Shown here piece by piece: positions 1-64,000 of a stretch of DNA of 64,000 nucleotides. A program made the position numbers and the translations under genes. This stretch comes from Clostridia bacterium (GTDB taxonomy: Bacteria > Bacillota > Clostridia > Oscillospirales > CAG-272). Where the stretch lies: assembly GCA_017463485.1 (NCBI GenBank), contig JAFTPD010000002.1, positions 65,229 to 129,228 of the forward strand, in the 5' to 3' direction. The notes beneath the pieces were generated by a model. That model was not told where the DNA came from. It was given only the letters and a program-made list of their open reading frames with translations, and did not search any database. The stretch's first letter is position 1. Every line of letters begins with the position of its first letter.

Positions 1-211
1 AGCTTTCACAGCCGTAAGAATACTTGTTTTCAATGCGGCTTATAATGGCTGGGAAACGGCTATGTTCTTTTATGCTGAAATATTCACCGTTGCCTTTTTT
101 GTCGCTGTACTGTTGCTTGATGTCGCAGTGCGCGTCATCAAAGCTGTTTCCACCAATAAAAATAGGAGAGGCGTATGAAGAAGTTAACCTGTATTGCTGT
201 GATATGCTCAT
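1..211 (-). CDS. hypothetical protein, N-terminal part only (runs off left edge)
   Basis: My own minus-strand translation: ATG at 211-209, open to position 1 (MSISQQYRLTSSYASPIFIGGNSFDDAHCDIKQQYSDKKGNGEYFSIKEHSRFPAIISRIENKYSYGCES). The listed 24..245 + ORF is its antisense shadow. No clear RBS, and it overlaps the divergent lipoprotein start, so the start is doubtful. Confidence 0.3.
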   Translation of the reverse strand, partial: MSISQQYRLTSSYASPIFIGGNSFDDAHCDIKQQYSDKKGNGEYFSIKEHSRFPAIISRIENKYSYGCES

Positions 212-478
212 TTTTACTCATGATGACATCCTGTTCTGCTTATAACGTTCGGCAAAACATCCTCCGAAATCGTGGAGAAATACGGCAATTTCGACTATAC
301 ATCAAATCCGCAAAATCAAATCAACGGCAATTACTTTGACTGTAAATGCGCTTATAAAACCAAAGAAGAACGAGTAGGCTTTTTCGGAACAGACCCCGCA
401 GAATATTATGCGATCTACTTTGATGCCGATGGGATAGCATATAAAATTGATGAGAAGTGGTACGTTCCGGGTGGATAA
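175..478 (+). pseudogene. small lipoprotein with split reading frame (frameshift or sequencing error)
   Basis: AGGAGAGG RBS 6 nt before ATG 175. Frame 1 encodes a lipoprotein signal peptide (MKKLTCIAVICSFLLMMTSCSAY) and stops near 330. The body continues open in frame 2 from about 227 (ITFGKTSSEIVEKYGNFDYTS... = listed ORF 272..478). A 1-nt shift near 238-250 would join them. Confidence 0.4.
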
Positions 479-549
479 TATTTTACAAAGCGCGTAAGTG
501 ACTATAACAACCAAATAAAGTAAATGCGTTTTTGAATAAAGGAGCAATA

Positions 550-1035
550 ATGAATAATAATAGGAAGGGCTGGACAAGGGTAGAAATTCAAACGAATGGG
601 AAAAAGATTTCATTTGAAATTGAAACATCAGGATTATACAATCTTAATTTCGGAGGATATCGCATAAGTTCATTGGATAAAATATACGGTGTTTTTATCA
701 CGGATAATATGGTATTCTTAATGAAACAAGATCCTGTTTTCCGTGACGGAGCATTGTTTGCACCGGCTATTAAAGAGGATAGACGTATTAATTGTGTTGA
801 TGCATATGATCGAAAGGGGGTACATTTGTGGAATATAGGCGATATAGTGGGCGATATTAAATTCGTTTTTCAAAGTACTTGGCTGACAACGAGAGATGAA
901 CTGATTTCCTCTGGTATATTGCCTAACGACGTCGACTGTTCTTTTGATATTTTGGCTTCTGTAGCCGAAGGTTTTCTGTATTATATTGATCCAATCCAGA
1001 AAAAAATTCTTAAAATAGTTACCGGCATTAAATAA
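550..1035 (+). CDS. hypothetical protein (161 aa), AT-rich gene
   Basis: AAAGGAG RBS 5 nt before ATG 550, inside listed ORF 532..1035. No motif recognised and no signal peptide. GC is clearly lower than the flanking sequence. Confidence 0.6.
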   Translation: MNNNRKGWTRVEIQTNGKKISFEIETSGLYNLNFGGYRISSLDKIYGVFITDNMVFLMKQDPVFRDGALFAPAIKEDRRINCVDAYDRKGVHLWNIGDIVGDIKFVFQSTWLTTRDELISSGILPNDVDCSFDILASVAEGFLYYIDPIQKKILKIVTGIK

Positions 1036-1070
1036 ATGCAAATAGGATTTTTGATAGTATAAACATTCAA

Positions 1071-1096
1071 GCGCCGCGCTGATTTCAGCGCGGCGC
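1071..1096. terminator. bidirectional hairpin between convergent genes
   Basis: GCGCCGCGCTG-atttc-AGCGCGGCGC perfect GC-rich stem between the 550..1035 stop and the gpmI stop. Confidence 0.6.
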
Positions 1097-1114
1097 AGGG
1101 TTTATACTTATCAA

Positions 1115-2773
1115 TCAAAACTCAATAATGGACTCGTCCCACATGTCGGGTGCTTCGTAGCCCATGAGATTTACCATGGTAGCGGCAACGTTGGAAAGAC
1201 CGAAGCTGCCGTTGTCAGCCTTCACCTTGTATGCGTTCTTTGCATCCGTGTTGTCATAGATGATGCAGGGAACGGGATTGAGCGTGTGGCTGGTCTTTGC
1301 CTTGAACTTGCCGTCCTTGCCTGCTTTGGGCTGGGCGGTCTTTTTGTCCATCTCGTACATCTCGTCTGCGTTTCCGTGGTCAGCGGTAATAAGAACCACG
1401 CCGCCGAGCTTATCAACGACTGCGAGGATTCTTGCAAGCTGAAGGTCCAGAGCCTCCATGGAGCAGAGAGTAGCGGCAAGCGAGCCTGTGTGACCTACCA
1501 TGTCGCCGTTGGGGAAGTTAACGCGGTAGTAGCGGTACTCGCCCTTTTCCAGCTCCTCAATAAGTCTGTCGGTGATCTCTGCGCACTTCATCCAGGGGCG
1601 CTGCTCGAAGGGAACAACGTCGGAGGGAATTTCAACGTAGGTTTCCAGCTCCTCGGAGAACTTTCCGGACTTGTTACCGTTCCAGAAGTAGGTAACGTGA
1701 CCGAACTTCTGCGTTTCGGACATAGCAAATTGACGGACACCCGTGTTAGCGAGATACTCGCTCATGGTGTTGGTGATCTCAGGGGGATTTACAAGGAACT
1801 TGGAGGGGATATGAAGGTCGCCGTCATATTCCAGCATACCTGCATATACTACCTTGGGGTAGCGCACCCTGTCAAACTTGTCAAACTCTCCTGCGGGCGT
1901 ATCAAACGCCTTGGAGATCTCAATAGAGCGGTCGCCGCGGAAGTTAAAGAAGATAACGCTGTCGCCGTCGTTGACAGTACCTACTGCCTCGCCGTCCTTT
2001 GCAATAACGAAGGGAGGAAGATCCTGGTCGATAACGTGATATTCCTCACGGTAAGCCTTAACAGCTTCTTCCGCGGAAGCAAATTGACGTCCCTCGCCGA
2101 GCACGTGAGTTTTCCAACCAAGCTCGACCATAGACCAGTCAGCCTCGTATCTATCCATAGTTACCTTCATACGTCCGCCGCCCGAAGCTATACAAACGTC
2201 GAAGTCGGGGGAGCGAAGCTCGCTCATAAACTCCTCAAAGGGAAGGATATAATCAAGCGCGGAGGTTTCTCCTACGTCACGTCCGTCGATAAGGATGTGG
2301 ATGCGCACGCGGTTGATTCCCTCAACCTTTGCCTGCTTTACCATAGCCTTGAGGTGGTCGATGTGGGAGTGAACGTTACCGTCGGAGAAAAGTCCGAGGA
2401 AGTGGAGGGTGGAGTTGTTGCTCTTTGCGTTTGCAACAAGCTCGCACCATGTGGAGGAAGCGAACATCTTGCCCGACTCGATTGAGTTGGAAACAAGCTT
2501 CGCGCCCTGCGCGAATACCTGGCCTGCACCGAGGGCGTTGTGACCGACCTCGCTGTTACCCATGTCGTCGTCACTGGGCAGACCGACGGCAGTACCGTGA
2601 GCCTTGAGCGAAACCATGGGGTAGTTAGCCATCAGCATATCGAGGGTAGGGGTGTAAGCAGTTGCAACTGCGTTGGAAACGGTGTTGGGAGCAAGTCCTA
2701 CGCCGTCCATAACGATAGTGAGAACGGGACCCTTTACGCCGTCAAAACCATTGATCTTGTTAAGCTTATTCAT
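1115..2773 (-). CDS. gpmI: 2,3-bisphosphoglycerate-independent phosphoglycerate mutase
   Basis: 552 aa. The N-terminus (VLTIVMDGVGL), NSEVGHNALGAG, and the C-terminal ADHGNADEM metal site are typical of iPGM. Start moved to the second ATG, 8 nt after AAAGGAGA; the 5' extension in the listed ORF lies upstream of this RBS and is unlikely to be translated. Confidence 0.9.
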   Translation of the reverse strand: MNKLNKINGFDGVKGPVLTIVMDGVGLAPNTVSNAVATAYTPTLDMLMANYPMVSLKAHGTAVGLPSDDDMGNSEVGHNALGAGQVFAQGAKLVSNSIESGKMFASSTWCELVANAKSNNSTLHFLGLFSDGNVHSHIDHLKAMVKQAKVEGINRVRIHILIDGRDVGETSALDYILPFEEFMSELRSPDFDVCIASGGGRMKVTMDRYEADWSMVELGWKTHVLGEGRQFASAEEAVKAYREEYHVIDQDLPPFVIAKDGEAVGTVNDGDSVIFFNFRGDRSIEISKAFDTPAGEFDKFDRVRYPKVVYAGMLEYDGDLHIPSKFLVNPPEITNTMSEYLANTGVRQFAMSETQKFGHVTYFWNGNKSGKFSEELETYVEIPSDVVPFEQRPWMKCAEITDRLIEELEKGEYRYYRVNFPNGDMVGHTGSLAATLCSMEALDLQLARILAVVDKLGGVVLITADHGNADEMYEMDKKTAQPKAGKDGKFKAKTSHTLNPVPCIIYDNTDAKNAYKVKADNGSFGLSNVAATMVNLMGYEAPDMWDESIIEF

Positions 2774-2792
2774 ATTCATATCTCCTTTTTGA

Positions 2793-4037
2793 TCAGTAAA
2801 GAGGATGCTTTGCGCAAAGTGCGGCAACGGTCTTGCGGCACTCGTCGGCAGAGTTTTCAAAGTCGGTAGCTACCAGCTTGAAGAGGTGAGCGATCACCTT
2901 CATATCCTCGGCATCAAAGCCGCGGGTAGTAGCCGCCGCAGTACCTACGCGGATACCGGATGTAACGAAGGGCTTTTCGGGGTCGTTGGGGATAGCGTTC
3001 TTGTTGACGGTGATGTGTACCTCGTCAAGACGCTTTTCCATTTCCTTGCCCGTGATTCCCATAGGACGGAGGTCAACGAGAGCGAGATGGTTGTCCGTTC
3101 CGCCGGAAACGAGGTCAAATCCTTCTGCAATCAACGCGTCTGCAAGAGCTTTGCAGTTTACAATGACATTGTGCTGATACTCCTTGAACTCGGGCTTGAG
3201 AGCCTCGCCGAAGCAAACAGCCTTAGCCGCGATAATGTGGAGCAGAGGACCACCCTGAATACCGGGGAATATAGCCTTGTTTATTTTCTTTGCAATTTCC
3301 TCGTCGTTGCAGAGGATAAGACCGCCTCTGGGACCGCGGAGAGTCTTGTGAGTGGTGGTGGTAACAACGTCAGCGTAAGGAACGGGGGAGGGATGCTCGC
3401 CTGTTGCCACAAGTCCCGCAATGTGCGCCATATCTACCATAAGGTATGCGCCGACGGAGTGTGCGATATTCGCAAGACGCTCAAAGTCGATAACACGAGG
3501 GTACGCGGACGCGCCTGCAACGAGCAGCTTGGGACGCACGGTCTTGACCTGCTCCTCCAGCTTGTCGTAGTCAATGGTGTGAGTGTCGTCCTCAACACCG
3601 TAGGAAACGAAATTATAGTAAATACCCGAAAGGTTAACGGGGCTTCCGTGAGTAAGATGTCCGCCGTGAGCAAGGCTCATTCCCATAACGGTGTCGCCGG
3701 GCTGAAGCAGAGCAACGTAGACAGCGGTGTTAGCCTGCGAGCCGCTGTGGGGCTGTACGTTTGCGTAATTTGCGCCGAAGAGCTGCTTTGCGCGCTCGAT
3801 AGCGATATTTTCGACAACGTCAACGCACTGACATCCGCCGTAGTAGCGCTTTGCAGGGTAGCCCTCTGCATATTTGTTTGTAAGTATGCTTCCTGCCGCA
3901 GCCAGAACAGCTGTCGATACGAAGTTTTCAGACGCGATAAGCTCAATGCCGTCGCACTCGCGCTTGTACTCGGCGTCAATAGCCGACGCAACCTCTTCAT
4001 CAAAGGAAGCAAGATACTGATTCAATTCTTTAACCAT
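2793..4037 (-). CDS. glyA: serine hydroxymethyltransferase
   Basis: [22 protein letters not shown] (PLP lysine motif). Start at internal Met (MVKELNQYL). 19 nt upstream of gpmI, so likely co-transcribed. Confidence 0.92.
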
Positions 4038-4183
4038 GGGATTTACCGTTCCTTTCAGTAGTCGTATTACGGGAATGTATCTATAATACACCTATAATAA
4101 TATATTATACTACATTTTTCCCCGTCTGCCAAGTAAACAAATATACAAAAATAAAAAAGTTTTGAAAATTATTGTATATATCA

Positions 4184-4212
4184 TTGACAAAAAGATGCTT
4201 TTGTGATATAAT
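4184..4212 (+). promoter_or_regulatory. sigma-A type promoter for the MGS-like gene
   Basis: TTGACA (4184-4189), 17-nt spacer, TGaTATAAT extended -10 (4204-4212), about 75 nt upstream of ATG 4287. Confidence 0.55.
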
Positions 4213-4286
4213 AAGCTAAAGTTTGGAGTGAGCGCGTCGGCGTTTACCCAAAACGGCGACACTAAAACGTAAGAGAGGGGTATTTA

Positions 4287-4727
4287 ATGGAGATTGCGAT
4301 CATTGCACACGACTTGAAAAAAGAGCTGGTCACCCAGTTTTGTATTGCATACTGCGGCATTTTGAGCAAGCACAATCTTTGCGCTACGAATATTACCGCT
4401 AAATATATTTCCGAGGCGACCGGTCTTGAAATAGAAAAGCTGCTTGCGGGCGAGCAGGGCGGCGAACAGCAGATAGCATCGCGTATCGCCTATAACGAGA
4501 TCGATATTCTCCTTTATTTCAGAGATACCCGCCCCACTGCGGGATATGACGAGACCGAGCACGAGCTGCTCCGCATGTGCGACCTTTACAATATCCCCGT
4601 TGCTACCAATATTGCAACGGCTGAGGTGCTTGTAATGGCACTTGACCGCGGCGACCTTGATTGGCGTGAGGTCATGAACCCCCGTTCCGAGTATAACAGA
4701 AAAAAGAACGCGAAGGCGGGTCTTTGA
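4287..4727 (+). CDS. methylglyoxal synthase-like domain protein (active-site motifs degenerate)
   Basis: Collinear with MgsA (IAIIAHD..., NIPVATNIATAE), but TGTTG is TNITA, GGDQQ is GGEQQ, and PHxPD is GYDETE. Confidence 0.75.
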   Translation: MEIAIIAHDLKKELVTQFCIAYCGILSKHNLCATNITAKYISEATGLEIEKLLAGEQGGEQQIASRIAYNEIDILLYFRDTRPTAGYDETEHELLRMCDLYNIPVATNIATAEVLVMALDRGDLDWREVMNPRSEYNRKKNAKAGL

Positions 4728-4789
4728 GGTTATAATTTAATATCACATTCAGCGTGAAGTGCCGCGGTATGCGGCGTTTTACGGAATAG

Positions 4790-4993
4790 CGCGTCGAGTT
4801 TTCCGCGTACAGAGAGGAAGGGCAGGTGAGAGCCTTCCGGTATTGACTCGACTGTGTACCGACCGTGAAATATTCACGCCGCTTGTACGCGCAATTTGCG
4901 CCCTGAGTTAAAAATTCGGGTGGAACCGTGCATTATTTTGTAAATATGCACCCCGAAGGATAGCAGTCGGCTGTCCTTCGGGGCTTATTTTTT
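4790..4993 (+). promoter_or_regulatory. T-box leader (tRNA-Thr sensing) of thrS
   Basis: AGAGAG and GGTGAGA stem I motifs (4811-4830). T-box sequence AATTCGGGTGGAACCGTGC (4913-4930). Terminator CCCCGAAGGATAG...CTGTCCTTCGGGG plus T-run (4951-4992). Candidate Thr specifier ACT (4846) or ACC (4858). Confidence 0.8.
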
Positions 4994-5033
4994 GTAAACA
5001 ATAATTTTTATATATTTTTTGGAGGAGATCAAA

Positions 5034-6968
5034 ATGAAGATCAATTTTGGTTCAAAGGTCGTAGAGCTTGAAGCTCCTATGACCGTTTACGACGCGGCGG
5101 CATCGGCAGAGCTTATCAGCCGAAGCGTTATCGGAGCAAGGGTGAACGGCAAGCTTTGCGCACTCACTGAAGCACTCGCATCTGACGCGGACGTTCAGCT
5201 CCTTACCTTTGAGGATGCCGACGGCAAGCATATTTTCCGTCACAGCGCGTCCCACATTCTCGCGCAGGCTGTAAAAAGACTTTATCCCGACACAAAGCTT
5301 ACTATCGGTCCTGCAATCGAGAACGGATTTTACTACGATTTTGACAGTGAAGTGTCCTTTACGCCCGACGTTCTCAAAAAGTTAGAGGACGAAATGAAGA
5401 AAATCGTCAAGGAAAATCACAAGATCGAAAGATTTGAGCTGCCGAGAGCGGAGGCGATCGCTCTTATGCAGGAAAAGGACGAGCCCTACAAGGTACAGCT
5501 TATCCAGGAGCTGCCCGAGGGCGAGGTCATCAGCTTCTACCGTCAGGGCGAGTTTGTGGACCTGTGTGCAGGACCTCACCTGTTTGCAACGGGTGCTGTC
5601 AAGGCTCTCAAGCTGACTCAATGCACGGGCGCTTATTGGAAGGGCGACCAGAAAAATAAGATGCTCCAGCGCGTTTACGGCGTGGCTTTCCCCTCAAAGG
5701 ACGAGCTGAGAGTTTACCTTGAGGCAGTTGAGGAAGCCAAGAAGCGCGACCACAATAAGCTCGGTCGAGAGCTTGAATTCTTTACCACGGTGGACACTAT
5801 CGGTCAGGGACTTCCCATTATTCTTCCCAAGGGCTCTCGCGTTATTCAGACGCTCCAGCGTTGGATAGAGGACGAGGAGCAAAGAAGGGGATACCTGCTC
5901 ACCAAAACGCCGCTTATGGCAAAGCGCGAGCTGTATAAGATATCGGGACACTGGGATCACTATCTTGACGGTATGTTCGTGCTGGGCGATCCTCACGACG
6001 AAACCAAGGAGTGCTTTGCTCTCCGTCCTATGACTTGCCCCTTCCAGTATCAGGTGTTCCTGAATAAGAAGCGCTCTTACCGCGACCTGCCCATGCGTCT
6101 TGGCGAAACGTCTACTCTGTTCCGTAATGAGGATTCGGGTGAGATGCACGGACTTATCCGCGTGCGTCAGTTCACCATCTCCGAGGGACATCTTATTCTC
6201 CGTCCCGAGCAGCTTGAGGAGGAGTTCCGCGGCTGTCTGGAGCTTGCAAAGTACGTCCTCGATACCGTTGGTATGCTTGAAAATTGCTCTTTCAGATTCT
6301 CGCAGTGGGATCCCGCGAGAGCAGGCATCAAGTATGAGGGAACGGCAGAGCAGTGGGAGCATGCGCAGGCTGTAATGAAGGATATTCTTGACAAGCTTGA
6401 GGTTAAATACGAGATCGGTATCGACGAGGCGGCGTTCTACGGACCAAAGTTGGATATTCAGTATAAGAACGTGTTCGGTAAGGAGGATACTATCGTAACC
6501 ATTCAGATCGATATGCTGCTTGCGGAAAAGTTCGGTATGGAATATGTTGATTCCGACGGACAGCTCAAAAAGCCGTATATCATTCACCGCACGTCTCTCG
6601 GATGCTACGAGCGTACACTTGCATACCTTATCGAAAGATACGCAGGCGCACTGCCTACTTGGATGGCACCCGTTCAGGTCAAGATGCTTCCTATGGGCGA
6701 CGAGCAGATCGAGTACTGCGAGGAATTCGCAAAGCGCGCGGGCGCTATGGGCGTGCGTGTTGAGATAGATCGAAGCAACAACACCGTAGGATACAAGATC
6801 CGTAACGCACAGCAGGAAAAAGTGCCTTATATGCTGATAATCGGCGGTAAGGAAATGGCAGACAACACAGTTGCTGTTCGCTCCCGTAAGGAGGGCGATA
6901 TCGGAGCAGTGGATAAGGATAAATTCCTCTCCGACCTTCTCGTTGAGATCGCTGAAAAGCGCAGATAA
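5034..6968 (+). CDS. thrS: threonine--tRNA ligase
   Basis: TGS, editing and class II core motifs (FRHSASHILAQA, RPMTCPFQ, RVRQFTISEGH, YIIHRTSLG). ATG 5034 follows a GGAGGAG RBS; the listed TTG start lies inside the RBS. Confidence 0.93.
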   Translation: MKINFGSKVVELEAPMTVYDAAASAELISRSVIGARVNGKLCALTEALASDADVQLLTFEDADGKHIFRHSASHILAQAVKRLYPDTKLTIGPAIENGFYYDFDSEVSFTPDVLKKLEDEMKKIVKENHKIERFELPRAEAIALMQEKDEPYKVQLIQELPEGEVISFYRQGEFVDLCAGPHLFATGAVKALKLTQCTGAYWKGDQKNKMLQRVYGVAFPSKDELRVYLEAVEEAKKRDHNKLGRELEFFTTVDTIGQGLPIILPKGSRVIQTLQRWIEDEEQRRGYLLTKTPLMAKRELYKISGHWDHYLDGMFVLGDPHDETKECFALRPMTCPFQYQVFLNKKRSYRDLPMRLGETSTLFRNEDSGEMHGLIRVRQFTISEGHLILRPEQLEEEFRGCLELAKYVLDTVGMLENCSFRFSQWDPARAGIKYEGTAEQWEHAQAVMKDILDKLEVKYEIGIDEAAFYGPKLDIQYKNVFGKEDTIVTIQIDMLLAEKFGMEYVDSDGQLKKPYIIHRTSLGCYERTLAYLIERYAGALPTWMAPVQVKMLPMGDEQIEYCEEFAKRAGAMGVRVEIDRSNNTVGYKIRNAQQEKVPYMLIIGGKEMADNTVAVRSRKEGDIGAVDKDKFLSDLLVEIAEKRR

Positions 6969-7124
6969 ACGGGCTGTCTCACTAATGTGATCCAGCCCAC
7001 GAAATCGAACTTGACGAATGAAATTCGTCATTTTGGCGCTAAAAAAGCATAAAATTTTCTCCGAAAAGACGCCAAAAACGTTCGAGTTTCCGAAAATGAT
7101 GGATTCCTTGCCATCATTTTCGAG

Positions 7125-7150
7125 GGGGCTGTCGCATTTGCGACAGCCCC
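7125..7150. terminator. hairpin downstream of the DeoR-family gene
   Basis: GGGGCTGTCGC-attt-GCGACAGCCCC perfect stem, 3 nt from the stop at 7154. Weak U-tract. Confidence 0.45.
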
Positions 7151-7153
7151 TTA

Positions 7154-7894
7154 TCAAATGAATTTTTCTTTGTATTTCGGAAAATGCTCGGATATGTCCC
7201 GCTCGCTGATAACGTGATCCACGTTTTCGAGGGAACAAAGAGTACTCAGACACGGCTCGCCTATTTTTTGCGAGTCCAGCATCAGCACGCGCTTTTTGGA
7301 GCGGGACAGCATTGCCCGACGAATGGAATTTTCGGCTATCGCATTGTCGGTCAGAGCACCGTATTCCGTCAGCGTGCGCACCGAGAAAAAGCAAATGTCG
7401 GCGTTGAATGAGCGAATAAAATTCTCCGCATAGCTGCCAACGTAAACCAGCGTGTCGGGGACAAGCTCGCCGCCCGTGACAAAGGTCTTAATATTGGCGT
7501 TTGCAAGAATGAGCGGAGCTTTTGCGCTGTTGGTAATAACGATTATAGACTTTTTTCCGTCAAGCAAGCGTAGCAGGGCAAGGGCAGAGGAGGAACCGTC
7601 CGTCATGATGATATCGCCGTCGCGAATGAGGTCAAGACATTTCTTGCCAATAATATTTTTAGCGTCCGAATGCTCCCGCTCACGCAAGGACAGCGGCAGA
7701 TTTTCGCCAAGCTCGCTCTTATGCTCTGCGCCGCCGTGGGTGCGGATTATTTTTCCCTCTGAACTCAAGGTAGCAAGATCGCGGCGCATTGTGGGCTCGC
7801 TGACGTAAAAGGCGCGGCAAAGCTCCTCAACCGTCGCGCGCTTGTTCTGGCGCAGATATTCAAGAATTTTTGCTTCTCTTTCTTTGACTGACAT
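7154..7894 (-). CDS. DeoR/GlpR family transcriptional regulator
   Basis: N-terminal HTH (ILEYLRQNKRATVEELCRAFYVSEPTMRRDL) and a C-terminal DeoR sugar-phosphate-binding-type domain. Confidence 0.85.
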   Translation of the reverse strand: MSVKEREAKILEYLRQNKRATVEELCRAFYVSEPTMRRDLATLSSEGKIIRTHGGAEHKSELGENLPLSLREREHSDAKNIIGKKCLDLIRDGDIIMTDGSSSALALLRLLDGKKSIIVITNSAKAPLILANANIKTFVTGGELVPDTLVYVGSYAENFIRSFNADICFFSVRTLTEYGALTDNAIAENSIRRAMLSRSKKRVLMLDSQKIGEPCLSTLCSLENVDHVISERDISEHFPKYKEKFI

Positions 7895-7946
7895 TGTTGA
7901 CCTCCCGTGAGCGTATGAATGAATTTTAAGTGTTAATCTATTAAAT

Positions 7947-7998
7947 TTTGAGCGAAACGGTCAGAATATGCATAAACTCTTGACAAATCCGCTCAAAA
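7947..7998. promoter_or_regulatory. inverted repeat flanking the promoter of the Ldh_2/malic enzyme operon (candidate DeoR operator)
   Basis: TTTTGAGCG (7947-7955) and CGCTCAAAA (7990-7998) are inverted copies. TTGACA at 7980-7985 with TATAAC 17 nt downstream. Confidence 0.4.
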
Positions 7999-8049
7999 CG
8001 ATTATAACATAAGTAGTAGAAAAAATCAATACTTTAAGGAGAATTTTTT

Positions 8050-9162
8050 ATGCCAAAGGTCAATCTTGATTGGAAAACAGCCACAGAATTTATTACCGAC
8101 GCATTCGTAGGTGCGGGCGTACCTCGTGAGGATGCCGAGATCTGTACCGACGTATTGCTTGAAAGTGACCGCCGCGGAATCGAGTCCCACGGCTGCAATC
8201 GTTTCAAGCCCATCTATATCGACAGAATCAAGGCGGGTATCCAGAACCCGGTGACGAATTTTGAAATTGTCAAGGAAACTCCCACCACCGCCGTTGTTGA
8301 CGGACACGACGGAATGGGACAGGTTATCGGTCACAAGGCTATGAGTATGGCTATCGCGAAGGCAAAGGAGTACGGTATGGGCATGGTAGTTGTTCGCAAT
8401 TCCTGCCACTATGGTATTGCGGGCTACTATGCAACGATGGCAACCAATGCAGGCTGTATCGGTATGACGGGTACGAATGCGCGTCCCTCCGTTGCACCCA
8501 CCTTCGGCGTTGAGGGTATGTTCGGCACCAATCCCTATACCGTAGGCATTCCTACCGACGAGGAGTTTGACTTTATCTTCGACTGCGCAACCTCTATCAC
8601 GCAGAACGGTAAAATTGAGTATTACGAGAGAATAGGTGAGGACGTTCACCCCGGCACCGTTATCGACAGCGACGGAAACGCAGTCGAGGGCGACGCGGGA
8701 GTTGCGCTCAAAAAGATCCGACAGGGTACTGCCGCACTGACTACCCTCGGAGGTATCGGAGAGGCTCTCGGCGGTTACAAGGGCTATGGATTTGCTATGG
8801 TAGTTGAGCTTCTGTCCGCCGCATTGCAGGACGGTCACTATGGAAAATACCTTGACGGAAAAGACGAAAACGGCAACATTCGCCCCTACGGACTCGGACA
8901 TTTCTTTATCGCTATCGACACCGAGCATTTCCTTGGCGAGGCGGCTTGCCGCAAGACGGCGGGCGATATCATCCGTGCCGTCCGCGCATCCAAGAAAGCA
9001 CCTGATGCGGAAAGAATTTATACCGCAGGCGAGAAGGAGTACGAGATCTGGTGCGCGCGCAAGGACAGCGGCGTTCCGATCAACGAATCCGTTCAGCAGG
9101 AAATGATAAAGGTAAGAGACGAGATGGGACTTACACAGTATACGTTCCCTTGGGAGAAATAA
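8050..9162 (+). CDS. Ldh_2 family (malate/L-lactate/sulfolactate dehydrogenase type 2) oxidoreductase
   Basis: ESDRRGIESHGCNRF and the overall layout are typical of the Ldh_2 family. AAGGAGA RBS. Confidence 0.8.
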   Translation: MPKVNLDWKTATEFITDAFVGAGVPREDAEICTDVLLESDRRGIESHGCNRFKPIYIDRIKAGIQNPVTNFEIVKETPTTAVVDGHDGMGQVIGHKAMSMAIAKAKEYGMGMVVVRNSCHYGIAGYYATMATNAGCIGMTGTNARPSVAPTFGVEGMFGTNPYTVGIPTDEEFDFIFDCATSITQNGKIEYYERIGEDVHPGTVIDSDGNAVEGDAGVALKKIRQGTAALTTLGGIGEALGGYKGYGFAMVVELLSAALQDGHYGKYLDGKDENGNIRPYGLGHFFIAIDTEHFLGEAACRKTAGDIIRAVRASKKAPDAERIYTAGEKEYEIWCARKDSGVPINESVQQEMIKVRDEMGLTQYTFPWEK

Positions 9163-9163
9163 T

Positions 9164-10336
9164 ATGAACTATTCTGAAGAATCACTGAAAAAGCATTATG
9201 AGTGGCAGGGAAAGATCGAGGTTACAGCCCGTGTTCCCGTAAAGAACAGGGAAGACCTGTCGCTTGCTTATACCCCCGGCGTTGCACAGCCTTGCCTTGA
9301 AATACAAAAGGACGAAAGCCGCTCCTACGACCTCACCCGCCGTTGGAACACCGTCGCCGTTATTACCGACGGAACGGCAGTCCTTGGACTCGGCGATATC
9401 GGACCTGTTGCGGGCATGCCCGTCATGGAAGGAAAAGCTTTGCTGTTCAAGGAATTTGGCGACGTTGATGCTATTCCACTGTGCATCAAGAGCAAGGACG
9501 TCGACGAGATAGTGCGCACGATCTACTTGCTGTCTGGTAGCTTTGGAGGTATCAATCTTGAGGATATCTCCGCTCCCCGTTGCTTTGAAATTGAGGATAG
9601 ACTCAAAGAGATCTGCGATATTCCCGTATTCCACGACGATCAGCACGGAACTGCTATCGTGCTTGGCGCGGCGCTTATCAACGCGCTGAAGGTGGTAGGC
9701 AAAAGCATCGACGGCGTGCGCGTCGTCATCAACGGCGCGGGCAGCGCGGGTATCGCTATTGCAAAATTCCTGCTTCGTATGGGTGTCAGGGATATGATAG
9801 TCTGCGACAAGATCGGTACGCTGACAGTGGGCAAAGAGGGAATGAACAAAGCGCAGGCTGAGCTTGCGGAAAAGACCAATTTTGACCGCCTTGACGGCAC
9901 ACTTGCGGATGCTATGCGCGGCGCTGACGTTTTTGTAGGCGTTTCCGCTCCCAATATTGTCAGCGAGGAAATGGTCGCGTCTATGAATAAGGGCGCTATC
10001 GTTTTCCCGATGGCAAATCCCGTTCCCGAAATTTCTCCTGATGCGGCTTTGCGTGCAGGTGCTGTTGTCGTAGGTACGGGAAGAAGCGACGCGGACAATC
10101 AGATAAACAACGTGCTGGCTTTCCCGGGTATCTTCCGCGGAGTGCTTGACGCAAGAGCGAGCGAGATCAACGAGGATATGAAGCTTGCGGCGGCTTACGC
10201 TATCGCGTCCCTCATCAGTGATGACGAGCTTTCCGCCAAGTACATTATCCCCAAGGCATTTGACCCGCGGGTAGGCAAGACGGTTGCCGCGGCGGTTAAG
10301 GAGTGCGCCCGCAAAACCGGTGTTGCAAGAATATAA
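9164..10336 (+). CDS. NAD(P)-dependent malic enzyme (short form)
   Basis: [53 protein letters not shown]. 1-nt gap after the previous gene. Confidence 0.9.
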
Positions 10337-10343
10337 AAAAAGT

Positions 10344-10375
10344 CAGAGCCGATATGGAAATCCATATCGGCTCTG
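10344..10375. terminator. bidirectional terminator
   Basis: CAGAGCCGATATGG-aaat-CCATATCGGCTCTG, flanked by an A-run and a T-run, between convergent genes. Confidence 0.7.
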
Positions 10376-10380
10376 TAATT

Positions 10381-11529
10381 TTATTCAGCCGTATAAACGA
10401 CTTTTCCGTCAACGACGGTAATATGCGCCGCCGCTCCCACGGTGGTGATGGGGTCAGCCGTCCAGATGACGACATCGCCGTCTTTGCCTACCTCAAGGCT
10501 TCCCACGCGGTCAGAAATGCCGACACCGCGAGCAGGATTGATGGTAATGGCTCTCCACGCGACCTCGTAATCAAGTCCCGCATCATGAGCAAGTCCCGCG
10601 CACATAGGCAGATACTGCAAGGGAATAACGGGCGCGTCGGTAATTATGGAAATGTCAACGCCCGCCTTGTGAAGCACGTCGGGGGTAGTGAAGGACTTGT
10701 TTTTAAGCTCGATTTTTGACTTTGAGCCGAGAGAAGGACCTACGAATGCGGGATAACCCTCCCGTGCAAGCGCGTCTGCAATAAGCGCGCCGTCGGTACA
10801 GTGATCGAGTGTGAGATCAACGTCGAACTCCTTAGCTACACGAATAGCCGTGAAAATATCGTCCGCGCGGTGAGCGTGAGCCTTGAGCGGTATCTCCTTT
10901 TTGATAACGGGGATCATAGCCTCCAGCTTCATGTCAAAGGCAGGCTCTTTGCCGCTTTCCTTTGCCGCAAGGTAGTTTCGGGTCTTGAAAAGCACCTCGC
11001 GGAGAAGCGACGCGGTCGCCATACGGGTGACGGGGGACTTGCCCTTCTGACCGAAGCAGCCCTTGGGATTTTCGCCGAAAGCGCATTTCATGGCAAGGGG
11101 ATCCTTGATTATCATATCGTCCACGCGGTCACCTACAAGCTTTATCGCTACGAAGGTTCCGCCAACGACGTTTGCACTGCCGGGACCCGTGCAAGCAGAC
11201 GTAACGCCGCCCTGCACAGCAAGACCGAAGCTTTCATCCTGCGGATTGATACTGTCAATGGCGCGGAGCTGGGGAGTGATGGGCTCTATGTACTCGTTGT
11301 AGTCCATACCCTCCCAACGCATGGATTCGTTGTGAAGTCCGATATGGCAGTGCGCGTCCACGCAACCGGGGGTAACAAGGCGTCCCTCGGCGTCAATAAC
11401 TGTTGCGCCGTCAGCCGAAATATCCTTGCCTACGGCGGCAATTTTCCCGTCGTCACCAATGAGGACACAGCCCGAAGGGATATCCTCGCCGACCATGGTT
11501 TTAACGTAACCGTTTTTGATAAGCAGCAT
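10381..11529 (-). CDS. amidohydrolase family protein
   Basis: VDAHCHIGL metal-binding HxH motif. Start at Met after AAGGAGA (MLLIKNGYV). Confidence 0.8.
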   Translation of the reverse strand: MLLIKNGYVKTMVGEDIPSGCVLIGDDGKIAAVGKDISADGATVIDAEGRLVTPGCVDAHCHIGLHNESMRWEGMDYNEYIEPITPQLRAIDSINPQDESFGLAVQGGVTSACTGPGSANVVGGTFVAIKLVGDRVDDMIIKDPLAMKCAFGENPKGCFGQKGKSPVTRMATASLLREVLFKTRNYLAAKESGKEPAFDMKLEAMIPVIKKEIPLKAHAHRADDIFTAIRVAKEFDVDLTLDHCTDGALIADALAREGYPAFVGPSLGSKSKIELKNKSFTTPDVLHKAGVDISIITDAPVIPLQYLPMCAGLAHDAGLDYEVAWRAITINPARGVGISDRVGSLEVGKDGDVVIWTADPITTVGAAAHITVVDGKVVYTAE

Positions 11530-11589
11530 AATTTTATCTCCTTTGTCTATTAAGAAAGCCCGTGGAGTCACGGGCTTTTCTGTTTTGAT

Positions 11590-12267
11590 TTAAGCTTCCT
11601 CCGCGAAATTTTCAACCAGCGTGATGTTGAGGTTTCCGTTGCGGATGCGGATCTCGTCGATCATTTCCTTTTCATTTGCCCCCGCAGACATTACCACGCG
11701 GTAATCAAGCTCCAGCACCGTGCCGTAATCGGCGGTTTTGATGCGGTTGAGATGATAAGAACGGCAGTATTTTTTCAAGACGGGGTCAAACACGCCTCTG
11801 TAATCAAGGCTTTCGGGAATAAGGATACGCAGTCGCTTGCCGTGACCGCCTATCTTGTCAACTCCAAAGAGGGAGAAGAAGAATAAAACAGCAAGAATTA
11901 TGCCGACCGCGATAAGACCAAATCCGATAAATCCAACGCCGCAAGCCATACCGGACGCGAGCGAGAGGAACAGATAAAGCAGATCGCGCGGATCGTCAAC
12001 GCGGTTGCGGAATCGGATAAGAGCAAGACCGCCGCCGATACTGATCGCGCGGGCAAGGTTACTACCGACTGAGATAACGATAATGGCAACGATAGGTCCG
12101 AGTACCATGACCGTCATAAGCATTGAGGGGCGGAAGCCCGTGCGGCGGTGAGTGAACATATAGACCAGCATGATAGCCAGCGCAAGTCCGAGAGCGCAGC
12201 CCATGATAGTCAGTGCGCGACCGAGGGTAATGGTCGTGATATCAATGGATTGAAGTATGTAATTCAT
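11590..12267 (-). CDS. DUF4956 domain membrane protein
   Basis: Multi-TM N-terminal half with the GGGLALIRFRN..DPRD motif typical of DUF4956; usual partner of VTC-domain proteins. Confidence 0.75.
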   Translation of the reverse strand: MNYILQSIDITTITLGRALTIMGCALGLALAIMLVYMFTHRRTGFRPSMLMTVMVLGPIVAIIVISVGSNLARAISIGGGLALIRFRNRVDDPRDLLYLFLSLASGMACGVGFIGFGLIAVGIILAVLFFFSLFGVDKIGGHGKRLRILIPESLDYRGVFDPVLKKYCRSYHLNRIKTADYGTVLELDYRVVMSAGANEKEMIDEIRIRNGNLNITLVENFAEEA

Positions 12268-12299
12268 AATTGACAGTGCGGCGTATGCCGTCCTCCGTA

Positions 12300-13067
12300 T
12301 TATTTTTGAGAGCCTGTTTTTTCATAAGGCGGCAGTGAATTTCCAAGGGATCGAGAGTAGTCGTAGGTATATTTTTTAAACGAAGTTCCGTACTTTGAAA
12401 ACGTGTTGAAGGATATGCCCATATCGCTCATAATGTGCGAAAACCACACCGGTACAGCTCCTGAAAATTTGACCTCGACGAGTGTAATGTCGGGCGGGAG
12501 CAGGGGATCGCCGTAGCGTCCGAGCGTAAGATCAAGGTCGTACCTGCGCGTGAGGATATCGTGGTCAAAGGTCACGCGGAAGGATGGATCGTCCTTGCCG
12601 AAATATGCATCTCGCAAATAACTGACGTAGGTGCGCGGATATACGGTCTCGTGTGACAGATAGTACTCTATCTCCCGCAATACCTGATTGTCAATGTACT
12701 TAAGCCCCGCAGGGATCTTTTTGGTTTCAATGAACTCGTTGACCTGACGCAGAGTGATCTTGGCGCGCCGCTTCGTACCGACGCCGTTCAGCTTCTTTTT
12801 CAGCTCTATAAACACCTTTGAATCAAGAGTAGGTGTGCCGTAGCTTCGGAGTCGAAGCTTTTCCTTGTATTTGGGAAGCTGAATAGAGTTGCGGATGACG
12901 CTGTTGGAGTCGTCGTCGTAATACAGATTGCAAATCATGTACGGCTCACCGTTTTTATTGTACTCGTCAGCGTTCATAAAGGGGGTGATACGAGCCTTAA
13001 GTAGCTCGACGTCGGAAGTCTTTATATGGATCTTTTTTTCCATACGCCTAAACGTATTCAAGGACAC
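12300..13067 (-). CDS. VTC (polyphosphate polymerase-like, CYTH-type) domain protein
   Basis: FRRMEKKIHI..., LRLRSYG, IELKKK, EVKF strands typical of the VTC domain. Start set to GTG 7 nt after GGAGG; this start is uncertain. Confidence 0.7.
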   Translation of the reverse strand: MSLNTFRRMEKKIHIKTSDVELLKARITPFMNADEYNKNGEPYMICNLYYDDDSNSVIRNSIQLPKYKEKLRLRSYGTPTLDSKVFIELKKKLNGVGTKRRAKITLRQVNEFIETKKIPAGLKYIDNQVLREIEYYLSHETVYPRTYVSYLRDAYFGKDDPSFRVTFDHDILTRRYDLDLTLGRYGDPLLPPDITLVEVKFSGAVPVWFSHIMSDMGISFNTFSKYGTSFKKYTYDYSRSLGNSLPPYEKTGSQK

Positions 13068-13184
13068 GACGTCACCTCCGTACGCAAAATATACACGAAT
13101 ATTACAAAATGCACAACATTCCTTATAAATTATACATATTATATATGTCTTGATTTTTAACAAACGCAGACATATTTATGAACT

Positions 13185-13835
13185 TTACAGCTTGGATTGA
13201 AAGGCCACAGCACGTCCGATAATTTTGATGCTTTCAAGCTCGTGGCCTATAAATACGAGCGGCTCGTACTTTGGGTTTTCGGGAGTCAGCACAAGCTTGG
13301 ATTGCTCGGGATAGTAGTAGACTCGCTTGAGCGTCGCCTCGTCCCCGATAATTACTGCCGCGATCTCGCCGTTGTCAACTGTTTCCGCTTGCTTGATGTA
13401 TACTATATCGCCGTCATATATTCTTGCACCCGTCATGCTGTCGCCCTTGGCTGTAAGACAGAAATCGGCATTGATGTCCGCGCCGCTGACGTATTCGCTC
13501 CAGTCTTGATCTGCAATTATAGGCATTCCGCAGGCAATGTCGCCAAGCACGGGATAGGAGGAAGTTCCTATCGTAGAAATGTTGTCAGGAATGTGGAGGG
13601 TAGGGGAGGTGGTGCGCTCCATTGCTACGTCGCCGCCCATCAGCCACGCCTCGGAGACGTCCAGCGCCTCGGCAATAAGGCACAAGGCCTTGGGCTTTGC
13701 CTCGTAGACACCGTTGGTGTATTGACTGATGCGAGCCTTTGAAAGTCCTGTCAGCCGCGACAGCTCCGCCGCCTTGATACCTCTCGACACCATTGCCGCG
13801 TTGAGTCGGTCCTTAAAGCTTCTGCTTGTTTCCAT
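13185..13835 (-). CDS. CI/LexA-like repressor (XRE HTH + S24 peptidase)
   Basis: HTH (IKAAELSRLTGLSKARISQYTNG). S24 catalytic motifs GDSM (Ser) and ATLKRV (Lys). Start at Met after AAAGGAAA. Confidence 0.88.
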   Translation of the reverse strand: METSRSFKDRLNAAMVSRGIKAAELSRLTGLSKARISQYTNGVYEAKPKALCLIAEALDVSEAWLMGGDVAMERTTSPTLHIPDNISTIGTSSYPVLGDIACGMPIIADQDWSEYVSGADINADFCLTAKGDSMTGARIYDGDIVYIKQAETVDNGEIAAVIIGDEATLKRVYYYPEQSKLVLTPENPKYEPLVFIGHELESIKIIGRAVAFQSKL

Positions 13836-13954
13836 AGTGATATTTCCTTTCAAAAGGTAAAATTTCGCATGGTAGTATGGCTTTATTATAAACCAAAGTT
13901 AAGCTTCTGTCAAGAGGTTTTGATAAAAAAGTTAAGGAAATGTCAAAATGGGGG

Positions 13955-13984
13955 TTGACAAGGGCAAGGATGGTGTGGTATACT
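13955..13984 (+). promoter_or_regulatory. early/lytic promoter of the island
   Basis: TTGACA (13955-13960), 18-nt spacer, TGgTATACT extended -10 (13976-13984). Faces away from the repressor gene. Confidence 0.6.
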
Positions 13985-13991
13985 ATCGGCA

Positions 13992-14007
13992 GTTAAGCGA
14001 ACTTAAC
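13992..14007. promoter_or_regulatory. operator palindrome O1
   Basis: GTTAAGcgaaCTTAAC, a perfect 6+4+6 palindrome immediately downstream of the -10. Confidence 0.55.
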
Positions 14008-14073
14008 TTTGACTTGCATTTAAAAAGATGCGCTCCTGTTGCAAGTCGGGAGCGTAAAATTTTTACCTATTTA

Positions 14074-14089
14074 GTTAAGCAAACTTAAT
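14074..14089. promoter_or_regulatory. operator palindrome O2
   Basis: GTTAAGcaaaCTTAAt, a near copy of O1 82 bp downstream. GTTAAG half-sites also at 13898 and 13931. Confidence 0.5.
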
Positions 14090-14168
14090 TTGAAGGAAGG
14101 CAGGGTGGGAAGAAAGGTCAAAATATGAGCTATACGATATACGTTATCAGAAGAAAGGAAGTACTAAA

Positions 14169-14444
14169 ATGCAGGAGAAAAACAATTCCGTAGGGGCGAG
14201 CGAGCCCATGCGGGCTATCGGAATGTGCCCTTATTTTCAGAGGGAGAGAGGAAACGGACTTGTGTATTGCGAATGTGCAAAATTCCGTTTTCCCGATAAG
14301 ATCTCGCGCCGTGAGATCGTTTACAGATTTTGCGCGCACCCCGAAAATTACAAGGCTTGCGTGATCAAGCAGACGATGGACCACTTCTACGAGCGCAAGT
14401 ATAATCAGATAGAAGGCGGACAGAGAGGAGTGTCCAATGGCTGA
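14169..14444 (+). CDS. hypothetical Cys-rich phage protein (91 aa)
   Basis: First ORF after the promoter. Five Cys residues (MCPYF..YCEC..FC..AC) suggest a zinc-binding fold. No family recognised. Confidence 0.55.
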   Translation: MQEKNNSVGASEPMRAIGMCPYFQRERGNGLVYCECAKFRFPDKISRREIVYRFCAHPENYKACVIKQTMDHFYERKYNQIEGGQRGVSNG

Positions 14445-14697
14445 GAGAAAACGCAAGACGGGTAGCGACTGCCTGAGCGATGTCAAAGCCTACGAGGAGC
14501 TGCTCCGCGTATACGGCGCGTGGCTTGGATATCTGTTGTCGCGTCTTGGTGAGGGCGAGCTTCGCGTTGATGTGTCCGAGATATCGAAAGGACTTGACGC
14601 CGCTTGCGTGAGCGCGTGGCGAGAGGGTGACGAATACGTCATCCGTGTGGATAAAAAGGATGTGGCTGACAATGGCGGAGAAAAAAAGGGGACTTGA
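14437..14697 (+). CDS. hypothetical phage protein (86 aa)
   Basis: ORF overlapping the neighbours by 8 nt and 26 nt. No motif recognised. Confidence 0.45.
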   Translation: MAERKRKTGSDCLSDVKAYEELLRVYGAWLGYLLSRLGEGELRVDVSEISKGLDAACVSAWREGDEYVIRVDKKDVADNGGEKKGT

Positions 14698-15058
14698 ATT
14701 TATTCCGTCGGATGTCGCCGCAGATGACGCAAGACGCAGTCGCCGCGTTGAGGATTCCATCTATAAGCGCGCACGCGGATATAAGGTAGCCGTCAAAAAG
14801 ACTTACAAGGTCAAGCGCGTAGAATACGATCCCGATACGGGTAAGAAAACGTCGGAGCGGGAGGAGCTGGCGACGGGCATTGACGAGGTACATATTCCCG
14901 CCGACGTCCGCGCAGGGGAGTATTGGCTCAAAAACCGTTCCCCCGAGCGTTGGAGTGAGCATCCCGCAGTACCCGACGCGGATGACGGTGATGATGGCGT
15001 GGGGATAATTCTGCTCCCCGACGTAGAGGCGTCTGACGGAGGAAAAAATGAAGCCTGA
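14672..15058 (+). CDS. terminase small subunit
   Basis: Position before TerL and the C-terminal motif PADVRAGEYWLKNRSPERW, typical of small terminases. Start at internal ATG (MAEKKRG). Confidence 0.7.
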   Translation: MAEKKRGLEFIPSDVAADDARRSRRVEDSIYKRARGYKVAVKKTYKVKRVEYDPDTGKKTSEREELATGIDEVHIPADVRAGEYWLKNRSPERWSEHPAVPDADDGDDGVGIILLPDVEASDGGKNEA

Positions 15059-16496
15059 CAAGGTGATCTGGTCGCCACAGCCCAAGCAGAGGATATTTAT
15101 GAGTCGGTGGGAGGACGAGGCACTGTACGGAGGTGCGGCGGGCGGAGGAAAGAGCGATTGCGCCATAGTTGAAGCCTTGCGGCAGGTAAACGTGCCGCAC
15201 TATCACGGGCTGATACTCCGCAAGACCTATCCGCAGCTCTCCGACATTATCAGCCGCTCCCACGAGCTGTACTCTCGCGCATTTCCCGAGGCAAGGTATA
15301 ACGACTCAAAGCACGTGTGGACTTTCCCAAGCGGCGCGAAGATATATTTCGGCTCGCTGCAGCACGCCTCAGACCGTTTCAATTATCAAGGCAAGAGATA
15401 CGACTTTATCGACTTTGACGAGCTGACGCAGTTTACAGCGGACGAGTATACGTACCTCTTTTCGCGAAACCGTCCAAACGGCCCCGGTACGCGGTGCTAT
15501 ATAAGGGCGCAGGCAAACCCCGGCGGTATCGGACACGGCTGGGTAAAGGCTCGGTTTATAACTCCCGCGCCTCCCATGACTACGATATGGGAGGACGTCA
15601 AGGTGCGCTTTCCTGATGGACGCGAGGAAAACCGCCGCCGTTCAAGGATCTTTGTGCCGTCCACCGTGTTTGACAATCAGAAGCTGCTGGAAAACGACCC
15701 CGAATATCTCACAAGCCTTGCGGCACTGCCCGAGGCAGAGAGAAACGCACTGCTTTACGGCAACTGGGACAGCTTTTCGGGGCAGGTCTTTACCGAGTGG
15801 CGCAACGATCCCGATCATTACCGTGACCGTGTGAACACTCACGTTATAGAGCCGTTTGCCATTCCCGAGAATTGGACGGTGTGGCGCGGATTTGACTGGG
15901 GATATACCCGCCCGTTTTCGGTGGGGTGGTACGCAGTGGACTGCGACCGACGGCTTTACCGCATCCGCGAGCTGTACGGCTGTGCGGCAGACTCAAACGG
16001 AAACGCTATCGCCAACCGCGGCGTTATGTGGACGGCTGACCGTGTGGCAAAGGAGATCCGCCGCATTGAAGCAGAGGACGTAAATCTGCGCGGCAGACAT
16101 ATTCACGGAATATGCGATCCAGCGGTGTTTGCCAGAAACGGCGGCGAGAGCATTGGCGAGATAATGGAACGCTCCGGCGTTTACTTCGACAAGGCTGACA
16201 ATACCCGAATCGCGGGCAAAAATCAGATACACAACCGCCTTGCTTTTGACGAATACGGCGTGCCTATGCTGTACGTCTTTTCGACCTGCAAGCACTTTAT
16301 CCGCACCGTACCCGAGCTTGTATACAGTCAGACCGACGTGGAGGATATCGACACCGACGGCGAGGATCACATCTATGACGAATTGAGATACATGTGCATG
16401 GAAAACCCCGTGGCGGCGCGAGAGGATAAAAGAAAGGAAAGTCTGTGTGAGCCGCCGCAATATATGCCGTATCTCGTGCGGCACGAATATTGTTGA
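15048..16496 (+). CDS. terminase large subunit
   Basis: Walker A (YGGAAGGGKSD), Walker B-like (FIDFDELTQF), C-terminal nuclease region (DTDGEDHIYDELRY). Confidence 0.9.
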   Translation: MKPDKVIWSPQPKQRIFMSRWEDEALYGGAAGGGKSDCAIVEALRQVNVPHYHGLILRKTYPQLSDIISRSHELYSRAFPEARYNDSKHVWTFPSGAKIYFGSLQHASDRFNYQGKRYDFIDFDELTQFTADEYTYLFSRNRPNGPGTRCYIRAQANPGGIGHGWVKARFITPAPPMTTIWEDVKVRFPDGREENRRRSRIFVPSTVFDNQKLLENDPEYLTSLAALPEAERNALLYGNWDSFSGQVFTEWRNDPDHYRDRVNTHVIEPFAIPENWTVWRGFDWGYTRPFSVGWYAVDCDRRLYRIRELYGCAADSNGNAIANRGVMWTADRVAKEIRRIEAEDVNLRGRHIHGICDPAVFARNGGESIGEIMERSGVYFDKADNTRIAGKNQIHNRLAFDEYGVPMLYVFSTCKHFIRTVPELVYSQTDVEDIDTDGEDHIYDELRYMCMENPVAAREDKRKESLCEPPQYMPYLVRHEYC

Positions 16497-16529
16497 CAGA
16501 AAAAAGAATTCGGAGGCAGGGTGGGAATT

Positions 16530-18146
16530 ATGAGGAATGGAGAAAATATGAGAAAAACAGAAACAGAAGGCTATGAAAATACCTGTGCCATAGGCAAGGT
16601 AGAGCTTCGGGAGGCGCTGGAGCTTTTGCAATCCTACAAGGAGGCAAAGCGGCGTACCGACGAGCGTATATGGGATGAGATGCAGTGGTGGCAGAAGCGC
16701 CACGACATCAAAGCTGCGGCAAGTGTCAGCGGGGTGCGTCCCGTGTCGGCGTGGCTGTTCAACAGCGTTTGCAACAAGCATGCGGATATGTGCGACAATA
16801 TCCCCGTCGCAAAGGCACTGCCCCGTGAAATGGGGGACGAGATGGCGGCGGATATGCTGTCCAAGATACTCCCCGTGATCTGCGAGAGATGCGGATTTGA
16901 AAAGACCTATTCGGACAATGCGTGGTACAAGCTGCGCCACGGAATGAGCGCGTGGGGCGTGTTCTGGAATTCACGGCTTGAAAATGGGCTTGGCGATATT
17001 GATATATGTCGTATGGACGTTATGGATATCTTCTGGGACGTGAGTGTTGCCGACATTCAGGACAGCCGCGGACTTTTTATCATCTCTGCCGATACTGCGG
17101 AGGGTGTGAGGAGCGCATATCCTCATTTCAAGGGCGAGTATAGGGACGGAGAGCGCGGCGACAGGGTAGAGGTCATTGACTGGTACTACAAGCGCCGCAT
17201 GCCCGACGGACGAAGTCTGCTTCACTATGCGAAAATATGCGGTGATGAGCTGCTTTACTCGTCCGAAAACGACCCTATGTTTGCAGATCGCGGCTGGTAC
17301 GAGCACGGAATGTACCCCGTGGTGCTGGACGTGCTTTTCCCCGACGTGAGTGGTAGCACGGGCTACGGATTCCTTGCTGTGGGCAGAAATCCGCAGGGCT
17401 ATATCGACGAGCTGGACGGCAATATTCTTGAATATGCCAACACCGTCAGCCGCGCAAGATACTGGGCAAAGCGCTCTCTTGGCATCAACGAGCGCGATTT
17501 CCTCAATCCCGATAAGCGTATTATCGAGGTGGAGGGAGATATCGACGACGAAAAGCTCCGTCAGATAAAGGTAGAGCCTATCGACTCAACGCTGACGTCC
17601 ATCCGCACTATGAAGATAGACGAGCTGAAGGAAACCACGGGCAACCGCGACGTGTCGCAGGGAAGCACCTCGGGAGGCGTTACTGCGGCATCTGCTATCG
17701 TTGCCCTGCAGGAGTCGGGCAATAAAGGAAGCCGCGACGTGATAATGGGAACTTACCGCGCCTACGTTTCGGTGATCACTCTCGTTATCGAGCTTATCCG
17801 CGAGTTTTACGACGGAGAGAGATGCTTCCGCATCTGCGGCGACGGCAGTAAGGCTAACCCCTATCAGTATCTGAACTATACCAACCGCGATCTCAAAACG
17901 GTGACGGTGGGCGTGGGTGCTGACGGCGAGGCGTTGTATTACCGTCCCGTATTTGATATCGAGGTCAAGGCAGAGCGCCGCGACCCTCTGACCCAAAGCG
18001 CGAGAAATCAGCTCATACTTCAGCTCTACGAGGCGGGAATGTTCGATCCCGAAAACAGCGCCGCCGCGTCGGTAGCCCTTGAATGTATGGATTTTGACGG
18101 AATCGACGCCGCCCGCGCGATGGTGCGTACTGGGGTACAGGTATGA
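16530..18146 (+). CDS. portal protein
   Basis: About 540 aa, directly after TerL, with a size and composition typical of portals. Exact start uncertain (GTG 16521, ATG 16530 or ATG 16548). Confidence 0.75.
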   Translation: MRNGENMRKTETEGYENTCAIGKVELREALELLQSYKEAKRRTDERIWDEMQWWQKRHDIKAAASVSGVRPVSAWLFNSVCNKHADMCDNIPVAKALPREMGDEMAADMLSKILPVICERCGFEKTYSDNAWYKLRHGMSAWGVFWNSRLENGLGDIDICRMDVMDIFWDVSVADIQDSRGLFIISADTAEGVRSAYPHFKGEYRDGERGDRVEVIDWYYKRRMPDGRSLLHYAKICGDELLYSSENDPMFADRGWYEHGMYPVVLDVLFPDVSGSTGYGFLAVGRNPQGYIDELDGNILEYANTVSRARYWAKRSLGINERDFLNPDKRIIEVEGDIDDEKLRQIKVEPIDSTLTSIRTMKIDELKETTGNRDVSQGSTSGGVTAASAIVALQESGNKGSRDVIMGTYRAYVSVITLVIELIREFYDGERCFRICGDGSKANPYQYLNYTNRDLKTVTVGVGADGEALYYRPVFDIEVKAERRDPLTQSARNQLILQLYEAGMFDPENSAAASVALECMDFDGIDAARAMVRTGVQV

Positions 18147-18448
18147 TAGACGTAAGCTATGCGGTAAACGCCGAGAGCGGAAAATGCCAAATTGAAGCGT
18201 GCGGTCACGCAGGCTGTGCCGAGCGCGGAGGAGACGTTATCTGCGCGGGAGTGTCCGCGCTCCTGTACGGATTTCTGTACTACCTCTCCGAAAAGCACGG
18301 CTCAAGTCTTGTGTGGCACGAGAGCGACGACAGCCTTTTTATGTGCTTCCCGTCGGAGAGCGCGGAGGCACTTGAGGTGATAACGGCATCTCTCAGACTT
18401 ATGTCGGACACCTATCCCGAATACGTTAGCTTGCAAGAAGGAAGGTAA
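18143..18448 (+). CDS. Prp-like (DUF464) cysteine protease, phage-encoded
   Basis: GHAGCAERGGDVICAGVSAL matches the Prp His/Cys catalytic dyad motif. Compare host Prp at 55679 (GHTGYGEEGGDVLCAAISAM). ATGA overlap with the portal gene. Confidence 0.8.
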   Translation: MIDVSYAVNAESGKCQIEACGHAGCAERGGDVICAGVSALLYGFLYYLSEKHGSSLVWHESDDSLFMCFPSESAEALEVITASLRLMSDTYPEYVSLQEGR

Positions 18449-18451
18449 AAT

Positions 18452-18928
18452 ATGGAACAAATCACAGAAACCGAAATCATAACGGAAAACGAACAGACAG
18501 AGCCGACCGCAGAGTCGACACTTGAGGTAACGGAGACGGAGGAGGTCATCAGTCAGCCGACAGAGCCGCAGACGCAGGGTATTGATATGGAGGAATTTAC
18601 CCGTTCACTCCTTGATGCTTACCCCGACGCAGACGTCGCTGACGAAAGACTGCTCGCCTACGCCGAAGGTCGCGAGCGACTCAGTGCCGTTGACCTTTAC
18701 CGAGCTTTGAATTTTGACAGCCTTGTGGCAAAGGCGGCAAACGCCGCCGCGCTGGAAGCCGAATCAAAGCTTATCGCACATATCCGTCTTTGCGGAATTC
18801 GCCCCGCAGAGAACGGAACAGACAGACAAAAGGGAGGAAAGAAAACCCCTCCCGTGGCAAGGCTCAGCCGCGCCGAGCGAGCAAAAATTGCCGCAAGAGC
18901 AGGTCGCGGAGAGCGCATTGAATTTTAA
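18452..18928 (+). CDS. putative scaffolding protein
   Basis: Highly acidic N-terminus, Ala-rich helical middle, basic C-terminus. Sits between the protease and the capsid gene. Confidence 0.6.
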   Translation: MEQITETEIITENEQTEPTAESTLEVTETEEVISQPTEPQTQGIDMEEFTRSLLDAYPDADVADERLLAYAEGRERLSAVDLYRALNFDSLVAKAANAAALEAESKLIAHIRLCGIRPAENGTDRQKGGKKTPPVARLSRAERAKIAARAGRGERIEF

Positions 18929-18946
18929 AAAAGAAAGGACAAAAAA

Positions 18947-20221
18947 ATGAACAACACAAACCTTTATATCGGCAAGGACTACATTCAGCATTTTGCTTCG
19001 GGTGAGCGTGTAATGGGAACTGCGGGCGTGTCCAATAACAACGCCGCTACCGTAACCCCTTACGAGGGCGAAGGACTTTCTGCCGAGATGAGAACCTATT
19101 ACAGCGACTATCTTATCGATAACGCAGAGCCTTATCTGGTGCACGATCTGTTCGCACAGAAGCACCGCATCCCCACGGGCGGCGGTAAGACTATCTCCTT
19201 CCGCAAGTACGATCCGCTGCCCAAGCGCACCTCTCCCATTGTAGAGGGCGTTACCCCTGACGGTCAGGATTTCCACGTTAGCGTAGTGGAGGCAACCGTT
19301 TCCCAGTACGGCGGATATATCGAGCTTACCGACCTACTTCTCATGACGGCGGTTGATAACAACCTCTGCATGGCAACCAAGCTGCTCGGTGCGCAGGCAG
19401 GACGTACCCTTGACACCATCTCGCGCGAGGTGCTTTCAGGCGGTACAAACGTTCAGTACGGCGAGAACGCCGTATCTGCGCGTCATCTGCTGGTGGGAGG
19501 CAAGGAGAGCGGCAACCATTACCTTACCGTTGACTGTATCCGCCGCGCGGTAAGATTCCTCAAGAGTCAGAATGCTGAGAAGATCGACGGCTCTTACGTG
19601 GCAATCATCCACCCCGACTGCACCTACGACCTTATGAACGATCCCAACTGGAAAACGCCCAATCAGTACGCCGATAGCAAGCGTATCTTCGAGGGCGAAA
19701 TCGGCAAGATCGAGGGCGTGCGCTTTATCGAGTCCAGCGAAGCCAAGATCTTCCACGCAGAGGATCTTTATGAAGGTCAGCGCACAGTCCCTGTTACCAA
19801 CGGCACAGCAGACGGAGGTCTTTATCTGCAGGGCAACACATTGCCTGACAGATGGATTATCGTTAACGGCAAACGCGTATATTACAGCGCGTCAAAGTGC
19901 TACACCGATTCCACCAAACAGAATACCGTCGATATGAGTGGAGCCAAAGTAAACGATATCGTCTATCCTGGTGAAGCAGGTGCAGAGGGCCGCGATGTAT
20001 ATTCCACCCTTATCATCGCGGATAACGCATACGGTACAACCGAAATTTCGGGGGGCGGACTTGAGCATATCGTAAAGCAACTCGGTAGCGCAGGAACGTC
20101 CGACCCGCTCAATCAGAGAGCAACCGTCGGTTGGAAGGCGTCCAAGGTCACTACTCGTCTTGTAGAGGCGTTTATGGTGAGAATCGAGACCACCTCCACC
20201 TTCGAATCGGGCAACAACTGA
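18947..20221 (+). CDS. major capsid protein (N4-gp56-like family)
   Basis: 424 aa. ISFRKYDPLP..EGVTPDG..VSQYGGYIELTDLL..LLGAQAGRTLD matches my memory of the N4-gp56 capsid family. N-terminal IQHF-AS motif. Confidence 0.8.
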   Translation: MNNTNLYIGKDYIQHFASGERVMGTAGVSNNNAATVTPYEGEGLSAEMRTYYSDYLIDNAEPYLVHDLFAQKHRIPTGGGKTISFRKYDPLPKRTSPIVEGVTPDGQDFHVSVVEATVSQYGGYIELTDLLLMTAVDNNLCMATKLLGAQAGRTLDTISREVLSGGTNVQYGENAVSARHLLVGGKESGNHYLTVDCIRRAVRFLKSQNAEKIDGSYVAIIHPDCTYDLMNDPNWKTPNQYADSKRIFEGEIGKIEGVRFIESSEAKIFHAEDLYEGQRTVPVTNGTADGGLYLQGNTLPDRWIIVNGKRVYYSASKCYTDSTKQNTVDMSGAKVNDIVYPGEAGAEGRDVYSTLIIADNAYGTTEISGGGLEHIVKQLGSAGTSDPLNQRATVGWKASKVTTRLVEAFMVRIETTSTFESGNN

Positions 20222-20277
20222 TAATTTATAAACACCCCGCCCTCGGGCGGGGGAGAGATAAAGAAAGGAAAAAGAAT

Positions 20278-20562
20278 ATGAGTACGAATACCGAAAATAA
20301 AAACAAGACCGTTTCCACTCCCGAGGACTACCTTGAGGAGCTGGTTTCCATAAAGCTTTTCCGCGACGGCGGACGTTATCGCGACAACGTGTACGTTGCT
20401 GTCAACGGACAGAACTGCATCATCAAGCGCGGTGAATGGGTAAAGGTAAAGCGCAAGTTTGCCATGGTGCTTGACGCCTCCGAAATTCAGGATATGAAGA
20501 CCGCGCAGATGATCGAAGCCGAGGAGAAAAAGTTCCAAACTGCCGAATCCAAGCTCGCCTGA
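20278..20562 (+). CDS. hypothetical phage head-associated protein (94 aa)
   Basis: ATG after AAAGGAAAAAG, inside listed ORF 20131..20562. No family recognised. Confidence 0.55.
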   Translation: MSTNTENKNKTVSTPEDYLEELVSIKLFRDGGRYRDNVYVAVNGQNCIIKRGEWVKVKRKFAMVLDASEIQDMKTAQMIEAEEKKFQTAESKLA

Positions 20563-20580
20563 CGGAGCGGGGGTGAGTTT

Positions 20581-20919
20581 ATGACTATCGGTAAATGTAT
20601 CGGCATAGCCGAAACCATAGCGCCCAACAAGATCGACAGAGAGCTGAAGCTCCGTTGGCTCAGCGAGCTTGAGGGCAAGATAGCCGTAGAGCTTTTCGAC
20701 GCTATGCCGGAGGAGCTGAACGAGTACAGCGCCGAGTGTGAGGACGGGGTGCAGCTTTACGTCCCGTTTCCGTTTGACCAGATATACTGGATGTACCTCG
20801 TGGCAATGCTTGACCTTGCCAATGGGGACAACGCAAGATACGGAAATTCCGCAGGCGCGTTCAATTCCGCCTTTGAGAGCTACGCCAAATGGGTATTGCG
20901 CAACGGAGTGACGAGGTAA
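20581..20919 (+). CDS. hypothetical phage protein (112 aa), possible head-tail connector
   Basis: Position after the capsid gene. No motif recognised. Confidence 0.5.
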   Translation: MTIGKCIGIAETIAPNKIDRELKLRWLSELEGKIAVELFDAMPEELNEYSAECEDGVQLYVPFPFDQIYWMYLVAMLDLANGDNARYGNSAGAFNSAFESYAKWVLRNGVTR

Positions 20920-20923
20920 GCCC

Positions 20924-21067
20924 ATGGACGTTCAGAAAATAACGCTCACCTCGGGCAGATTTATTCCTTCCCGCTCGGAGGACCTTGAAAAAAGGATAGA
21001 CGAGCTTGAAAAATATCTCATGCTGCTTACCGAAGAGCTTGAAAAGCGTTCAGATAACACACAGTAA
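20924..21067 (+). CDS. small coiled-coil ORF (47 aa)
   Basis: My own translation: MDVQKITLTSGRFIPSRSEDLEKRIDELEKYLMLLTEELEKRSDNTQ. It fills the gap between plus-strand phage genes and is below the ORF-track size cut-off. Confidence 0.35.
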   Translation: MDVQKITLTSGRFIPSRSEDLEKRIDELEKYLMLLTEELEKRSDNTQ

Positions 21068-21091
21068 GCAAAGAGGAAAGGAGAATGAGTA

Positions 21092-22666
21092 ATGTCAGGT
21101 AAAACAGCGGTATCCCTACCTTTGGGAATAGCCAAAGACTCAAACGTCAAAAAAAGGACGCAGACAAAATTCGGCGGACTTTGCCGCGAGAGAATGGCGA
21201 GCGGTGAGGACATCAGCTATATGCTCAATACGACGTGCTGTGATCATCCGAGAATATCCGCGCGAGAGAGGAGAAGGCTGTCCTCTGCGAGTGCCGTGGC
21301 GGGAAGCACGTCGTATACCGTCGCAGTGTCGGATAAGGTATACGTAGTCGAGGGCGACAAGCTCTACATTTCTGAAAACGGTGCACGTACCGAATGCTGT
21401 ACTCTGTCATCCGAATCGGATAAAAAGATAATCTGCTACGGTAACGACCTTGTGATCCTGCCCGATTATATCCATTATCAGTCGCCCTTTGGATATACTA
21501 AAAGTATGCGTATTTCAACAGACGTTATCAAAGCAACAATAAGCGGCAACTCGCTTGTTGCAGAGTCCGTCGATTTTGAGGATATTGGCTTCAGAATGGG
21601 CGACGGTGTAACAGTTACCTCAGTGGCAAGCACGCTGTCCAGTCATGTGTTCACGGTAAACTCTACCGTTTATTACGTAGACGGAAACACCTTGCTTATA
21701 GACGGAGTTTTTCCGAGCGACGGGGAATATGCGATTCGCGTAAGACGTGACATACCCTCACTTACCCACGCCGTATGCTGGGGCGAGCGAATGTACGGCA
21801 CGTCGGGAAGCAACGTCAACATTTCGGAAGAAGGAAATATCTATAACTGGAAAGGGAAAAGGGGACTTGACAGCGACCCCGTGACTATGCCGTCAGTCTC
21901 CGTCGGCAGCTTTACCGCTTGCGCCGAATGGAACGGTTATATTGTCTTTTTTAAGGAAGGCTCGATATGCAAGCTGCTTGGCAATAAGGCGTCAAGCTAC
22001 GTGTTGTCAGAGGTAACGGCGCCGGGTATTCCCGAGGGTGGACATAAAACGCTTGTTTCTCTCGGCGGCGCGCTCTACTACTGCGGCACAATGGGAGTTT
22101 ATAAGTACGACGGTACGCATCCCAAGCGGATAGATCAGGGCGCGCTTCCCGACGGCTTGAAGGCGACGGCAGCCGCCACTGACGGAGAAAGATATTATCT
22201 TGCGGCAAACGGTAAAGTGTACGTTTACGACCCCGTGCGACAACTATGGAGCGCAGAATCGGGCGCGGCTATCGTCAGTATGGCAGGCAGAGCGGGCGAG
22301 GTATATATGTTGACGTCGGGCGGATTGCTGTTTGCGTCGGGCGATACGGCAGAGGGCGGACTTGAGGACGCGACCGACGCATGGCTGTCCTTTGGATACG
22401 ACGACGGAGGCGCGGCAGAAAAGAAATCCCTCCTATCATTGAGTTTAACCGTCCGATTGGGAGAGGGAGCTGACCTCGAGGTGCTCGCAGAATTCGACGA
22501 GGACGGCGAGCAGGTGCTTGTCGGAAACAGCAGAGGACGTGGCGCGTGGGAAAATCTCACCTATATGTGTCCGCCCAATATCTGCGGTGGATTCCGAATA
22601 CATCTTCATGCCCGCGGTAGCTTTACGCTCGCGTCGCTGACGCGCAATTACCGCATCATAAGCTGA
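21092..22666 (+). CDS. 524-aa beta-rich phage structural protein of unknown role
   Basis: GAGGAAAGGAGA RBS. Recurrent G-x-hydrophobic-Y motifs (KVYVVEGDKLYI, GALYYCGTMGVYKYDG, GERYYLAANGKVYVYD, GEVYMLTSGGLLFA) suggest a propeller or beta-sandwich. Confidence 0.6.
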   Translation: MSGKTAVSLPLGIAKDSNVKKRTQTKFGGLCRERMASGEDISYMLNTTCCDHPRISARERRRLSSASAVAGSTSYTVAVSDKVYVVEGDKLYISENGARTECCTLSSESDKKIICYGNDLVILPDYIHYQSPFGYTKSMRISTDVIKATISGNSLVAESVDFEDIGFRMGDGVTVTSVASTLSSHVFTVNSTVYYVDGNTLLIDGVFPSDGEYAIRVRRDIPSLTHAVCWGERMYGTSGSNVNISEEGNIYNWKGKRGLDSDPVTMPSVSVGSFTACAEWNGYIVFFKEGSICKLLGNKASSYVLSEVTAPGIPEGGHKTLVSLGGALYYCGTMGVYKYDGTHPKRIDQGALPDGLKATAAATDGERYYLAANGKVYVYDPVRQLWSAESGAAIVSMAGRAGEVYMLTSGGLLFASGDTAEGGLEDATDAWLSFGYDDGGAAEKKSLLSLSLTVRLGEGADLEVLAEFDEDGEQVLVGNSRGRGAWENLTYMCPPNICGGFRIHLHARGSFTLASLTRNYRIIS

Positions 22667-22688
22667 AGCACGCACAGGAGGAACAGAC

Positions 22689-23009
22689 ATGAATTCGCAC
22701 GACGGACCGAGAGGGTACAATCATCATTCGATCGACAGAGAATATTCCGCCGAGCTTTGCGACGAGCGACACGACAGGCTGGATTTTGATATCCGCCATG
22801 TGGAGGAAAAGCTTGAAAAGCTGGAGATCTGCACCGTAAAGCTGACGGATATGATCGAGCGGCACGATAAAATGATAGACGCCCAGCAGGAAAAGATAAG
22901 CACCCTTGAAAAGCATCCGGGGGCACAGCTTCAAAAGATACTGTGGTATGCCATCAGCGCCGTGGCAGGCGCTCTGGCGGTTGCCCTTACGGATCATATC
23001 GCGCTTTGA
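22689..23009 (+). CDS. XhlA-like membrane protein (lysis-associated)
   Basis: N-terminal coiled coil (HVEEKLEKLEICTVKLTDMIERHDKMIDAQQEKISTLEK) and a single C-terminal TM (ILWYAISAVAGALAVAL), as in XhlA-family proteins. Confidence 0.6.
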   Translation: MNSHDGPRGYNHHSIDREYSAELCDERHDRLDFDIRHVEEKLEKLEICTVKLTDMIERHDKMIDAQQEKISTLEKHPGAQLQKILWYAISAVAGALAVALTDHIAL

Positions 23010-23067
23010 CGCACAAAGCCCCGTATCGCGGAAATCTCTGCGGTACGGGGCTGAAAGAGCAGCTTTG

Positions 23068-23136
23068 CGGAGTGAAATCCGCCTGCGGCGGATTATCGTT
23101 GCTTTTCGCTTTGCGAAAAGCGTCATTTCATTGAAA
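23068..23136. repeat. copy A, 5' module of the two-copy intergenic element
   Basis: GGAGTGAAAT + hairpin + ATTATCGTTGCTTTTCGCTTTGCGAAAAGCGTCATTTCATTGAAA. Matches 28170-28312. Confidence 0.7.
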
Positions 23137-23269
23137 CGGGCGACCGCAGGTCGCCCCTACGGTATAAAAATCTTTGCCTGAAAACTACTGAAAGCATCTT
23201 ATTTTCCACGTAGGGGCGAATTGCTTGCTCCTCCCGCTACGGAAAAATTTTTGATTTTACACGTATAAC

Positions 23270-23406
23270 GGACAGTCGGGGACGCCTGTCCCTACAATTT
23301 TGAAAAGATTTTCGTTATTGAATAACAGAAAGGCAATATAAACCTTTTGGTGTTAAAACAACGAAAAATTCTAATCATTTGTAGGGACAGGCGTCCCCGA
23401 CTGTCC
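23270..23406. repeat. MITE-like unit bounded by a perfect 28-bp inverted repeat
   Basis: GGACAGTCGGGGACGCCTGTCCCTACAA (23270-23297) and its exact reverse complement (23379-23406) flank 81 AT-rich nt. The core recurs at 43795. Confidence 0.7.
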
Positions 23407-23488
23407 GGAACATCGAATAAATTATAGAGATGGTCTTGACCGTTTGGCGCGGTTAAAAGAATAAACAATAAATAATAAATAATAAATA

Positions 23489-23647
23489 CCACAGTGGGTA
23501 AGGGTCCCACGGGGGTTATAGAGATGGTTTTTGTTGTCATCATACGAAACAAATCCAAACCAAAAAATACTTCAAGCAAGTTCTTTGGGATCAAACCCTT
23601 TCTCGAAAGAAAGGGTTTGCAGGGCGCGGGACAGAGTCCCGCATATA
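23489..23647. repeat. copy A, 3' module of the two-copy intergenic element
   Basis: Collinear with 28315-28468. Three hairpins at 23494-23510, 23592-23619 and 23626-23642. Confidence 0.7.
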
Positions 23648-23661
23648 CTAAAAATCATACA

Positions 23662-23692
23662 ATAAAAATCAAGGGCTTCTAACGAAGCCCCT
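23662..23692 (-). terminator. typA terminator
   Basis: GGGCTTC-taac-GAAGCCC, followed on the minus strand by TTGATTTTTATT. Confidence 0.65.
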
Positions 23693-23699
23693 TCATTGT

Positions 23700-25544
23700 T
23701 TACTGCTGTTGCATAGCGCGACGCTTGCGCATCATTTCCTTCATACGCAACTCGGTATTAAGGATGACCTTACGCAGGCGAATGGATTTGGGAGTAACCT
23801 CGATAAGCTCGTCCTCGTTGATGAACTCGATAGCCTCCTCCAGCGTCATAATAACAGGGGGAGTGAGGAGCAGCTTTTCGTCCGCACCGGAGGAGCGGAT
23901 AGCGGTAAGGTGCTTTTCTTTGCAGGGATTGACCGCGATATCGTCGTTCTTGGGATTCTCGCCCACGATCATACCCTCGTAAACGGGAGTCTGAGGTCCA
24001 ACGAACATTCTGCCGCGTTCCTGCGTGTTGAAAAGACCGTATCTCGTAGTTTCGCCTGCCTCGGAAGCGACCAGCGAGCCTGTAAATCTCATAACGATCT
24101 CTCCGCGGTAAGGCTGATAGCCGTCAAAAATGGAGTTGAGCGTACCCTCACCGTGAGTGGCGGTCAAAAATTCGGAGCGGTATCCGAACAGACAGCGGGT
24201 AGGAATAATATATTCAATTCTCATGCGGTTGCCCGAGCCGAGAGGAGTCATTTCGATTAGATCGCCCTTGCGCTGTCCCAGCTTTTCAACGACCGCGCCA
24301 ACGTAGTCGTTTGGAACGTCAAGCGTTACGCGCTCCATAGGCTCGCATTTCTCGCCGTCGATCTCCTTGAAAAGCACGCGAGGATTGGAGCAGGTAAGCT
24401 CGTAGCCCTCACGGCGCATGGTCTCGATCAAAATAGAGAGATGCATCTCGCCTCTGCCCGCAACCTTGAACTCGTCAGTGGTGTCACCGTCGGATACGCG
24501 CAGGGAGACATCCTTGAGAAGCTCGCGGTAAAGTCTGTCGCGGAGCTGACGGGAGGTAACAAACTTACCCTCCTTGCCCGCAAGCGGGCTGTCGTTGACC
24601 GAGAAGGTCATTTCCAGCGTCGGCTCACTAACCTTTACAAATTCAAGCGGCTCGGGAGTGTCAAGAGCCGTAACGGTGTCGCCGATAGAAATATCAGCCG
24701 CACCTGAGAAGCACACGATATCGCCAACCGTCGCGCTTTCAACGGGGGTACGAACAAGTCCCTCAATCTGCATCACGGTCACGATCTTGGTACGTTTTTT
24801 GCTTTCGGGCGTAAAGAAATTGCATATAGCCGCCTCTTGGTTTACCTTGAGAGTTCCGCGCTCAATACGACCGATACCGATACGTCCGACGTAGTCGTTG
24901 TAGTCGATGGAGGACACGAGAAGCTGAAGCGGCTCGTCGGGCTCGCCTTCGGGAGCGGGAACATAGTCCACGATGGTTTCAAACAGGGGAGTGAGGTCAA
25001 CGCCCTCCTCGTCAGGAGAGCGGGTAGCCGTGCCGTCACGTCCCGAGCAGTAGAGGAAGGGGAAATCAAGCTGCTCGTCGTTTGCATCGAGGTCGAGCAG
25101 CAGCTCAAGCACCTCGTCCTCAACCTCGCCAAGGCGCGCGTCGGGCTTGTCTATCTTGTTGATACAAACAATGACACGGTGGTTAAGCGCAAGCGCCCTC
25201 TGAAGCACGAAGCGAGTCTGGGGCATGGGACCCTCTGCCGCGTCAACAAGCAGAATAACGCCGTTTACCATTTTGAGAACGCGCTCCACCTCGCCGCCGA
25301 AATCTGCGTGACCGGGAGTGTCGATAATGTTTATCTTAACGTCCTTGTAATGCACAGATGTGTTTTTGGCAAGGATGGTGATGCCGCGCTCGCGCTCAAG
25401 TGCGCCCGAATCCATAACACGGTTTACGGTTTCCTGATTGTCGCGGTAGATTCCGCCCTGCTTCAAAAGACCGTCAACAAGGGTGGTCTTTCCGTGGTCA
25501 ACATGGGCGATTATTGCAATATTTCTGAGATCGCTTCTTATCAC
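23700..25544 (-). CDS. typA: translational GTPase TypA/BipA
   Basis: IRNIAIIAHVDHGKTTLVD, DTPGHADFGGEV, NKIDK, and the C-terminal BipA-specific domain. Confidence 0.93.
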   Translation of the reverse strand: MIRSDLRNIAIIAHVDHGKTTLVDGLLKQGGIYRDNQETVNRVMDSGALERERGITILAKNTSVHYKDVKINIIDTPGHADFGGEVERVLKMVNGVILLVDAAEGPMPQTRFVLQRALALNHRVIVCINKIDKPDARLGEVEDEVLELLLDLDANDEQLDFPFLYCSGRDGTATRSPDEEGVDLTPLFETIVDYVPAPEGEPDEPLQLLVSSIDYNDYVGRIGIGRIERGTLKVNQEAAICNFFTPESKKRTKIVTVMQIEGLVRTPVESATVGDIVCFSGAADISIGDTVTALDTPEPLEFVKVSEPTLEMTFSVNDSPLAGKEGKFVTSRQLRDRLYRELLKDVSLRVSDGDTTDEFKVAGRGEMHLSILIETMRREGYELTCSNPRVLFKEIDGEKCEPMERVTLDVPNDYVGAVVEKLGQRKGDLIEMTPLGSGNRMRIEYIIPTRCLFGYRSEFLTATHGEGTLNSIFDGYQPYRGEIVMRFTGSLVASEAGETTRYGLFNTQERGRMFVGPQTPVYEGMIVGENPKNDDIAVNPCKEKHLTAIRSSGADEKLLLTPPVIMTLEEAIEFINEDELIEVTPKSIRLRKVILNTELRMKEMMRKRRAMQQQ

Positions 25545-25580
25545 TGTTTTACGTCCTTTCAGTAGTAGAGGTGGGTGGAT

Positions 25581-27632
25581 TTAATGGAGTCTTGTTCCTT
25601 CGGGAACAATGTCGTCAACGAAAATTACCTGACAGCCGCAAGCGTTGTTGGTAGCCGCCAGCAGCATGCCGTTGCTGGTAACGCCGGTAATACGCGCGGG
25701 AGTAAGGTTTGCAAGAACGATTATCTTTCGTCCAACAAGCTCGTCAGGCTTGTAGTCGTGCTTGATGCTGGAAACGATAACGCGTTCGCCAATACCGTCG
25801 CTGAGGGTCAGCTTGTAGCAGTTATGAGATTTGCGGATCTCCTGGCACTTGATTATCTTGCATACTCGCAGATCCATCTTGCCAAACTCGTCAATGCTTA
25901 CCTCCTCGGTGGAGATGGGAGAGACGGGATCGGGCTCGCCGTATACTTTTTCCTCCACTACGGGAGCGGCCGCCGCAGCCGCTGCCTCGTCAGCTGCGAT
26001 CTCATCATCCGTTCTCGCGTAGGAGAAGTCAAGCAGTCCTACGTACTGCGCAGGATCGATAGCATAGAGGAACAGATACAGACGCGGACCTCTTTCCTTG
26101 TCAATGAGCAGACGGTATACGTTCTTGAAGAACGCACCCTGATGACCCTTAAGCTCCTTGTCGGGCAGGTCCTCTCCGAATACGCGCTTGGGGATGGCGT
26201 AAAGCTCGGAGTTCAGCTCGTCAAGGGAGTAGCCACCCTTTGCAAGATATTCGTGGAGCAGTGCGATCTCGCGCTTCTCGTCGTCGGAAAGTGCTTCGTA
26301 TACTTCAAAGTTTCGAGTCTTGCGCAGACGGTTCACCTGGTCGGGGGCGCACTGCTCCAGCCAATATTTAGCTCTGTCAAGACGGTCTGAAAATTGCTCT
26401 GCCTTGTAAGGCGTGCCGATCTTCTCGAAAACGGTTTCGAGCATGGGCACGTTAAAGTTTACAATAGATCCGAGCTGAACGAGCAGACTCATGGGAACGG
26501 TTTCGATCTCATTGCCCTCAATGTGGCAAAGATCCATAATGTCACAAATAAGGTCGGACGCCTTGCCCTCGCGCACGTCGGTCAGCATCTTGTCAAACTC
26601 GAAATATTGACGCAGAATTCCGTCGTCAAAGCAAATGTCAAACGCCTTTACGGGGTCGGTCTTTGCGTACAGCCACAAAAGCACCTCGGGCTGATACAGC
26701 TTAAGCAGAGTTTCGGGGGTGAGGTTAAGTCCGGAGGAGCTGGACATCTTGCCCGTCATGCCCTTGATTCCGATAAACTCGTATCCCTGATAGATGGGCG
26801 CGTCGTGACCGAATATCTTTTTTGCGATAAGCTTGGAGTTGTTGTAAGAGCCCGTGGGGGCGGAGTGGTCCTTTCCTCCCGGCTCAAAGTCAACGCCCTC
26901 GTATCCCCAACGCATAGCCCAGTCAACCTTCCAACCAAGCTTGCAGTTGAAGTTTTCAAGGAAATTGAAGTGTCCCTTGTGGCCGCAACGACAGGTATAG
27001 TCCGCCTCTGTGCCGTCCTCGGAGAAGGAGGTGATAGTGGTAAAGTCGGTGTGACACTCGGGGCAGAAGATGCTGACGGGGGAGTAAACAGCCTTCTCCG
27101 CATCATGCTCTGCGCGACGTTCCTCCTCGGATTTGGACATATCCTTGGTCTTGAAGGAGTCGAGAATCTCAAATATCTCACCGCGCTTCTGAATAGCAGT
27201 GATAAGCTTGTCCGTGTATTTACCCGAGCGGTACATCTCCGCCTGATGACGGCAGTCGAGCTTAATGCCGAAGGGAGCTATGCCGTTGAGAAATTCCTCC
27301 TCAAAATGCTCGGCGTAATTCTTGTGACAGCCCCAAGGGTCGGGCATGTCAACGTAAGGACAGCCAATGTATTTGTCGTAGCTGTCGCCCACAACTGCTT
27401 GAACGTTTGCAGGGATCTTACGGCAACGGTCAAACTCGTCCCAAGATATAAGCAGACGAGCCTTCTTGCCGCGCTTCTGCAAGGATTTGACAACGAAAAG
27501 GGGAGTGGCAACGTCACGGAAGTTACCGATATGGATAGAGCCGGAGGGGCTTACACCCGCCGCACAAACGTACTCCTCCTTGTCGGGATTTTTCTTGATA
27601 ATTTGCTCTGCAATTTCATCTGACCAATGCAT
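25581..27632 (-). CDS. lysK: class I lysine--tRNA ligase with fused C-terminal tRNA-binding (Trbp111/EMAP-like) domain
   Basis: MHWSDEIAE..SGSIHIGNFRD (HIGN), KMSSSSG (KMSKS), zinc-type CxxC..CxC. Ala-rich linker, then DLRVCKII..LVGRKIIVLANLTPARITGVTSNGMLLAA. Confidence 0.85.
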   Translation of the reverse strand: MHWSDEIAEQIIKKNPDKEEYVCAAGVSPSGSIHIGNFRDVATPLFVVKSLQKRGKKARLLISWDEFDRCRKIPANVQAVVGDSYDKYIGCPYVDMPDPWGCHKNYAEHFEEEFLNGIAPFGIKLDCRHQAEMYRSGKYTDKLITAIQKRGEIFEILDSFKTKDMSKSEEERRAEHDAEKAVYSPVSIFCPECHTDFTTITSFSEDGTEADYTCRCGHKGHFNFLENFNCKLGWKVDWAMRWGYEGVDFEPGGKDHSAPTGSYNNSKLIAKKIFGHDAPIYQGYEFIGIKGMTGKMSSSSGLNLTPETLLKLYQPEVLLWLYAKTDPVKAFDICFDDGILRQYFEFDKMLTDVREGKASDLICDIMDLCHIEGNEIETVPMSLLVQLGSIVNFNVPMLETVFEKIGTPYKAEQFSDRLDRAKYWLEQCAPDQVNRLRKTRNFEVYEALSDDEKREIALLHEYLAKGGYSLDELNSELYAIPKRVFGEDLPDKELKGHQGAFFKNVYRLLIDKERGPRLYLFLYAIDPAQYVGLLDFSYARTDDEIAADEAAAAAAAPVVEEKVYGEPDPVSPISTEEVSIDEFGKMDLRVCKIIKCQEIRKSHNCYKLTLSDGIGERVIVSSIKHDYKPDELVGRKIIVLANLTPARITGVTSNGMLLAATNNACGCQVIFVDDIVPEGTRLH

Positions 27633-27945
27633 AACGTACTCCTTAAAACTGAATTTTTATATACAAATTTTTTTACAAATAAAATTCGCGCCTGCGACAC
27701 AACATACTATTATAACATATATTTATATATATTTCAATAGCCAAATGTAAAAAATGTTTCCGCTGCCGACAAAATTTATGGTGCAATTTGCAAAAAAACG
27801 TTATGAGGGGCAAATACCTCAAATGTGAAAATTTAACTCTACATAAAACGGTGCAGACAAGGCAAACTAACTGTGAGCGGAGTATAGCGAAAAACAAACT
27901 CCGTCACAGGCGGCGAGATATCGACGTCGGAAAGGACACAAGAAA

Positions 27946-28161
27946 ATGATAATGGACAGAATTGCGCTCATTATTTCTATAATCGGTGCGCTTAACTGGG
28001 GTAGCATAGGACTTTTCCAGTTTGACCTTGTCGCATGGATCTGCGGTGGTATGGACAGCCTTGCGGCGCGCATTATTTATACAGTTGTCGCTCTTGCGGG
28101 AATTTGGTGTATTTCGCTTCTTTTCCGCACCAGAGAGGCTTTTGACTCTATTGAGGACTGA
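27946..28161 (+). CDS. DUF378 family small membrane protein
   Basis: IIGALNWGSIGLFQFDLVA motif, two TM segments. Confidence 0.8.
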   Translation: MIMDRIALIISIIGALNWGSIGLFQFDLVAWICGGMDSLAARIIYTVVALAGIWCISLLFRTREAFDSIED

Positions 28162-28169
28162 CCGCTTCG

Positions 28170-28468
28170 CGGAGTGAAATCGTGCTTCACACGGTGAAAT
28201 CACTTTGTGATGGAATTCGTCCTTCGGACGAGTGAAATGCGCCGTGCAGATTTTCTGCACGGCGCATTATCGTTGCTTTTTGCGTGGCGAAAAGCGTCCA
28301 TTTTCAATTAAATATCACAGTGGGTAAGGTACCCACGGGGGTTATAGAGACGGCTCTTGTTGTAACCATCTAAACAAATTTAAACAAAAACAAATTGCTG
28401 TAAAGTTCTTTGATCCAAACTTTCTTTCAAGAAAGTTTGGTGGGGTGTGGGGCAAAGCCCCACATATA
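28170..28468. repeat. copy B (uninterrupted) of the two-copy intergenic element
   Basis: Fills the whole DUF378-rarA gap. GTGAAAT-hairpin units (28174-28265), then ATTATCGTTGC... (28266-28312), then the three-hairpin module (28315-28468). Confidence 0.7.
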
Positions 28469-29698
28469 TTACTTTTTCTTGATAGCATCCCAATACGCCT
28501 TGGCGGCTTGTTCGGTCTTGTTTTCGCCGGGAATGTAGTATTTTCTATCCTTGAGGCTATGCGGCAAATACTGTTGATCTACATAGTGATTTGGATAGTC
28601 GTGGGGATAGACGTAGCCCTTGAAAAGCGGGCTTTTGAGGTGAGTGGGGATATCCTTGCCGAGTCCTGCCTTGACATCCTCCGAAGCGGCGGCAAGGGCA
28701 AGGTAGGCGGAGTTGGATTTCGGAGCAGTGGCAAGCAGGAGAGCGGCGTTGATGAGGGGGATGCGCGCCTCGGGAAGCCCGAGCTCGCGCGCGGACATAC
28801 ATAGCGAATGAACGATAGCCGCCACCTGCGGGTAAGCAAGTCCGATATCCTCGCTGGCAATAACCTGAAGCCTGCGGCAAAGGGAAATGATCTCGCCACA
28901 TTCCAGCATCTTTGCAACGTAGAAGGCAGTCGCGTCGGGATCGGAGCCGCGAATGGACTTTTGCAGGCAGCCGAGCAGGTCGTAATGCACGTCGTCGTCA
29001 AAGTTGCCGACACCGCTGTCAAAGTCGGAAACGCATTCCTTGGTAATAGCAAAATTTGTCTGCTCCGACGTCGCATAATACGTGTTTTCAAGAAGCACCA
29101 CGGCGCGTCGCACATCGCCGCCCGATAAGCCTGCGATCTTCAACGCCACGCCCTCGTCAAGCGTTACAGATGAAGCGTAAGTGGAGTTGAGATAGTCAAG
29201 CGCGCGGTAAAGCATGGGCAGTATGCTCTTTGGTAAAACGGGCTTGAATTCAAACAGTGAGGAACGCGAAATTATCGCGTTGTGAACGTAAAAATGCGGG
29301 TTTTCGGTGGTGGACGCGATAAGCGTTATGCGCCCGTCCTCCATGTATTCCAGCAGTGATTGCTGCTGCTTTTTATTGAAGTATTGGATCTCGTCGAGAT
29401 ACAAAAGAATACCGTTTGAGCCGAACAGCCCACCCGTTTCCGAAAGTATGCTTTTGACGTCGGCAAGGGAGGCGGTGGTGGCGTTGAGCTTGTGAAACTC
29501 CATCCCCGACATTTTAGCAATAATTGACGCAGAAGTAGTCTTGCCCGTGCCGGGAGGGCCGAAGAATATCATGTTAGTAACTCTGCCCGCAGACAGCATA
29601 CGGCGAAGCACTCCGCGTGGACCGAACAAATGCTCCTGACCTACGATCTCGTCAATATTTGACGGTCTTATCGCATCAGCAAGAGGGGATTGAACCAT
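28469..29698 (-). CDS. rarA: replication-associated recombination protein A (AAA+ ATPase)
   Basis: FFGPPGTGKTT Walker A, LYLDEIQYFNK Walker B, C-terminal MgsA domain. Start at Met after AAAGGAG. Confidence 0.9.
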   Translation of the reverse strand: MVQSPLADAIRPSNIDEIVGQEHLFGPRGVLRRMLSAGRVTNMIFFGPPGTGKTTSASIIAKMSGMEFHKLNATTASLADVKSILSETGGLFGSNGILLYLDEIQYFNKKQQQSLLEYMEDGRITLIASTTENPHFYVHNAIISRSSLFEFKPVLPKSILPMLYRALDYLNSTYASSVTLDEGVALKIAGLSGGDVRRAVVLLENTYYATSEQTNFAITKECVSDFDSGVGNFDDDVHYDLLGCLQKSIRGSDPDATAFYVAKMLECGEIISLCRRLQVIASEDIGLAYPQVAAIVHSLCMSARELGLPEARIPLINAALLLATAPKSNSAYLALAAASEDVKAGLGKDIPTHLKSPLFKGYVYPHDYPNHYVDQQYLPHSLKDRKYYIPGENKTEQAAKAYWDAIKKK

Positions 29699-29945
29699 GT
29701 ATCTCGCTCCTTTCCTAATTTGATAACTCTCCTTACATTCTACCACAATCGCCGTCGTTTGTCAATCGACAAGCAAAAATATGGCACAAAAAGTTGAAAT
29801 TTCCGAAAAATTCGCGCCTTCTTAATGAAAACTTAATAATCTGCGCACTAAAATTTATAAAATCGCTATTGATATATTATAAAATATATGTTATAATGTA
29901 ATTTGAATTTTACGATGGACGTATTTTGTCGAAAGGCGGCGAAAA

Positions 29946-30542
29946 ATGAATAAAAAGATCGACCTCATCCTCGCATCCGCATCACCGCGAAGAAGCGAGA
30001 TACTCACCTCGCTCGGTGTTGATTTCCGAGTGCTCGTGTCGGATGCAGACGAATCCTCCGACGCAACCGACGCAGGTGCGCACGTTGAGAGCATAGCCCG
30101 CGCCAAGTGTCTTGCTGTGGCAGATTCCCTTGGCGGAGTTGAGAATATAGATGGCGACAAAATGATACTCGCCGCAGATACTCTTGTGGTGGCGGACAGT
30201 GAGTTTTTAGGTAAGCCCTCAGACGCCGAGGATGCCGCGCGAATGCTCCGACAGCTTTCGGGACGCGAGCATTTCGTTGTAACGGGATTTGCCGTCTGCT
30301 ATGACGGGAGGGTGAGCGTATCACACGAAAAAACCGTTGTCAGATTTGCAGAAATGACAGACTCGGATATAGATAGCTACGTGGATAGCGGCGAGCCGTT
30401 CGGCAAGGCGGGAGCTTATGCCATACAAGGGCGCGGCGCAAGATATATTGAGGGCATCACGGGCGATTATTTTAACGTCGTGGGTCTGCCCGCACACAAA
30501 ATTTTTGATTTCGTAAGACGGGAGTTCGGTGTCGAGCTTTAA
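29946..30542 (+). CDS. maf: Maf-like nucleoside triphosphate pyrophosphatase
   Basis: ILASASPRRSEIL, GKAGAYAIQG motifs. Confidence 0.9.
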   Translation: MNKKIDLILASASPRRSEILTSLGVDFRVLVSDADESSDATDAGAHVESIARAKCLAVADSLGGVENIDGDKMILAADTLVVADSEFLGKPSDAEDAARMLRQLSGREHFVVTGFAVCYDGRVSVSHEKTVVRFAEMTDSDIDSYVDSGEPFGKAGAYAIQGRGARYIEGITGDYFNVVGLPAHKIFDFVRREFGVEL

Positions 30543-30587
30543 CGCTCTGCAAACACAGCTTGATTTTTGCTGAAAGGAGGAATGTCT

Positions 30588-31595
30588 ATGGCACAGATCG
30601 TGGGACTTGATCTGGGTACTGCTTATACGCGCATCTGGCTTGACGGAAAAGGAATAATACTGCGTTGCCCATCGGCGGTTGCTATGGACAGCCAGACTCA
30701 CGATATAGTGGCGGTTGGCGAGAAGGCGCGGATGATGCTGGGCAAAACGCCCGAGGATATCCTCGCATACAGCCCCGTAAAGGACGGCACCATCGCCGAT
30801 TTCCAAGCGGCGGCGGGAATGGTGAACGAGTTTTTCTACAACAAGCACCTCTCCTCGCTGTTCAACCGTCCCACTGTTATTGTCACTGAGCCTTACAGCA
30901 TAAACGAGGTTGAAAGCCTTGCCGTTGAAAACGCAGTGCTTGCGGCGGGCGCAAGATCGGTGGCACAGATACCTGCCGTGTACGCGGCGGCAGTAGGTGC
31001 AGGACTTAACGTAAGCAGTCCGAGAGGATGTATGATAGTCAATATCGGAGCGGGCAGGGCAGAGGCGGCTATAATCAGCTCCTGCGGCATCATCCGCGCG
31101 CGCTCAATGAAGCTCGCGGGCGAAAAATTTGATATGGCGATAAGCAATTACCTCAAAAAGAATATGGGAATACTTGTCGGTGACCGCACGGCGCATAAGC
31201 TGAAAATAAACGTCGGAACGGCGTTGCCCTCCATTGACAGAGGCTATATGACCGTCCACGGGCAGAACGACCGCACCAAGCTTCCGCTCAGCCTTGACGT
31301 ACATAGCTCACACGTCAGCGAGGCACTCCTGCCGTGTATCGAAGCAATATCCAGAATGATAATGAGTACCTTTGACGGTGCGCCGCCCGAAATTATTGGC
31401 GATATATATAATTACGGCTTTATGCTGAGCGGCGGAAGCGCACTGCTGCCCGGACTGCCCGAGGTGCTGTCAAAGAAAACGGGGCTTCGCGTGACGGTGG
31501 CAAAGAATCCGCGCGATACCGTAGTTGAAGGACTTGGTACGCTTATTGCTAAGCCGTACCTTTACGGTGACTCGCCGCAGTTTAAGATCAAATAA
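30588..31595 (+). CDS. MreB-family actin-like protein (divergent)
   Basis: GLDLGTAYTR, VKDGTIADF, NIGAGRAEAAI, LSGGSALLPGL. Motif variants differ from canonical MreB. ATG is 7 nt after AAAGGAGG. Confidence 0.8.
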   Translation: MAQIVGLDLGTAYTRIWLDGKGIILRCPSAVAMDSQTHDIVAVGEKARMMLGKTPEDILAYSPVKDGTIADFQAAAGMVNEFFYNKHLSSLFNRPTVIVTEPYSINEVESLAVENAVLAAGARSVAQIPAVYAAAVGAGLNVSSPRGCMIVNIGAGRAEAAIISSCGIIRARSMKLAGEKFDMAISNYLKKNMGILVGDRTAHKLKINVGTALPSIDRGYMTVHGQNDRTKLPLSLDVHSSHVSEALLPCIEAISRMIMSTFDGAPPEIIGDIYNYGFMLSGGSALLPGLPEVLSKKTGLRVTVAKNPRDTVVEGLGTLIAKPYLYGDSPQFKIK

Positions 31596-31609
31596 CCGAG
31601 GAGAAAGTT

Positions 31610-32725
31610 ATGAGTGAAGAAAATATAAACATTACACAAAATAACGAGCAAAAAAGAGTGACACCGCTCGCAATAGATTTTGTCTTGCTCGATAAGGAAA
31701 ATACCATGCAGGCAAGAAGGGATTTTTCCGCCGTTGGTATAGCGCTTGCACTGCTTGCACTCGTGCGGCTTGCGGCACAGACGGTAATGATGGGCGTTAT
31801 ATACCTTTTCTTTCCCGCCGTTGTCGACGCTTGGTGGATGAATTGGCTTTTGTCCATAGTTCCGCTTTACGTTTTCGCGCTTCCAGTGTTTATGCTTGCG
31901 CTCCATAAGGTGAGGACCGCGCCGCACGCGGACACCTACCTTGTTAAAGGCAGACTCGGCGAGGAGGATACGCTCCTATCCAAGCCGCGCTTCGGCGTGA
32001 AGGAGCTGCTCCTTTTTGCGGTGGCTTCAATGGGCGTTATGTATATCGGCAGCTATATCGGCGAGACCGTTATGACTATTCTGTCGGCTATTATGGGCTA
32101 CGATTATTCCTCGGCGTTGGGAACTATGGTGGATGCAACCCCGCAGTGGTTTACCCTTATTATGACTTGCATTATCGCGCCCTTTGGCGAGGAGCTGATA
32201 TTCCGTAAGCTGCTTATCGACAAAACGCGCAGATACGGCGACGTCGTTGCAATAGTCGTGTCCGCACTGTCCTTCGGTCTGTTCCACATGAACTTTTACC
32301 AGTTCTTCTACGCTGTGCTTATCGGATTTATAGTGGCTTATGCTTACACGCTGACGGGTAAGCTCAGATGGAGCATTGCCATTCACTCATTCGTAAACTT
32401 TATCGGTTCTATCGTTATCCCCGCTATGGCGTCGAAAGTGGATTTCGAGGTGATAAACTCGGGGGATGTGAATGCTATTTTGGAGTCGATAATGGCAGCT
32501 CCCGTGGGATATCTGCTTTATGCATTTGCTCTCCTTCTTACCTATGCGGCGTCAATCGCGGCAGTGGTGATAATTATACTGAATTTCAAAAGGCTTGCCC
32601 TGTCAAAGGGTCGGGTACAGCTCGTATCCGCTAAGCTGTCAAGCGTGACTGTAAACAACGGCGGAATGATATTCGCTATCATTGTGATGGCGTTGATGTT
32701 TGCGCTGAATCTCTTGCCCGCGTAA
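31610..32725 (+). CDS. CPBP family intramembrane glutamic endopeptidase
   Basis: FGEELIFRK, FGLFHMN and AIHSFVNF motifs, multiple TM segments. Confidence 0.8.
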   Translation: MSEENINITQNNEQKRVTPLAIDFVLLDKENTMQARRDFSAVGIALALLALVRLAAQTVMMGVIYLFFPAVVDAWWMNWLLSIVPLYVFALPVFMLALHKVRTAPHADTYLVKGRLGEEDTLLSKPRFGVKELLLFAVASMGVMYIGSYIGETVMTILSAIMGYDYSSALGTMVDATPQWFTLIMTCIIAPFGEELIFRKLLIDKTRRYGDVVAIVVSALSFGLFHMNFYQFFYAVLIGFIVAYAYTLTGKLRWSIAIHSFVNFIGSIVIPAMASKVDFEVINSGDVNAILESIMAAPVGYLLYAFALLLTYAASIAAVVIIILNFKRLALSKGRVQLVSAKLSSVTVNNGGMIFAIIVMALMFALNLLPA

Positions 32726-32760
32726 GAGATATTGAATTTTTGCGAAAGGAGTGCCACGGC

Positions 32761-34917
32761 GTGTATATCCATAACAAAAAAGCTGCGCGTATCGCGGCGC
32801 TCGGCGCTTTTTTCGCGATATGCTGTATAGTTTACATAATCCGCCTCGGCACTCTGGAGCTGAGCGGTGAAAATATCGGCGGGCATAAAAGCGACGGTAC
32901 GACCCAACGATCCGTTATCGTTCAGGCTCAAAGGGGACAGATATACGACCGAGAGGGCAGAGTGCTGGTGTCCAACAGCTATACCTACGATATCACTCTT
33001 GATTACAGCGTTTTCCCCAAGGAGGAGTCCGAGCGCAACGGTGTTATTATAAAGGTTTTGGAGGCGCTTACAGCCTTTCGCGGCTATGCGGGATTTTCGG
33101 AGGAAAGATATCCTCTTGTCGGAGAGTACCCGAATCTCGAATATTCCGAGAGCGCATACGATACCGAGGGGAATACGTATTCCTCGCTCGTCTACTTTAT
33201 AGAGGAGAGCGGACTTCGCGCGGATGCTATCTCAAAGCTCCGCAAAAACGGTTACAGCCGTGACGGAGCGGCAAAGGAGTTTGACAGCGATCCGCTGAAA
33301 TACGTCAGTGCCGCCGACGTGGTGGAGTATATGACGGAGGAATACGGTCTTTTGCTGTCCGACGGCGAGAGCGGCGAGCGGTACTTTTCGGATTACGAGG
33401 TAGAGCTTTTGCTCATGATCCGATACAGTATGGTAGTATCCGGCTTTTCCCGTGCAAACGATTATACTTTTATTAAAAACGTCCCGCTGGATACCATAAC
33501 GTCCGTCCTTGAATGGGGACTTGACGGCGTCTGGTATTCCGTTTCGGCGACGCGCGTTTACGAATACCCGGGATACGCTTCCCACATTCTCGGTCAGACA
33601 GGACCGATATACGCGGAGGATTGGGAATATTACAAGTCCAAGGGCTACAATATGAACGCCACGGTTGGAATTTCCGGCTGTGAGCTTGCGTTTGAGGAAT
33701 ATCTGCGCGGCTCGGACGGCGTGAAAGTGGTCGTAGAGGATAAAAACGGCAACGTGGTGGACGAGTATATGAAGACCGAGGCCATAGCAGGTCGCGACGT
33801 GTATCTCACCATAGATATCAATCTGCAAATAGCCGCAGAGGACGGACTGAAGGATAACGTTGCGTACGTCAACGGTCTTTCCACGGGTACGGAAAGCCGC
33901 GCGGGTGCGTTGACGGCGATAGATCCGTCAAACGGAGAGGTGCTTGTGCTTGCATCCTATCCAAGCTTTGACCTTACCACGCTTGGCGAGGACTACAATA
34001 CGCTTGCCTCCGACGAGGCACTGCCTCTGCTCAACCGCGCGCTTCAGGGAACGTATGCGCCCGGATCTACCTTTAAGCCCGGTGTGGCACTTGCCGCGCT
34101 GTGCGAGGGAGTAGTCGGCGCATCAACACGTGTCGACTGTGAGGGCGTGTATAGATATTACGATAGCTATCAACCAAAATGCTGGGTGTATAACAGCACC
34201 TCCAGCCCCATAAAAATGCACGGACCTATCAACGCCGTCGGCGCGCTTGAGGTGTCCTGTAACTGCTATTTTTATGAGGTCGGCAGAGTTATGGGTATTG
34301 ACGTCCTAAACCGCTATTCCAACGGCTACGGACTTGGACTCAGTACGGGAATTGAGCTGTCCGAGGCTGTGGGAAGTCTTGCAGGTCCCGCTTACCGCGC
34401 GGACTATCACCTCATAGATTGGCAACCCACCGATACGATTGCCGCCGCCATAGGTCAGTCGGATAACGCATTTACGCCGCTTCAGCTAAGCTCGTATATC
34501 TCTACCGTTGTCAATTACGGAACGAGATACAAAACGCACCTTTTGCTCAAGGTAGTGGATTTTGCAACGGGTGAAGTGGTCTATGCCCCCGAGGCTGAAA
34601 TAATGAGCGCTATGGAATTGCCCGAGGAGCACGTTTCTACAGTTATTCGCGGAATGGAAAGAGTGGTGTCGGAGGGCGATACCGTAGGTTATTTTATGCG
34701 AAACGTTCCCGTCACCGTGGCGGGTAAAACGGGTACTGCACAGGTTGGCGGCGATCAGTCGGATAACGGACTTTTCGTTTGCGTTGCACCCTCAAGATCG
34801 CCCGAAATAGTTATCAGCTCGGTGGTCGAGCGGTGCGGCGGCGGATCTTATGCGGCGCTTGCCGCGGCGCGTGTGCTTGAGGAATATTATAATCCGAGTG
34901 AGGAGGTCGTGGAGTAA
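32761..34917 (+). CDS. mrdA: penicillin-binding protein 2 (class B transpeptidase)
   Basis: N-terminal TM anchor. STFK, SCN and KTGTAQ motifs. Start set to GTG 9 nt after GAAAGGAG; this start is uncertain. Confidence 0.85.
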   Translation: MYIHNKKAARIAALGAFFAICCIVYIIRLGTLELSGENIGGHKSDGTTQRSVIVQAQRGQIYDREGRVLVSNSYTYDITLDYSVFPKEESERNGVIIKVLEALTAFRGYAGFSEERYPLVGEYPNLEYSESAYDTEGNTYSSLVYFIEESGLRADAISKLRKNGYSRDGAAKEFDSDPLKYVSAADVVEYMTEEYGLLLSDGESGERYFSDYEVELLLMIRYSMVVSGFSRANDYTFIKNVPLDTITSVLEWGLDGVWYSVSATRVYEYPGYASHILGQTGPIYAEDWEYYKSKGYNMNATVGISGCELAFEEYLRGSDGVKVVVEDKNGNVVDEYMKTEAIAGRDVYLTIDINLQIAAEDGLKDNVAYVNGLSTGTESRAGALTAIDPSNGEVLVLASYPSFDLTTLGEDYNTLASDEALPLLNRALQGTYAPGSTFKPGVALAALCEGVVGASTRVDCEGVYRYYDSYQPKCWVYNSTSSPIKMHGPINAVGALEVSCNCYFYEVGRVMGIDVLNRYSNGYGLGLSTGIELSEAVGSLAGPAYRADYHLIDWQPTDTIAAAIGQSDNAFTPLQLSSYISTVVNYGTRYKTHLLLKVVDFATGEVVYAPEAEIMSAMELPEEHVSTVIRGMERVVSEGDTVGYFMRNVPVTVAGKTGTAQVGGDQSDNGLFVCVAPSRSPEIVISSVVERCGGGSYAALAAARVLEEYYNPSEEVVE

Positions 34918-35282
34918 TGGAGCTTGAAAACAAAAGATTTTCCAAGAATGACGACGGCTTTGTCTGCGAAAACTGCAAAAATACCGTCCTGCCGCTTGGA
35001 TATACCTCCCGCGACCATTGTCCGTTTTGTCTGTGGTCGCTTCACGTGGATATAAACCCCGGGGACAGAGCAAACCCCTGCCGCGGAGCTATGAAGCCAA
35101 TATCTGCCGAGCCCGACAGCAAAAAGGGCTACATCATAATCTATCAGTGTACCCGTTGCGGTGAAATACACCGAAACCGCGCCGCACTGCGCGACGGTCA
35201 GCAGACAGACGATATTTCGCTGATAATAAAGCTTACCGCCTGCGGTAAGCCCGAGCCTAAAAAACGCTCGGTGAGAAAGTAA
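34917..35282 (+). CDS. RNHCP domain protein
   Basis: RDHCPFCLWSLHVD and CTRCG zinc-ribbon motifs. Start overlaps the PBP2 stop. Confidence 0.75.
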   Translation: MELENKRFSKNDDGFVCENCKNTVLPLGYTSRDHCPFCLWSLHVDINPGDRANPCRGAMKPISAEPDSKKGYIIIYQCTRCGEIHRNRAALRDGQQTDDISLIIKLTACGKPEPKKRSVRK

Positions 35283-35296
35283 TTCAAGAGGTCATT

Positions 35297-35770
35297 ATGG
35301 AAAAATTGTTAAACGCGAAAGGTAAGCTTCTCGGTGTGGATTTCGGAGATAAAAGAACGGGACTTGCCATTTCGGACGAGCGGCGCACCGTGGCTTCGGG
35401 CATCACTCAGATATCCGTCGGCGGTATGCAAAGAACTGCCGAGGCGGTGGCGCAGATCGCCCGTGAAAGAGGAGCTGTGGGCGTTGTCGTAGGTCTGCCC
35501 GTTAATATGGACGGCTCGCACGGACCTCGCGCCGCGCACGCCGAAAAGTTCTCCCGCCTGCTTGCCGAAGCACTTGGTGATAGTAATATTCCCGTCTGCA
35601 TGATGGACGAGCGTATGACTACCATGGCGGCATCCCGATACCTTAACGAAACGGATACGCGAGGCAGTCGCCGCAAGGGGGTAATAGATACCTTGTCGGC
35701 GCAGATAATATTGCAAAACGCGCTGGATAAGCTGAAATTTATGGCGGCGGCGCGCGGTGAGGAGGCTTGA
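35297..35770 (+). CDS. ruvX: putative pre-16S rRNA nuclease / Holliday junction resolvase-like YqgF
   Basis: LLGVDFGDKRTGLAISD, GLPVNMDGS, DERMTT motifs. Confidence 0.88.
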   Translation: MEKLLNAKGKLLGVDFGDKRTGLAISDERRTVASGITQISVGGMQRTAEAVAQIARERGAVGVVVGLPVNMDGSHGPRAAHAEKFSRLLAEALGDSNIPVCMMDERMTTMAASRYLNETDTRGSRRKGVIDTLSAQIILQNALDKLKFMAAARGEEA

Positions 35771-35773
35771 CGA

Positions 35774-36523
35774 ATGTATAAGAGCAAGGGACTGCGAATA
35801 GTCGGATACGTCCTCAAGACAATCTGCCTTGTGTTGATATTCGGCACTATCGGAATACTTCTGTGGCGCATATTCTCGTCGGGCGACCCTGCAAGCATGA
35901 ATCGCGTGCAGGTCAATGACGAGCTTCGCGCGGCTTACGACGAGCACGGCGAGGATCTGACTATGTATTGGCTGGAGCTTGATGAAACCACCAGCGTAGT
36001 CAATAAAAACTACGGCTATTTCAGCGTTACGCGCGCACTGTTTATAGAGGAAGCAGAGCAGGTGCAGGTCACGTTCAGATACAACAACAGCACCATAAAG
36101 CACCTCAAGGAGGACTACGGACTCAGCGAAATGCCATCTCGCGACGAGGAGCTTTATGACGTCAGCCTGGTGGTAGCCTACGACCTGACCCCCGACGATA
36201 CCTCGGATAATCTGAAAAGCGAGGAGGGAAGCGTTGAGCTTGTCCGATACTATCCTACCTCGTCAGAAAGCGATAAAAAGAACGTATACAATTATCGCAA
36301 GCTGGTCTTTGACGGCGTAAATATGAACGCATCCCCCAATCGGGTGCTTGCGGTCTATGTGGATATCTACTACAATAAGGACATCAACTACGACAAGGAT
36401 TCCTACGGTACGCTGTGCGTTTACGATTACATTACAGAGGAAAAATACGGCAGAAAGGATTTTGAGTTTTCTGCCGAGGACATAAAGGCTCTCAAGGCGT
36501 ATACGCCTAAAATCAAGGAGTAA
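35774..36523 (+). CDS. membrane-anchored hypothetical protein (249 aa)
   Basis: Single N-terminal TM (IVGYVLKTICLVLIFGTIGILLW), then a soluble domain. No family recognised. Confidence 0.6.
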   Translation: MYKSKGLRIVGYVLKTICLVLIFGTIGILLWRIFSSGDPASMNRVQVNDELRAAYDEHGEDLTMYWLELDETTSVVNKNYGYFSVTRALFIEEAEQVQVTFRYNNSTIKHLKEDYGLSEMPSRDEELYDVSLVVAYDLTPDDTSDNLKSEEGSVELVRYYPTSSESDKKNVYNYRKLVFDGVNMNASPNRVLAVYVDIYYNKDINYDKDSYGTLCVYDYITEEKYGRKDFEFSAEDIKALKAYTPKIKE

Positions 36524-36549
36524 ACGTCCTTTGAAAAGAGGTGAGAGGT

Positions 36550-39500
36550 ATGACTATCATCAAAAAGCGATCGAGCGGTAATATAAATACCGCCGCAGAC
36601 GACAGAATAGGGTTCCTGCAGGAGCGCGTGCTGTCACGCAAGGGAATAATAGGCTGCTCAAACGGATACACCGTCGCCCGATATGAAAACGGAAAGATCT
36701 TCTACGCGGGCGAGAACAGATGGGGACAGGAGGAATGTACCGGATGGACGGACGTTATCAGCATCTCCGTCGCCCATGAGTACGTGCTTGGACTTTTGTC
36801 CGACGGAACTGTCCGCGCGGCAGGCTACGATTCTCACGGACAGCTTCAGATAAGCCGCTTTTCCTGCGCGCGCAGTGTGTCTGCGGGACGCTACCATTCT
36901 GCGGCTATCATACAGAACGGACGCGTGGTATGTGCAGGAGATAACAGCCATGGTCAGTGTGATACCTCCGAGTGGGAGGACGTGTGTGACGTTGTTTGCG
37001 GCAATGATTTCACTCTGGGACTTACGCAAAACGGAAAGGTTCTGTACGCGGGTGGCAGTCGCGCCATGCGAGCAAGATTTTCCCGTTGGGAGAAGATCGC
37101 GGGACTTTTTGCCGACGTTTCGGGCGAGCGGATATACGGTATCCGCGCTGACGGAACGGTGGTGTCAAATGCCTACCTTCCCGCTGAGGTAAAGAAATGG
37201 AAGAACCTTGTGTATCTTTCAGTCGCCGATGGAGTTTATGCCGGAATCACCCTTGGTGGAACTGTCAACGTCCATGGGAATGGCGACCTTGAAAAAATAC
37301 TGTCAAATAAGGCAGAGGAGTTCGTCACCGTGTCTATGTCGGGCGAGCACTCCGCCGCTGTCAACAGCACAGGACAGATATTGACCGTGGGGGACAATCA
37401 CTTCGGTCAGTGCGATACACGTCACCAAAAGCCGCTGTTTGACGACTTTACGGAGCTGTGCGCCAATATGCAGGCGGCTCGCCGCCGTCGCCGTCAGCGC
37501 GAGCTTGAATATAAAAAGCGTGAGTGCGAGGCGGAAAGATTTTCCCGCCGTATGGCTTGCAGTGAGAGAATAAGCGTGGGTATCTCCGCCATGGGCAGAG
37601 TTTATACCACGGGTAGCTTCAAGGACGTGAAATCATGGTCGGACGTTACCACCATAAGCTGTGGCAACGCACACATCCTCGCCCTTCATTCGGACGGAAC
37701 GGTCAGTGCGTCCGGAAACAATGTAGAGGGCTGTACTGCCGTGTCCGAATGGCGCGGTATAGTTGAGATACTTGCGGGTAAATATCACTCGCTTGCTCTT
37801 ACCTCGGACGGCAGAGTGCTTTTTACGGGACAGAATTACAATAATCAGGGCGACGTGAGCTCTTGGAGCGGTATCAAGCATATTTTCGGAACGGATACCT
37901 ATACTCTCGGATTGCGTGTCGATGGCAGTGTGATATCTGCTGGACGCGGACTCCCATGCTCTCGCGACGTGCTTGAGGGCGACGAATGGAAAAATATCAT
38001 TCATATAGTCCCCACTGACAGTCATATCGCCGCATTGCGCGCCGACGGTACGGTAGTCACTGCGGGTAACGCTTCGTATATGAGCCGTTTTACGGGATGC
38101 ACCAACGATTGGCAGGGGGTCAAATCCATAGCCGCAGGGAACGGCTTTACCGCAGGACTTTGCTACGGCGGCAGAGTGCTTGCTGTGGGTGAGAATGCCT
38201 TCGGTCAGTGTGATACTCAAAATTGGAGTAACGTTGTGCGCATATCAGCAGGACGCACGTCGCTTGTCGGACTTTGCGCCGACGGCAAGGTCTATTCTGC
38301 GGGCGCTCAACGCATAAGCGCAGAGCAGGCAAGTCGAATGTTCGATTCTCCCAATCTTATACGAGGGGAGAGGCAGGGAGTCAATTATCTTCGCTGTAAT
38401 ACCGATATGCTGTCGGATATCGTGGCGATAACGTGCGCCCCCGAGCATACCCTTGCCATTGATAAGGGAGGACAGATGTTTGCGCTCGGACTTGACGGCG
38501 ACGGTCAGTGCGCGGTGTCCGCGTTCACAATGTTCAGTAACATATCCCAGTACGATAAGGGCGTGGGCTATTATAAGAGCCGCGCTCACGAGCAAGAAAT
38601 ACTTGTGAGTGATGAAAATACCGCCGAGGCTGACAGCGCTGACACAGCACACGGCGAGATAAAGAGAACGGCACACGAAAATCTTATTTACGATTCAAAT
38701 AGATATACGAGCATGATCGCGGGCGGCGACGACCACGTTACCGTGGCAGACGACGAGGGAAACGTGCGCTCTTACTCATTCTCGGGCGGCGTGATCATTA
38801 CAGAGCCGTTGACGGGTAAAAGACCGATAAAGGTAGTTGCAGGCAAGGCGCACAGCGCAGTGCTTTACGAAAACGGCGACGTGCGCTTGCGTGAATCCTT
38901 TGATTCGCAGCTCAATCCTGCAATGGTGCTTCCTCCGTGGTATAATTCCGTCGGACTTGTAAAGGCTGTTGATATCTGCGCGGGTGACAGACATACCGCA
39001 GTATTGCTGGAGGACGGCACTGTCAGAGCTATGGGAAGCAATAAATTCGGTCAGTGTGACGTGTCTGCTCTGACGGGCATAAAAGCTCTTGGCGCAGGCT
39101 CGGCGCATACGGCGGGACTTACGGAGAGCGGCGAGGTGATCGCAGTCGGCTCTAAAAATCGCGAGATCGCGATAAAGGCGCGCTCTGTGGCTCACGCTCC
39201 CGTTTGGAATCCTTGCCAGACACAGAGATGGAGTGACGTTGCAAGCATTGAATGTACTGCCGATATCACCCTCGGTATCAAGAACGACGGCGACGTGCTG
39301 GCGGTTGGAGGCAATAACTTCGGTCAGTGCCGCACTGGATTTTGGCATAACGTTATCGACGTTAAAACCTCGGGCAGGCATACCGCCGCTTTGCGTGCCG
39401 ACGGTCGCGTGGAGGCTATCGGATGCAACGAGCGCGGAGAATGTAATACCTCCGAATGGAAAAACATCATAATGCTCGCCCTGCGCAGCGGTGTAACCTA

Positions 39501-40656
39501 CGGTCTGCGTGCCGATGGACAGCTTTCTGTGGCGGGATATTGCGATTGCAATACTAATATCGGGGTCGCTTGGAGAGCTGTGTTCTGCTTTGGCGTAAAT
39601 CTTGTGCTGCTCAGCGCCGAGGGATATCTGTATTATCATAGGCTCGGCAGCAAAAAAGAATTGTCGCGTATAGAAAATATGCGAGTATTTACCCCTTTGA
39701 CCGAGAACGGTATCATGAACCGTGTCGGTAAGGTCTCGGGAATGACAAACGTCTTGAATGTCGCCAAAGAGGCAAAGCAGAGGATCGCCGTGGGACTTAC
39801 CCACGCCCTCAAGCTACGTCCCGACGGTCACGTGCGCGCCTACGGCTCAAACGTGGCAGGGCAGTGCGACGCACGTGGCTGGGAGGATATAGCTTCTCTG
39901 TCCTCCGGATTGTATTTCAGTGTGGGACTTACAGCGAGCGGTAAGATATGCTCGTCGGGTAAGGATACCGTAATGTCCACGGACGGCAATAATACCTCGC
40001 GCTCCATAGCGGACGAGCTGAATTTCCTGCTTTACAGCGTGGATATCAGCCTACCGCAGGATAGCGGCGGGGACGACGAGCTGGATGCAACCTATACGCT
40101 CAACGACAGTCAGCTTCGCTACGTCAGCCTGTCTGCAGGTGCTAATTTCGCCGCGGCGGTAAGAAGTGACGGGCGCGTGTTCGGAGTGGGCGACAACAGC
40201 TACGGTCAGTGTGATCTTAACCGAATAAGAAACGCCGCCGAGGTGGCTTGCGGTACTCACCATACGGCAGTGCTACTGCACGACGGTAGAGTGGTATGTT
40301 CGGGCGATAACAGCTTTGGTCAGTGCGATACGCAGTGGTGGCGCAATATCGTTATGCTATCCTGCGGAGAAAATCATACCGTTGGACTCAAATCGGACGG
40401 TTCCGTCGTTGCAGTGGGTGACAACGGACTTTCACAGTGTGACGTGTCGGATATTGCCATCGGCGTGTCCGTGACGGCTATGCCCGAGGCAACTCTTGTA
40501 ATTCTGCCCGGCGGTCGCGTGGTGATACGCGGCGGCAGAGGAGTAATGAATAAATTCGTGGCGTCCCTGCGCGAAACAGTTGCACTTGACGCCTGCGAAT
40601 ACCGTATCGGTGCGCTGTCCTCGGACGGCAAGCTGCATCTCTCGGACGAAAAATAA
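36550..40656 (+). CDS. giant RCC1-repeat (multi beta-propeller) protein, 1368 aa
   Basis: At least 15 copies of the RCC1 hairpin signature (GDNSHGQCD, GDNHFGQCD, GENAFGQCD, GSNKFGQCD, GGNNFGQCR, GDNSYGQCD, GDNSFGQCD...). No N-terminal hydrophobic signal. ATG follows AGAGGTGAGAGG. Confidence 0.85.
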   Translation: MTIIKKRSSGNINTAADDRIGFLQERVLSRKGIIGCSNGYTVARYENGKIFYAGENRWGQEECTGWTDVISISVAHEYVLGLLSDGTVRAAGYDSHGQLQISRFSCARSVSAGRYHSAAIIQNGRVVCAGDNSHGQCDTSEWEDVCDVVCGNDFTLGLTQNGKVLYAGGSRAMRARFSRWEKIAGLFADVSGERIYGIRADGTVVSNAYLPAEVKKWKNLVYLSVADGVYAGITLGGTVNVHGNGDLEKILSNKAEEFVTVSMSGEHSAAVNSTGQILTVGDNHFGQCDTRHQKPLFDDFTELCANMQAARRRRRQRELEYKKRECEAERFSRRMACSERISVGISAMGRVYTTGSFKDVKSWSDVTTISCGNAHILALHSDGTVSASGNNVEGCTAVSEWRGIVEILAGKYHSLALTSDGRVLFTGQNYNNQGDVSSWSGIKHIFGTDTYTLGLRVDGSVISAGRGLPCSRDVLEGDEWKNIIHIVPTDSHIAALRADGTVVTAGNASYMSRFTGCTNDWQGVKSIAAGNGFTAGLCYGGRVLAVGENAFGQCDTQNWSNVVRISAGRTSLVGLCADGKVYSAGAQRISAEQASRMFDSPNLIRGERQGVNYLRCNTDMLSDIVAITCAPEHTLAIDKGGQMFALGLDGDGQCAVSAFTMFSNISQYDKGVGYYKSRAHEQEILVSDENTAEADSADTAHGEIKRTAHENLIYDSNRYTSMIAGGDDHVTVADDEGNVRSYSFSGGVIITEPLTGKRPIKVVAGKAHSAVLYENGDVRLRESFDSQLNPAMVLPPWYNSVGLVKAVDICAGDRHTAVLLEDGTVRAMGSNKFGQCDVSALTGIKALGAGSAHTAGLTESGEVIAVGSKNREIAIKARSVAHAPVWNPCQTQRWSDVASIECTADITLGIKNDGDVLAVGGNNFGQCRTGFWHNVIDVKTSGRHTAALRADGRVEAIGCNERGECNTSEWKNIIMLALRSGVTYGLRADGQLSVAGYCDCNTNIGVAWRAVFCFGVNLVLLSAEGYLYYHRLGSKKELSRIENMRVFTPLTENGIMNRVGKVSGMTNVLNVAKEAKQRIAVGLTHALKLRPDGHVRAYGSNVAGQCDARGWEDIASLSSGLYFSVGLTASGKICSSGKDTVMSTDGNNTSRSIADELNFLLYSVDISLPQDSGGDDELDATYTLNDSQLRYVSLSAGANFAAAVRSDGRVFGVGDNSYGQCDLNRIRNAAEVACGTHHTAVLLHDGRVVCSGDNSFGQCDTQWWRNIVMLSCGENHTVGLKSDGSVVAVGDNGLSQCDVSDIAIGVSVTAMPEATLVILPGGRVVIRGGRGVMNKFVASLRETVALDACEYRIGALSSDGKLHLSDEK

Positions 40657-40681
40657 AAAATACATATTATCAAAGGAAAAA

Positions 40682-41413
40682 ATGACTAAAATGAACAGCG
40701 AAATTGCAGTGCTTATGGCGGCGGGACTCGGAACTCGTATGCAGCCCCTGACTAATACCACTCCCAAGCCCCTCATAAAGGTACACGGTACTCCCATGAT
40801 CGAAACCGTCATAGACGGACTTCTCCGCCGCGGAGTGTCCAAAATATACGTCGTTGTCGGCTATAAGGGAGAGCAGTTTGCATACCTCTCCGATAAGTAT
40901 GACAACGTGGAATTTATCCAAAACAACGACTATATGACGAAAAATAATATCTCTTCAATCTATGCTGCAAGAGGCGTTATGGGTAAGGGCGATTGCTTCG
41001 TCTGCGAGGCAGACCTGTATCTTTCCGATCCCTCCATTTTCGATAAGGAAAGCTTTGAGGGTGAGTCCTGCTACTTCGGAAAAATGGTAAAGGGACATTC
41101 GGACGACTGGGTGTTTGACCTTGATGGGGAAGGATATATCAGCCGCGTCGGTAAATACGGAGAGGATACCTATAATATGGTCGGTGTGTCCTACTTCAAG
41201 CAAGAGGATGCACAGAAAATAGCCGATTACGTTACCGAGGAGTACGCAAAAGAGGAGAGCTCACAGCTTTTCTGGGACGACGTCGTCAATATGCACCTTG
41301 ATACACTCCGCCTGACCGTACATCCCGTCAAAGCAGGACAGATAACCGAAATCGACTCGGTTGATGAGCTTGCGGCGATAGATGGGTCGTATGCCTGCGT
41401 GTTGGCAAAATAA
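40682..41413 (+). CDS. LicC-like sugar/alcohol-phosphate nucleotidyltransferase
   Basis: LMAAGLGTRMQPLT..PKPLI nucleotidyltransferase signature. Size and layout resemble CTP:phosphocholine cytidylyltransferase. Confidence 0.7.
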   Translation: MTKMNSEIAVLMAAGLGTRMQPLTNTTPKPLIKVHGTPMIETVIDGLLRRGVSKIYVVVGYKGEQFAYLSDKYDNVEFIQNNDYMTKNNISSIYAARGVMGKGDCFVCEADLYLSDPSIFDKESFEGESCYFGKMVKGHSDDWVFDLDGEGYISRVGKYGEDTYNMVGVSYFKQEDAQKIADYVTEEYAKEESSQLFWDDVVNMHLDTLRLTVHPVKAGQITEIDSVDELAAIDGSYACVLAK

Positions 41414-41517
41414 TCGTGCCTTCCAAGCCAAAAACTCCCACAAAACTATTGACAAAAAAGCAATTTTGTGTTAAAATTTTAAAAGCAAACAACCTACCCG
41501 ACGGAGGATAGACCAAG

Positions 41518-42663
41518 ATGAAAAATTTCCACGTCAACACCGAAATATTTTTCGGCGAAAGAGCGCTTGAAAGACTTGCACAGCTTGAATATGACCGTGT
41601 TATCGTCATTTCCGACCCGTTTGTCGTCACAAGTGGGCTTATAGCTCTTGCTACATCGCGACTTGACAGCGCAAAAATACAGTATTCAGTGTATACCGAT
41701 GTCGTGCCGGATCCGCCTATCGATAAGGTGATCGGCGGCGTTACCGAGGTGCTCAAGACCCGCCCGCCATGTATCGTGGCTATCGGTGGCGGCTCGGCTA
41801 TCGACATGGCAAAGGCAGTGCGCAAGTTTGCAACTCAGATAGAGCCTGCTTACCGCCCGTCGCTTATCGCTATACCCACCACCAGCGGAACGGGAAGCGA
41901 GGTCACCCGCTTCGCGGTGATCACCGATCCCGCAGCGGAGAGAAAATATCCTCTTGCCAGCGAGGACCTTATCCCCGACGAGGCAATACTTGACGAGGAG
42001 CTTGTAAAGAGCGTGCCCGCGTCTATTACCGCTGATACGGGAATGGACGTGCTTACCCACGCTATCGAGGCTTACGTGAGCATCAATAATAACGAGTTTT
42101 CCGCGGCACTTGCCGAGAAGGCGGTGGAAATCTCGGGACAGTTCCTTATTCGCTCTTACAGCGACTGCAACGATACCCACGCGCGTCGAAAAATGCATAT
42201 CGCCGCTTGCCTTGCTGGACTTGCATTCAATTCCGCATCTCTTGGACTCAATCACGGTATGGCGCACCAGCTCGGCGCGAATTTCCATATTCCTCACGGC
42301 AGAGCGAACTCCATACTCCTGCCGCATATCATTGAGTTTAATAGCGGTATCAGCCTTACCAGCCGCTCGCAGGACAACTATCCGCCTTGCGTGTTGAGAT
42401 ACTGTAATATGGCGAGAACGCTGGGTGTAAATAATATCAATAAGGTTACTACCGTCCGCTCGCTTATAAGCTATATTCACTTTATGGCGGCGGAAATGCA
42501 TATCCCAGCGCGCGTGTCCGAGGCTGTCAATATTACGTGGGAGGAATACGAATCCCATATTGAAAGAATGGCAGAGGCCGCACTTGAGGACGGCTGTACC
42601 GCAACCAATCCCCGTAAACCTACCAAGGAAGAGGTTATGGAGATATATAGGAAGATCTGGTAA
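41518..42663 (+). CDS. iron-containing (group III) alcohol dehydrogenase
   Basis: GGGSAIDMAK, PTTSGTGSEVT, and His-rich metal site (HAIEAY, HGMAHQLG, HG). Confidence 0.85.
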   Translation: MKNFHVNTEIFFGERALERLAQLEYDRVIVISDPFVVTSGLIALATSRLDSAKIQYSVYTDVVPDPPIDKVIGGVTEVLKTRPPCIVAIGGGSAIDMAKAVRKFATQIEPAYRPSLIAIPTTSGTGSEVTRFAVITDPAAERKYPLASEDLIPDEAILDEELVKSVPASITADTGMDVLTHAIEAYVSINNNEFSAALAEKAVEISGQFLIRSYSDCNDTHARRKMHIAACLAGLAFNSASLGLNHGMAHQLGANFHIPHGRANSILLPHIIEFNSGISLTSRSQDNYPPCVLRYCNMARTLGVNNINKVTTVRSLISYIHFMAAEMHIPARVSEAVNITWEEYESHIERMAEAALEDGCTATNPRKPTKEEVMEIYRKIW

Positions 42664-42711
42664 TTAATGAATAATGAATGATGAAAAGTGAAAAATGAAT
42701 AATTAATGAAG

Positions 42712-42738
42712 AAAACCGCGCTCTGTGAGCGCGGTTTT
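42712..42738 (+). terminator. terminator of the ADH gene
   Basis: AAAACCGCGCTC-tgt-GAGCGCGGTTTT. Confidence 0.65.
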
Positions 42739-42772
42739 CCACCACAATTATTCATTATTCATTTTTCATTCA

Positions 42773-42799
42773 AAAAGCCTCGCTGAGCGAGGCTTTTTG
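42773..42799 (-). terminator. terminator of the HAD-family gene
   Basis: AAAAAGCCTCGC-tga-GCGAGGCTTTTT, directly after the stop at 42800. Confidence 0.65.
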
Positions 42800-43660
42800 T
42801 TATTCCTTATCCGTGTTTCTCCTGTACTGTGAAAGCTGCTGCTTTTCCTTGGAGTTCAGACGCTCGATCAGCGCCATATTTTCGATCATAAGCTTAACAA
42901 TCTTATCGAGTGCAGAGTTTTCCGAGTAGTCTGCAACGCAAACGTAGTTGATTCGCTCGTCGTCAACCAGGGGCTTGACCGTTTCCGCCTTGCCCGTAGC
43001 GTAAAGAGCGATGGACTTGCCGCCGCGCTCCTTGATCATCTTCATACAGGGAATATCCGTCATTCCGTCACCGATATAAATCATATTGCGGTAAGCAATA
43101 TGACGCAGGCTTTCGTCCTGCTCGCGGTTAAGGTCGTAGTCGTTGGTAACGTCGTGAACGCCCTTGGAAATACGGTAGATGTACTGCGTTTTCATTGTGT
43201 AGTTGATAGCAAGAGCAGGCCAGATAGCCTCGCCTTGCTCGTTATGCATATATCGGCAAGCGTAGACTCGCTTGAAGTATTTAGCGATAGGCGTACCCTG
43301 AATTATCTCGTAAGTACCCGAGGAAATGATGTAATGTTCAATGGTAACTCCGAGAGACTCGCCATACTCGTTGATGCGGTCAAACCAAGAAAGCACGCCC
43401 TTGTAAAGCACGACGTTCTCGCCGCAGGAGCGCAGATATTCCTCGGTGAGGGGGATACCTTTCTCCTTGCATTTCTTGATCATAACGAACATATAAGCGA
43501 GGATCTTGTCGACCTCGTATTTTTTGGTAAGCGCGCCTGCCTCTCCCCAGAAATCACCCGATTCCATGCCGAGGTTTTTTATAAAGTCGTACTCCTGCAT
43601 ATCCGTGGTGCAGAGAGTTTTATCAAAGTCGTATAAAATTCCGATAATTGGCTTTGCCAT
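42800..43660 (-). CDS. HAD-superfamily hydrolase (subfamily IB-like)
   Basis: LYDFDKTL (DxDxT) and IGDGMTD motifs. Start at MAKPII after GGAG. Confidence 0.75.
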   Translation of the reverse strand: MAKPIIGILYDFDKTLCTTDMQEYDFIKNLGMESGDFWGEAGALTKKYEVDKILAYMFVMIKKCKEKGIPLTEEYLRSCGENVVLYKGVLSWFDRINEYGESLGVTIEHYIISSGTYEIIQGTPIAKYFKRVYACRYMHNEQGEAIWPALAINYTMKTQYIYRISKGVHDVTNDYDLNREQDESLRHIAYRNMIYIGDGMTDIPCMKMIKERGGKSIALYATGKAETVKPLVDDERINYVCVADYSENSALDKIVKLMIENMALIERLNSKEKQQLSQYRRNTDKE

Positions 43661-43794
43661 AATAAGCTCCGTTCCGCCGCTCCGCGGCATAAATTATTTC
43701 ACAATTCCATTGTAACATAAATATTTTTAAAAATCAATACCAAAACAGGGGATTTTGTAAAAAAATCTTTCGACATTGAAGTTTTTACGGTAAT

Positions 43795-43820
43795 CCGGAC
43801 AGGCGTCCCCGACTGTCCGG
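43795..43820. repeat. third copy of the GGACAGGCGTCCCCGACTGTCC core
   Basis: CCGGACAGGCGTCCCCGACTGTCCGG, identical core to 23384-23406. Flanked by TTTTTAC / GTAAAAA. Confidence 0.6.
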
Positions 43821-43874
43821 ATGATGTAAAAACAAACCACAAACCATTTTGTTATACAATAACCCTCAAATCGC

Positions 43875-43905
43875 AGAGAGGAGCAGACACCCGTCTGCTC
43901 CTCTC
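43875..43905 (-). terminator. spo0A terminator hairpin
   Basis: AGAGAGGAGCAGAC-accc-GTCTGCTCCTCTC, 4 nt from the spo0A stop. Confidence 0.55.
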
Positions 43906-43908
43906 ATA

Positions 43909-44703
43909 TCAATACAATTTGTATTTCAACCTCAAATTATCCGCGATCATGGCGATAAATTCAGAGTTCGTAGGCTTGCCGCGATTGTTCTGAATGGTGT
44001 ACCCGAAATAAGACGTCAACGTGTCCACGTCGCCTCTGTCCCACGCTACCTCGATGGCGTGGCGGATGGCGCGCTCAACGCGGCTGGTCGTAGTCGAATA
44101 TTTCTTTGCAACGGAAGGGTAGAGCACCTTGGTGACGGAATTGATGATATCCGAATCCTTGACCGTGAGGAGAATTGCCGTGCGCAGATACTGATACCCC
44201 TTAATGTGCGCAGGAACGCCGATCTGGTGAATGATCTGCGTTACCTGCGTTTCAATGTCGGGAGTTCTGTCGCTGTCAGCGTCCGCAGGTGAAAAGTTGC
44301 CGTTTTTGCCGTCGCGCGAGCGGAGCAGCATATCAATATGCTGAACGAGGCTTTCGGACTTTAACGGCTTGATAAGACAAAGCTGTGCGCCCGCCGTCGC
44401 AGCTTGAATAAACATATTTTGATTGGCAACGGGGGACGTCATAATAAATACGGGCGCGCGATCGCCCGAGGCAGCGTAATTGATGCTTTGTGCCGCGCGG
44501 ATAACCCCGATACCGTCAAGCTTTGACAGCCATATATCTACAATGGCAATGTCGGGGTGGGTACGCTCTATTTTTGTCAATGCCTCGTCGCCGTTGGTTG
44601 CCTCGTCTATCATACGATAGCCCGATCTCATAAGTGATTCCTTCAGCAGGGCTCGCCCGCTTGCATTTTCGTCCGCAATAAGTATGCGAGTGGTGTAATC
44701 CAT
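43909..44703 (-). CDS. spo0A: sporulation master regulator Spo0A
   Basis: Receiver domain ([17 protein letters not shown]) and the diagnostic Spo0A C-terminal domain ([16 protein letters not shown]...[15 protein letters not shown]). Confidence 0.93.
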
Positions 44704-44971
44704 GTGTACCTCCTAAAAATTGGTAATTTATTGACAAGAATATAATACCATAAATTGGAAAATATTGCAATAGCTTTTTTGAAAAATAATTGCCAAAAAA
44801 TAGGAGATAATTTTGTAAAAAATGCTCTCTGCACGAACATTTGCCGAATTTTTGAAAATTTGTAGGCAAAAATCAAAATAATTTAAAAATTTCTGTTGAA
44901 AGTCGGAGGAGAATGTGGTATATTATATACGTGTGCCAAAGACAGTTAAAATTATGTAAAGGATATAGAAT

Positions 44972-45703
44972 ATGCTTGAACTTAAAGATATAAGCTACCG
45001 CGTTGAGGGCGCGGACACGAATGCCAAAACCGAAATACTTAAAAACGTAAATTTGAAGATAGACGACCGCTTCGTGGCTATCACAGGCCCTAACGGAAGC
45101 GGAAAATCCACACTTGCAAAGATCATTGCGGGGATAGTTACACCCACGTCGGGACGTATCTATTTTGACGGCGTGGACATTACCAATATGTCTATCACCG
45201 ACCGTGCAAAAATGGGCATCAGCTTTGCATTTCAGCAGCCCGTAAAATTCAAAGGTATTACCGTAAAGGATCTTATCTCACTTGCCGCAGGTGAAAAGAT
45301 AACCGTGGCGCAGGCTTGCGCTTATCTTTCGGAGGTTGGACTTTGCGCAAAGGAATATATCAACCGCGAGGTGGACGGAAGTCTATCGGGCGGTGAATTG
45401 AAGCGCATCGAGATTGCCATGATAAACGCGCGGGGAACTAAATTCTCCGTTTTTGACGAGCCCGAGGCGGGTATCGACCTCTGGAGCTTCAATAACCTCA
45501 TTGAGGTGTTCAAAAAGATGTACGAGCGCACGAAGGGAAGTATTCTCATCATTTCCCATCAGGAGCGTATACTTGATATTGCCGATAAGGTGGTAGTAAT
45601 TGCGGACGGAACGGTTGCCGCTTATGGCACGAAGGAGGAGATCCTTCCCGAGCTGCTCAGCGTTTCTTCGGGCTGCAGATATACCGCCGCACCCAAGGCA
45701 TAA
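44972..45703 (+). CDS. sufC: Fe-S cluster assembly ATPase SufC
   Basis: GPNGSGKST Walker A, LSGGELKR signature, FDEPEAGID Walker B. Confidence 0.88.
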   Translation: MLELKDISYRVEGADTNAKTEILKNVNLKIDDRFVAITGPNGSGKSTLAKIIAGIVTPTSGRIYFDGVDITNMSITDRAKMGISFAFQQPVKFKGITVKDLISLAAGEKITVAQACAYLSEVGLCAKEYINREVDGSLSGGELKRIEIAMINARGTKFSVFDEPEAGIDLWSFNNLIEVFKKMYERTKGSILIISHQERILDIADKVVVIADGTVAAYGTKEEILPELLSVSSGCRYTAAPKA

Positions 45704-45731
45704 CACATATTAATAGGAAAGGTTTCAGACA

Positions 45732-46664
45732 ATGTCACAGAATAAACTCGACCCCATAAAGAAGGAATTGCTCATGCAGGTTGCAGACCTGCACGAAGTG
45801 CCCGAGGGCGCGTATTCACTGCGCATCGACGGTCAGCTCTACGGCAAAAATTCCTCTGCAAATATAACCATTGAAAAGAAAAACGACCTTCCCGGTATAG
45901 ATATCTATATCAAGGAAGGCACGAAAAACGAGAGCGTACACATTCCCGTTTTGCTTGCACAGTCGGGACTTCGCGAGCTTGTATATAACGATTTCCATAT
46001 CGGCGCGGACTGTGATGTTACCATAGTCGCGGGTTGCGGTATTCACAACGGCGGCGACAAGGCGAGCGAGCATAGCGGGATCCACCGCTTCTTCCTTGGC
46101 AAAAACGCCCGCGTAAAATACGTGGAAAAGCACTACGGAAGCGGTGACGGAAACGGCGAGCGAATAATGAATCCCACCACCGAGGCGCATCTTGACGAGG
46201 GCGCGTACATGGAGATGCAGACCGCGCAGATAAAGGGTGTTGACTCCACCAATCGCAAAACAGTGGCAACCCTTGCGGACAAAGCAACGCTTATCGTCCA
46301 CGAAAAAATAATGACACACGGCAAGCAGACGGCGATCACCGAGTTTGAGGTTGACCTCAATGGTGTCGATTGCGGAACGCACGTGGTGTCCCGCTCGGTC
46401 GCAAAGGATCAGTCAACACAGAAATTTTTGTCCTGCATCAACGGAAATAACCGTTGCTCGGGACACACCGAGTGCGACGCTATTATTATGGACGACGCTT
46501 GCGTCGTGGCAGTGCCGCAGATACTTGCAAACCATACCGAAGCGTCACTTATCCACGAGGCGGCTATCGGAAAGATCGCGGGTGAACAGCTCATCAAGCT
46601 TGAAACTCTCGGACTTACCGAGAAGGAAGCCGAGGAGCAAATCATCAACGGATTCCTTAAATAA
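45732..46664 (+). CDS. SufB/SufD family Fe-S assembly protein (short, 310 aa)
   Basis: Beta-helix core with C-terminal LIHEAAIGKIAGEQLIKLETLGLTEKEAEEQIINGFL, typical of SufB/D. Confidence 0.8.
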   Translation: MSQNKLDPIKKELLMQVADLHEVPEGAYSLRIDGQLYGKNSSANITIEKKNDLPGIDIYIKEGTKNESVHIPVLLAQSGLRELVYNDFHIGADCDVTIVAGCGIHNGGDKASEHSGIHRFFLGKNARVKYVEKHYGSGDGNGERIMNPTTEAHLDEGAYMEMQTAQIKGVDSTNRKTVATLADKATLIVHEKIMTHGKQTAITEFEVDLNGVDCGTHVVSRSVAKDQSTQKFLSCINGNNRCSGHTECDAIIMDDACVVAVPQILANHTEASLIHEAAIGKIAGEQLIKLETLGLTEKEAEEQIINGFLK

Positions 46665-46668
46665 ATAC

Positions 46669-46710
46669 AAAAGCAAACGCGAGGGAATTGCTTCCCCCGC
46701 GTTTGCTTTT
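46669..46710. terminator. bidirectional terminator
   Basis: AAAAGCAAACGCG...CGCGTTTGCTTTT between convergent genes. Confidence 0.65.
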
Positions 46711-46712
46711 AT

Positions 46713-48419
46713 TTACTTGCTCGTTTGATATTCGACCTCGTTGAAGTTGACATACATAAATCCGTCACCAAGATCAACGACCTCAATAACGAAATATATC
46801 TCAACCTCGTCGCCCTCCTCGTAGACCTTGTCGGAGGTAATATCTATCGTGGAATCGTAGTAGAAATCCGCATCTTCTCCAAGATCACTTACGGCGACAG
46901 TATAGTAGTATTCGCCGTCCTCGGAATAAGCGTAGGCAATAACGCCCTCGGCCTTGAACACGCAATCGAATTCCTCTGCGGGATTCTCGGAGTTCCAAAT
47001 GTAAAGAAGCTGCTGAGCGCGGCGGTAGGGATCGGAGCTAAGCTCGATATAACCGTCAATATTGGGAACCAGCTCAAGGGATATTACGTCCTCGCCCTCA
47101 ATGTCTATCTCGGGGAAGTAGATTTCATCATCCGGTCCAAAGTAGGAATCCAGCATCTCCATGACTTCCTCTACTGTAATGACAACGTATTCGTCAGCAT
47201 CCTTGGGAGCAGTTACGGTAAGAGTGTCGTCAACTGTAATATCAAGCAGCATGGTAAAGCCGGCACTGACATTGCTGAGTCCCATCATCTCCATATAATC
47301 GCTGTCCTGTCCTGCAATTTCTACATCCGCGCCAAAGCCGCAGAAGTTACCCTTGGCATCGAAAATGAGATCAATGAAAGTAGAGTCGGTCTTTAAGGTA
47401 AAAGAGGAAATGATATCCGTAACGGTCATTCCGCCATACTCCTCAAGCGCTTCCTCGGGAATGAGCGCGTCAAGCGCCGCTGCAAGCTCACCCAGCTTTG
47501 CGTTGATATTATCAAATCCGCCGACAGCAGAAATGTAGAATCTGCTGTGATCATCATTGTAGGACAGCTTTGCATCGCCAAGCATGTCAGCCGCTATGTC
47601 CTCGGGTGTCGCGTCACCGAATACCTCTGCAAGTATAGACTCAAGCTCCTCACGATTAATTACCTCGTCCTCAATGTATGCGGGCTCGGTCTCAACGTAT
47701 TCGTCCTCGTCACCTGGGGCGGGAAGCAGATCAATGATGCTTGTAGTTTCGTCCTCGGGGAGGTCAGTGCTATCCTCGGGAGCTACGCCGCCGAGCTCGT
47801 CGGAGATCATAGCCTGAATTTGCGCGATAAGAGCTTCAAGCTCCTCGTCAGAGGGGGAAATCCGGGCTTTGGTAACCTCGCCCGTGTCCGCGTCGGTCAG
47901 TGAAGCATAGATCACGCCGTCAACGTAAATGCAGCTGTAAAAGGGCTTGTCGTACAAGGTGAGGCTCAGGGAGAAATCTCCGCCGTCAATTGCTACGAAT
48001 TCAAGAACTGCGGGAACAGATATCTCTGTGCTTACTCCGCCGGATTTCGCAGATGCCTTGAGCTCTGCGGAAAGGTTGATCATGAAGCTCTCCGCACCTT
48101 CCTCAAGCTCGGGGTAGGTAACGATATCCTCCACAAGGGCAACTGCCTCGGTAAAGCTGAGCTTTTTGTCCTTGTTAGCAGTGTAGATCGAGTCGAAAAC
48201 AGTGGGGTAAACGGTAGCCGCTTCATCACCGTCAGTTTCCGTGCTGTCAGCTTTAGTCGTATCCTCGTCGGTCTTGTTGCTCGATTCGGACGTGGCTTCG
48301 GTAGTCACGTCGGAGCCTGCAGTGGTGTCCGTGGTAACGTCACCTTGATTGACCGTGTCACAAGAAACCATGGTAACGATCATAACGATAGCGAGCAGCA
48401 TGATTAAAAGCTTTTTCAT
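46713..48419 (-). CDS. acidic lipoprotein of unknown function (568 aa)
   Basis: Signal peptide with lipobox-like VTMVSC. Asp/Glu/Thr-rich mature protein. No family recognised. Confidence 0.7.
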   Translation of the reverse strand: MKKLLIMLLAIVMIVTMVSCDTVNQGDVTTDTTAGSDVTTEATSESSNKTDEDTTKADSTETDGDEAATVYPTVFDSIYTANKDKKLSFTEAVALVEDIVTYPELEEGAESFMINLSAELKASAKSGGVSTEISVPAVLEFVAIDGGDFSLSLTLYDKPFYSCIYVDGVIYASLTDADTGEVTKARISPSDEELEALIAQIQAMISDELGGVAPEDSTDLPEDETTSIIDLLPAPGDEDEYVETEPAYIEDEVINREELESILAEVFGDATPEDIAADMLGDAKLSYNDDHSRFYISAVGGFDNINAKLGELAAALDALIPEEALEEYGGMTVTDIISSFTLKTDSTFIDLIFDAKGNFCGFGADVEIAGQDSDYMEMMGLSNVSAGFTMLLDITVDDTLTVTAPKDADEYVVITVEEVMEMLDSYFGPDDEIYFPEIDIEGEDVISLELVPNIDGYIELSSDPYRRAQQLLYIWNSENPAEEFDCVFKAEGVIAYAYSEDGEYYYTVAVSDLGEDADFYYDSTIDITSDKVYEEGDEVEIYFVIEVVDLGDGFMYVNFNEVEYQTSK

Positions 48420-48541
48420 AATGTTTTCCTTTCTTTGGGGTGTGATTTGTGCCTGTGTACGACGCCATTATAAACTTTAACGTAAGGTCAAAGTCAAGGG
48501 CTTCTATAAAAATTTTTGAAAAAATTCAATTTTGTACGCAA

Positions 48542-48564
48542 GGCGGCTGTGTCACACAGCCGCC
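48542..48564 (-). terminator. PEPCK terminator hairpin
   Basis: GGCGGCTGTG-tca-CACAGCCGCC downstream of the stop at 48591. Confidence 0.5.
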
Positions 48565-48590
48565 AAAGCTGTAGCTCAATTATTTGTCAG

Positions 48591-50396
48591 TTATTTTGCT
48601 GCGTTAAGTCTTGCTTCAAGAGCTGCAAGCTCGTCGTACATAGCGGCAGGAACTCTGCTGCCAACCTGAGCGTAGAACTCCTTGATATTTGCAACGTCCT
48701 CAAGCCATGCGTCAACGTCAACGGACAGAAGACCGCGAATGGTATCGAGAGTAACGTCACTAAGACCGTCAATGCAGATATCCTCAGCCTTCGGTACGTA
48801 ACCGATAGGAGTGATGTCCGCGTCAACCTTACCCTCGCAGCGAGCAAGGATCCACATAAGAACGCGCATGTTGTCGCCGAATCCGGGCCAGATGAAGTTG
48901 CCGTTCTCGTCGGTGCGGAACCAGTTAACGTGGAAGATCTTCGGAGGATTGGGAATACGAGTACCCATAGTAAGCCAGTGAGCCCAGTAGTCGCCCATAT
49001 CGTAGCCTACGAAGGGACGCATAGCCATGGGGTCGCGGCGAACTACGCCGACAGCACCCGCAGCAGCGGCAGTGGTCTCGGAAGCCATGATAGAGCCGAC
49101 GAATGCTCCGTTCTGCCAGCTTGTGGACTGGTAAACCAGAGGAGCGGTCTTAGCACGGCGGCCGCCGAATACGATAGCGGAAACGGGAACGCCTGCGGGA
49201 TTAAAGAATTCCTTAGAAAGGCAAGGGCAGTTTTCAGCCATAGCGGTAAAGCGGGAGTTGGGATGCGCGCCGCAGGTGGACTTATCCTTCTTGTCGTACT
49301 TGGTGCAGTCCCAAGGATTGCCCTTCCAGTCGATAGCGTTGCCGGGTGTGGGAGGATTGTTGTCAAGACCTTCCCACCAAACGGTGTTATCGGCAGTGTT
49401 GTGAACTACGTTGGTGAAGATGGTATCCTTCATTGTAGTGTAGAGAGCGTTGGGGTTGGACTTGAGGTTAGTACCGGGAGCAACTCCAAAGAAGCCGTTC
49501 TCGGGGTTAACAGCCCAGAGTCTTCCGTCCTCGCCGACACGCAGCCAAGCGATATCGTCACCTACGCAGAATACCTTGTAGCCCTGCTTGGAATAGTACT
49601 CGGGCGGGATAAGCATTGCAAGGTTGGTCTTTCCGCAAGCGGAGGGGAATGCAGCAGTAACGTACTTTGTTTCACCGTCGGGGTACTGAACGCCGAGAAT
49701 GAGCATGTGCTCAGCCATCCAGCCCTCCTTACGTCCGAGGTAGGAAGCAATACGGAGAGCGAAGCACTTCTTACCGAGCAGTACGTTTCCGCCGTAACCG
49801 GAGTTAACGGACCAGATGGTGTTTTCCTCGGGGAAGTGAACGATATATCTGTTCTCCTCGTCAAGCTGTGCGCGAGCGTGCAGGCCCTTGATGTAGTCTG
49901 CGCTGTCGCCGAGAGCTTCAAGCACGTTTGTGCCGACGCGGGTCATGATAAGCATGTTGAGAACAACGTAGATGGAGTCGGTCAGCTCAATACCGTATTT
50001 TGCAAAAGGAGAGCCAACGATACTCATGGAGTAGGGAATGACGTACATGGTCTGTCCCTTCATAGACCCTGCATACAGCTTGGTAAGCTTAGCCTTGCAC
50101 TCAGCGGGATCCATCCAGTTATTGATGTTACCTGCATCTTCCTTCTTGGAGGTACAGATAAAGGTTCTGCCTTCAACGCGGGCAACGTCGTTTACCGCGG
50201 TTCTGTGGAGGTAGCATCCGGGGAGCTTCTCCTGATTGAGCTTGATCATTTCGCCTGTAGCGCAAGCCTCGGCTCTCAGCTCTTCTGCTTGCTCCTTGGA
50301 GCCGTCGATCCATACGATCTTGTCGGGCTGAGTAAGAGCAGCCATGTCCTTGATCCAATCAAGAACGTGTTTGTTGGAGGTGGGTGTGTTGTTCAT
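48591..50396 (-). CDS. pck: phosphoenolpyruvate carboxykinase (GTP)
   Basis: FPSACGKTNLAML kinase-1a motif of GTP-PEPCK, about 600 aa. Start at MNNTPTS after AAGGAGA. Confidence 0.9.
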   Translation of the reverse strand: MNNTPTSNKHVLDWIKDMAALTQPDKIVWIDGSKEQAEELRAEACATGEMIKLNQEKLPGCYLHRTAVNDVARVEGRTFICTSKKEDAGNINNWMDPAECKAKLTKLYAGSMKGQTMYVIPYSMSIVGSPFAKYGIELTDSIYVVLNMLIMTRVGTNVLEALGDSADYIKGLHARAQLDEENRYIVHFPEENTIWSVNSGYGGNVLLGKKCFALRIASYLGRKEGWMAEHMLILGVQYPDGETKYVTAAFPSACGKTNLAMLIPPEYYSKQGYKVFCVGDDIAWLRVGEDGRLWAVNPENGFFGVAPGTNLKSNPNALYTTMKDTIFTNVVHNTADNTVWWEGLDNNPPTPGNAIDWKGNPWDCTKYDKKDKSTCGAHPNSRFTAMAENCPCLSKEFFNPAGVPVSAIVFGGRRAKTAPLVYQSTSWQNGAFVGSIMASETTAAAAGAVGVVRRDPMAMRPFVGYDMGDYWAHWLTMGTRIPNPPKIFHVNWFRTDENGNFIWPGFGDNMRVLMWILARCEGKVDADITPIGYVPKAEDICIDGLSDVTLDTIRGLLSVDVDAWLEDVANIKEFYAQVGSRVPAAMYDELAALEARLNAAK

Positions 50397-50665
50397 GGGT
50401 TTCTCCTTATTTGATATTATTTTTTGACTTATTGATGTCGGAGTCGGAGGAAAAGTCACAACAGTGCTGTCAATCCTACTCCACCATATATTTTACAGCA
50501 TTTTTTGCAAATTTGCAATAGTTATTTTTAAAGGTTACGAATTGTTAACATACTGCACAAATTCAAGTCAATAAGTTTGTTGAAATTTTTTGCCGAGTTT
50601 TAAGAAAAAAGTCATAAAAGTATGGTACAATGTAGAGGTAACGAAATTTGACGCTTGGAGTTAAC

Positions 50666-51358
50666 ATGAATATAAAAGGAATACAAAAGCTGACGCTGCT
50701 TGACTATCCTGGGCGGGTGGCTTGCACGCTGTTTACGGGAGGCTGCAATTTCCGTTGCCCCTTCTGCCATAACTCAATGCTGGTCATTGATCCCGAAAAA
50801 AATCTTTCTCACGATATCGGCGAGATCATGTCCTATCTTGAGCGTCGCCGCGGAGTGCTGGACGGCGTGGCTATCACGGGCGGTGAGCCATTGCTACAAC
50901 CCGATATCGCCGACTTTATCCGCGATATACGCGCTCTCGGTTATCCCGTCAAGCTGGATACCAACGGCTCGCGTCCCCGCGTGCTGTCCGAGCTTATCCA
51001 AGGTGGGCTTGTGGATTACGTCGCAATGGATATCAAGAACAGTCGCGAAAAGTACGGTGTCACTGTCGGAATACCCGATTACGATACCTCGGCGGTAGAA
51101 GAAAGCGCGCGCCTTCTTATGCAGGGCGACGTGGAATTCGAGTTCCGCACGACCGTTACCCGACAGCTTCACGAGGCGGATGATTTCGTGAAAATAGGGG
51201 AGTGGCTGTGCGGGGACGAGCGGTTCTACCTGCAACAGTTTAAGGATTCGGGCAGCCTGATCGATTCGGCGGTCAGCGGATGGGACGACGAAACGCTTAG
51301 AAGCTTTGGCGAGATACTCAAAAAGTATATACCGCACACCGACATTCGCGGAATTTAA
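50666..51358 (+). CDS. nrdG: anaerobic ribonucleoside-triphosphate reductase activating protein (radical SAM)
   Basis: GGCNFRCPFCHN radical-SAM cluster motif. Start at MNIKGIQK after TTGGAG. Confidence 0.88.
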   Translation: MNIKGIQKLTLLDYPGRVACTLFTGGCNFRCPFCHNSMLVIDPEKNLSHDIGEIMSYLERRRGVLDGVAITGGEPLLQPDIADFIRDIRALGYPVKLDTNGSRPRVLSELIQGGLVDYVAMDIKNSREKYGVTVGIPDYDTSAVEESARLLMQGDVEFEFRTTVTRQLHEADDFVKIGEWLCGDERFYLQQFKDSGSLIDSAVSGWDDETLRSFGEILKKYIPHTDIRGI

Positions 51359-51399
51359 TATTTTCGGCACTGTATCGCATGGAAACTATTTCCAACAAA

Positions 51400-51485
51400 C
51401 CACAAGATATAGTGCCAATTTTTTTAAAAAATATACAATATCTTGTGAAAAAGGTATTGACAAATTCCAAGATATAGTTTATACT
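51400..51485 (+). promoter_or_regulatory. three NrdR boxes plus the nrdD promoter
   Basis: CACAAGATATAGTG (51401-51414), TACAATATCTTGTG (51434-51447), TCCAAGATATAGTT (51466-51479); centres are 33 and 32 bp apart. TTGACA (51457-51462), 17 nt, TATACT (51480-51485). Box 3 overlaps the promoter. Confidence 0.7.
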
Positions 51486-51587
51486 ATATTCACTGCCATT
51501 TTCGCAGACGACAAATTTCGCGCCCTTTCGGGGGTGCATTTTTGGACTCCGCAGGCTAATATATTATTAATTATGAAAGGAAAAGAT

Positions 51588-53984
51588 ATGTATCAGGTAC
51601 TCAAAAGGGACGGCAAAACAGTCGAATTCGACATTTCAAAAATTTCAAACGCTATTCGCAATGCGTTTGAGGCTCAGAGCAAGCAGTATCACCCGGGCGT
51701 TATCGATTTTCTCGCGCTGAAGGTCACTGCTGACTTCGAGCCCAAGATCAAGGACGGACTTGTTTCCGTCGAGGACATTCAGGACAGCGTTGAGTCGGTG
51801 CTGGTGCAGGCAGGCTATGCTGATATCGCAAAGGCGTACATTCTCTACCGTAAATCGAGAGAGAAGATCCGTAACATGAAGTCCACCATCCTTGATTATA
51901 AGGATGTAGTTGATAAATACGTTAAGGAGACCGACTGGCGCGTAAAGGAGAACTCCACCGTTACCTACTCGGTAGGCGGACTTATTCTGTCCAACTCGGG
52001 TGCTATCACGGCTAACTATTGGCTCTCCGAGATCTACGACGAGGAGGTAGCCGAAGCGCACAGAAATTCGGATATGCATATCCACGACCTCTCCATGCTT
52101 ACGGGCTATTGCGCAGGCTGGTCGCTCCGTCAGCTTATTAAGGAAGGACTCGGCGGCGTAAGAGGTAAGATCACCTCCGCACCCGCAAGCCATCTGTCAA
52201 GCCTTTGCAATCAGATGGTAAACTTCCTCGGCATCATGCAGAACGAATGGGCAGGTGCGCAGGCGTTCTCGTCCTTTGATACATATCTCGCTCCCTTTGT
52301 AAAAATAGATAATCTTGACTACGAGCAGGTAAAGAAGTGCATTGAATCCTTCATCTACGGCGTAAATACGCCCTCCCGTTGGGGAACTCAGGCACCCTTC
52401 TCAAACGTAACTCTCGACTGGGTAGTTCCTAATGATATGGCAGAGCTTAACTGCATTATCGGCGGTAAAGAGGTTGACTTCAAGTATAAGGACTGCCAGC
52501 GTGAAATGGATATGGTCAATAAGGCGTTCCTTGAGATCATGATCGAGGGCGACGCTAATGGACGCGGCTTCCAGTATCCTATTCCTACCTATTCCATTAC
52601 CCGCGATTTCGATTGGTCGGATACAGAAAATAACCGACTTTTGTTCGAGATGACCGCGAAATACGGTACACCTTATTTCTCTAACTATATCAACAGCGAT
52701 ATGGAGCCCTCCGACGTGCGCTCCATGTGCTGCCGTCTCCGCCTTGACCTCCGTGAGCTTCGCAAGAAGTCGGGTGGCTTCTTCGGCTCGGGTGAGTCCA
52801 CAGGCTCTGTCGGCGTAGTTACCATCAATATGCCTCGTATCGCTTACCTTGCAGACAGCAAGGAGGACTTCTACAAGCGCCTTAACAGAATGATGGACCT
52901 CGCAGCTCGCTCGCTCAAGACAAAGAGAACGGTTATCACCCGCCTGCTCAACGAGGGACTGTATCCTTACACAAAGAGATACCTCGGCACGTTTGAAAAC
53001 CATTTCTCTACAATAGGTCTTGTAGGTATGAACGAGGTTGGACTCAATGCAAAGTGGCTGCGCGCTGATATGACTCACCGTGAAACTCAGGAGTTCACCA
53101 AGGAAGTCCTCAACCACATGCGCGAAAGACTTTCCGACTATCAGGAAATGTACGGCGACCTGTATAACCTTGAGGCAACTCCCGCAGAGTCTACCGCATA
53201 CCGTCTTGCAAAGCACGACGTAAAGAGATTCGGCGATATCATCACCGCATCCGATAAGGGACATACTCCTTACTACACAAACAGCTCTCATCTGCCCGTA
53301 GGATATACCGACGATATCTTCTCCGCGCTTGACGTTCAGGACGAGCTTCAAACGCTTTATACCTCTGGAACTGTATTCCACGGCTTCCTTGGCGAAAAGC
53401 TGCCCACATGGCAGTCCGCGGCATCTCTCGTCCGTAAGATCGCCGAGAACTATAAGCTGCCTTACTACACACTCTCTCCCACGTACAGCGTATGTAAGAA
53501 CCACGGTTACCTGTCGGGCGAGACCTACGTTTGCCCGCACTGTGGCGAGAACACCGAGGTTTACAGCCGTATCACGGGTTATTACCGTCCCGTACAGAAC
53601 TGGAACGACGGTAAGTCGCAGGAGTTCAAGGAGAGAAGAGTATATAATATTGAACGCTCCATGGAGCTTCATCCCAACCTCACCGTAGGTGGATGCGGAT
53701 GCGAAACTGTTGACTTTGAGCCTGTTGCCGATACGGCAGAGGAAGCAAAGGTAATACTTTTTGCAACCAAGACCTGCCCTAACTGTAAGATGGCAACTGT
53801 TTTCCTTGATAAGGGCGGCGTCCAGTACGAAAAGGTATACGCAGAGGAAAATCCCGATCTCGTGCGCAAGTACGGAATCATGCAAGCCCCCACTCTCGTC
53901 GTAGTAGGTGAGGACGGAAATGCCGACGTTATCACCAACGTTTCCAATATCAGAAAATACGTTGATTCTCTTGCAACGGTCTGA
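51588..53984 (+). CDS. nrdD: class III (anaerobic) ribonucleotide reductase NrdD with fused C-terminal thioredoxin-fold (CPNC) domain
   Basis: ATP-cone N-terminus (MYQVLKRDGKTVEFD), zinc ribbon (CKNHG..CPHCG), glycyl-radical motif SRITGYYRP. An extra ~95 aa follows: KVILFATKTCPNCKMA...APTLVVV. The listed ORF start at 51306 is upstream of the promoter and RBS. Confidence 0.88.
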   Translation: MYQVLKRDGKTVEFDISKISNAIRNAFEAQSKQYHPGVIDFLALKVTADFEPKIKDGLVSVEDIQDSVESVLVQAGYADIAKAYILYRKSREKIRNMKSTILDYKDVVDKYVKETDWRVKENSTVTYSVGGLILSNSGAITANYWLSEIYDEEVAEAHRNSDMHIHDLSMLTGYCAGWSLRQLIKEGLGGVRGKITSAPASHLSSLCNQMVNFLGIMQNEWAGAQAFSSFDTYLAPFVKIDNLDYEQVKKCIESFIYGVNTPSRWGTQAPFSNVTLDWVVPNDMAELNCIIGGKEVDFKYKDCQREMDMVNKAFLEIMIEGDANGRGFQYPIPTYSITRDFDWSDTENNRLLFEMTAKYGTPYFSNYINSDMEPSDVRSMCCRLRLDLRELRKKSGGFFGSGESTGSVGVVTINMPRIAYLADSKEDFYKRLNRMMDLAARSLKTKRTVITRLLNEGLYPYTKRYLGTFENHFSTIGLVGMNEVGLNAKWLRADMTHRETQEFTKEVLNHMRERLSDYQEMYGDLYNLEATPAESTAYRLAKHDVKRFGDIITASDKGHTPYYTNSSHLPVGYTDDIFSALDVQDELQTLYTSGTVFHGFLGEKLPTWQSAASLVRKIAENYKLPYYTLSPTYSVCKNHGYLSGETYVCPHCGENTEVYSRITGYYRPVQNWNDGKSQEFKERRVYNIERSMELHPNLTVGGCGCETVDFEPVADTAEEAKVILFATKTCPNCKMATVFLDKGGVQYEKVYAEENPDLVRKYGIMQAPTLVVVGEDGNADVITNVSNIRKYVDSLATV

Positions 53985-53999
53985 TAGCTCGGAGGCGGT

Positions 54000-54905
54000 A
54001 TGTACGATATAGTTATAATCGGCGCAGGACCTGCGGGACTTACGGCAGCGCTCTACGCTCGCAGAGCCGAGAAAAGTGTCTTGGTGCTTGAAAGGGAAAC
54101 TTTCGGCGGACAGATAACACATTCTCCAAAGGTAGAGAATTATCCCGGTATCGCGCAGATGAGCGGTAACGAGTTTGCGGATAAGCTGGTCGAGCAGGTT
54201 ATCAGTCACGGTGCTGATATCGAGCTTGACGAGGCGCTGGCTGTCGTTAAGGACGGCGACGTGTTGACTGTGGAGGGCAAGGAGGGAACTTATCTCTGCC
54301 GCTCCGTCATTATCGCAACGGGCTCGCGACACAGACCTCTCGGCGTTGAATACGAGGATAATTACGTAGGTAACGGAATTTCCTATTGCGCAGTATGCGA
54401 CGGCGCTTTCTATGCAGGCAAGTCGGTAGCCGTGGTTGGCGGCGGAAACACCGCACTGCAGGAGGCTGTAATGCTCTCGGATATATGCGAAAAGGTGTAT
54501 ATCGTGCAGAATCTTCCGCATCTGACGGGAGAGTCAAGACTGTACGAAATTCTCCGTAAGCGCAATAACGTGGAGATAATCTGCAACCACCTCGTGGATA
54601 AGATCGCAGGTGAGGGAAGCGTTGATGGCATTATCATTAAGGATGCCGAGAGCGGTACGCGCACACGCCTTGATGTGGATGGAATTTTCGTGGCTATCGG
54701 TCAGATTCCCGAAAACGAAGCGTTTGCAAACGTAGCCGAGCTTACCGAGCGCGGATATATCGACGCAGGCGAGGATTGCCTTACTAAAACGCCCGGCGTG
54801 TTCGTGGCAGGCGATTGCCGTTCCAAAACCATTCGTCAGATCACAACAGCATGCGGCGACGGCGCAGTTGCGGCAACCGCGGCTTGCAGATTTCTTGAAT
54901 CGTAA
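54000..54905 (+). CDS. thioredoxin reductase homolog lacking the NADPH-binding arginine motif
   Basis: GAGPAG FAD motif and CAVC redox centre. GGGNTALQEA is present, but HRRDxFRA is replaced by VQNLPHLTG. Confidence 0.8.
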   Translation: MYDIVIIGAGPAGLTAALYARRAEKSVLVLERETFGGQITHSPKVENYPGIAQMSGNEFADKLVEQVISHGADIELDEALAVVKDGDVLTVEGKEGTYLCRSVIIATGSRHRPLGVEYEDNYVGNGISYCAVCDGAFYAGKSVAVVGGGNTALQEAVMLSDICEKVYIVQNLPHLTGESRLYEILRKRNNVEIICNHLVDKIAGEGSVDGIIIKDAESGTRTRLDVDGIFVAIGQIPENEAFANVAELTERGYIDAGEDCLTKTPGVFVAGDCRSKTIRQITTACGDGAVAATAACRFLES

Positions 54906-54976
54906 GCAATAGAAATCATAAAAAATGGGGCTGAGTCAAGTTTGGAAATCTTCTCCAATTGTTCGTCGGCCTATAC

Positions 54977-55018
54977 AAAAATCACCTGCCATCATTCACA
55001 GATAGCAGGTGATTTTTT
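54977..55018 (+). terminator. terminator after the trxB-like gene
   Basis: AAAAATCACCTGC-(15 nt)-GCAGGTGATTTTTT. Confidence 0.6.
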
Positions 55019-55342
55019 GTTTACTTGTAACAAAGAGATGAGCAAAAATTTTAATTTGACTCAGCCCCTTTGCAAAATTTTAAAGTTTTTATTGCTTGGT
55101 TACTTCTGTCGATACAGAAGTAACATGAAAAATAATTACAATATTTGTTTTACTTTCTGCTTACACGATAACAGACACATAAATAATCAAATTTTTTAAA
55201 AAAGTCGAAAAAAACTATTGACAAGGGAAGATTTGTATGTTATAATAATTTGCCGCTTAAAAAGGGCTTTTTTAAGTGCGTCAAAAATCTTGTGTTTTTG
55301 CGCCGCCCCGTTAGCGAGTCTTAAAGAAACGAGGTGCTTTTC

Positions 55343-55651
55343 ATGTTTGCTGTAATTACTACAGGCGGAAAGCAGTACAAGGTCATTGAGCAGGACATCA
55401 TCTATGTCGAGAAGCTGAATGTTGAAGAGGGCGCAGAGGTTACGTTTGACGTTGTTGCGCTGTCCACCGACGCAGGCTTCAAGGCAGGAACCCCCACAGT
55501 TGCCGGTGCAAAGGTTACCGGTAAGGTGCTTCTCAACGGTAAGGGCAAGAAGGTCTACGTTATGAAGTACAAGTCCAAGAAGAACGAAAAGAAGAAGATG
55601 GGCCACAGACAGCCCTTCACCAAGGTACAGATCACCGCTATCGAGGGCTGA
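55343..55651 (+). CDS. rplU: 50S ribosomal protein L21
   Basis: MFAVITTGGKQYKV. ATG follows GAGGTG. Confidence 0.93.
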   Translation: MFAVITTGGKQYKVIEQDIIYVEKLNVEEGAEVTFDVVALSTDAGFKAGTPTVAGAKVTGKVLLNGKGKKVYVMKYKSKKNEKKKMGHRQPFTKVQITAIEG

Positions 55652-55678
55652 TAAGCTCTATCGGTAAAGGATTCTGTT

Positions 55679-56041
55679 ATGACAAGGATCACTTTTTTTC
55701 GAAGCGACGGAATTTTCTACGGGTTTGAGGAAAAGGGACATACGGGATACGGCGAGGAGGGCGGCGACGTTCTTTGTGCGGCGATCTCAGCTATGACTAT
55801 GTTTCTCATAAATACCGTCGAGGTCGCCTATGCATCTCGCATTGAGTATGAGATAGACGACAACACAACAACGGTGCGAGTCAAGTGCAAATCGGCACTC
55901 CCCGAATTTGAGGAGGACGATATGAAGCGCTACGCCGTGTCGGGAATCTTTCTGGGATATTACCAGCAGCTTACCGATATGCTCGAGGAGTATGAGGATT
56001 ATCTCGACGTCAAGGTCGTAAACCGCGACTACGACGAATAA
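55679..56041 (+). CDS. prp: ribosomal-processing cysteine protease Prp
   Basis: GHTGYGEEGGDVLCAAISA dyad motif. Conserved position between rplU and rpmA. Confidence 0.88.
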   Translation: MTRITFFRSDGIFYGFEEKGHTGYGEEGGDVLCAAISAMTMFLINTVEVAYASRIEYEIDDNTTTVRVKCKSALPEFEEDDMKRYAVSGIFLGYYQQLTDMLEEYEDYLDVKVVNRDYDE

Positions 56042-56119
56042 TTCGCACAAATTCCGCCAAAGACGCCCGACAAAGCGGGCAACTCAAAAATTCAAAACGG
56101 ATAATTTGGAGGTAGAAAG

Positions 56120-56401
56120 ATGTTAAAGCTCAGTTTGCAGTTTTTTGCTCACAAAAAGGGTGTAGGTTCTACTAAGAACGGCCGTGACAGCGAGTCCAAG
56201 CGTTTGGGCGTTAAGAAGGCTGACGGTCAGGCAGTAGTAGCCGGCAACATTATCGTACGTCAGAGAGGAACGGCTATCCGCCCCGGCAACAACGTTGGCA
56301 TGGGTAAGGATCACACTCTGTTCGCTCTTATCGACGGTAAGGTAAAGTTTGAGCATGCAACGAGAACACAGAAGAGAGTAAGCGTTTACGCTGCTGAGTA
56401 A
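56120..56401 (+). CDS. rpmA: 50S ribosomal protein L27 (with Prp-cleaved N-terminal extension)
   Basis: [32 protein letters not shown]. The nine-residue propeptide is typical of Firmicutes. Confidence 0.93.
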
Positions 56402-56415
56402 TCTGTGAAAAGTAT

Positions 56416-56459
56416 AAGCGGCGGTAGTCCGAAAGGATCACCGCCGCTTATTCTTTTTT
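56416..56459 (+). terminator. rpmA terminator
   Basis: AAGCGGCGGT-(14 nt)-ACCGCCGCTT plus a T-run. Confidence 0.75.
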
Positions 56460-56469
56460 GTGCTGTCAT

Positions 56470-56548
56470 GTCATCCTGAGCGAAGCACCGCCGATATGAT
56501 GCGGTGCGTAGTCGAACCCGTAGGGCGAGGCGAAGCCTCGGGATCTTT
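56470..56548. repeat. REP-like hairpin cluster (GTCATCCTGAGCGAAG type)
   Basis: GTCATCCTGAGCGAAG, then hairpins GCACCGC...GCGGTGC and CGAGGcgaagCCTCG. This sequence class recurs in the intergenic DNA of many bacteria. Single copy in this window. Confidence 0.35.
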
Positions 56549-56565
56549 GGACAGCGTAATAGGTT

Positions 56566-57519
56566 TTACAGCGAAAATAGCTTAATTATTTTGATAGCAC
56601 TCGAATCTCCGTCGGGAGCGGCGGAGTCGGGATAGTCGCCAACCTCACCGAGGGCATAAAACTCGCCGCCGCGCTCCGAGTCGTAGAGCCGCACGCGAGT
56701 GCCGAGCGGAAATGACGTGCCTATCTTTTTCTGATATATCACGCATCCGCTTCGTGAAATCCTTGTGTAAAAGGGCGGTGGAGTAACCGTCGCATGATCG
56801 GAGAACAGTGATTCGACGGGTAAAAGCAGGGCATCAAGCGCCGCCGTATCTAAAGTCGATAGCTGTTCAAGCGTATAGCATTTTTCAATAGGGAATCCGC
56901 CCGTTTCGGTGCGGCGTAGGCTTGCCATAGCACCGCCGACTCCGAGCGCCACGCCAATGTCAGCGCACAGTGTGCGTATGTATGTTCCGCCCGAGCAGCG
57001 CACGCGGAGGGTATAATCCGTGGGAGTGCCCGTCGGCGTCGCTTCAATATCAAAAACGGTTATTCTGCGCGCTCTGCGCTCAACCGTCTGACCCTTGCGC
57101 GCGAGATCGCACAGCTTTTGTCCGCCTACCTTCAAGGCGCTATACATTGGAGGAACTTGATATGTGTCGCCCTTGAATCGTTCAACTGCTTCAATGACTT
57201 TTGGGTAGCTCGGAATATCTGCCTGGGGGGACTGCACGAGTATATTTCCGCTTGTGTCCTCGGTGTCGGTAATGATGCCAAGACGCAGAGTGGCAATATA
57301 CTCCTTTTCGTCGTGAGCGAGATACTCGCACGCCTTTGCCGCACGTCCCACAAGCACCACGAGAACACCCGTTGCCATAGGGTCAAGCGTGCCCGTGTGT
57401 CCAACACGGCGGGTATTGTATAGCTTTCGTACCTTGTAAATAACGTCGTGCGAGGTCATTCCTGCAGGCTTGTCCACAAGCAGAACGCCGCAGGGCTCAC
57501 AAATTTCACCGTTGTTCAT
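56566..57519 (-). CDS. truB: tRNA pseudouridine(55) synthase
   Basis: LLVDKPAGMTSHDV, GHTGTLDPMATGVL catalytic Asp motif. Confidence 0.9.
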   Translation of the reverse strand: MNNGEICEPCGVLLVDKPAGMTSHDVIYKVRKLYNTRRVGHTGTLDPMATGVLVVLVGRAAKACEYLAHDEKEYIATLRLGIITDTEDTSGNILVQSPQADIPSYPKVIEAVERFKGDTYQVPPMYSALKVGGQKLCDLARKGQTVERRARRITVFDIEATPTGTPTDYTLRVRCSGGTYIRTLCADIGVALGVGGAMASLRRTETGGFPIEKCYTLEQLSTLDTAALDALLLPVESLFSDHATVTPPPFYTRISRSGCVIYQKKIGTSFPLGTRVRLYDSERGGEFYALGEVGDYPDSAAPDGDSSAIKIIKLFSL

Positions 57520-58331
57520 TCAAATACCTTTCCGAGCAAACGCTCCGCGTTCTTGTAAAAGATGCCCTCCCGCAAGCCGTCGGATATGCTCGCCCGATTT
57601 ATAAATTCAATTTCCTCGCTCGGCTGAGTCCACGGAGTATCCGTGCCGAATAACAGTCTGGCGTGATCGTGATTATTGAATATCTTACATATAATTTCCG
57701 CTTTTTGCGGACGCAGAGAAACAAGGGATGTGTCGAGGTACAGATCCTCTCCGACCAGCTTCTCCAAAACCTCCTCCTCACTGCCCACGCCGCCCACGTG
57801 CGCAGCTATGAATTTAAGCCCCTTATGACGCTTGATAACGTTCAGTATCATGTCGGGCGTCGCGTGGTAGTGATCGGGGGATATAGGGTCATAGCCCGTG
57901 TGGGAAATTACGAAAAGTCCCGCGTCGCGGCATATATCAAATATTCTGTCAAACGAAGGCGAATCAAGATGAGTGCGGATATAGTCGGGATGAATTTTTA
58001 TGCCCTTGATGCCGCTGTCGCAGAGTCGCGCAGCCTCGCCCTCAAGCTCCTCGCCTTCGGGGTGGAGCGATCCGAGAGGTATAAGGCGCGGATGAGTCGA
58101 AAGAAGGGAGATCGCAAAGTCGTTGACCTTGTGCATCTGCCTCGGGTTTGTGGCAATATTGCAAACTACCGAGTAGTCGATTCCAAACTCGTCCATTGAA
58201 CGGATGAGATCACCCGCCGTACCGTCGGTGTGTGCCGTAAGATTGGCATGTCTTGCGTTGAGATTTAACTGCTCCATAGCGCGCGGCGCAAGCGCGTCAG
58301 GGAAGCAGTGAGTGTGAAAATCTATGGTCAT
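57516..58331 (-). CDS. amidohydrolase-2 / TIM-barrel metal-dependent hydrolase
   Basis: MTIDFHTHCFP HxH motif. 4-nt overlap with the truB start. Start at the Met after AAAGGA. Confidence 0.75.
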   Translation of the reverse strand: MTIDFHTHCFPDALAPRAMEQLNLNARHANLTAHTDGTAGDLIRSMDEFGIDYSVVCNIATNPRQMHKVNDFAISLLSTHPRLIPLGSLHPEGEELEGEAARLCDSGIKGIKIHPDYIRTHLDSPSFDRIFDICRDAGLFVISHTGYDPISPDHYHATPDMILNVIKRHKGLKFIAAHVGGVGSEEEVLEKLVGEDLYLDTSLVSLRPQKAEIICKIFNNHDHARLLFGTDTPWTQPSEEIEFINRASISDGLREGIFYKNAERLLGKVFE

Positions 58332-58515
58332 GGTAAAAGTCCTTTCGATGAATAAGACGCAAAAATACATCTACAATATATTATGATACCACAACTTGAT
58401 AATTATTTCAAGTGCAGAGTGAGCAAAAGTTGAAAAAAAGCGATTTTTCCGTCCCGTTGCTTACGCGCACGCGCGCGTATTCAAAAAATATTTACATAAG
58501 TAATATATAACTCAG

Positions 58516-58544
58516 TTGACAAAATCTTGATTTTGTGTTATCAT
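58516..58544 (+). promoter_or_regulatory. promoter of the decarboxylase operon
   Basis: TTGACA (58516-58521), 17 nt, TGtTATCAT extended -10 (58536-58544). Confidence 0.55.
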
Positions 58545-58605
58545 TTATAGTAAATTGGGGTAGAAGGTTTATATTGCGCAAAAGGCGGAAAAATTCGCTT
58601 TTTCG

Positions 58606-58639
58606 CGCCTTCACCGCACAAGACTTGAAGGCGTTTTTT
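58606..58639 (+). terminator. intrinsic terminator inside the operon leader (attenuator candidate)
   Basis: CGCCTTCA-(12 nt)-TGAAGGCG plus TTTTTT, 45 nt before ATG 58684 and downstream of the promoter. No plus-strand gene ends here. Confidence 0.55.
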
Positions 58640-58683
58640 GACCTCAAATTGCGCCAACGGGAAAGGAAAGGGTAATTAACAGT

Positions 58684-60012
58684 ATGGCTAACAAGGAAAC
58701 CAAAGGGTACGAAAAGATCGTATCTCTGTTCGAGCCGGGGACGTTTGTTGAGCTTGGCGCTCATCTTCGCCGCCGCGATGCAAACGGGGATGCAGGCGAG
58801 TACGACGCAGTGATCTGCGGCTACGGCGCTATCAATTCAAAGCTTACCTTCGCTTTCGTTCAGGATATGAGTCGCACGAGCGGCGCACTTGACGATATCG
58901 GAGCGGAGAAGATCAGACGTCTGTACGAGCAGGCGATAAATAACGGCGCACCCGTCGTTGGAGTGTTCGACAGCGCGGGAGCTTCCGTGTATGACGGCAC
59001 AGCGGCGCTTGCGGCTTACGGAAAGGTAATGAAGTGCGTGTCCGACGCTTCAGGCGTAGTTCCGCAGATCGCGTATATCACGGGCGTTTGCTCCGGTGTT
59101 TCCGCTATGATCGCGGCAATGTTCGATATCACCGTCACCGTTGACGGCGTGTCCGAGCTTTACGTCAATACGGGATGCGAGCTTGATATTCCCGCAGTTG
59201 CGACTTCAGACGAGGCTGACGGCGCGGCGAAGGTGCGCGCTCTCGTTGATATCCTTCCGCAGAACAATAAGAGCGTTGCGGACGTAGCACCGCTTGATGA
59301 CCCTGCGAGAGCTTGCAATATAAGCGGTCTTTCAGGACTTGACCTCGTAGCGGCTATCGCTGACGGCGGCTCTGTTACTCAGCTTTATGCAAACGACGCC
59401 GACGGAGTTGTCACTGCTCTTTGCCATATCGGCGGCAGACTTGCAGGCGTTGTCGCGACCGACGCAAAGGTAGACGGCGGCAGAATTACCTCAGCAGGTG
59501 CTAAGCAGGCGGCAAGACTTGTAAAGTTCTGCGACAGCTTCAATATCCCCGTAGTAACTCTGGTTGACAGCCTTGGCGTTGCCGAGGGTGATGACGAGGA
59601 GCTTGCAACGGCAGGCGCAAGACTCGGCGCGCTTTACCTCAAGGCTACTACCGCAAAGGTAACGGCGATAACGGGTAAGGCGTTCGGAGCGTCCTTCCTG
59701 CTTCTCGGCTCTCGCGCACTTGGCGCAGACCTTGCAATAGCAGTAAACGGTGCTCAGATGGGTGCTATGACCCCCGACCGCGCAGTTGCATTCGTTTGGA
59801 ACGATAAGATCACCGCTGATAAGTCCCGTGCCGAGGTTGAGGCAGAGTGGACTGAAAAGTACGCATCTGCCGAGGCGGCTGCGGCAAACGGTGATATCGA
59901 CGATATCGTAGCCCCCGAGGAGCTTCGCGCAAGAATCTGCTCAGCACTTTATATGCTTTCCGCAAAGGCAGATACGACTCCCGCAAAGAAGCATCTGAGC
60001 ATGCCCCTTTGA
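58684..60012 (+). CDS. acyl-CoA carboxyltransferase domain protein (divergent PccB/MmdA-like, 442 aa)
   Basis: Collinear with carboxyltransferase 12S-type subunits (TFVELG..GYGAI..FVQDMSRTSGAL..PVVGVFDSAGASVYDG..PQIAYITGVCSG). Shorter and more diverged than canonical members. Confidence 0.7.
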   Translation: MANKETKGYEKIVSLFEPGTFVELGAHLRRRDANGDAGEYDAVICGYGAINSKLTFAFVQDMSRTSGALDDIGAEKIRRLYEQAINNGAPVVGVFDSAGASVYDGTAALAAYGKVMKCVSDASGVVPQIAYITGVCSGVSAMIAAMFDITVTVDGVSELYVNTGCELDIPAVATSDEADGAAKVRALVDILPQNNKSVADVAPLDDPARACNISGLSGLDLVAAIADGGSVTQLYANDADGVVTALCHIGGRLAGVVATDAKVDGGRITSAGAKQAARLVKFCDSFNIPVVTLVDSLGVAEGDDEELATAGARLGALYLKATTAKVTAITGKAFGASFLLLGSRALGADLAIAVNGAQMGAMTPDRAVAFVWNDKITADKSRAEVEAEWTEKYASAEAAAANGDIDDIVAPEELRARICSALYMLSAKADTTPAKKHLSMPL

Positions 60013-60028
60013 TATACAGGAGGCTAAA

Positions 60029-60538
60029 ATGAAAAAAATTCGTATATTTGCCTTGATGCTTGCAGTGCTTGTCACTCTTGTCACTATGACGGTGTGCGCA
60101 GGCGCGGAAGAGGTCGCTACCTCAGCTGTGACAGAGGCAGAAACAAGACTTGGCGACCTTAGCGGCGCGGATCTTACCTTCGCGGAAAGAGTTCCGTACG
60201 CCGTGCAGGGAGTGGTAACGGGAATGCTCATGGTCTTTGCCGTGCTTACTCTGCTCGCCATTCTTATCTCGCTGTCAAAGTATGTTTTTGCCCCCGCGCA
60301 AGCTAAAAAAGAAGAACCCGTAGCTCAGATGAGCGAAGCACCGGCGCCCGCTCCTCAAAAGAGTGCGCCCGCACCCGCTCCCGTCGCACAAGGCTCGGAT
60401 GACGAGCTTGTTGCAGTTTTAACTGCGGCTGTAGCTGCTATGCTTGAGGGCAGTGAATACCGAAGTGAATTTTCAAGCGGATTCCGTGTAGTTTCCTTCC
60501 ATAGGGTACAGGGAAGCGGCGCTTGGAATAAAAATTGA
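60029..60538 (+). CDS. OadG-like decarboxylase gamma subunit
   Basis: TM helix GMLMVFAVLTLLAILISL, Ala/Pro linker, and C-terminal DDELVAVLTAAVAAML typical of OadG. There is an extra N-terminal hydrophobic segment. Confidence 0.65.
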   Translation: MKKIRIFALMLAVLVTLVTMTVCAGAEEVATSAVTEAETRLGDLSGADLTFAERVPYAVQGVVTGMLMVFAVLTLLAILISLSKYVFAPAQAKKEEPVAQMSEAPAPAPQKSAPAPAPVAQGSDDELVAVLTAAVAAMLEGSEYRSEFSSGFRVVSFHRVQGSGAWNKN

Positions 60539-60568
60539 TATTTAAAACTTGAAAGGTTGGTATTTGAA

Positions 60569-60985
60569 ATGAGAAGATTTAATATAACCGTGAACGGTGT
60601 CACTTATAACGTAGCAGTAGAAGAGGTAGGCGGCGCAGCTCCCGTAGCAGCACCTGCTCCCGTAGTACAGGCAGCTTCCGTAGCTGCACCCGCTCCTGCA
60701 GCGGCACCCGCACCTGCTGCAGCTCCTGCACCCGCAGCAGCACCCGCACCTGCTCCCGCAGGTAACGCAGGCGCAGTAAGCGTAAAGGCTCCCATGCCCG
60801 GCACTATCGTAAAGGTAAACGTATCCGCAGGCGCAGCAGTAAAGAAGGGCGACGTTCTTTGCGTGCTTGAGGCTATGAAGATGGAAAATGACATTTGCGC
60901 TCCCGAGGACGGCACGGTAGCCACCGTAAACGTACAGACAGGCGCATCCGTTCAGACAGACGAAGTGCTCGTAACTCTCAACTGA
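60569..60985 (+). CDS. biotin carboxyl carrier protein (biotinyl domain)
   Basis: CVLEAMKMEN biotinylation motif and an Ala/Pro-rich linker. Start at ATG 60569. Confidence 0.85.
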   Translation: MRRFNITVNGVTYNVAVEEVGGAAPVAAPAPVVQAASVAAPAPAAAPAPAAAPAPAAAPAPAPAGNAGAVSVKAPMPGTIVKVNVSAGAAVKKGDVLCVLEAMKMENDICAPEDGTVATVNVQTGASVQTDEVLVTLN

Positions 60986-61028
60986 TGGGGTATTCCTATT
61001 CACGGTTTAACGAAAGGAATATTCTGCA

Positions 61029-62231
61029 ATGTGGAACAGCATACTTGAAACTATAAAGAACTTTTTGCAAAGTATGGGAATCACCAAGCTCATGAACGAC
61101 GAAAATTGGTGGCAGTATCTCGTAATGTACGCTATCGCGGGAATTCTCATCTACCTTGCAATCGCAAAGCAATTCGAGCCGCTTCTGCTTTTGCCTATCG
61201 CTATCGGAATGCTCCTGACTAACCTTCCGGGCGCAGGACTTTTCCACTTTGATATGTGGATGGGTGACAGTAGCATGACGGTGCTTGAATCACTGCAAAT
61301 GGTGATAAATAAGGGCGGATTTCTCGATCTCCTTTACATTGGCGTAAAGCTTGGTATCTATCCCTGCCTTATATTCGTAGGTATCGGTGCTATGACCGAC
61401 TTTACACCTCTTATCGCGAACCCCAAGTATTTTCTTATCGGCGCGGGCGCACAGCTCGGCGTAGTAGTAGCATTTGCGGCGGCGTTCATGTCGGGACTTT
61501 ATACGCTTGGTGAGGCGGCATCTATCGGTATTATCGGTGGTGCTGACGGACCTACGGCGATACTCGTTACCAAAACGCTCGGTCCCGCACTGCTCGGTGC
61601 TATTGCAATCGCGGCGTATAGCTACATGGCGCTTATCCCCATGATACAGCCTCCCTTTATGAAGCTGCTTACAACTAAGAAGGAAAGATGCATCAGAATG
61701 GATCAGCTTCGTCCCGTATCGCATACCGAGAAGCTGCTTTTCCCGATTATCGTAACCGTTGTCGTAGGACTTATCGTTCCCGACGCGCTTGCCCTTATCG
61801 GTTGCCTTATGTTCGGTAATCTGCTCAACGTTTGCGGAGTTACCGACAGACTTTCCAAGACCGCACAGAATGAAATGATGAACATAGTCACAATATTCCT
61901 CGGTATCAGCGTGGGAGCAACGGCAAGCGCCGAAAACTTCCTCAGCCTCCAGACCGTAGTAATTATTGCGTGCGGACTCGTAGCGTTCTGCATCTCTACC
62001 GTCGGCGGACTGCTTACCGCAAAGGTAATGAACTGGCTGTCGGGCGGAAAGATCAATCCGCTTATCGGCTCTGCGGGCGTTTCCGCAGTACCTATGGCGG
62101 CTCGCGTATCTCAGGTGGTAGGTCAGAAGGAGGATCCCTCCAACTTCCTGCTTATGCACGCAATGGGTCCCAACGTAGCAGGCGTTATCGGCTCAGCCGT
62201 AGCCGCGGGTGTTTTCCTCTCGTGGCTCTGA
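61029..62231 (+). CDS. Na+-translocating decarboxylase beta subunit
   Basis: About 400-aa polytopic membrane protein with GADGPTAI, PMIQPP and IGSAGVSAVPMAARV motifs of the OadB/MmdB/GcdB family. Confidence 0.85.
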   Translation: MWNSILETIKNFLQSMGITKLMNDENWWQYLVMYAIAGILIYLAIAKQFEPLLLLPIAIGMLLTNLPGAGLFHFDMWMGDSSMTVLESLQMVINKGGFLDLLYIGVKLGIYPCLIFVGIGAMTDFTPLIANPKYFLIGAGAQLGVVVAFAAAFMSGLYTLGEAASIGIIGGADGPTAILVTKTLGPALLGAIAIAAYSYMALIPMIQPPFMKLLTTKKERCIRMDQLRPVSHTEKLLFPIIVTVVVGLIVPDALALIGCLMFGNLLNVCGVTDRLSKTAQNEMMNIVTIFLGISVGATASAENFLSLQTVVIIACGLVAFCISTVGGLLTAKVMNWLSGGKINPLIGSAGVSAVPMAARVSQVVGQKEDPSNFLLMHAMGPNVAGVIGSAVAAGVFLSWL

Positions 62232-62259
62232 TAAATAACCTTTAGGAGTGAGTATAACA

Positions 62260-63660
62260 ATGGGAAAAGTAAAAATTACAGAAACAGTGCTTCGTGACTC
62301 ACATCAGTCACTTATCGCGACCCGAATGACTACGGATGAGATGCTTCCCATCCTTGCCGAAATGGATAAGGTAGGATATCATTCTCTCGAGGCGTGGGGA
62401 GGAGCGACCTTCGACTCCTGCATGCGCTTCCTTAACGAAGACCCGTGGGAGCGTCTGCGTAAAATAAGAGCCGAGGTAAAGAATACCAAGCTCCAGATGC
62501 TCTTCCGCGGACAGAACATTCTCGGCTACCGCCACTATTCGGATGACGTGGTTGAGTATTTCGTTCAGAAATCTATCGCTAACGGTATTGATATTCTGCG
62601 TATATTCGACGCGCTCAACGATCCCCGCAACCTCAAAACGGCAATCAATGCCACCATCAAGGAGGGCGGACACGTTCAGGCGGCTGTCAGCTATACCACA
62701 GGTCCCGTATTTACCACCGAGTATTACACCACCTACGCAAAGCAGCTTGAGGAAATGGGTGCTAACTCCATTTGTATCAAGGATATGGCGGGACTTCTCA
62801 AGCCCTACGACGCATACGAGCTCGTAAAGGCTATGAAGGAAACGGTGAAGATACCGATCCAGCTCCATACCCACTATACCTCGGGACTTGCTTCTATGAC
62901 CTTGCTCAAAGCTATTGAGGCAGGCGTTGACGTTGTTGATACCGCGATCTCGCCCATGGCACTCGGTACGTCACAGCCTCCCACCGAGGCACTCGTAGCA
63001 ACGCTCGCAGGCACGGAGTACGATACCGGCATCACCCTCGAATCTCTTGATAGAATTACGAAATATTTCACACCTCTGCGCGAAAAGTATCTTGAGAGCG
63101 GTCTTATGAATACCAAGGCGCTCAAGGTAGACGTAAACGCGCTTATCTACCAAGTTCCCGGCGGAATGCTTTCCAACCTTATGTCCCAGCTCAAGCAGGC
63201 TGGTAAGGAGGATAAGCTGACCGAAGTGCTTGAAGAAGTGCCGAGAGTGCGCGCAGACGTTGGATATCCTCCGCTGGTAACGCCCTCATCGCAGATCGTC
63301 GGAACGCAGGCTGTGTTCAACGTTCTCAACGGCGAGAGATACAAGATGGTTACCAAGGAATTTAAGGGAATCGTAAGAGGCGAATACGGTAAAGCGGCAG
63401 TTCCGATCGACCCTGAATTCGTAAAGAAGATCATTGGCGACGAACAGCCCATAACCTACCGTCCCGCAGATGCGCTTGAGCCCGAGATCGAAAAGCTCCG
63501 TGCGGCTATCCCCGCAGGACTTATCGAGCAGGAGGAGGACGTATTGTCCTACGCGCTGTTCGAGCAGGTGGCGCTCAAATTCTTTGAGTATCGCAAGGCG
63601 CAGAAATATAATCTGGACGCACAGCACGCAAACGCGGCGTCGGGCGTTCATACTATCTGA
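62260..63660 (+). CDS. oxaloacetate decarboxylase alpha / transcarboxylase 5S-type carboxyltransferase (no biotinyl domain)
   Basis: KITETVLRDSHQSL, KDMAGLL, HTHYTSG motifs. Ends without a biotin-attachment domain. Confidence 0.85.
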   Translation: MGKVKITETVLRDSHQSLIATRMTTDEMLPILAEMDKVGYHSLEAWGGATFDSCMRFLNEDPWERLRKIRAEVKNTKLQMLFRGQNILGYRHYSDDVVEYFVQKSIANGIDILRIFDALNDPRNLKTAINATIKEGGHVQAAVSYTTGPVFTTEYYTTYAKQLEEMGANSICIKDMAGLLKPYDAYELVKAMKETVKIPIQLHTHYTSGLASMTLLKAIEAGVDVVDTAISPMALGTSQPPTEALVATLAGTEYDTGITLESLDRITKYFTPLREKYLESGLMNTKALKVDVNALIYQVPGGMLSNLMSQLKQAGKEDKLTEVLEEVPRVRADVGYPPLVTPSSQIVGTQAVFNVLNGERYKMVTKEFKGIVRGEYGKAAVPIDPEFVKKIIGDEQPITYRPADALEPEIEKLRAAIPAGLIEQEEDVLSYALFEQVALKFFEYRKAQKYNLDAQHANAASGVHTI

Positions 63661-63668
63661 TACAAACG

Positions 63669-63696
63669 GTGCGATACTGCTTTTGCGGTATCGCAC
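63669..63696 (+). terminator. operon terminator hairpin
   Basis: GTGCGATAC-(10 nt)-GTATCGCAC after the stop at 63660. Weak T-tract. Confidence 0.45.
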
Positions 63697-63733
63697 TGCG
63701 TTTAAGTCCGATTTTGTCGGGAAAGAGGAGAAT

Positions 63734-64000
63734 ATGGCAAATATAAACGATTACCTCGATTGGAGAGGGGATATTTCCTTTTCAGAGCTGCCGCCGTGTG
63801 AGGTGGACTCGCTGATATTTTCGCTTTTGTCATATATAGATTTTGACGGAATAGTTCCAAGCGGTAAAGAGGGAATCACTGTGCGTGAGGCAGTTGATGC
63901 CTACGTGGGAAAGTATCCCACACCCAAGGACAGGTACTTGGGGCTGATAATGATCCCCGAAATATCCGAGCTGTTTATCCGTCTGCCCGCCTCTCCGCGC
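63734..64000 (+). CDS. DUF2974 (Mbeg1-like) protein, N-terminal part only (runs off right edge)
   Basis: My own translation: MANINDYLDWRGDISFSELPPCEVDSLIFSLLSYIDFDGIVP..., the characteristic DUF2974 N-terminus. GAGGAGAA RBS. Absent from the ORF track because no stop lies in the window. Confidence 0.65.
   Translation, partial: MANINDYLDWRGDISFSELPPCEVDSLIFSLLSYIDFDGIVPSGKEGITVREAVDAYVGKYPTPKDRYLGLIMIPEISELFIRLPASPR

Follow-up and report, generated by a model that had tools for sequence, protein, structure and literature searches.

To our knowledge, bacterial propellers of the RCC1/BLIP-II type are common, nearly all uncharacterised and mostly assumed to be extracellular. The closest described system is beta-lactamase inhibitory protein II (BLIP-II) of Streptomyces exfoliatus, a secreted, non-enzymatic propeller that acts through protein binding and inhibits class A beta-lactamases via Trp/Glu hot spots on its top face. 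The eukaryotic RCC1-like domains of RCC1, UVR8, HERC2 (RLDs) and RPGR are intracellular protein-binding propellers, with several per protein in HERC1/2; their blades are four-stranded and 51–68 residues long, and the beta-wedge of RCC1 is needed for Ran exchange. The RCC1 effectors of Legionella contain a single propeller, are delivered by type IV secretion and target the host Ran cycle. These effectors (LegG1, PpgA, PieG) lack Sec signals and act by protein binding (PMC7157520). Giant proteins of the Oscillospiraceae that consist of RCC1 repeats only, with no transmembrane anchor, were predicted in a preprint to be extracellular (West-Roberts et al., 10.1101/2023.11.21.568195).

The window, the whole 64,000-nucleotide stretch of Clostridia bacterium DNA analysed here, encodes a 1368-residue protein (the window protein) with the following features:

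36537..36548, + strand, Shine-Dalgarno sequence AGAGGTGAGAGG, read from the sequence, its last base 1 nt before the ATG at 36550
36550..40656, + strand, coding sequence of the 1368-residue RCC1/BLIP-II-like multi-propeller protein, stop codon included (open reading frame list, Pfam, own motif counts)
36589..36633, + strand, conserved N-terminal helix, residues 14–28 (AlphaFold2 secondary structure, family alignment, hydrophobicity)
36649..37425, + strand, propeller 1, residues 34–292, seven three-stranded blades (repeat HMM; AlphaFold2 strands with pLDDT ~90)
37447..37545, + strand, 33-residue helix joining propellers 1 and 2, residues 300–332 (AlphaFold2 helix, pLDDT 83–91)
37552..38526, + strand, propeller 2, residues 335–659, eight three-stranded units and an inserted hairpin at 603–615 (repeat HMM, AlphaFold2)
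38530..38664, + strand, disordered linker joining propellers 2 and 3, residues 661–705 (pLDDT 30–40)
38716..39684, + strand, propeller 3, residues 723–1045, about eight three-stranded units and a disordered loop at 868–896 (repeat HMM, AlphaFold2)
39712..39777, + strand, short helical connector between propellers 3 and 4, residues 1055–1076 (AlphaFold2 helices 395–400 and 405–416 in model numbering)
39784..40641, + strand, propeller 4, residues 1079–1364, seven blades and an insertion at 1140–1190 (repeat HMM, AlphaFold2)

The open reading frame originally predicted at 36550–40656 is a real gene giving 1368 residues when counted from the ATG. Starting at an alternative in-frame GTG (36541) would lengthen the protein by 3 residues; the ATG is preferred because of the Shine-Dalgarno sequence at 36537–36548, and there is no room for a 5' extension since the stop codon of the preceding 249-residue gene occupies 36521–36523. 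The protein homologue search returned an identical protein (100% identity), P0001, labelled 'MAG Clostridia bacterium IJX74_00615'. Pairwise comparison with relatives gave dN/dS values of 0.105 and 0.159, and the gene is under purifying selection overall (dN/dS 0.10–0.16).

Profile matches were far above chance. Pfam RCC1_2 (PF13540) matched 13 stretches of the window protein (E 8.4e-114, 369 bits against a cut-off of 22), its tandem repeats passing the gathering score, and the RCC1-like domain PF25390 matched six (E 2.7e-94, 317 bits against a cut-off of 150). The match to PF00415 was marginal, at 24 bits with no single stretch passing alone, and Pfam and further profile searches detected no domain other than RCC1 repeats. 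The expected count of at least 15 canonical hairpins was too high, as G[DNES]N..GQC[DR] matched only 7 times and relaxed patterns 13–14 times; roughly half of the ~30 blades no longer carry a recognisable hairpin motif. The observation that almost every hairpin keeps a Cys was roughly right, with Cys following GQ in 11 of the 14 relaxed matches.

The repeat HMM gave 28 matches of ~38 residues, corresponding to ~27 blades. AlphaFold2 was run on two halves of the protein, and residues 1–700 (pLDDT 88.4, pTM 0.79) and 661–1368 (pLDDT 87.1, pTM 0.84) were both modelled as three-stranded units throughout. Together the HMM and the models gave ~30 three-stranded blades of ~38 residues each, arranged in four propellers of 7+8+8+7 units, which agrees with the rough estimate of four; in propellers 2 and 3 each ring may hold 7 or 8 blades. 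The closed beta-propeller fold was indicated by the pLDDT of 87–88 and by a Foldseek probability of 1.00 to BLIP-II, UVR8 and RCC1.

The best match in the PDB was BLIP-II (1jtd, 3qhy, 3qi0), both by sequence (E 7e-12) and by fold (Foldseek E 7e-20, TM 0.71–0.77 normalised to the target). The two proteins share ~38-residue repeats, three-stranded blades and the G-x-N-x-x-G-Q hairpin, but identity is just 19–25%, and BLIP-II consists of just one seven-bladed propeller (~270 residues) while the window protein has four propellers, conserved helical connectors, no signal peptide and no beta-lactamase context, with no beta-lactamase gene among the annotated neighbours (window ~28–43 kb). Eukaryotic RCC1-like domains share the superfamily and motif and formed a second tier in Foldseek (E 1e-11 to 1e-16, target-normalised TM only 0.4–0.55); the ~38-residue, three-stranded blades differ from the seven four-stranded blades of the eukaryotic type, and the locus shows no small GTPase context. 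The Oscillospiraceae giants, compared by description only, share bacterial family, habitat and a repeat-only composition with the window protein but are far larger than 1368 residues, and the window protein has two non-repeat linkers. The biology of the Legionella effectors is without parallel in a MAG of gut Clostridia. More distant matches (P0086–P0120) have the same repeat type at 24–32% identity and include Ser/Thr kinase-RCC1, Zn-ribbon/TIR/TPR-RCC1 and signal-peptide RCC1 proteins; these carry effector or anchoring domains, whereas the window family consists of repeats only.

The two linkers singled out as unusual lie where originally predicted, the Arg-rich segment at residues 308–334 (nt 37471–37551), in the helix at 300–332, and the acidic segment at residues 687–707 (nt 38608–38670), but they are less odd than supposed. 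The Arg-rich part is a structural helix whose length is constant across the family, the Arg richness being clade-specific. This helix is the most conserved segment of the protein, with 100% and 89% identity to relatives and a dN/dS of 0–0.09, and its length and F..F..RR...E[RK].YQ.RLTEA.RY..RL pattern are kept throughout the family. The acidic linker is a poorly conserved disordered loop: residues 661–722, comprising the linker and a short helix at 706–718, share 53% identity with relative L008, the second-lowest of the compared segments. The connector between propellers 3 and 4 is also weakly conserved (36–71% identity). The N-terminal helix is followed by an R-K-G-[LI]-[IV]-G-C motif that opens blade 1; this helix is neither hydrophobic nor a signal peptide.

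The leaderless multi-propeller family was defined here as P0001–P0085 plus L101, by an N-terminal helix and R-[KR]-G-[LI]-[IV]-x-C-G, propeller 1, the conserved helix (F..F..RR...E[RK].YQ.RL.EA.R) and propeller 2. The window protein has this core, and 41 sequences aligned collinearly over their full length at 34–70% identity with invariant columns throughout. Gain or loss of whole propellers at the C-terminus has produced forms with two, three or four propellers, the core being kept in the short ones: L101 is a 705-residue short form, forms of ~950–1000 residues align to window residues 24–992 and lack propeller 4, and long forms have 1306–1394 residues. The family was found here solely in uncultured gut Clostridia, the MAGs bearing the labels Oscillospiraceae, Eubacteriales or Clostridia, and was absent from viral contigs.

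In a sister clade, members with two, three or four propellers follow a gene of the ADP-ribosylglycohydrolase (ARH) family encoding ~600 residues. It lies directly upstream in L001–L007, L010, L011, L013, L017, L018, L021, L022, L024, L098 and L101, the distance to the next gene ranging from an overlap to 92 bp (measured in L001, L004, L005 and L017). A promoter, CTTGACC-N17-TGnTATAAT, is conserved ahead of the ARH gene at 11 loci and is of the canonical sigma-A type with an extended -10. In another subfamily (L012, L015, L016 and L023) the upstream gene is GH127-like. The ARH gene has been lost in L020, and downstream of an ARH homologue at 50% identity lies another gene. For the most part, the pairing may reflect synteny inherited within a single clade. 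Adjacency to glycoside hydrolase genes (e.g. P0090) could in some cases be due to chance, since such genes are abundant in gut Clostridia. Divergence is several-fold faster in the propeller protein than in the ARH partner (67% vs 96%, and 41–61% vs 86–88% identity), and genes flanking the orthologues are housekeeping genes (L28, UvrB, PrmC, Ddl). Secreted CHAP cell-wall hydrolase genes were also seen beside short forms at four loci, and SpoIIIAH is among the downstream neighbours of L101.

The original prediction of a protein without signal peptide or lipobox was borne out: the N-terminus has no hydrophobic stretch, and no segment resembles a transmembrane helix (top 19-residue Kyte-Doolittle mean 1.78). 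A hydrophobicity scan found no signal peptide, lipobox or TM-like stretch in any of the 85 family members listed, so that the window protein and the 84 others lack the N-terminal signal peptide of the BLIP-II family proper. A cytoplasmic location is plausible on this basis, because most of the more distant RCC1 matches carry a signal peptide or TM segment ahead of the repeats. A missing Sec signal is compatible with non-classical export, through release that depends on holins or lysis or through a signal that escapes recognition. The protein would then work outside the cell, as most bacterial RCC1-repeat proteins do, in the role of an adhesin or binding protein. That most non-family matches carry a signal peptide or TM segment, that BLIP-II, the nearest solved structure, is secreted, that the Oscillospiraceae giants are predicted to be extracellular, that CHAP genes flank short forms and that quick divergence suits a surface protein all favour export. 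It is nevertheless unlikely, as the family is leaderless throughout, no wall anchor is recognisable in the window protein, which matches only RCC1 repeats in Pfam and ends in a propeller blade, the N-termini of the partner enzymes examined (ARH in L001 and L004–L006; GH127-like in L012, L016 and L023) are not hydrophobic, and none of the neighbourhoods inspected showed secretion-system genes.

As the original prediction had held for large RCC1 proteins, no characterised homologue was found, and we infer a function for the window protein only tentatively. With somewhat less than an even chance, this leaderless four-propeller array is a non-catalytic binding platform in the cytoplasm. It would remain there and bind proteins multivalently, with a binding face on every propeller by analogy with BLIP-II, and may serve cytoplasmic hydrolases as an adaptor or regulator, or sequester them. 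The latter suggestion arises because relatives are the second gene of a two-gene operon behind an ARH-family enzyme or follow a GH127-like enzyme. The window carries neither an ARH nor a GH127 gene; the pairing is absent from its lineage, and any such partner would therefore be encoded elsewhere. A more specific proposal, that a cytoplasmic ARH-family enzyme has the array as its fast-evolving subunit for specificity or regulation, which recruits or sequesters target proteins, with the window copy uncoupled from the enzyme gene, is rather improbable.

The uneven divergence of the two partners, the gain and loss of entire propellers and the leaderless Zn-ribbon/TIR/TPR-RCC1 fusions among the distant matches would also suit a fast-evolving cytoplasmic sensor of a module for conflict or phage defence, whose effector or antidote would be the ARH-family enzyme; ARH domains serve as immunity or antitoxin enzymes elsewhere (PMC3482391; PMC13069673). 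This is improbable, given that PADLOC-DB v2 defence profiles did not match the RCC1 protein, the 249-residue protein, the ARH partner or the NTP transferase, that the flanks are housekeeping genes (including MreB/PBP2 in the window) and no defence island, that no toxin or ADP-ribosyltransferase gene is nearby, that viral contigs lack the family and that selection is purifying overall.

The family is distinct in being consistently leaderless, in being built of whole-propeller modules and in having a sister clade tied to an ARH-family gene with a strong vegetative promoter. If functional, the pairing would be the first handle on intracellular RCC1-like arrays in bacteria and possibly a system of ADP-ribosylation or deglycosylation control in abundant uncultured gut Clostridia; an array acting as regulatory subunit would define, together with the enzyme, a new module of two components that controls reversible ADP-ribosylation or deglycosylation. 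If the pairing is non-functional, the window protein is another conserved hypothetical repeat protein.

The neighbours of the gene are those originally predicted: RuvX, a 249-residue protein whose N-terminus carries a TM segment, and an NTP_transferase. The gene order leading up to it is Maf-MreB-Rce1like-PBP2-RNHCP-RuvX-249-RCC1. No terminator was found between the 249-residue gene and the RCC1 gene, so co-transcription with the cell-shape/housekeeping block MreB-Rce1-PBP2-RNHCP-RuvX-249 is likely. The membrane protein is no partner: it has ~983 homologues and follows RuvX even where the next gene encodes a sigma factor or melibiase, and it is absent upstream of every orthologue at 35–39% identity. 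It belongs to a conserved block with a variable downstream gene and is a chance neighbour here. Position at the end of this block, together with BLIP-II as the top structural match, could point to a cell-wall or elongasome factor that binds, for example, PBP-like proteins in the manner of BLIP-II. Such a role is highly improbable, since the block precedes unrelated genes in many genomes and the adjacency is confined to close relatives, orthologues elsewhere lie away from PBP genes, and a leaderless protein could not reach the extracytoplasmic transpeptidase domain.

In line with the sporeformer setting originally assumed, the lineage encodes Spo0A (43909–44703, - strand) 3 kb from the RCC1 gene, but the suggested link to sporulation found no support. 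A spore-coat or structural component built in the mother cell would account for the absent signal peptide, and the proximity of Spo0A, the 40 Cys (2.9% of residues) and SpoIIIAH beside L101 are in its favour. It is very improbable, however, as the gene follows vegetative mreB/pbp2/ruvX, the relatives' operon has a promoter of the sigma-A type, profile searches found no similarity to spore-coat families, and Cys after GQ is buried-motif chemistry shared by bacterial RCC1 repeats generally.

The LicC-like gene is missing already in L008, at 69% identity. The original prediction had coupled a non-conserved neighbourhood with sporadic acquisition of the gene; conservation is indeed limited to close relatives, but the gene is no sporadic acquisition, because it belongs to a conserved family, is under purifying selection and agrees in G+C with the window.

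The RCC1-repeat open reading frame lies on the + strand at 36550–40656, where the original prediction had placed it, and encodes 1368 aa counted from its ATG. A strong Shine-Dalgarno sequence, AGAGGTGAGAGG, ends one base 5' of this ATG. The protein would be three residues longer from an in-frame GTG at 36541, and the stop codon of the preceding gene (36521–36523, 27 nt upstream) makes a longer N-terminus impossible. This stop codon, together with an N-terminus common to the orthologues, rules out both an alternative start and a signal peptide concealed further upstream. Analysis with Pfam gave matches to RCC1_2 (E 8.4e-114, 13 stretches) and to the RCC1-like domain PF25390 (E 2.7e-94, six stretches), and NCBIfam and PADLOC profiles added nothing to this result. 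A role as a sensor in conflict or anti-phage defence is rather improbable, as PADLOC gave no match to a defence system. The G+C content of the gene, 0.52–0.54, is near that of the window (0.44–0.54 in 2-kb windows), and an Rfam search of the window from 29 to 45 kb revealed no riboswitch or other known RNA.

The repeat content was examined by pattern matching, a profile HMM and structure prediction. At least 15 canonical hairpins had been claimed, which was too high: the pattern used, G[DNES]N..GQC[DR], matches seven times, and relaxed patterns match 13–14 times. The cysteine said to be kept in nearly every hairpin is present in 11 of 14 relaxed matches. The HMM, built on the clear repeats and then iterated on the protein, gave 28 matches of ~38 aa, equivalent to ~27 blades. 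AlphaFold2 was run on two halves of the protein, each with a 41-sequence family alignment, giving a pLDDT of 88.4 and pTM of 0.79 for residues 1–700 and a pLDDT of 87.1 and pTM of 0.84 for residues 661–1368. Every repeat was modelled as a three-stranded unit, and the models and the HMM bore out the expected number of about four propellers, with 7, 8, ~8 and 7 units.

Layout of the RCC1 protein in the AlphaFold2 models
Residues 14–28, N-terminal helix
Residues 34–292, propeller 1, 7 units
Residues 300–332, helix of 33 residues
Residues 335–659, propeller 2, 8 units and a hairpin insertion
Residues 661–705, disordered linker with an acidic stretch
Residues 706–718, short helix
Residues 723–1045, propeller 3, ~8 units, with a disordered loop at 868–896
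Residues 1055–1076, two short helices
Residues 1079–1364, propeller 4, 7 units, with an insertion at 1140–1190

The closest solved structure was BLIP-II, both by sequence (1jtd_B, E 7e-12) and by fold (3qhy, 3qi0 and 1jtd, E 7e-20 to 3e-18, target-normalised TM 0.71–0.77), with UVR8, RCC1, the HERC2 RLDs and RPGR as the next fold matches. The protein consists of four BLIP-II-type propellers and no other domain, and none of its homologues is of known function; the literature search likewise returned no characterised homologue. Since each two-propeller half has a high pTM, the propellers seem to be packed against each other and not strung like beads. Both of the linkers that had been picked out were found, the Arg-rich segment at residues 308–334 (nt 37471–37551) and the acidic segment at residues 687–707 (nt 38608–38670). 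The helix connecting propellers 1 and 2 is the most conserved segment, with 100% and 89% identity to relatives; its length is fixed and its amphipathic pattern conserved throughout the family, with marked Arg/Lys richness confined to the clade of the window. The acidic linker is predicted to be disordered, and few segments are less conserved (53% identity to L008, a relative at 69% overall identity). In the longest pairwise alignments the four propellers are only 26–32% identical to one another, indicating an old array; this low identity and the alignment of orthologous blades across the family rule out a recent amplification of blades.

An identical hypothetical protein is encoded in a Clostridia metagenome-assembled genome (MAG; IJX74_00615). 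Full-length collinear relatives have 1306–1394 aa and 34–70% identity, while shorter relatives of ~940–1000 aa align to residues 24–992 and contain propellers 1–3 without propeller 4. Forms of ~1185 aa are also present, and a 705-aa member at locus L101 is limited to propellers 1 and 2 with the helix between them. Comparison of the two-, three- and four-propeller forms defines these three elements as the family core, to which whole propellers are added C-terminally. Neither the fold nor the repeat type is new, and RCC1-only proteins had already been noticed in Oscillospiraceae; a leaderless family defined by this core, with modular gain and loss of whole propellers, is new. Members occur in ~18 species of the GTDB species set. 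All of these are gut MAGs, from animals or humans, that carry the labels Oscillospiraceae, Eubacteriales or Clostridia, and Oscillospiraceae SIG628 comes nearest, at 93% identity. A phage origin of the gene was rejected, as the only RCC1 proteins on viral contigs are distant ones of 26–32% identity. The dN/dS of the gene was 0.105 against SIG628 and 0.159 against a relative at 70% identity, compared to 0.015–0.11 for neighbouring genes, so that this is a real, constrained gene under purifying selection.

The predicted absence of a signal peptide was upheld, as the protein has neither an N-terminal hydrophobic stretch nor a transmembrane-like segment (top 19-residue hydropathy mean 1.78). Neither a signal-peptide-like N-terminus nor a transmembrane-like segment was found in any of the 85 family members listed. 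The 35 more distant RCC1 matches of the same search served as the comparison group for export signals. Signal peptides or lipoboxes are obvious in ~10 of these, and ~17 have a transmembrane segment before the repeats (kinase, Zn-ribbon and TIR fusions). P0094 and four Zn-ribbon/TIR/TPR fusions (P0100, P0101, P0114 and P0119) have no signal peptide or transmembrane-like segment, and two further matches proved to be additional members of the leaderless family. As Pfam found only RCC1 repeats and the C-terminus is a propeller blade, the window protein has no recognisable wall anchor, which together with the leaderless character of the family supports a cytoplasmic location. RCC1-only giant proteins of Oscillospiraceae have been predicted to be extracellular (preprint 10.1101/2023.11.21.568195); non-classical export of the window protein to the surface is a less likely alternative. 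In the four fusions, RCC1 repeats are joined to an N-terminal zinc ribbon and to TIR and/or TPR domains; these proteins are a further type of apparently cytoplasmic RCC1 array and may serve as immune sensors.

The gene order in the window is Maf, MreB, Rce1-like, PBP2, RNHCP, RuvX, the 249-aa protein, RCC1, NTP transferase and Fe-ADH, with the first terminator only after Fe-ADH. Conservation of this neighbourhood had been put forward as a check; the order is common to the relatives at 93% and 69% identity, the latter without the NTP transferase, and does not extend beyond close relatives, the orthologues at 35–39% identity having a different upstream gene. A link of the RCC1 protein to the elongasome or a PBP, for which the proximity of MreB and PBP2 might speak, is highly improbable, as only close relatives show this adjacency.

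The 249-aa protein (35774–36523, + strand) has an N-terminal transmembrane segment and belongs to a family with ~983 homologues; it had no match in Pfam, NCBIfam, PADLOC or the PDB, and no similarity to the ADP-ribosylglycohydrolase-family protein that precedes RCC1 in other clades. The original prediction asked whether it always lies upstream of RCC1. In the contexts examined it immediately follows RuvX in the MreB–Rce1-like–PBP2–RNHCP–RuvX block, and the next gene varies, encoding a sigma factor or melibiase in other genomes. It is therefore a member of the housekeeping block and not an RCC1 partner. In these Clostridia it represents a widely conserved, so far uncharacterised protein of the envelope. 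The LicC-like NTP transferase was ruled out as a partner by its absence from L008. The Fe-ADH and HAD genes were also rejected, Fe-ADH having its own promoter-like site and terminator. The Fe-ADH gene (41518–42663) is preceded by a near-consensus promoter-like site with a TG (41449–41477, + strand, 11/12 matches) and followed by a strong terminator with a 13-bp stem (42771–42799, + strand), so that its transcription may also proceed without that of the genes upstream.

At 30567–34917 (+ strand) the genes downstream of MreB are those of an Rce1-like (CPBP) intramembrane protease and PBP2, in that order, and not MreC/MreD. The same order of three genes occurs in L087 and L088, and Rce1-like followed by PBP2 in L008 and L089. 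Elsewhere in the window, 14627–22666 (+ strand) holds a phage head-morphogenesis module, probably part or a remnant of a prophage.

Genes of the phage module
15048–16496, + strand, large terminase (Terminase_6N)
16521–18146, + strand, P22-like portal
18947–20221, + strand, capsid protein

The upstream gene of the orthologues at 35–39% identity encodes a ~600-aa protein that has an ADP_ribosyl_GH domain (ARH) and a ~300-aa C-terminal extension and lacks a hydrophobic N-terminus. The ARH and RCC1 genes share a strand; in the four loci where the spacing was measured, it ranges from an overlap to a gap of 92 bp. The pairing was found in L001–L007, L010, L011, L013, L017, L018, L021, L022, L024, L098 and L101 and spans two-, three- and four-propeller forms. 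Upstream of ARH, 11 loci have the conserved promoter CTTGACC-N17-TGnTATAAT, which is of the canonical sigma-A type with an extended -10. The region in L001 is given here; the equivalents are in L004, L005, L006, L011, L017, L018, L021, L022, L024 and L098.

L001 5878–6157, conserved sigma-A promoter region of the ARH–RCC1 operon

This promoter type argues for vegetative expression of the operon. A structural role of the RCC1 protein in the spore is very unlikely, since both the sigma-A promoter and the vegetative operon speak against it. The leader extends ~60–70 nt after the promoter, with a hairpin whose sequence differs between loci, and gave no meaningful match in Rfam (best E 0.65, a microRNA family).

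A second subfamily, with the N-terminus MNVMTAFT...RRGIIGCG, follows a GH127-like gene of 611–650 aa (L012, L015, L016 and L023), and a member at 26% identity sits among GH2, GH78, GH39, ROK, SIS and MFS genes. That RCC1 genes of other clades share operons with ARH-family or GH127-like genes is new, and nothing on an ARH–RCC1 association was found in the literature. Secreted CHAP-domain proteins with Flg_new repeats, probable cell-wall hydrolases, adjoin short RCC1 forms in four loci.

CHAP/Flg_new genes adjoining short RCC1 forms
L016 10956–13052, − strand
L017 7425–9392, − strand
L019 1242–3269, + strand
L030 11133–12638, − strand

Our tentative inference is that the RCC1 protein serves in the cytoplasm as a non-catalytic platform for multivalent binding and may act as adaptor or regulator of a cytoplasmic hydrolase. 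That it is specifically an ARH adaptor is quite unlikely. The pairing has exceptions: the 64-kb window contains no ARH gene, and L020 has lost its own. At L101 the two-propeller member (7979–10096) follows an ARH gene 67% identical to that of L001, and at L099 an ARH homologue of 50% identity instead overlaps the next gene, which encodes a zinc-ribbon, acyltransferase-like protein of 420 aa (7758–9020). Between the same genome pairs the propeller protein diverges much faster than ARH, with identities of 67% versus 96% and 41–61% versus 86–88%.

Follow-up and report, generated by a model that had tools for sequence, protein, structure and literature searches.

Organization of the locus

The window, which is the whole 64,000-nt stretch of DNA analysed here, contains a locus of an anaerobic gut bacterium in which the gene for an oxygen-sensitive DNA-precursor enzyme carries a redoxin domain and is followed by a thioredoxin reductase (TR) gene; all of the features described below lie on the plus strand. 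The first gene, an nrdD::trx-fold fusion of 798 aa recognized by translation and by its Pfam and NCBIfam matches (51588..53984), has an ATG preceded by the ribosome-binding-site-like AAAGGAAAAG and a stop codon at 53982-53984. After a gap of 15 nt follows the gene for a low-Mr TR homolog of 301 aa (54000..54905), whose ATG at 54000 is preceded by GGAGG. Translation recovered in place all of the NrdD and TR features quoted in the initial annotation, and the gap as well.

Upstream is nrdG (50648..51358), for the radical-SAM activase of class III ribonucleotide reductases (RNRs), as it is in most of the related loci that were retrieved. Its product matches NCBIfam TIGR02495 (NrdG2; 214 bits, cut-off 131), as well as Pfam Radical_SAM and Fer4_12; the ORF begins with a TTG at 50648, the ATG at 50666 being the probable start. 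Pattern searching and a consensus scan placed a regulatory region 5' of nrdD (51400..51485), with two NrdR-box-like palindromes (51400-51415 and 51433-51448, spacing 33 nt) and a promoter-like TTGACA-17-TATACT at 51457-51485 that has 11 of 12 hexamer matches. We take the palindromes to be candidate NrdR boxes from their resemblance to the box consensus; the pattern search found no enrichment of such boxes over the whole 64,000-nt window. As nrdG is separately placed upstream and nrdD has a promoter-like site and palindromes of its own, the transcription unit is most secure for nrdD and TR only.

The NrdD core

The protein begins with an ATP-cone, the allosteric on/off domain (residues 3-92, 51594..51863; Pfam PF03477, E = 5e-23), and continues with the catalytic barrel and glycyl-radical domain of a class III RNR (residues 121-686, 51948..53645), which covers the Pfam NRDD model PF13597 from position 1 to 562 of 562 (E = 1.7e-186). 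Class III hallmarks are evident in the translation, namely SRITGYYRP, with the RxxGY motif and the glycyl-radical Gly664 (53577-53579), and a Zn-ribbon Cys4 (CKNH...CPHC). Beyond Gly664 lie 134 residues, and as the match to NCBIfam NF006126 'ribonucleoside triphosphate reductase' (1130 bits, cut-off 548) covers residues 1-688 only, the tail is an add-on.

The active site was assigned by alignment with T. maritima NrdD (4COI), to which overall similarity is low (136 bits). Tyr174-Cys175 (52107-52112) aligns with the beta-A cysteine, Cys125; the cysteines of the finger loop Met380-Cys381-Cys382-Arg383 (52725-52736) align with those of SCCR, and Glu529 (53172-53174, in YNLEATPAE) with Glu495. The equivalents of Tyr-Cys175, of the four finger-loop residues, of Glu529 and of Gly664 are invariant in 78 related sequences. 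The type is said to be named NrdD2, a class name from Wei and colleagues in 2014. The thioredoxin-dependent NrdDs of N. bacilliformis and T. maritima likewise have a Cys in beta-A, two in the finger loop and an active-site Glu, and the T. maritima enzyme needs a protein factor and not formate (PMC4493059); the use of thioredoxin has been tied to the double-Cys loop together with the Glu (PMC9669993). However, enzymes that would use thioredoxin only have SCCR and no finger-loop Met, whereas the loop here is MCCR and keeps the Met of formate-type enzymes, so the expectation of a thioredoxin-type active site was borne out for Cys175, Cys381-Cys382 and Glu529 but is complicated by Met380, which leaves formate use possible. 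By the criteria of PMC9669993 the core belongs, on its sequence, to the ambiguous MCCR class, whose members hold the parts for either reductant; sequences that contain the Met seem ancestral. MCCR accounts for 83% of double-cysteine class III RNRs and combines residues for formate and thioredoxin chemistry (Burnim et al. 2022), and in the literature searched we found no report of an assay of an enzyme with this motif.

The tethered thioredoxin-fold domain

The core is joined to the tail by a linker (residues 687-720, 53646..53747) that is predicted to be disordered (pLDDT <52) and contains Cys703-Gly-Cys705 (53694-53702, within GGCGCE). Neither the length nor the sequence of the linker is conserved, yet a CC, CxC or CxxC pair occurs in 33 of 78 linkers (42%); its absence from the other 58% argues against an obligatory shuttle.

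Beyond the linker lies a minimal thioredoxin-fold domain (residues 721-798, 53748..53981), as judged from Pfam Glutaredoxin, AlphaFold2 and Foldseek. The stretch KVILFATKTCPNCK...APTLVVV carries the redox motif Cys730-Pro-Asn-Cys733 (CPNC, 53775-53786) and the cis-Pro region, APTL, and in 51 aligned tails the C, P, N, C and A-P-T-L are invariant. Residues 722-774 match Pfam Glutaredoxin (27.1 bits, cut-off 22.9), and the scores against Thioredoxin and Thioredoxin_3 are slightly under their cut-offs. The AlphaFold2 model is beta-alpha-beta-alpha-beta-beta-alpha with pLDDT 90-96, after ~30 residues at <52, and runs in the order beta1 - CPNC - alpha1 ... APTL - beta3; its top Foldseek matches are thioredoxins (E ~1e-4, TM ~0.6). 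The modelled tail thus has a thioredoxin fold, and the earlier assignment of such a domain to the C-terminus is upheld by the predicted fold, the Pfam match and the invariant CPNC. None of the named redoxin subfamilies compared (NrdH with CVQC, Grx with CPYC, Trx with WCGPC, and YruB) fits it, NCBIfam scores being 16-23 bits against cut-offs of 66-185.

Distribution of the fusion

The fusion with its TR is widespread in gut bacteria. All 120 homologs among the matches listed have the NrdD-Trx-fold architecture, as do all 80 of the species-level genome loci retrieved, so that at least 80 species-level genomes carry it; the hosts are Oscillospirales, Christensenellales, Lentisphaeria and Bacilli, and the loci come from several orders and two phyla. 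Such recurrence is more than chance, and the suggestion that it is unusual for NrdD to carry a covalently fused reductant domain does not hold for gut and rumen anaerobes, in which the fusion is common. In 67 of the 80 loci a TR gene directly adjoins the fused nrdD, ≤600 nt downstream, which supports a single transcription unit as had been proposed, but for the nrdD-TR pair and not beyond it, given the promoter-like site of nrdD. Approximately 13 of the 80 lack an adjacent TR, so in some lineages a dedicated TR is dispensable.

The thioredoxin reductase

The TR was identified from Pfam, TIGRFAM and PDB matches and from motif tables: its match to Pfam Pyr_redox_2 is full-length (E = 1e-48), and its 325 bits against TIGR01292 (thioredoxin-disulfide reductase) fall slightly short of the cut-off of 343. 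It has the FAD motif GAGPAG (residues 8-13), CAVC (residues 130-133, 54387-54398) and GGGNTA (residues 147-152, 54438-54455, in GGGNTALQEA), and thus the GxGxxG, CxxC and GGGxxA of NADPH-dependent low-Mr TRs (NTRs), but it lacks their HRRxxxR and G(R/K)G. In place of HRRDxFR is QNLPHLT (residues 170-176, 54507-54527); VQNLPHLT aligns to IHRRDGFR in E. coli TrxB and to IVHRRDTLR in 7AAW. The initial annotation had therefore read the protein correctly as carrying VQNLPHLTG where the NADPH motif HRRDxFRA would stand, with GAGPAG and CAVC present. The G(R/K)G that precedes CxxC is a Trx-docking motif (PMC5627308); here it is G-N-G (residues 124-126), and GNG or GEG occurs in 49 of 68 NrdD-linked TRs, which fits a specialised partner role for them.

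Among operons with a fused nrdD there are three flavours of TR, HRR, QNL and FDKFF, and in 11 orthologous operons the TR has the canonical, NADPH-type HRRDxFR. GGGN(S/T)ALQ is kept in all QNL-type members of the motif table. [quoted passage not shown]

The electron donor

The chain originally proposed ran from ferredoxin through the TR-like protein and the tethered domain to NrdD. Its thiol portion, from TR through the thioredoxin-fold domain to NrdD, stands well; ferredoxin as the donor is not supported. Were TR a ferredoxin- or flavodoxin-dependent FFTR, the same relay would be driven by low-potential fermentation electrons rather than pyridine nucleotides, and so would dNTP synthesis. Reduced ferredoxin is plentiful in strict anaerobes, to which the hosts belong. 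Reportedly, Wei and co-workers described in 2015 a ferredoxin-driven class III RNR in Methanosarcina that works through an FTR-like enzyme and NrdH; the nrdD operon of M. barkeri NrdD3 is said to encode its own small redoxin and disulfide reductase, as here, but to differ in its FTR-like Fe-S reductase, its separate NrdH and a QCCR finger loop without the Glu. The 2'-phosphate motif HRRxxxR is indeed missing from TR, and an operational rule would class clostridial TrxBs without the NAD(P)H motifs as 'probably FFTR' (PMC10880999).

Like TR, FFTRs have the low-Mr TR fold, FAD and CxxC, lack HRRxxxR and come from anaerobes. However, they lack both NAD(P)H motifs, GxGxxA as well as HRRxxxR (PMC10880999), whereas TR has lost HRRxxxR only, and the GGGxxA motif is degenerate in TRs that use no NAD(P)H (PMC5627308). 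FFTRs are also shorter (288-294 aa) or have a C-terminal aromatic tail, and score 117-148 bits: a PDB search gave 117-125 bits for the structures 6GNA-6GND against 234-236 bits for the T. africanus and B. cereus TRs, and 6GNA, 6GNC and 6GND rank only 45th-47th among the PDB matches, far under NTRs. The low scores and the retention of GGGNTA across the clade rule against TR as a relative of FFTRs, including those of C. pasteurianum and C. acetobutylicum; the kept GGGxxA likewise sets it apart from the classes that have lost that motif, FFTR and TRi. Neither a gene for a CxxCxxCxxxCP ferredoxin nor any other conserved neighbour occurs within 2.5 kb of the 67 operons. These points, the HRR-type TRs of the 11 sister operons and the likeness to Thermotogae TRs described next make an FFTR an unlikely identity for this protein, although reduced ferredoxin or flavodoxin is a possible donor.

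The low-Mr TRs of Thermotogae also keep GGGxxA and have Q-x-L-x-x-L-T in place of HRRDxFR. TR is 41% identical to the T. maritima protein (AAD35951.1), and its VQNLPHLT compares with VQNLPYLT in T. africanus TR (7JYP) and IQLLETLT in T. maritima TR; the fourth position of the motif is Pro here (QNLP), Glu in Thermotoga (QLLE) and Asp in many relatives (QNLD). T. maritima TR has a Grx-like partner protein, and its preference is for NADH (Yang & Ma 2010, cited in PMC5627308). With GGGxxA intact, the three 2'-phosphate-binding arginines gone and a motif of the type found in a TR for which that citation gives NADH preference, the primary donor of TR is probably NADH. The QNL motif of the NrdD-linked clade and that of Thermotogae may be convergent, which would weaken the extrapolation from T. 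maritima. For T. africanus TR, no cofactor was found in the literature searched. The Thermotogae enzymes differ, moreover, in keeping the G(K/R)G docking motif and in being housekeeping TRs unlinked to nrdD, whereas the window TR has GNG and is NrdD-linked.

Discussion

A dedicated thiol relay within one nrdD-TR transcription unit is well founded, given the thioredoxin-fold tail, the thioredoxin-type residues of the core and the TR directly downstream in most loci. We infer the electron-transfer steps, donor included, as follows. Ribonucleotide reduction would oxidise Cys175 on the beta-A strand and one of Cys381/Cys382 in the finger loop, with Glu529 as proton donor; the CPNC domain, on its flexible linker of ~34 residues, would re-reduce the active-site disulfide, possibly with Cys703-x-Cys705 as an intermediate shuttle; and TR would re-reduce the tethered domain through its FAD and CAVC dithiol, drawing primary electrons most likely from NADH. 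It seems reasonably likely, on balance, that this is a class III RNR with its own tethered disulfide reductant and dedicated reductase that operates through such a cycle.

A precedent is the class I Grx::NrdB of Facklamia ignava, in which a small CxxC redoxin on an RNR subunit is a demonstrated, functional reductant (PMC6187632). There the redoxin sits at the N-terminus of the radical-generating subunit of an aerobic enzyme; it is glutathione-linked, of CPYC type and without a dedicated reductase gene. Here, by contrast, a CPNC redoxin is attached to the C-terminus of the catalytic glycyl-radical subunit and is accompanied by a TR. The same paper lists, as unstudied, a Glutaredoxin:NrdD protein from Lachnospiraceae bacterium TWA4 (WP_082039398.1). 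The thioredoxin-dependent NrdDs, including that of T. maritima, whose TR also lacks HRR, differ in that here the redoxin is covalently attached at the C-terminus and a dedicated TR appears to be co-transcribed.

In an alternative that we regard as unlikely, formate would remain the catalytic reductant by a thiosulfuranyl route through Met380 and Cys175, and the thioredoxin-fold domain and TR would serve post-oxidation cysteine repair or act as a redox switch; repair would then be directed at the active-site Cys, the finger-loop Cys-Cys and the Zn-ribbon Cys. Met380, whose counterpart in formate-type enzymes is the thiosulfuranyl-radical partner, is invariant in the 78 relatives; MCCR enzymes are equipped for either reductant, and sequences with the Met look ancestral (PMC9669993). 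Some loci, moreover, lack the dedicated TR. However, the same relatives invariably have the second finger-loop Cys as well as Glu529, a residue that reduction without formate has been proposed to require, and there is no obvious need in repair for a 1:1 tethered domain with a co-transcribed, surface-specialised TR conserved across phyla. Furthermore, catalytic reduction is the role of the sole fused RNR redoxin to have been tested (PMC6187632).

It is far less probable still that the redoxin and TR serve the activase, by supplying the electrons with which the NrdG [4Fe-4S] cluster is reduced or the glycyl radical installed, even though the gene cluster has nrdG as its third conserved member. 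The activase does require a one-electron donor, but dithiol/disulfide carriers are two-electron carriers whose potential is too high for [4Fe-4S]2+/1+ reduction. The domain is attached to NrdD and not to NrdG, and we know of no precedent.

Returning to the thiol relay, the CGC of the linker recalls the C-terminal tails of class I/II RNRs, which are flexible and bear two nearby cysteines at variable spacing; unlike theirs, the pair in this family follows the glycyl-radical domain and precedes a folded redoxin, and is absent from most members. It is tempting to speculate, if only tentatively, that this is a self-sufficient class III RNR whose C-terminus works like those of class I/II, with electrons passing from a QNL-class TR to the tethered domain and, in part, through the linker Cys pair to the active site. 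The 'QNL' TRs would then be a distinct specificity class, NrdD-specialised and with a re-modelled redoxin-docking surface.

Both thioredoxin-dependent NrdDs and redoxin-RNR fusions are known kinds of protein, and if there is no more to the locus than meets the eye, it is a neat but unsurprising Rosetta-stone fusion of known parts. A large MCCR family with a self-fused redoxin and a private TR is strong genomic evidence for thiol-based turnover. Were the enzyme indeed self-sufficient, the implication would be that MCCR NrdDs, to which most double-cysteine class III RNRs belong, depend on thiols in vivo, and that a C-terminal Cys-pair shuttle arose in glycyl-radical RNRs as well. The system is a handy one experimentally: its three genes adjoin, its reductant is tethered 1:1, and at least one of its hosts has been cultured (Pseudoflavonifractor phocaeensis, whose TR is of the HRR type). 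The occurrence of HRR, QNL and FDKFF reductases in one type of operon amounts to a natural experiment in electron-donor switching for DNA-precursor synthesis in gut anaerobes.

A predicted redoxin domain at the C-terminus of NrdD

The + strand carries three genes between 50648 and 54905: nrdG (50648-51358, +; TIGR02495 NrdG2, 214 bits), nrdD (+), whose 798-aa product starts at the ATG at 51588 behind a good ribosome-binding site, and, 15 nt past the nrdD stop, a gene (start 54000, +) for a 301-aa homolog of low-Mr thioredoxin reductases (TR). The strings on which the initial annotation based its reading of this region are all present (SRITGYYRP, GGCGCE, KTCPNCK, APTLVVV, GAGPAG, CAVC and VQNLPHLTG). 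Pfam places an ATP-cone at residues 3-92 of NrdD and the NRDD barrel with the glycyl-radical domain at 121-686 (E = 1.7e-186); the NCBIfam model for full-length NrdD stops at residue 688, and the C-terminus has a Glutaredoxin/Thioredoxin match at ~713-783, Glutaredoxin exceeding its gathering score.

An AlphaFold2 model of residues 690-798, computed from 51 aligned tails, consists of ~30 residues with pLDDT <52 followed by a beta-alpha-beta-alpha-beta-beta-alpha domain with pLDDT 90-96, the minimal thioredoxin fold, as in glutaredoxins and NrdH. When compared with the PDB using Foldseek, the model matches thioredoxins (E ~1e-4, TM ~0.6), among them C. acetobutylicum thioredoxin and D. vulgaris desulfothioredoxin, and across the 51 tails C-P-N-C and A-P-T-L are without variation. 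Because the named redoxin subfamily models of NCBIfam all fall far below cut-off on the tail, it is, as modelled, a thioredoxin-fold redoxin of its own type. A search of a representative library with the tail returned mostly proteins of 75-140 aa, several named ribonucleoside-triphosphate reductase; many of these are likely to be C-terminal NrdD fragments from short contigs.

A covalently fused reductant domain on NrdD had been considered unusual, a view that does not hold: the fusion is common in genomes, though unstudied. The 120 homologs listed (79-95% identity) are 790-810 aa long save one, most of them with a precomputed Grx or Trx Pfam match. The sole exception, P0001, is a near-identical NrdD called as 950 aa on a metagenome contig, probably with an over-extended start like that of the window's own TTG-started 892-aa ORF from 51306. 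Scanning a single genome for each GTDB species with residues 625-798 gave at least 600 candidates and at least 590 confirmed relatives, one search pattern falling within the NrdD core; the redoxin domain was checked in 80 retrieved loci, the best of the at least 590, and 80/80 align through it. The hosts of these best 80 include Oscillospiraceae, Acutalibacteraceae, Christensenellales, Saccharofermentans, a Tyzzerella MAG, 'Bacilli' MAGs, several Lentisphaeria/Victivallales MAGs and the cultured Pseudoflavonifractor phocaeensis. Among the matches listed the closest locus is that of the MAG Oscillospiraceae bacterium SIG628 (L001), with 92.8% DNA identity over 48469-54893. In the literature searched, the fusion is mentioned solely in one table row, 'Glutaredoxin:NrdD, Lachnospiraceae bacterium TWA4' (Rozman Grinberg et al., 2018; PMC6187632), and it is absent from the survey of RNR extensions by Burnim et al. 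(PMC9669993).

A variable linker with recurrent cysteine pairs

The linker between the NrdD core and the redoxin domain (53646-53747 in the window), which is predicted to be disordered, is 21-62 residues long across loci and rich in Ala, Glu, Lys and Ser, with neither length nor sequence conserved. GGCGCE was rejected as a conserved motif, the string itself not being conserved; what does recur, in 42% of linkers, is a vicinal Cys pair: at least two Cys occur in 33/78, a count inflated by kinship of the 78 sequences, and in all 33 there are Cys no more than four residues apart (CC, CxC, CxxC; Cys703-Gly-Cys705 in the window). Cys frequency is 3.4% in linkers versus 1.5% in the NrdD core. These pairs resemble the variable-spacing Cys pairs in the C-terminal tails of class I/II RNRs (PMC9669993), and they could possibly serve as an electron shuttle, but not an obligatory one since 58% of linkers are without a pair.

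We also considered loci in which nrdD and a Grx-like gene appear to be separate, and rejected these as Rosetta-stone evidence: in two of the three (L081 and L082) the split is a frameshift or N-run artefact, and in the third (L084, 5974-6003) an in-frame TAA interrupts the linker and a GTG-started ORF comes after it, an arrangement that may reflect either a genuine split or an error.

An active site with features of two reductant classes

In an alignment with T. maritima NrdD (4COI), Tyr174-Cys175 of the window's protein falls on Tyr124-Cys125, the SCCR motif faces the finger-loop M380-C-C-R (Met380-Cys381-Cys382-Arg383, or MCCR) and Glu495 faces Glu529 (YNLEATPAE). Tyr174-Cys175, MCCR, Glu529 and the glycyl motif show no variation among 78 relatives. 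A double-Cys finger loop together with the Glu has been associated with thioredoxin-type reduction, and a finger-loop Met with the formate/thiosulfuranyl mechanism (Burnim et al., 2022; PMC9669993). The active-site comparison proposed in the initial annotation therefore has a mixed outcome because both sets of residues co-occur here: the thiol-type Cys pair and Glu are in place, and so is the formate-type Met. One of the two main rival explanations takes support from that Met, namely that formate drives NrdD and the redoxin module has a role in repair or regulation; the invariant Cys pair and Glu speak for thiol-based reduction.

A thioredoxin reductase as conserved partner

The TR gene had been proposed as a partner of the fused nrdD, and the wider sample bears this out: by tblastn a TR homolog is found in 70 of the 80 loci, and in 67 it follows the fused nrdD at a distance of at most 600 nt. 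In most loci nrdG is upstream. Within the 2.5-kb flanks of the 67 operons there is no further conserved neighbour and no recurring 2x[4Fe-4S] ferredoxin motif. All NrdD-linked TRs fall into one clade of a neighbour-joining tree. At the G(R/K)G site (54369-54377, TR residues 124-126), which is part of the Trx-docking surface (PMC5627308), 49/68 NrdD-linked TRs have GNG (27) or GEG (22), whereas all reference TRs examined, Thermotogae included, have K or R; such a substitution would be expected if the reductase has specialised towards a redoxin that is itself atypical.

The probable electron donor

The 68 full-length TRs behind fused NrdD, the window's own among them, can be typed at the HRRDxFR (2'-phosphate) site. 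The majority (51/68), including the window's TR, are of a QNL type, GGGN(S/T)ALQ ... (V/I)Q(N/D)LxxxTGE, of which LQDMPVFTG in one further sequence (L045) is a variant. Canonical HRRDxFR is retained in 11, basal in the tree, and the gene is adjacent to nrdD in nine of these loci (L019, L020, L040, L057, L064, L065, L069, L079, L080) and distal in L030 and L037; L020, with its NADPH-type TR, is the cultured P. phocaeensis, a tractable organism. The remaining five (L018, L026, L054, L058, L077) have G-D-(G/A)-N-T-A ... (L/W)FDKFF, recalling the GEG form found in DvTRi, which does not depend on NAD(P)H; these five may likewise not require NAD(P)H, and in a PDB search with such a TR ordinary TRs rank first. 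E. coli TrxB served as outgroup and motif reference for orientation only; PDB 7AAW and 4GCM show the HRR alignment independently of it.

From the loss of HRR, ferredoxin had been put forward as the donor, and the same relay driven by ferredoxin is the other main rival. This was not borne out. HRR is missing from every non-NADPH TR, and NAD(P)H users conserve the GGGxxAxE pyrophosphate motif, which is degenerate in pyridine-nucleotide-independent TRs (PMC5627308). As GGGNTA is present in the window's TR and kept across its clade, loss of HRR does not by itself indicate ferredoxin. [quoted passage not shown]

NADH appears the likelier donor from sequence comparison. The T. africanus enzyme has VQNLPYLT exactly where the window's TR has VQNLPHLT; its cofactor preference was not found in the literature searched. 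A search with the 7JYP sequence led to Thermotogae TRs with QNLP in Kosmotoga and Fervidobacterium and IQLLETLT in Thermotoga spp., the latter cluster containing T. maritima AAD35951.1 (41% identity to the window's TR), which is listed as 'NADH-TR' in PMC5627308, where its preference for NADH is credited to Yang & Ma 2010. The Q-x-L motif may be convergent between the NrdD-linked and Thermotogae clades, and at the position of the Thermotoga Glu the window's TR has Pro and 22/51 relatives have Asp.

Transcription and neighbourhood

In the 230 nt between nrdG and nrdD there are two NrdR-box-like palindromes at a spacing of 33 nt (CCACAAGATATAGTGC, 51400-51415; ATACAATATCTTGTGA, 51433-51448), adjoined by a promoter-like site with near-consensus TTGACA-17-TATACT (51457-51485). 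A GC hairpin with a T-run inside the nrdD leader (51520-51546) could be an attenuator, and there is no terminator-like site between nrdD and the TR gene; these two genes can securely be taken as a transcription unit on sequence grounds. Downstream, a sigma-70-like promoter site with 12/12 hexamer matches (55218-55246) lies ahead of rplU, and the rplU - Prp-like - rpmA genes (55334-56401) follow a sub-threshold match to the Rfam L21 leader RF00559 (within 55218-55331; 28.7 bits, gathering score 36), the only riboswitch or other RNA signal in the region. Two long antisense ORFs, one of 632 aa (48516-50414, +) opposite a PEP carboxykinase-like gene assigned by eye and one of 706 aa (52401-54521, -) opposite nrdD, have low-complexity, Cys/Arg-rich translations without evidence of coding and are probably codon-bias artefacts.

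Discussion

From the architecture, motifs, fold and synteny described here we infer each electron-transfer step of what is the best-supported model for the nrdD-TR system, a dedicated thiol relay. Electrons would pass from a donor, probably NADH, to the FAD of the TR and on to the CAVC dithiol of that enzyme; the CPNC motif in the tethered thioredoxin-fold domain would receive them next and hand them to a Cys175-Cys381/382 disulfide in NrdD, where Glu529 is the putative proton donor. The system joins known kinds, namely thioredoxin-type NrdD, redoxin-RNR fusions and TRs without HRR, and the literature searched gives the configuration one table row and no study. It is most useful as a case in which the reductant used by MCCR-type class III RNRs can readily be tested.
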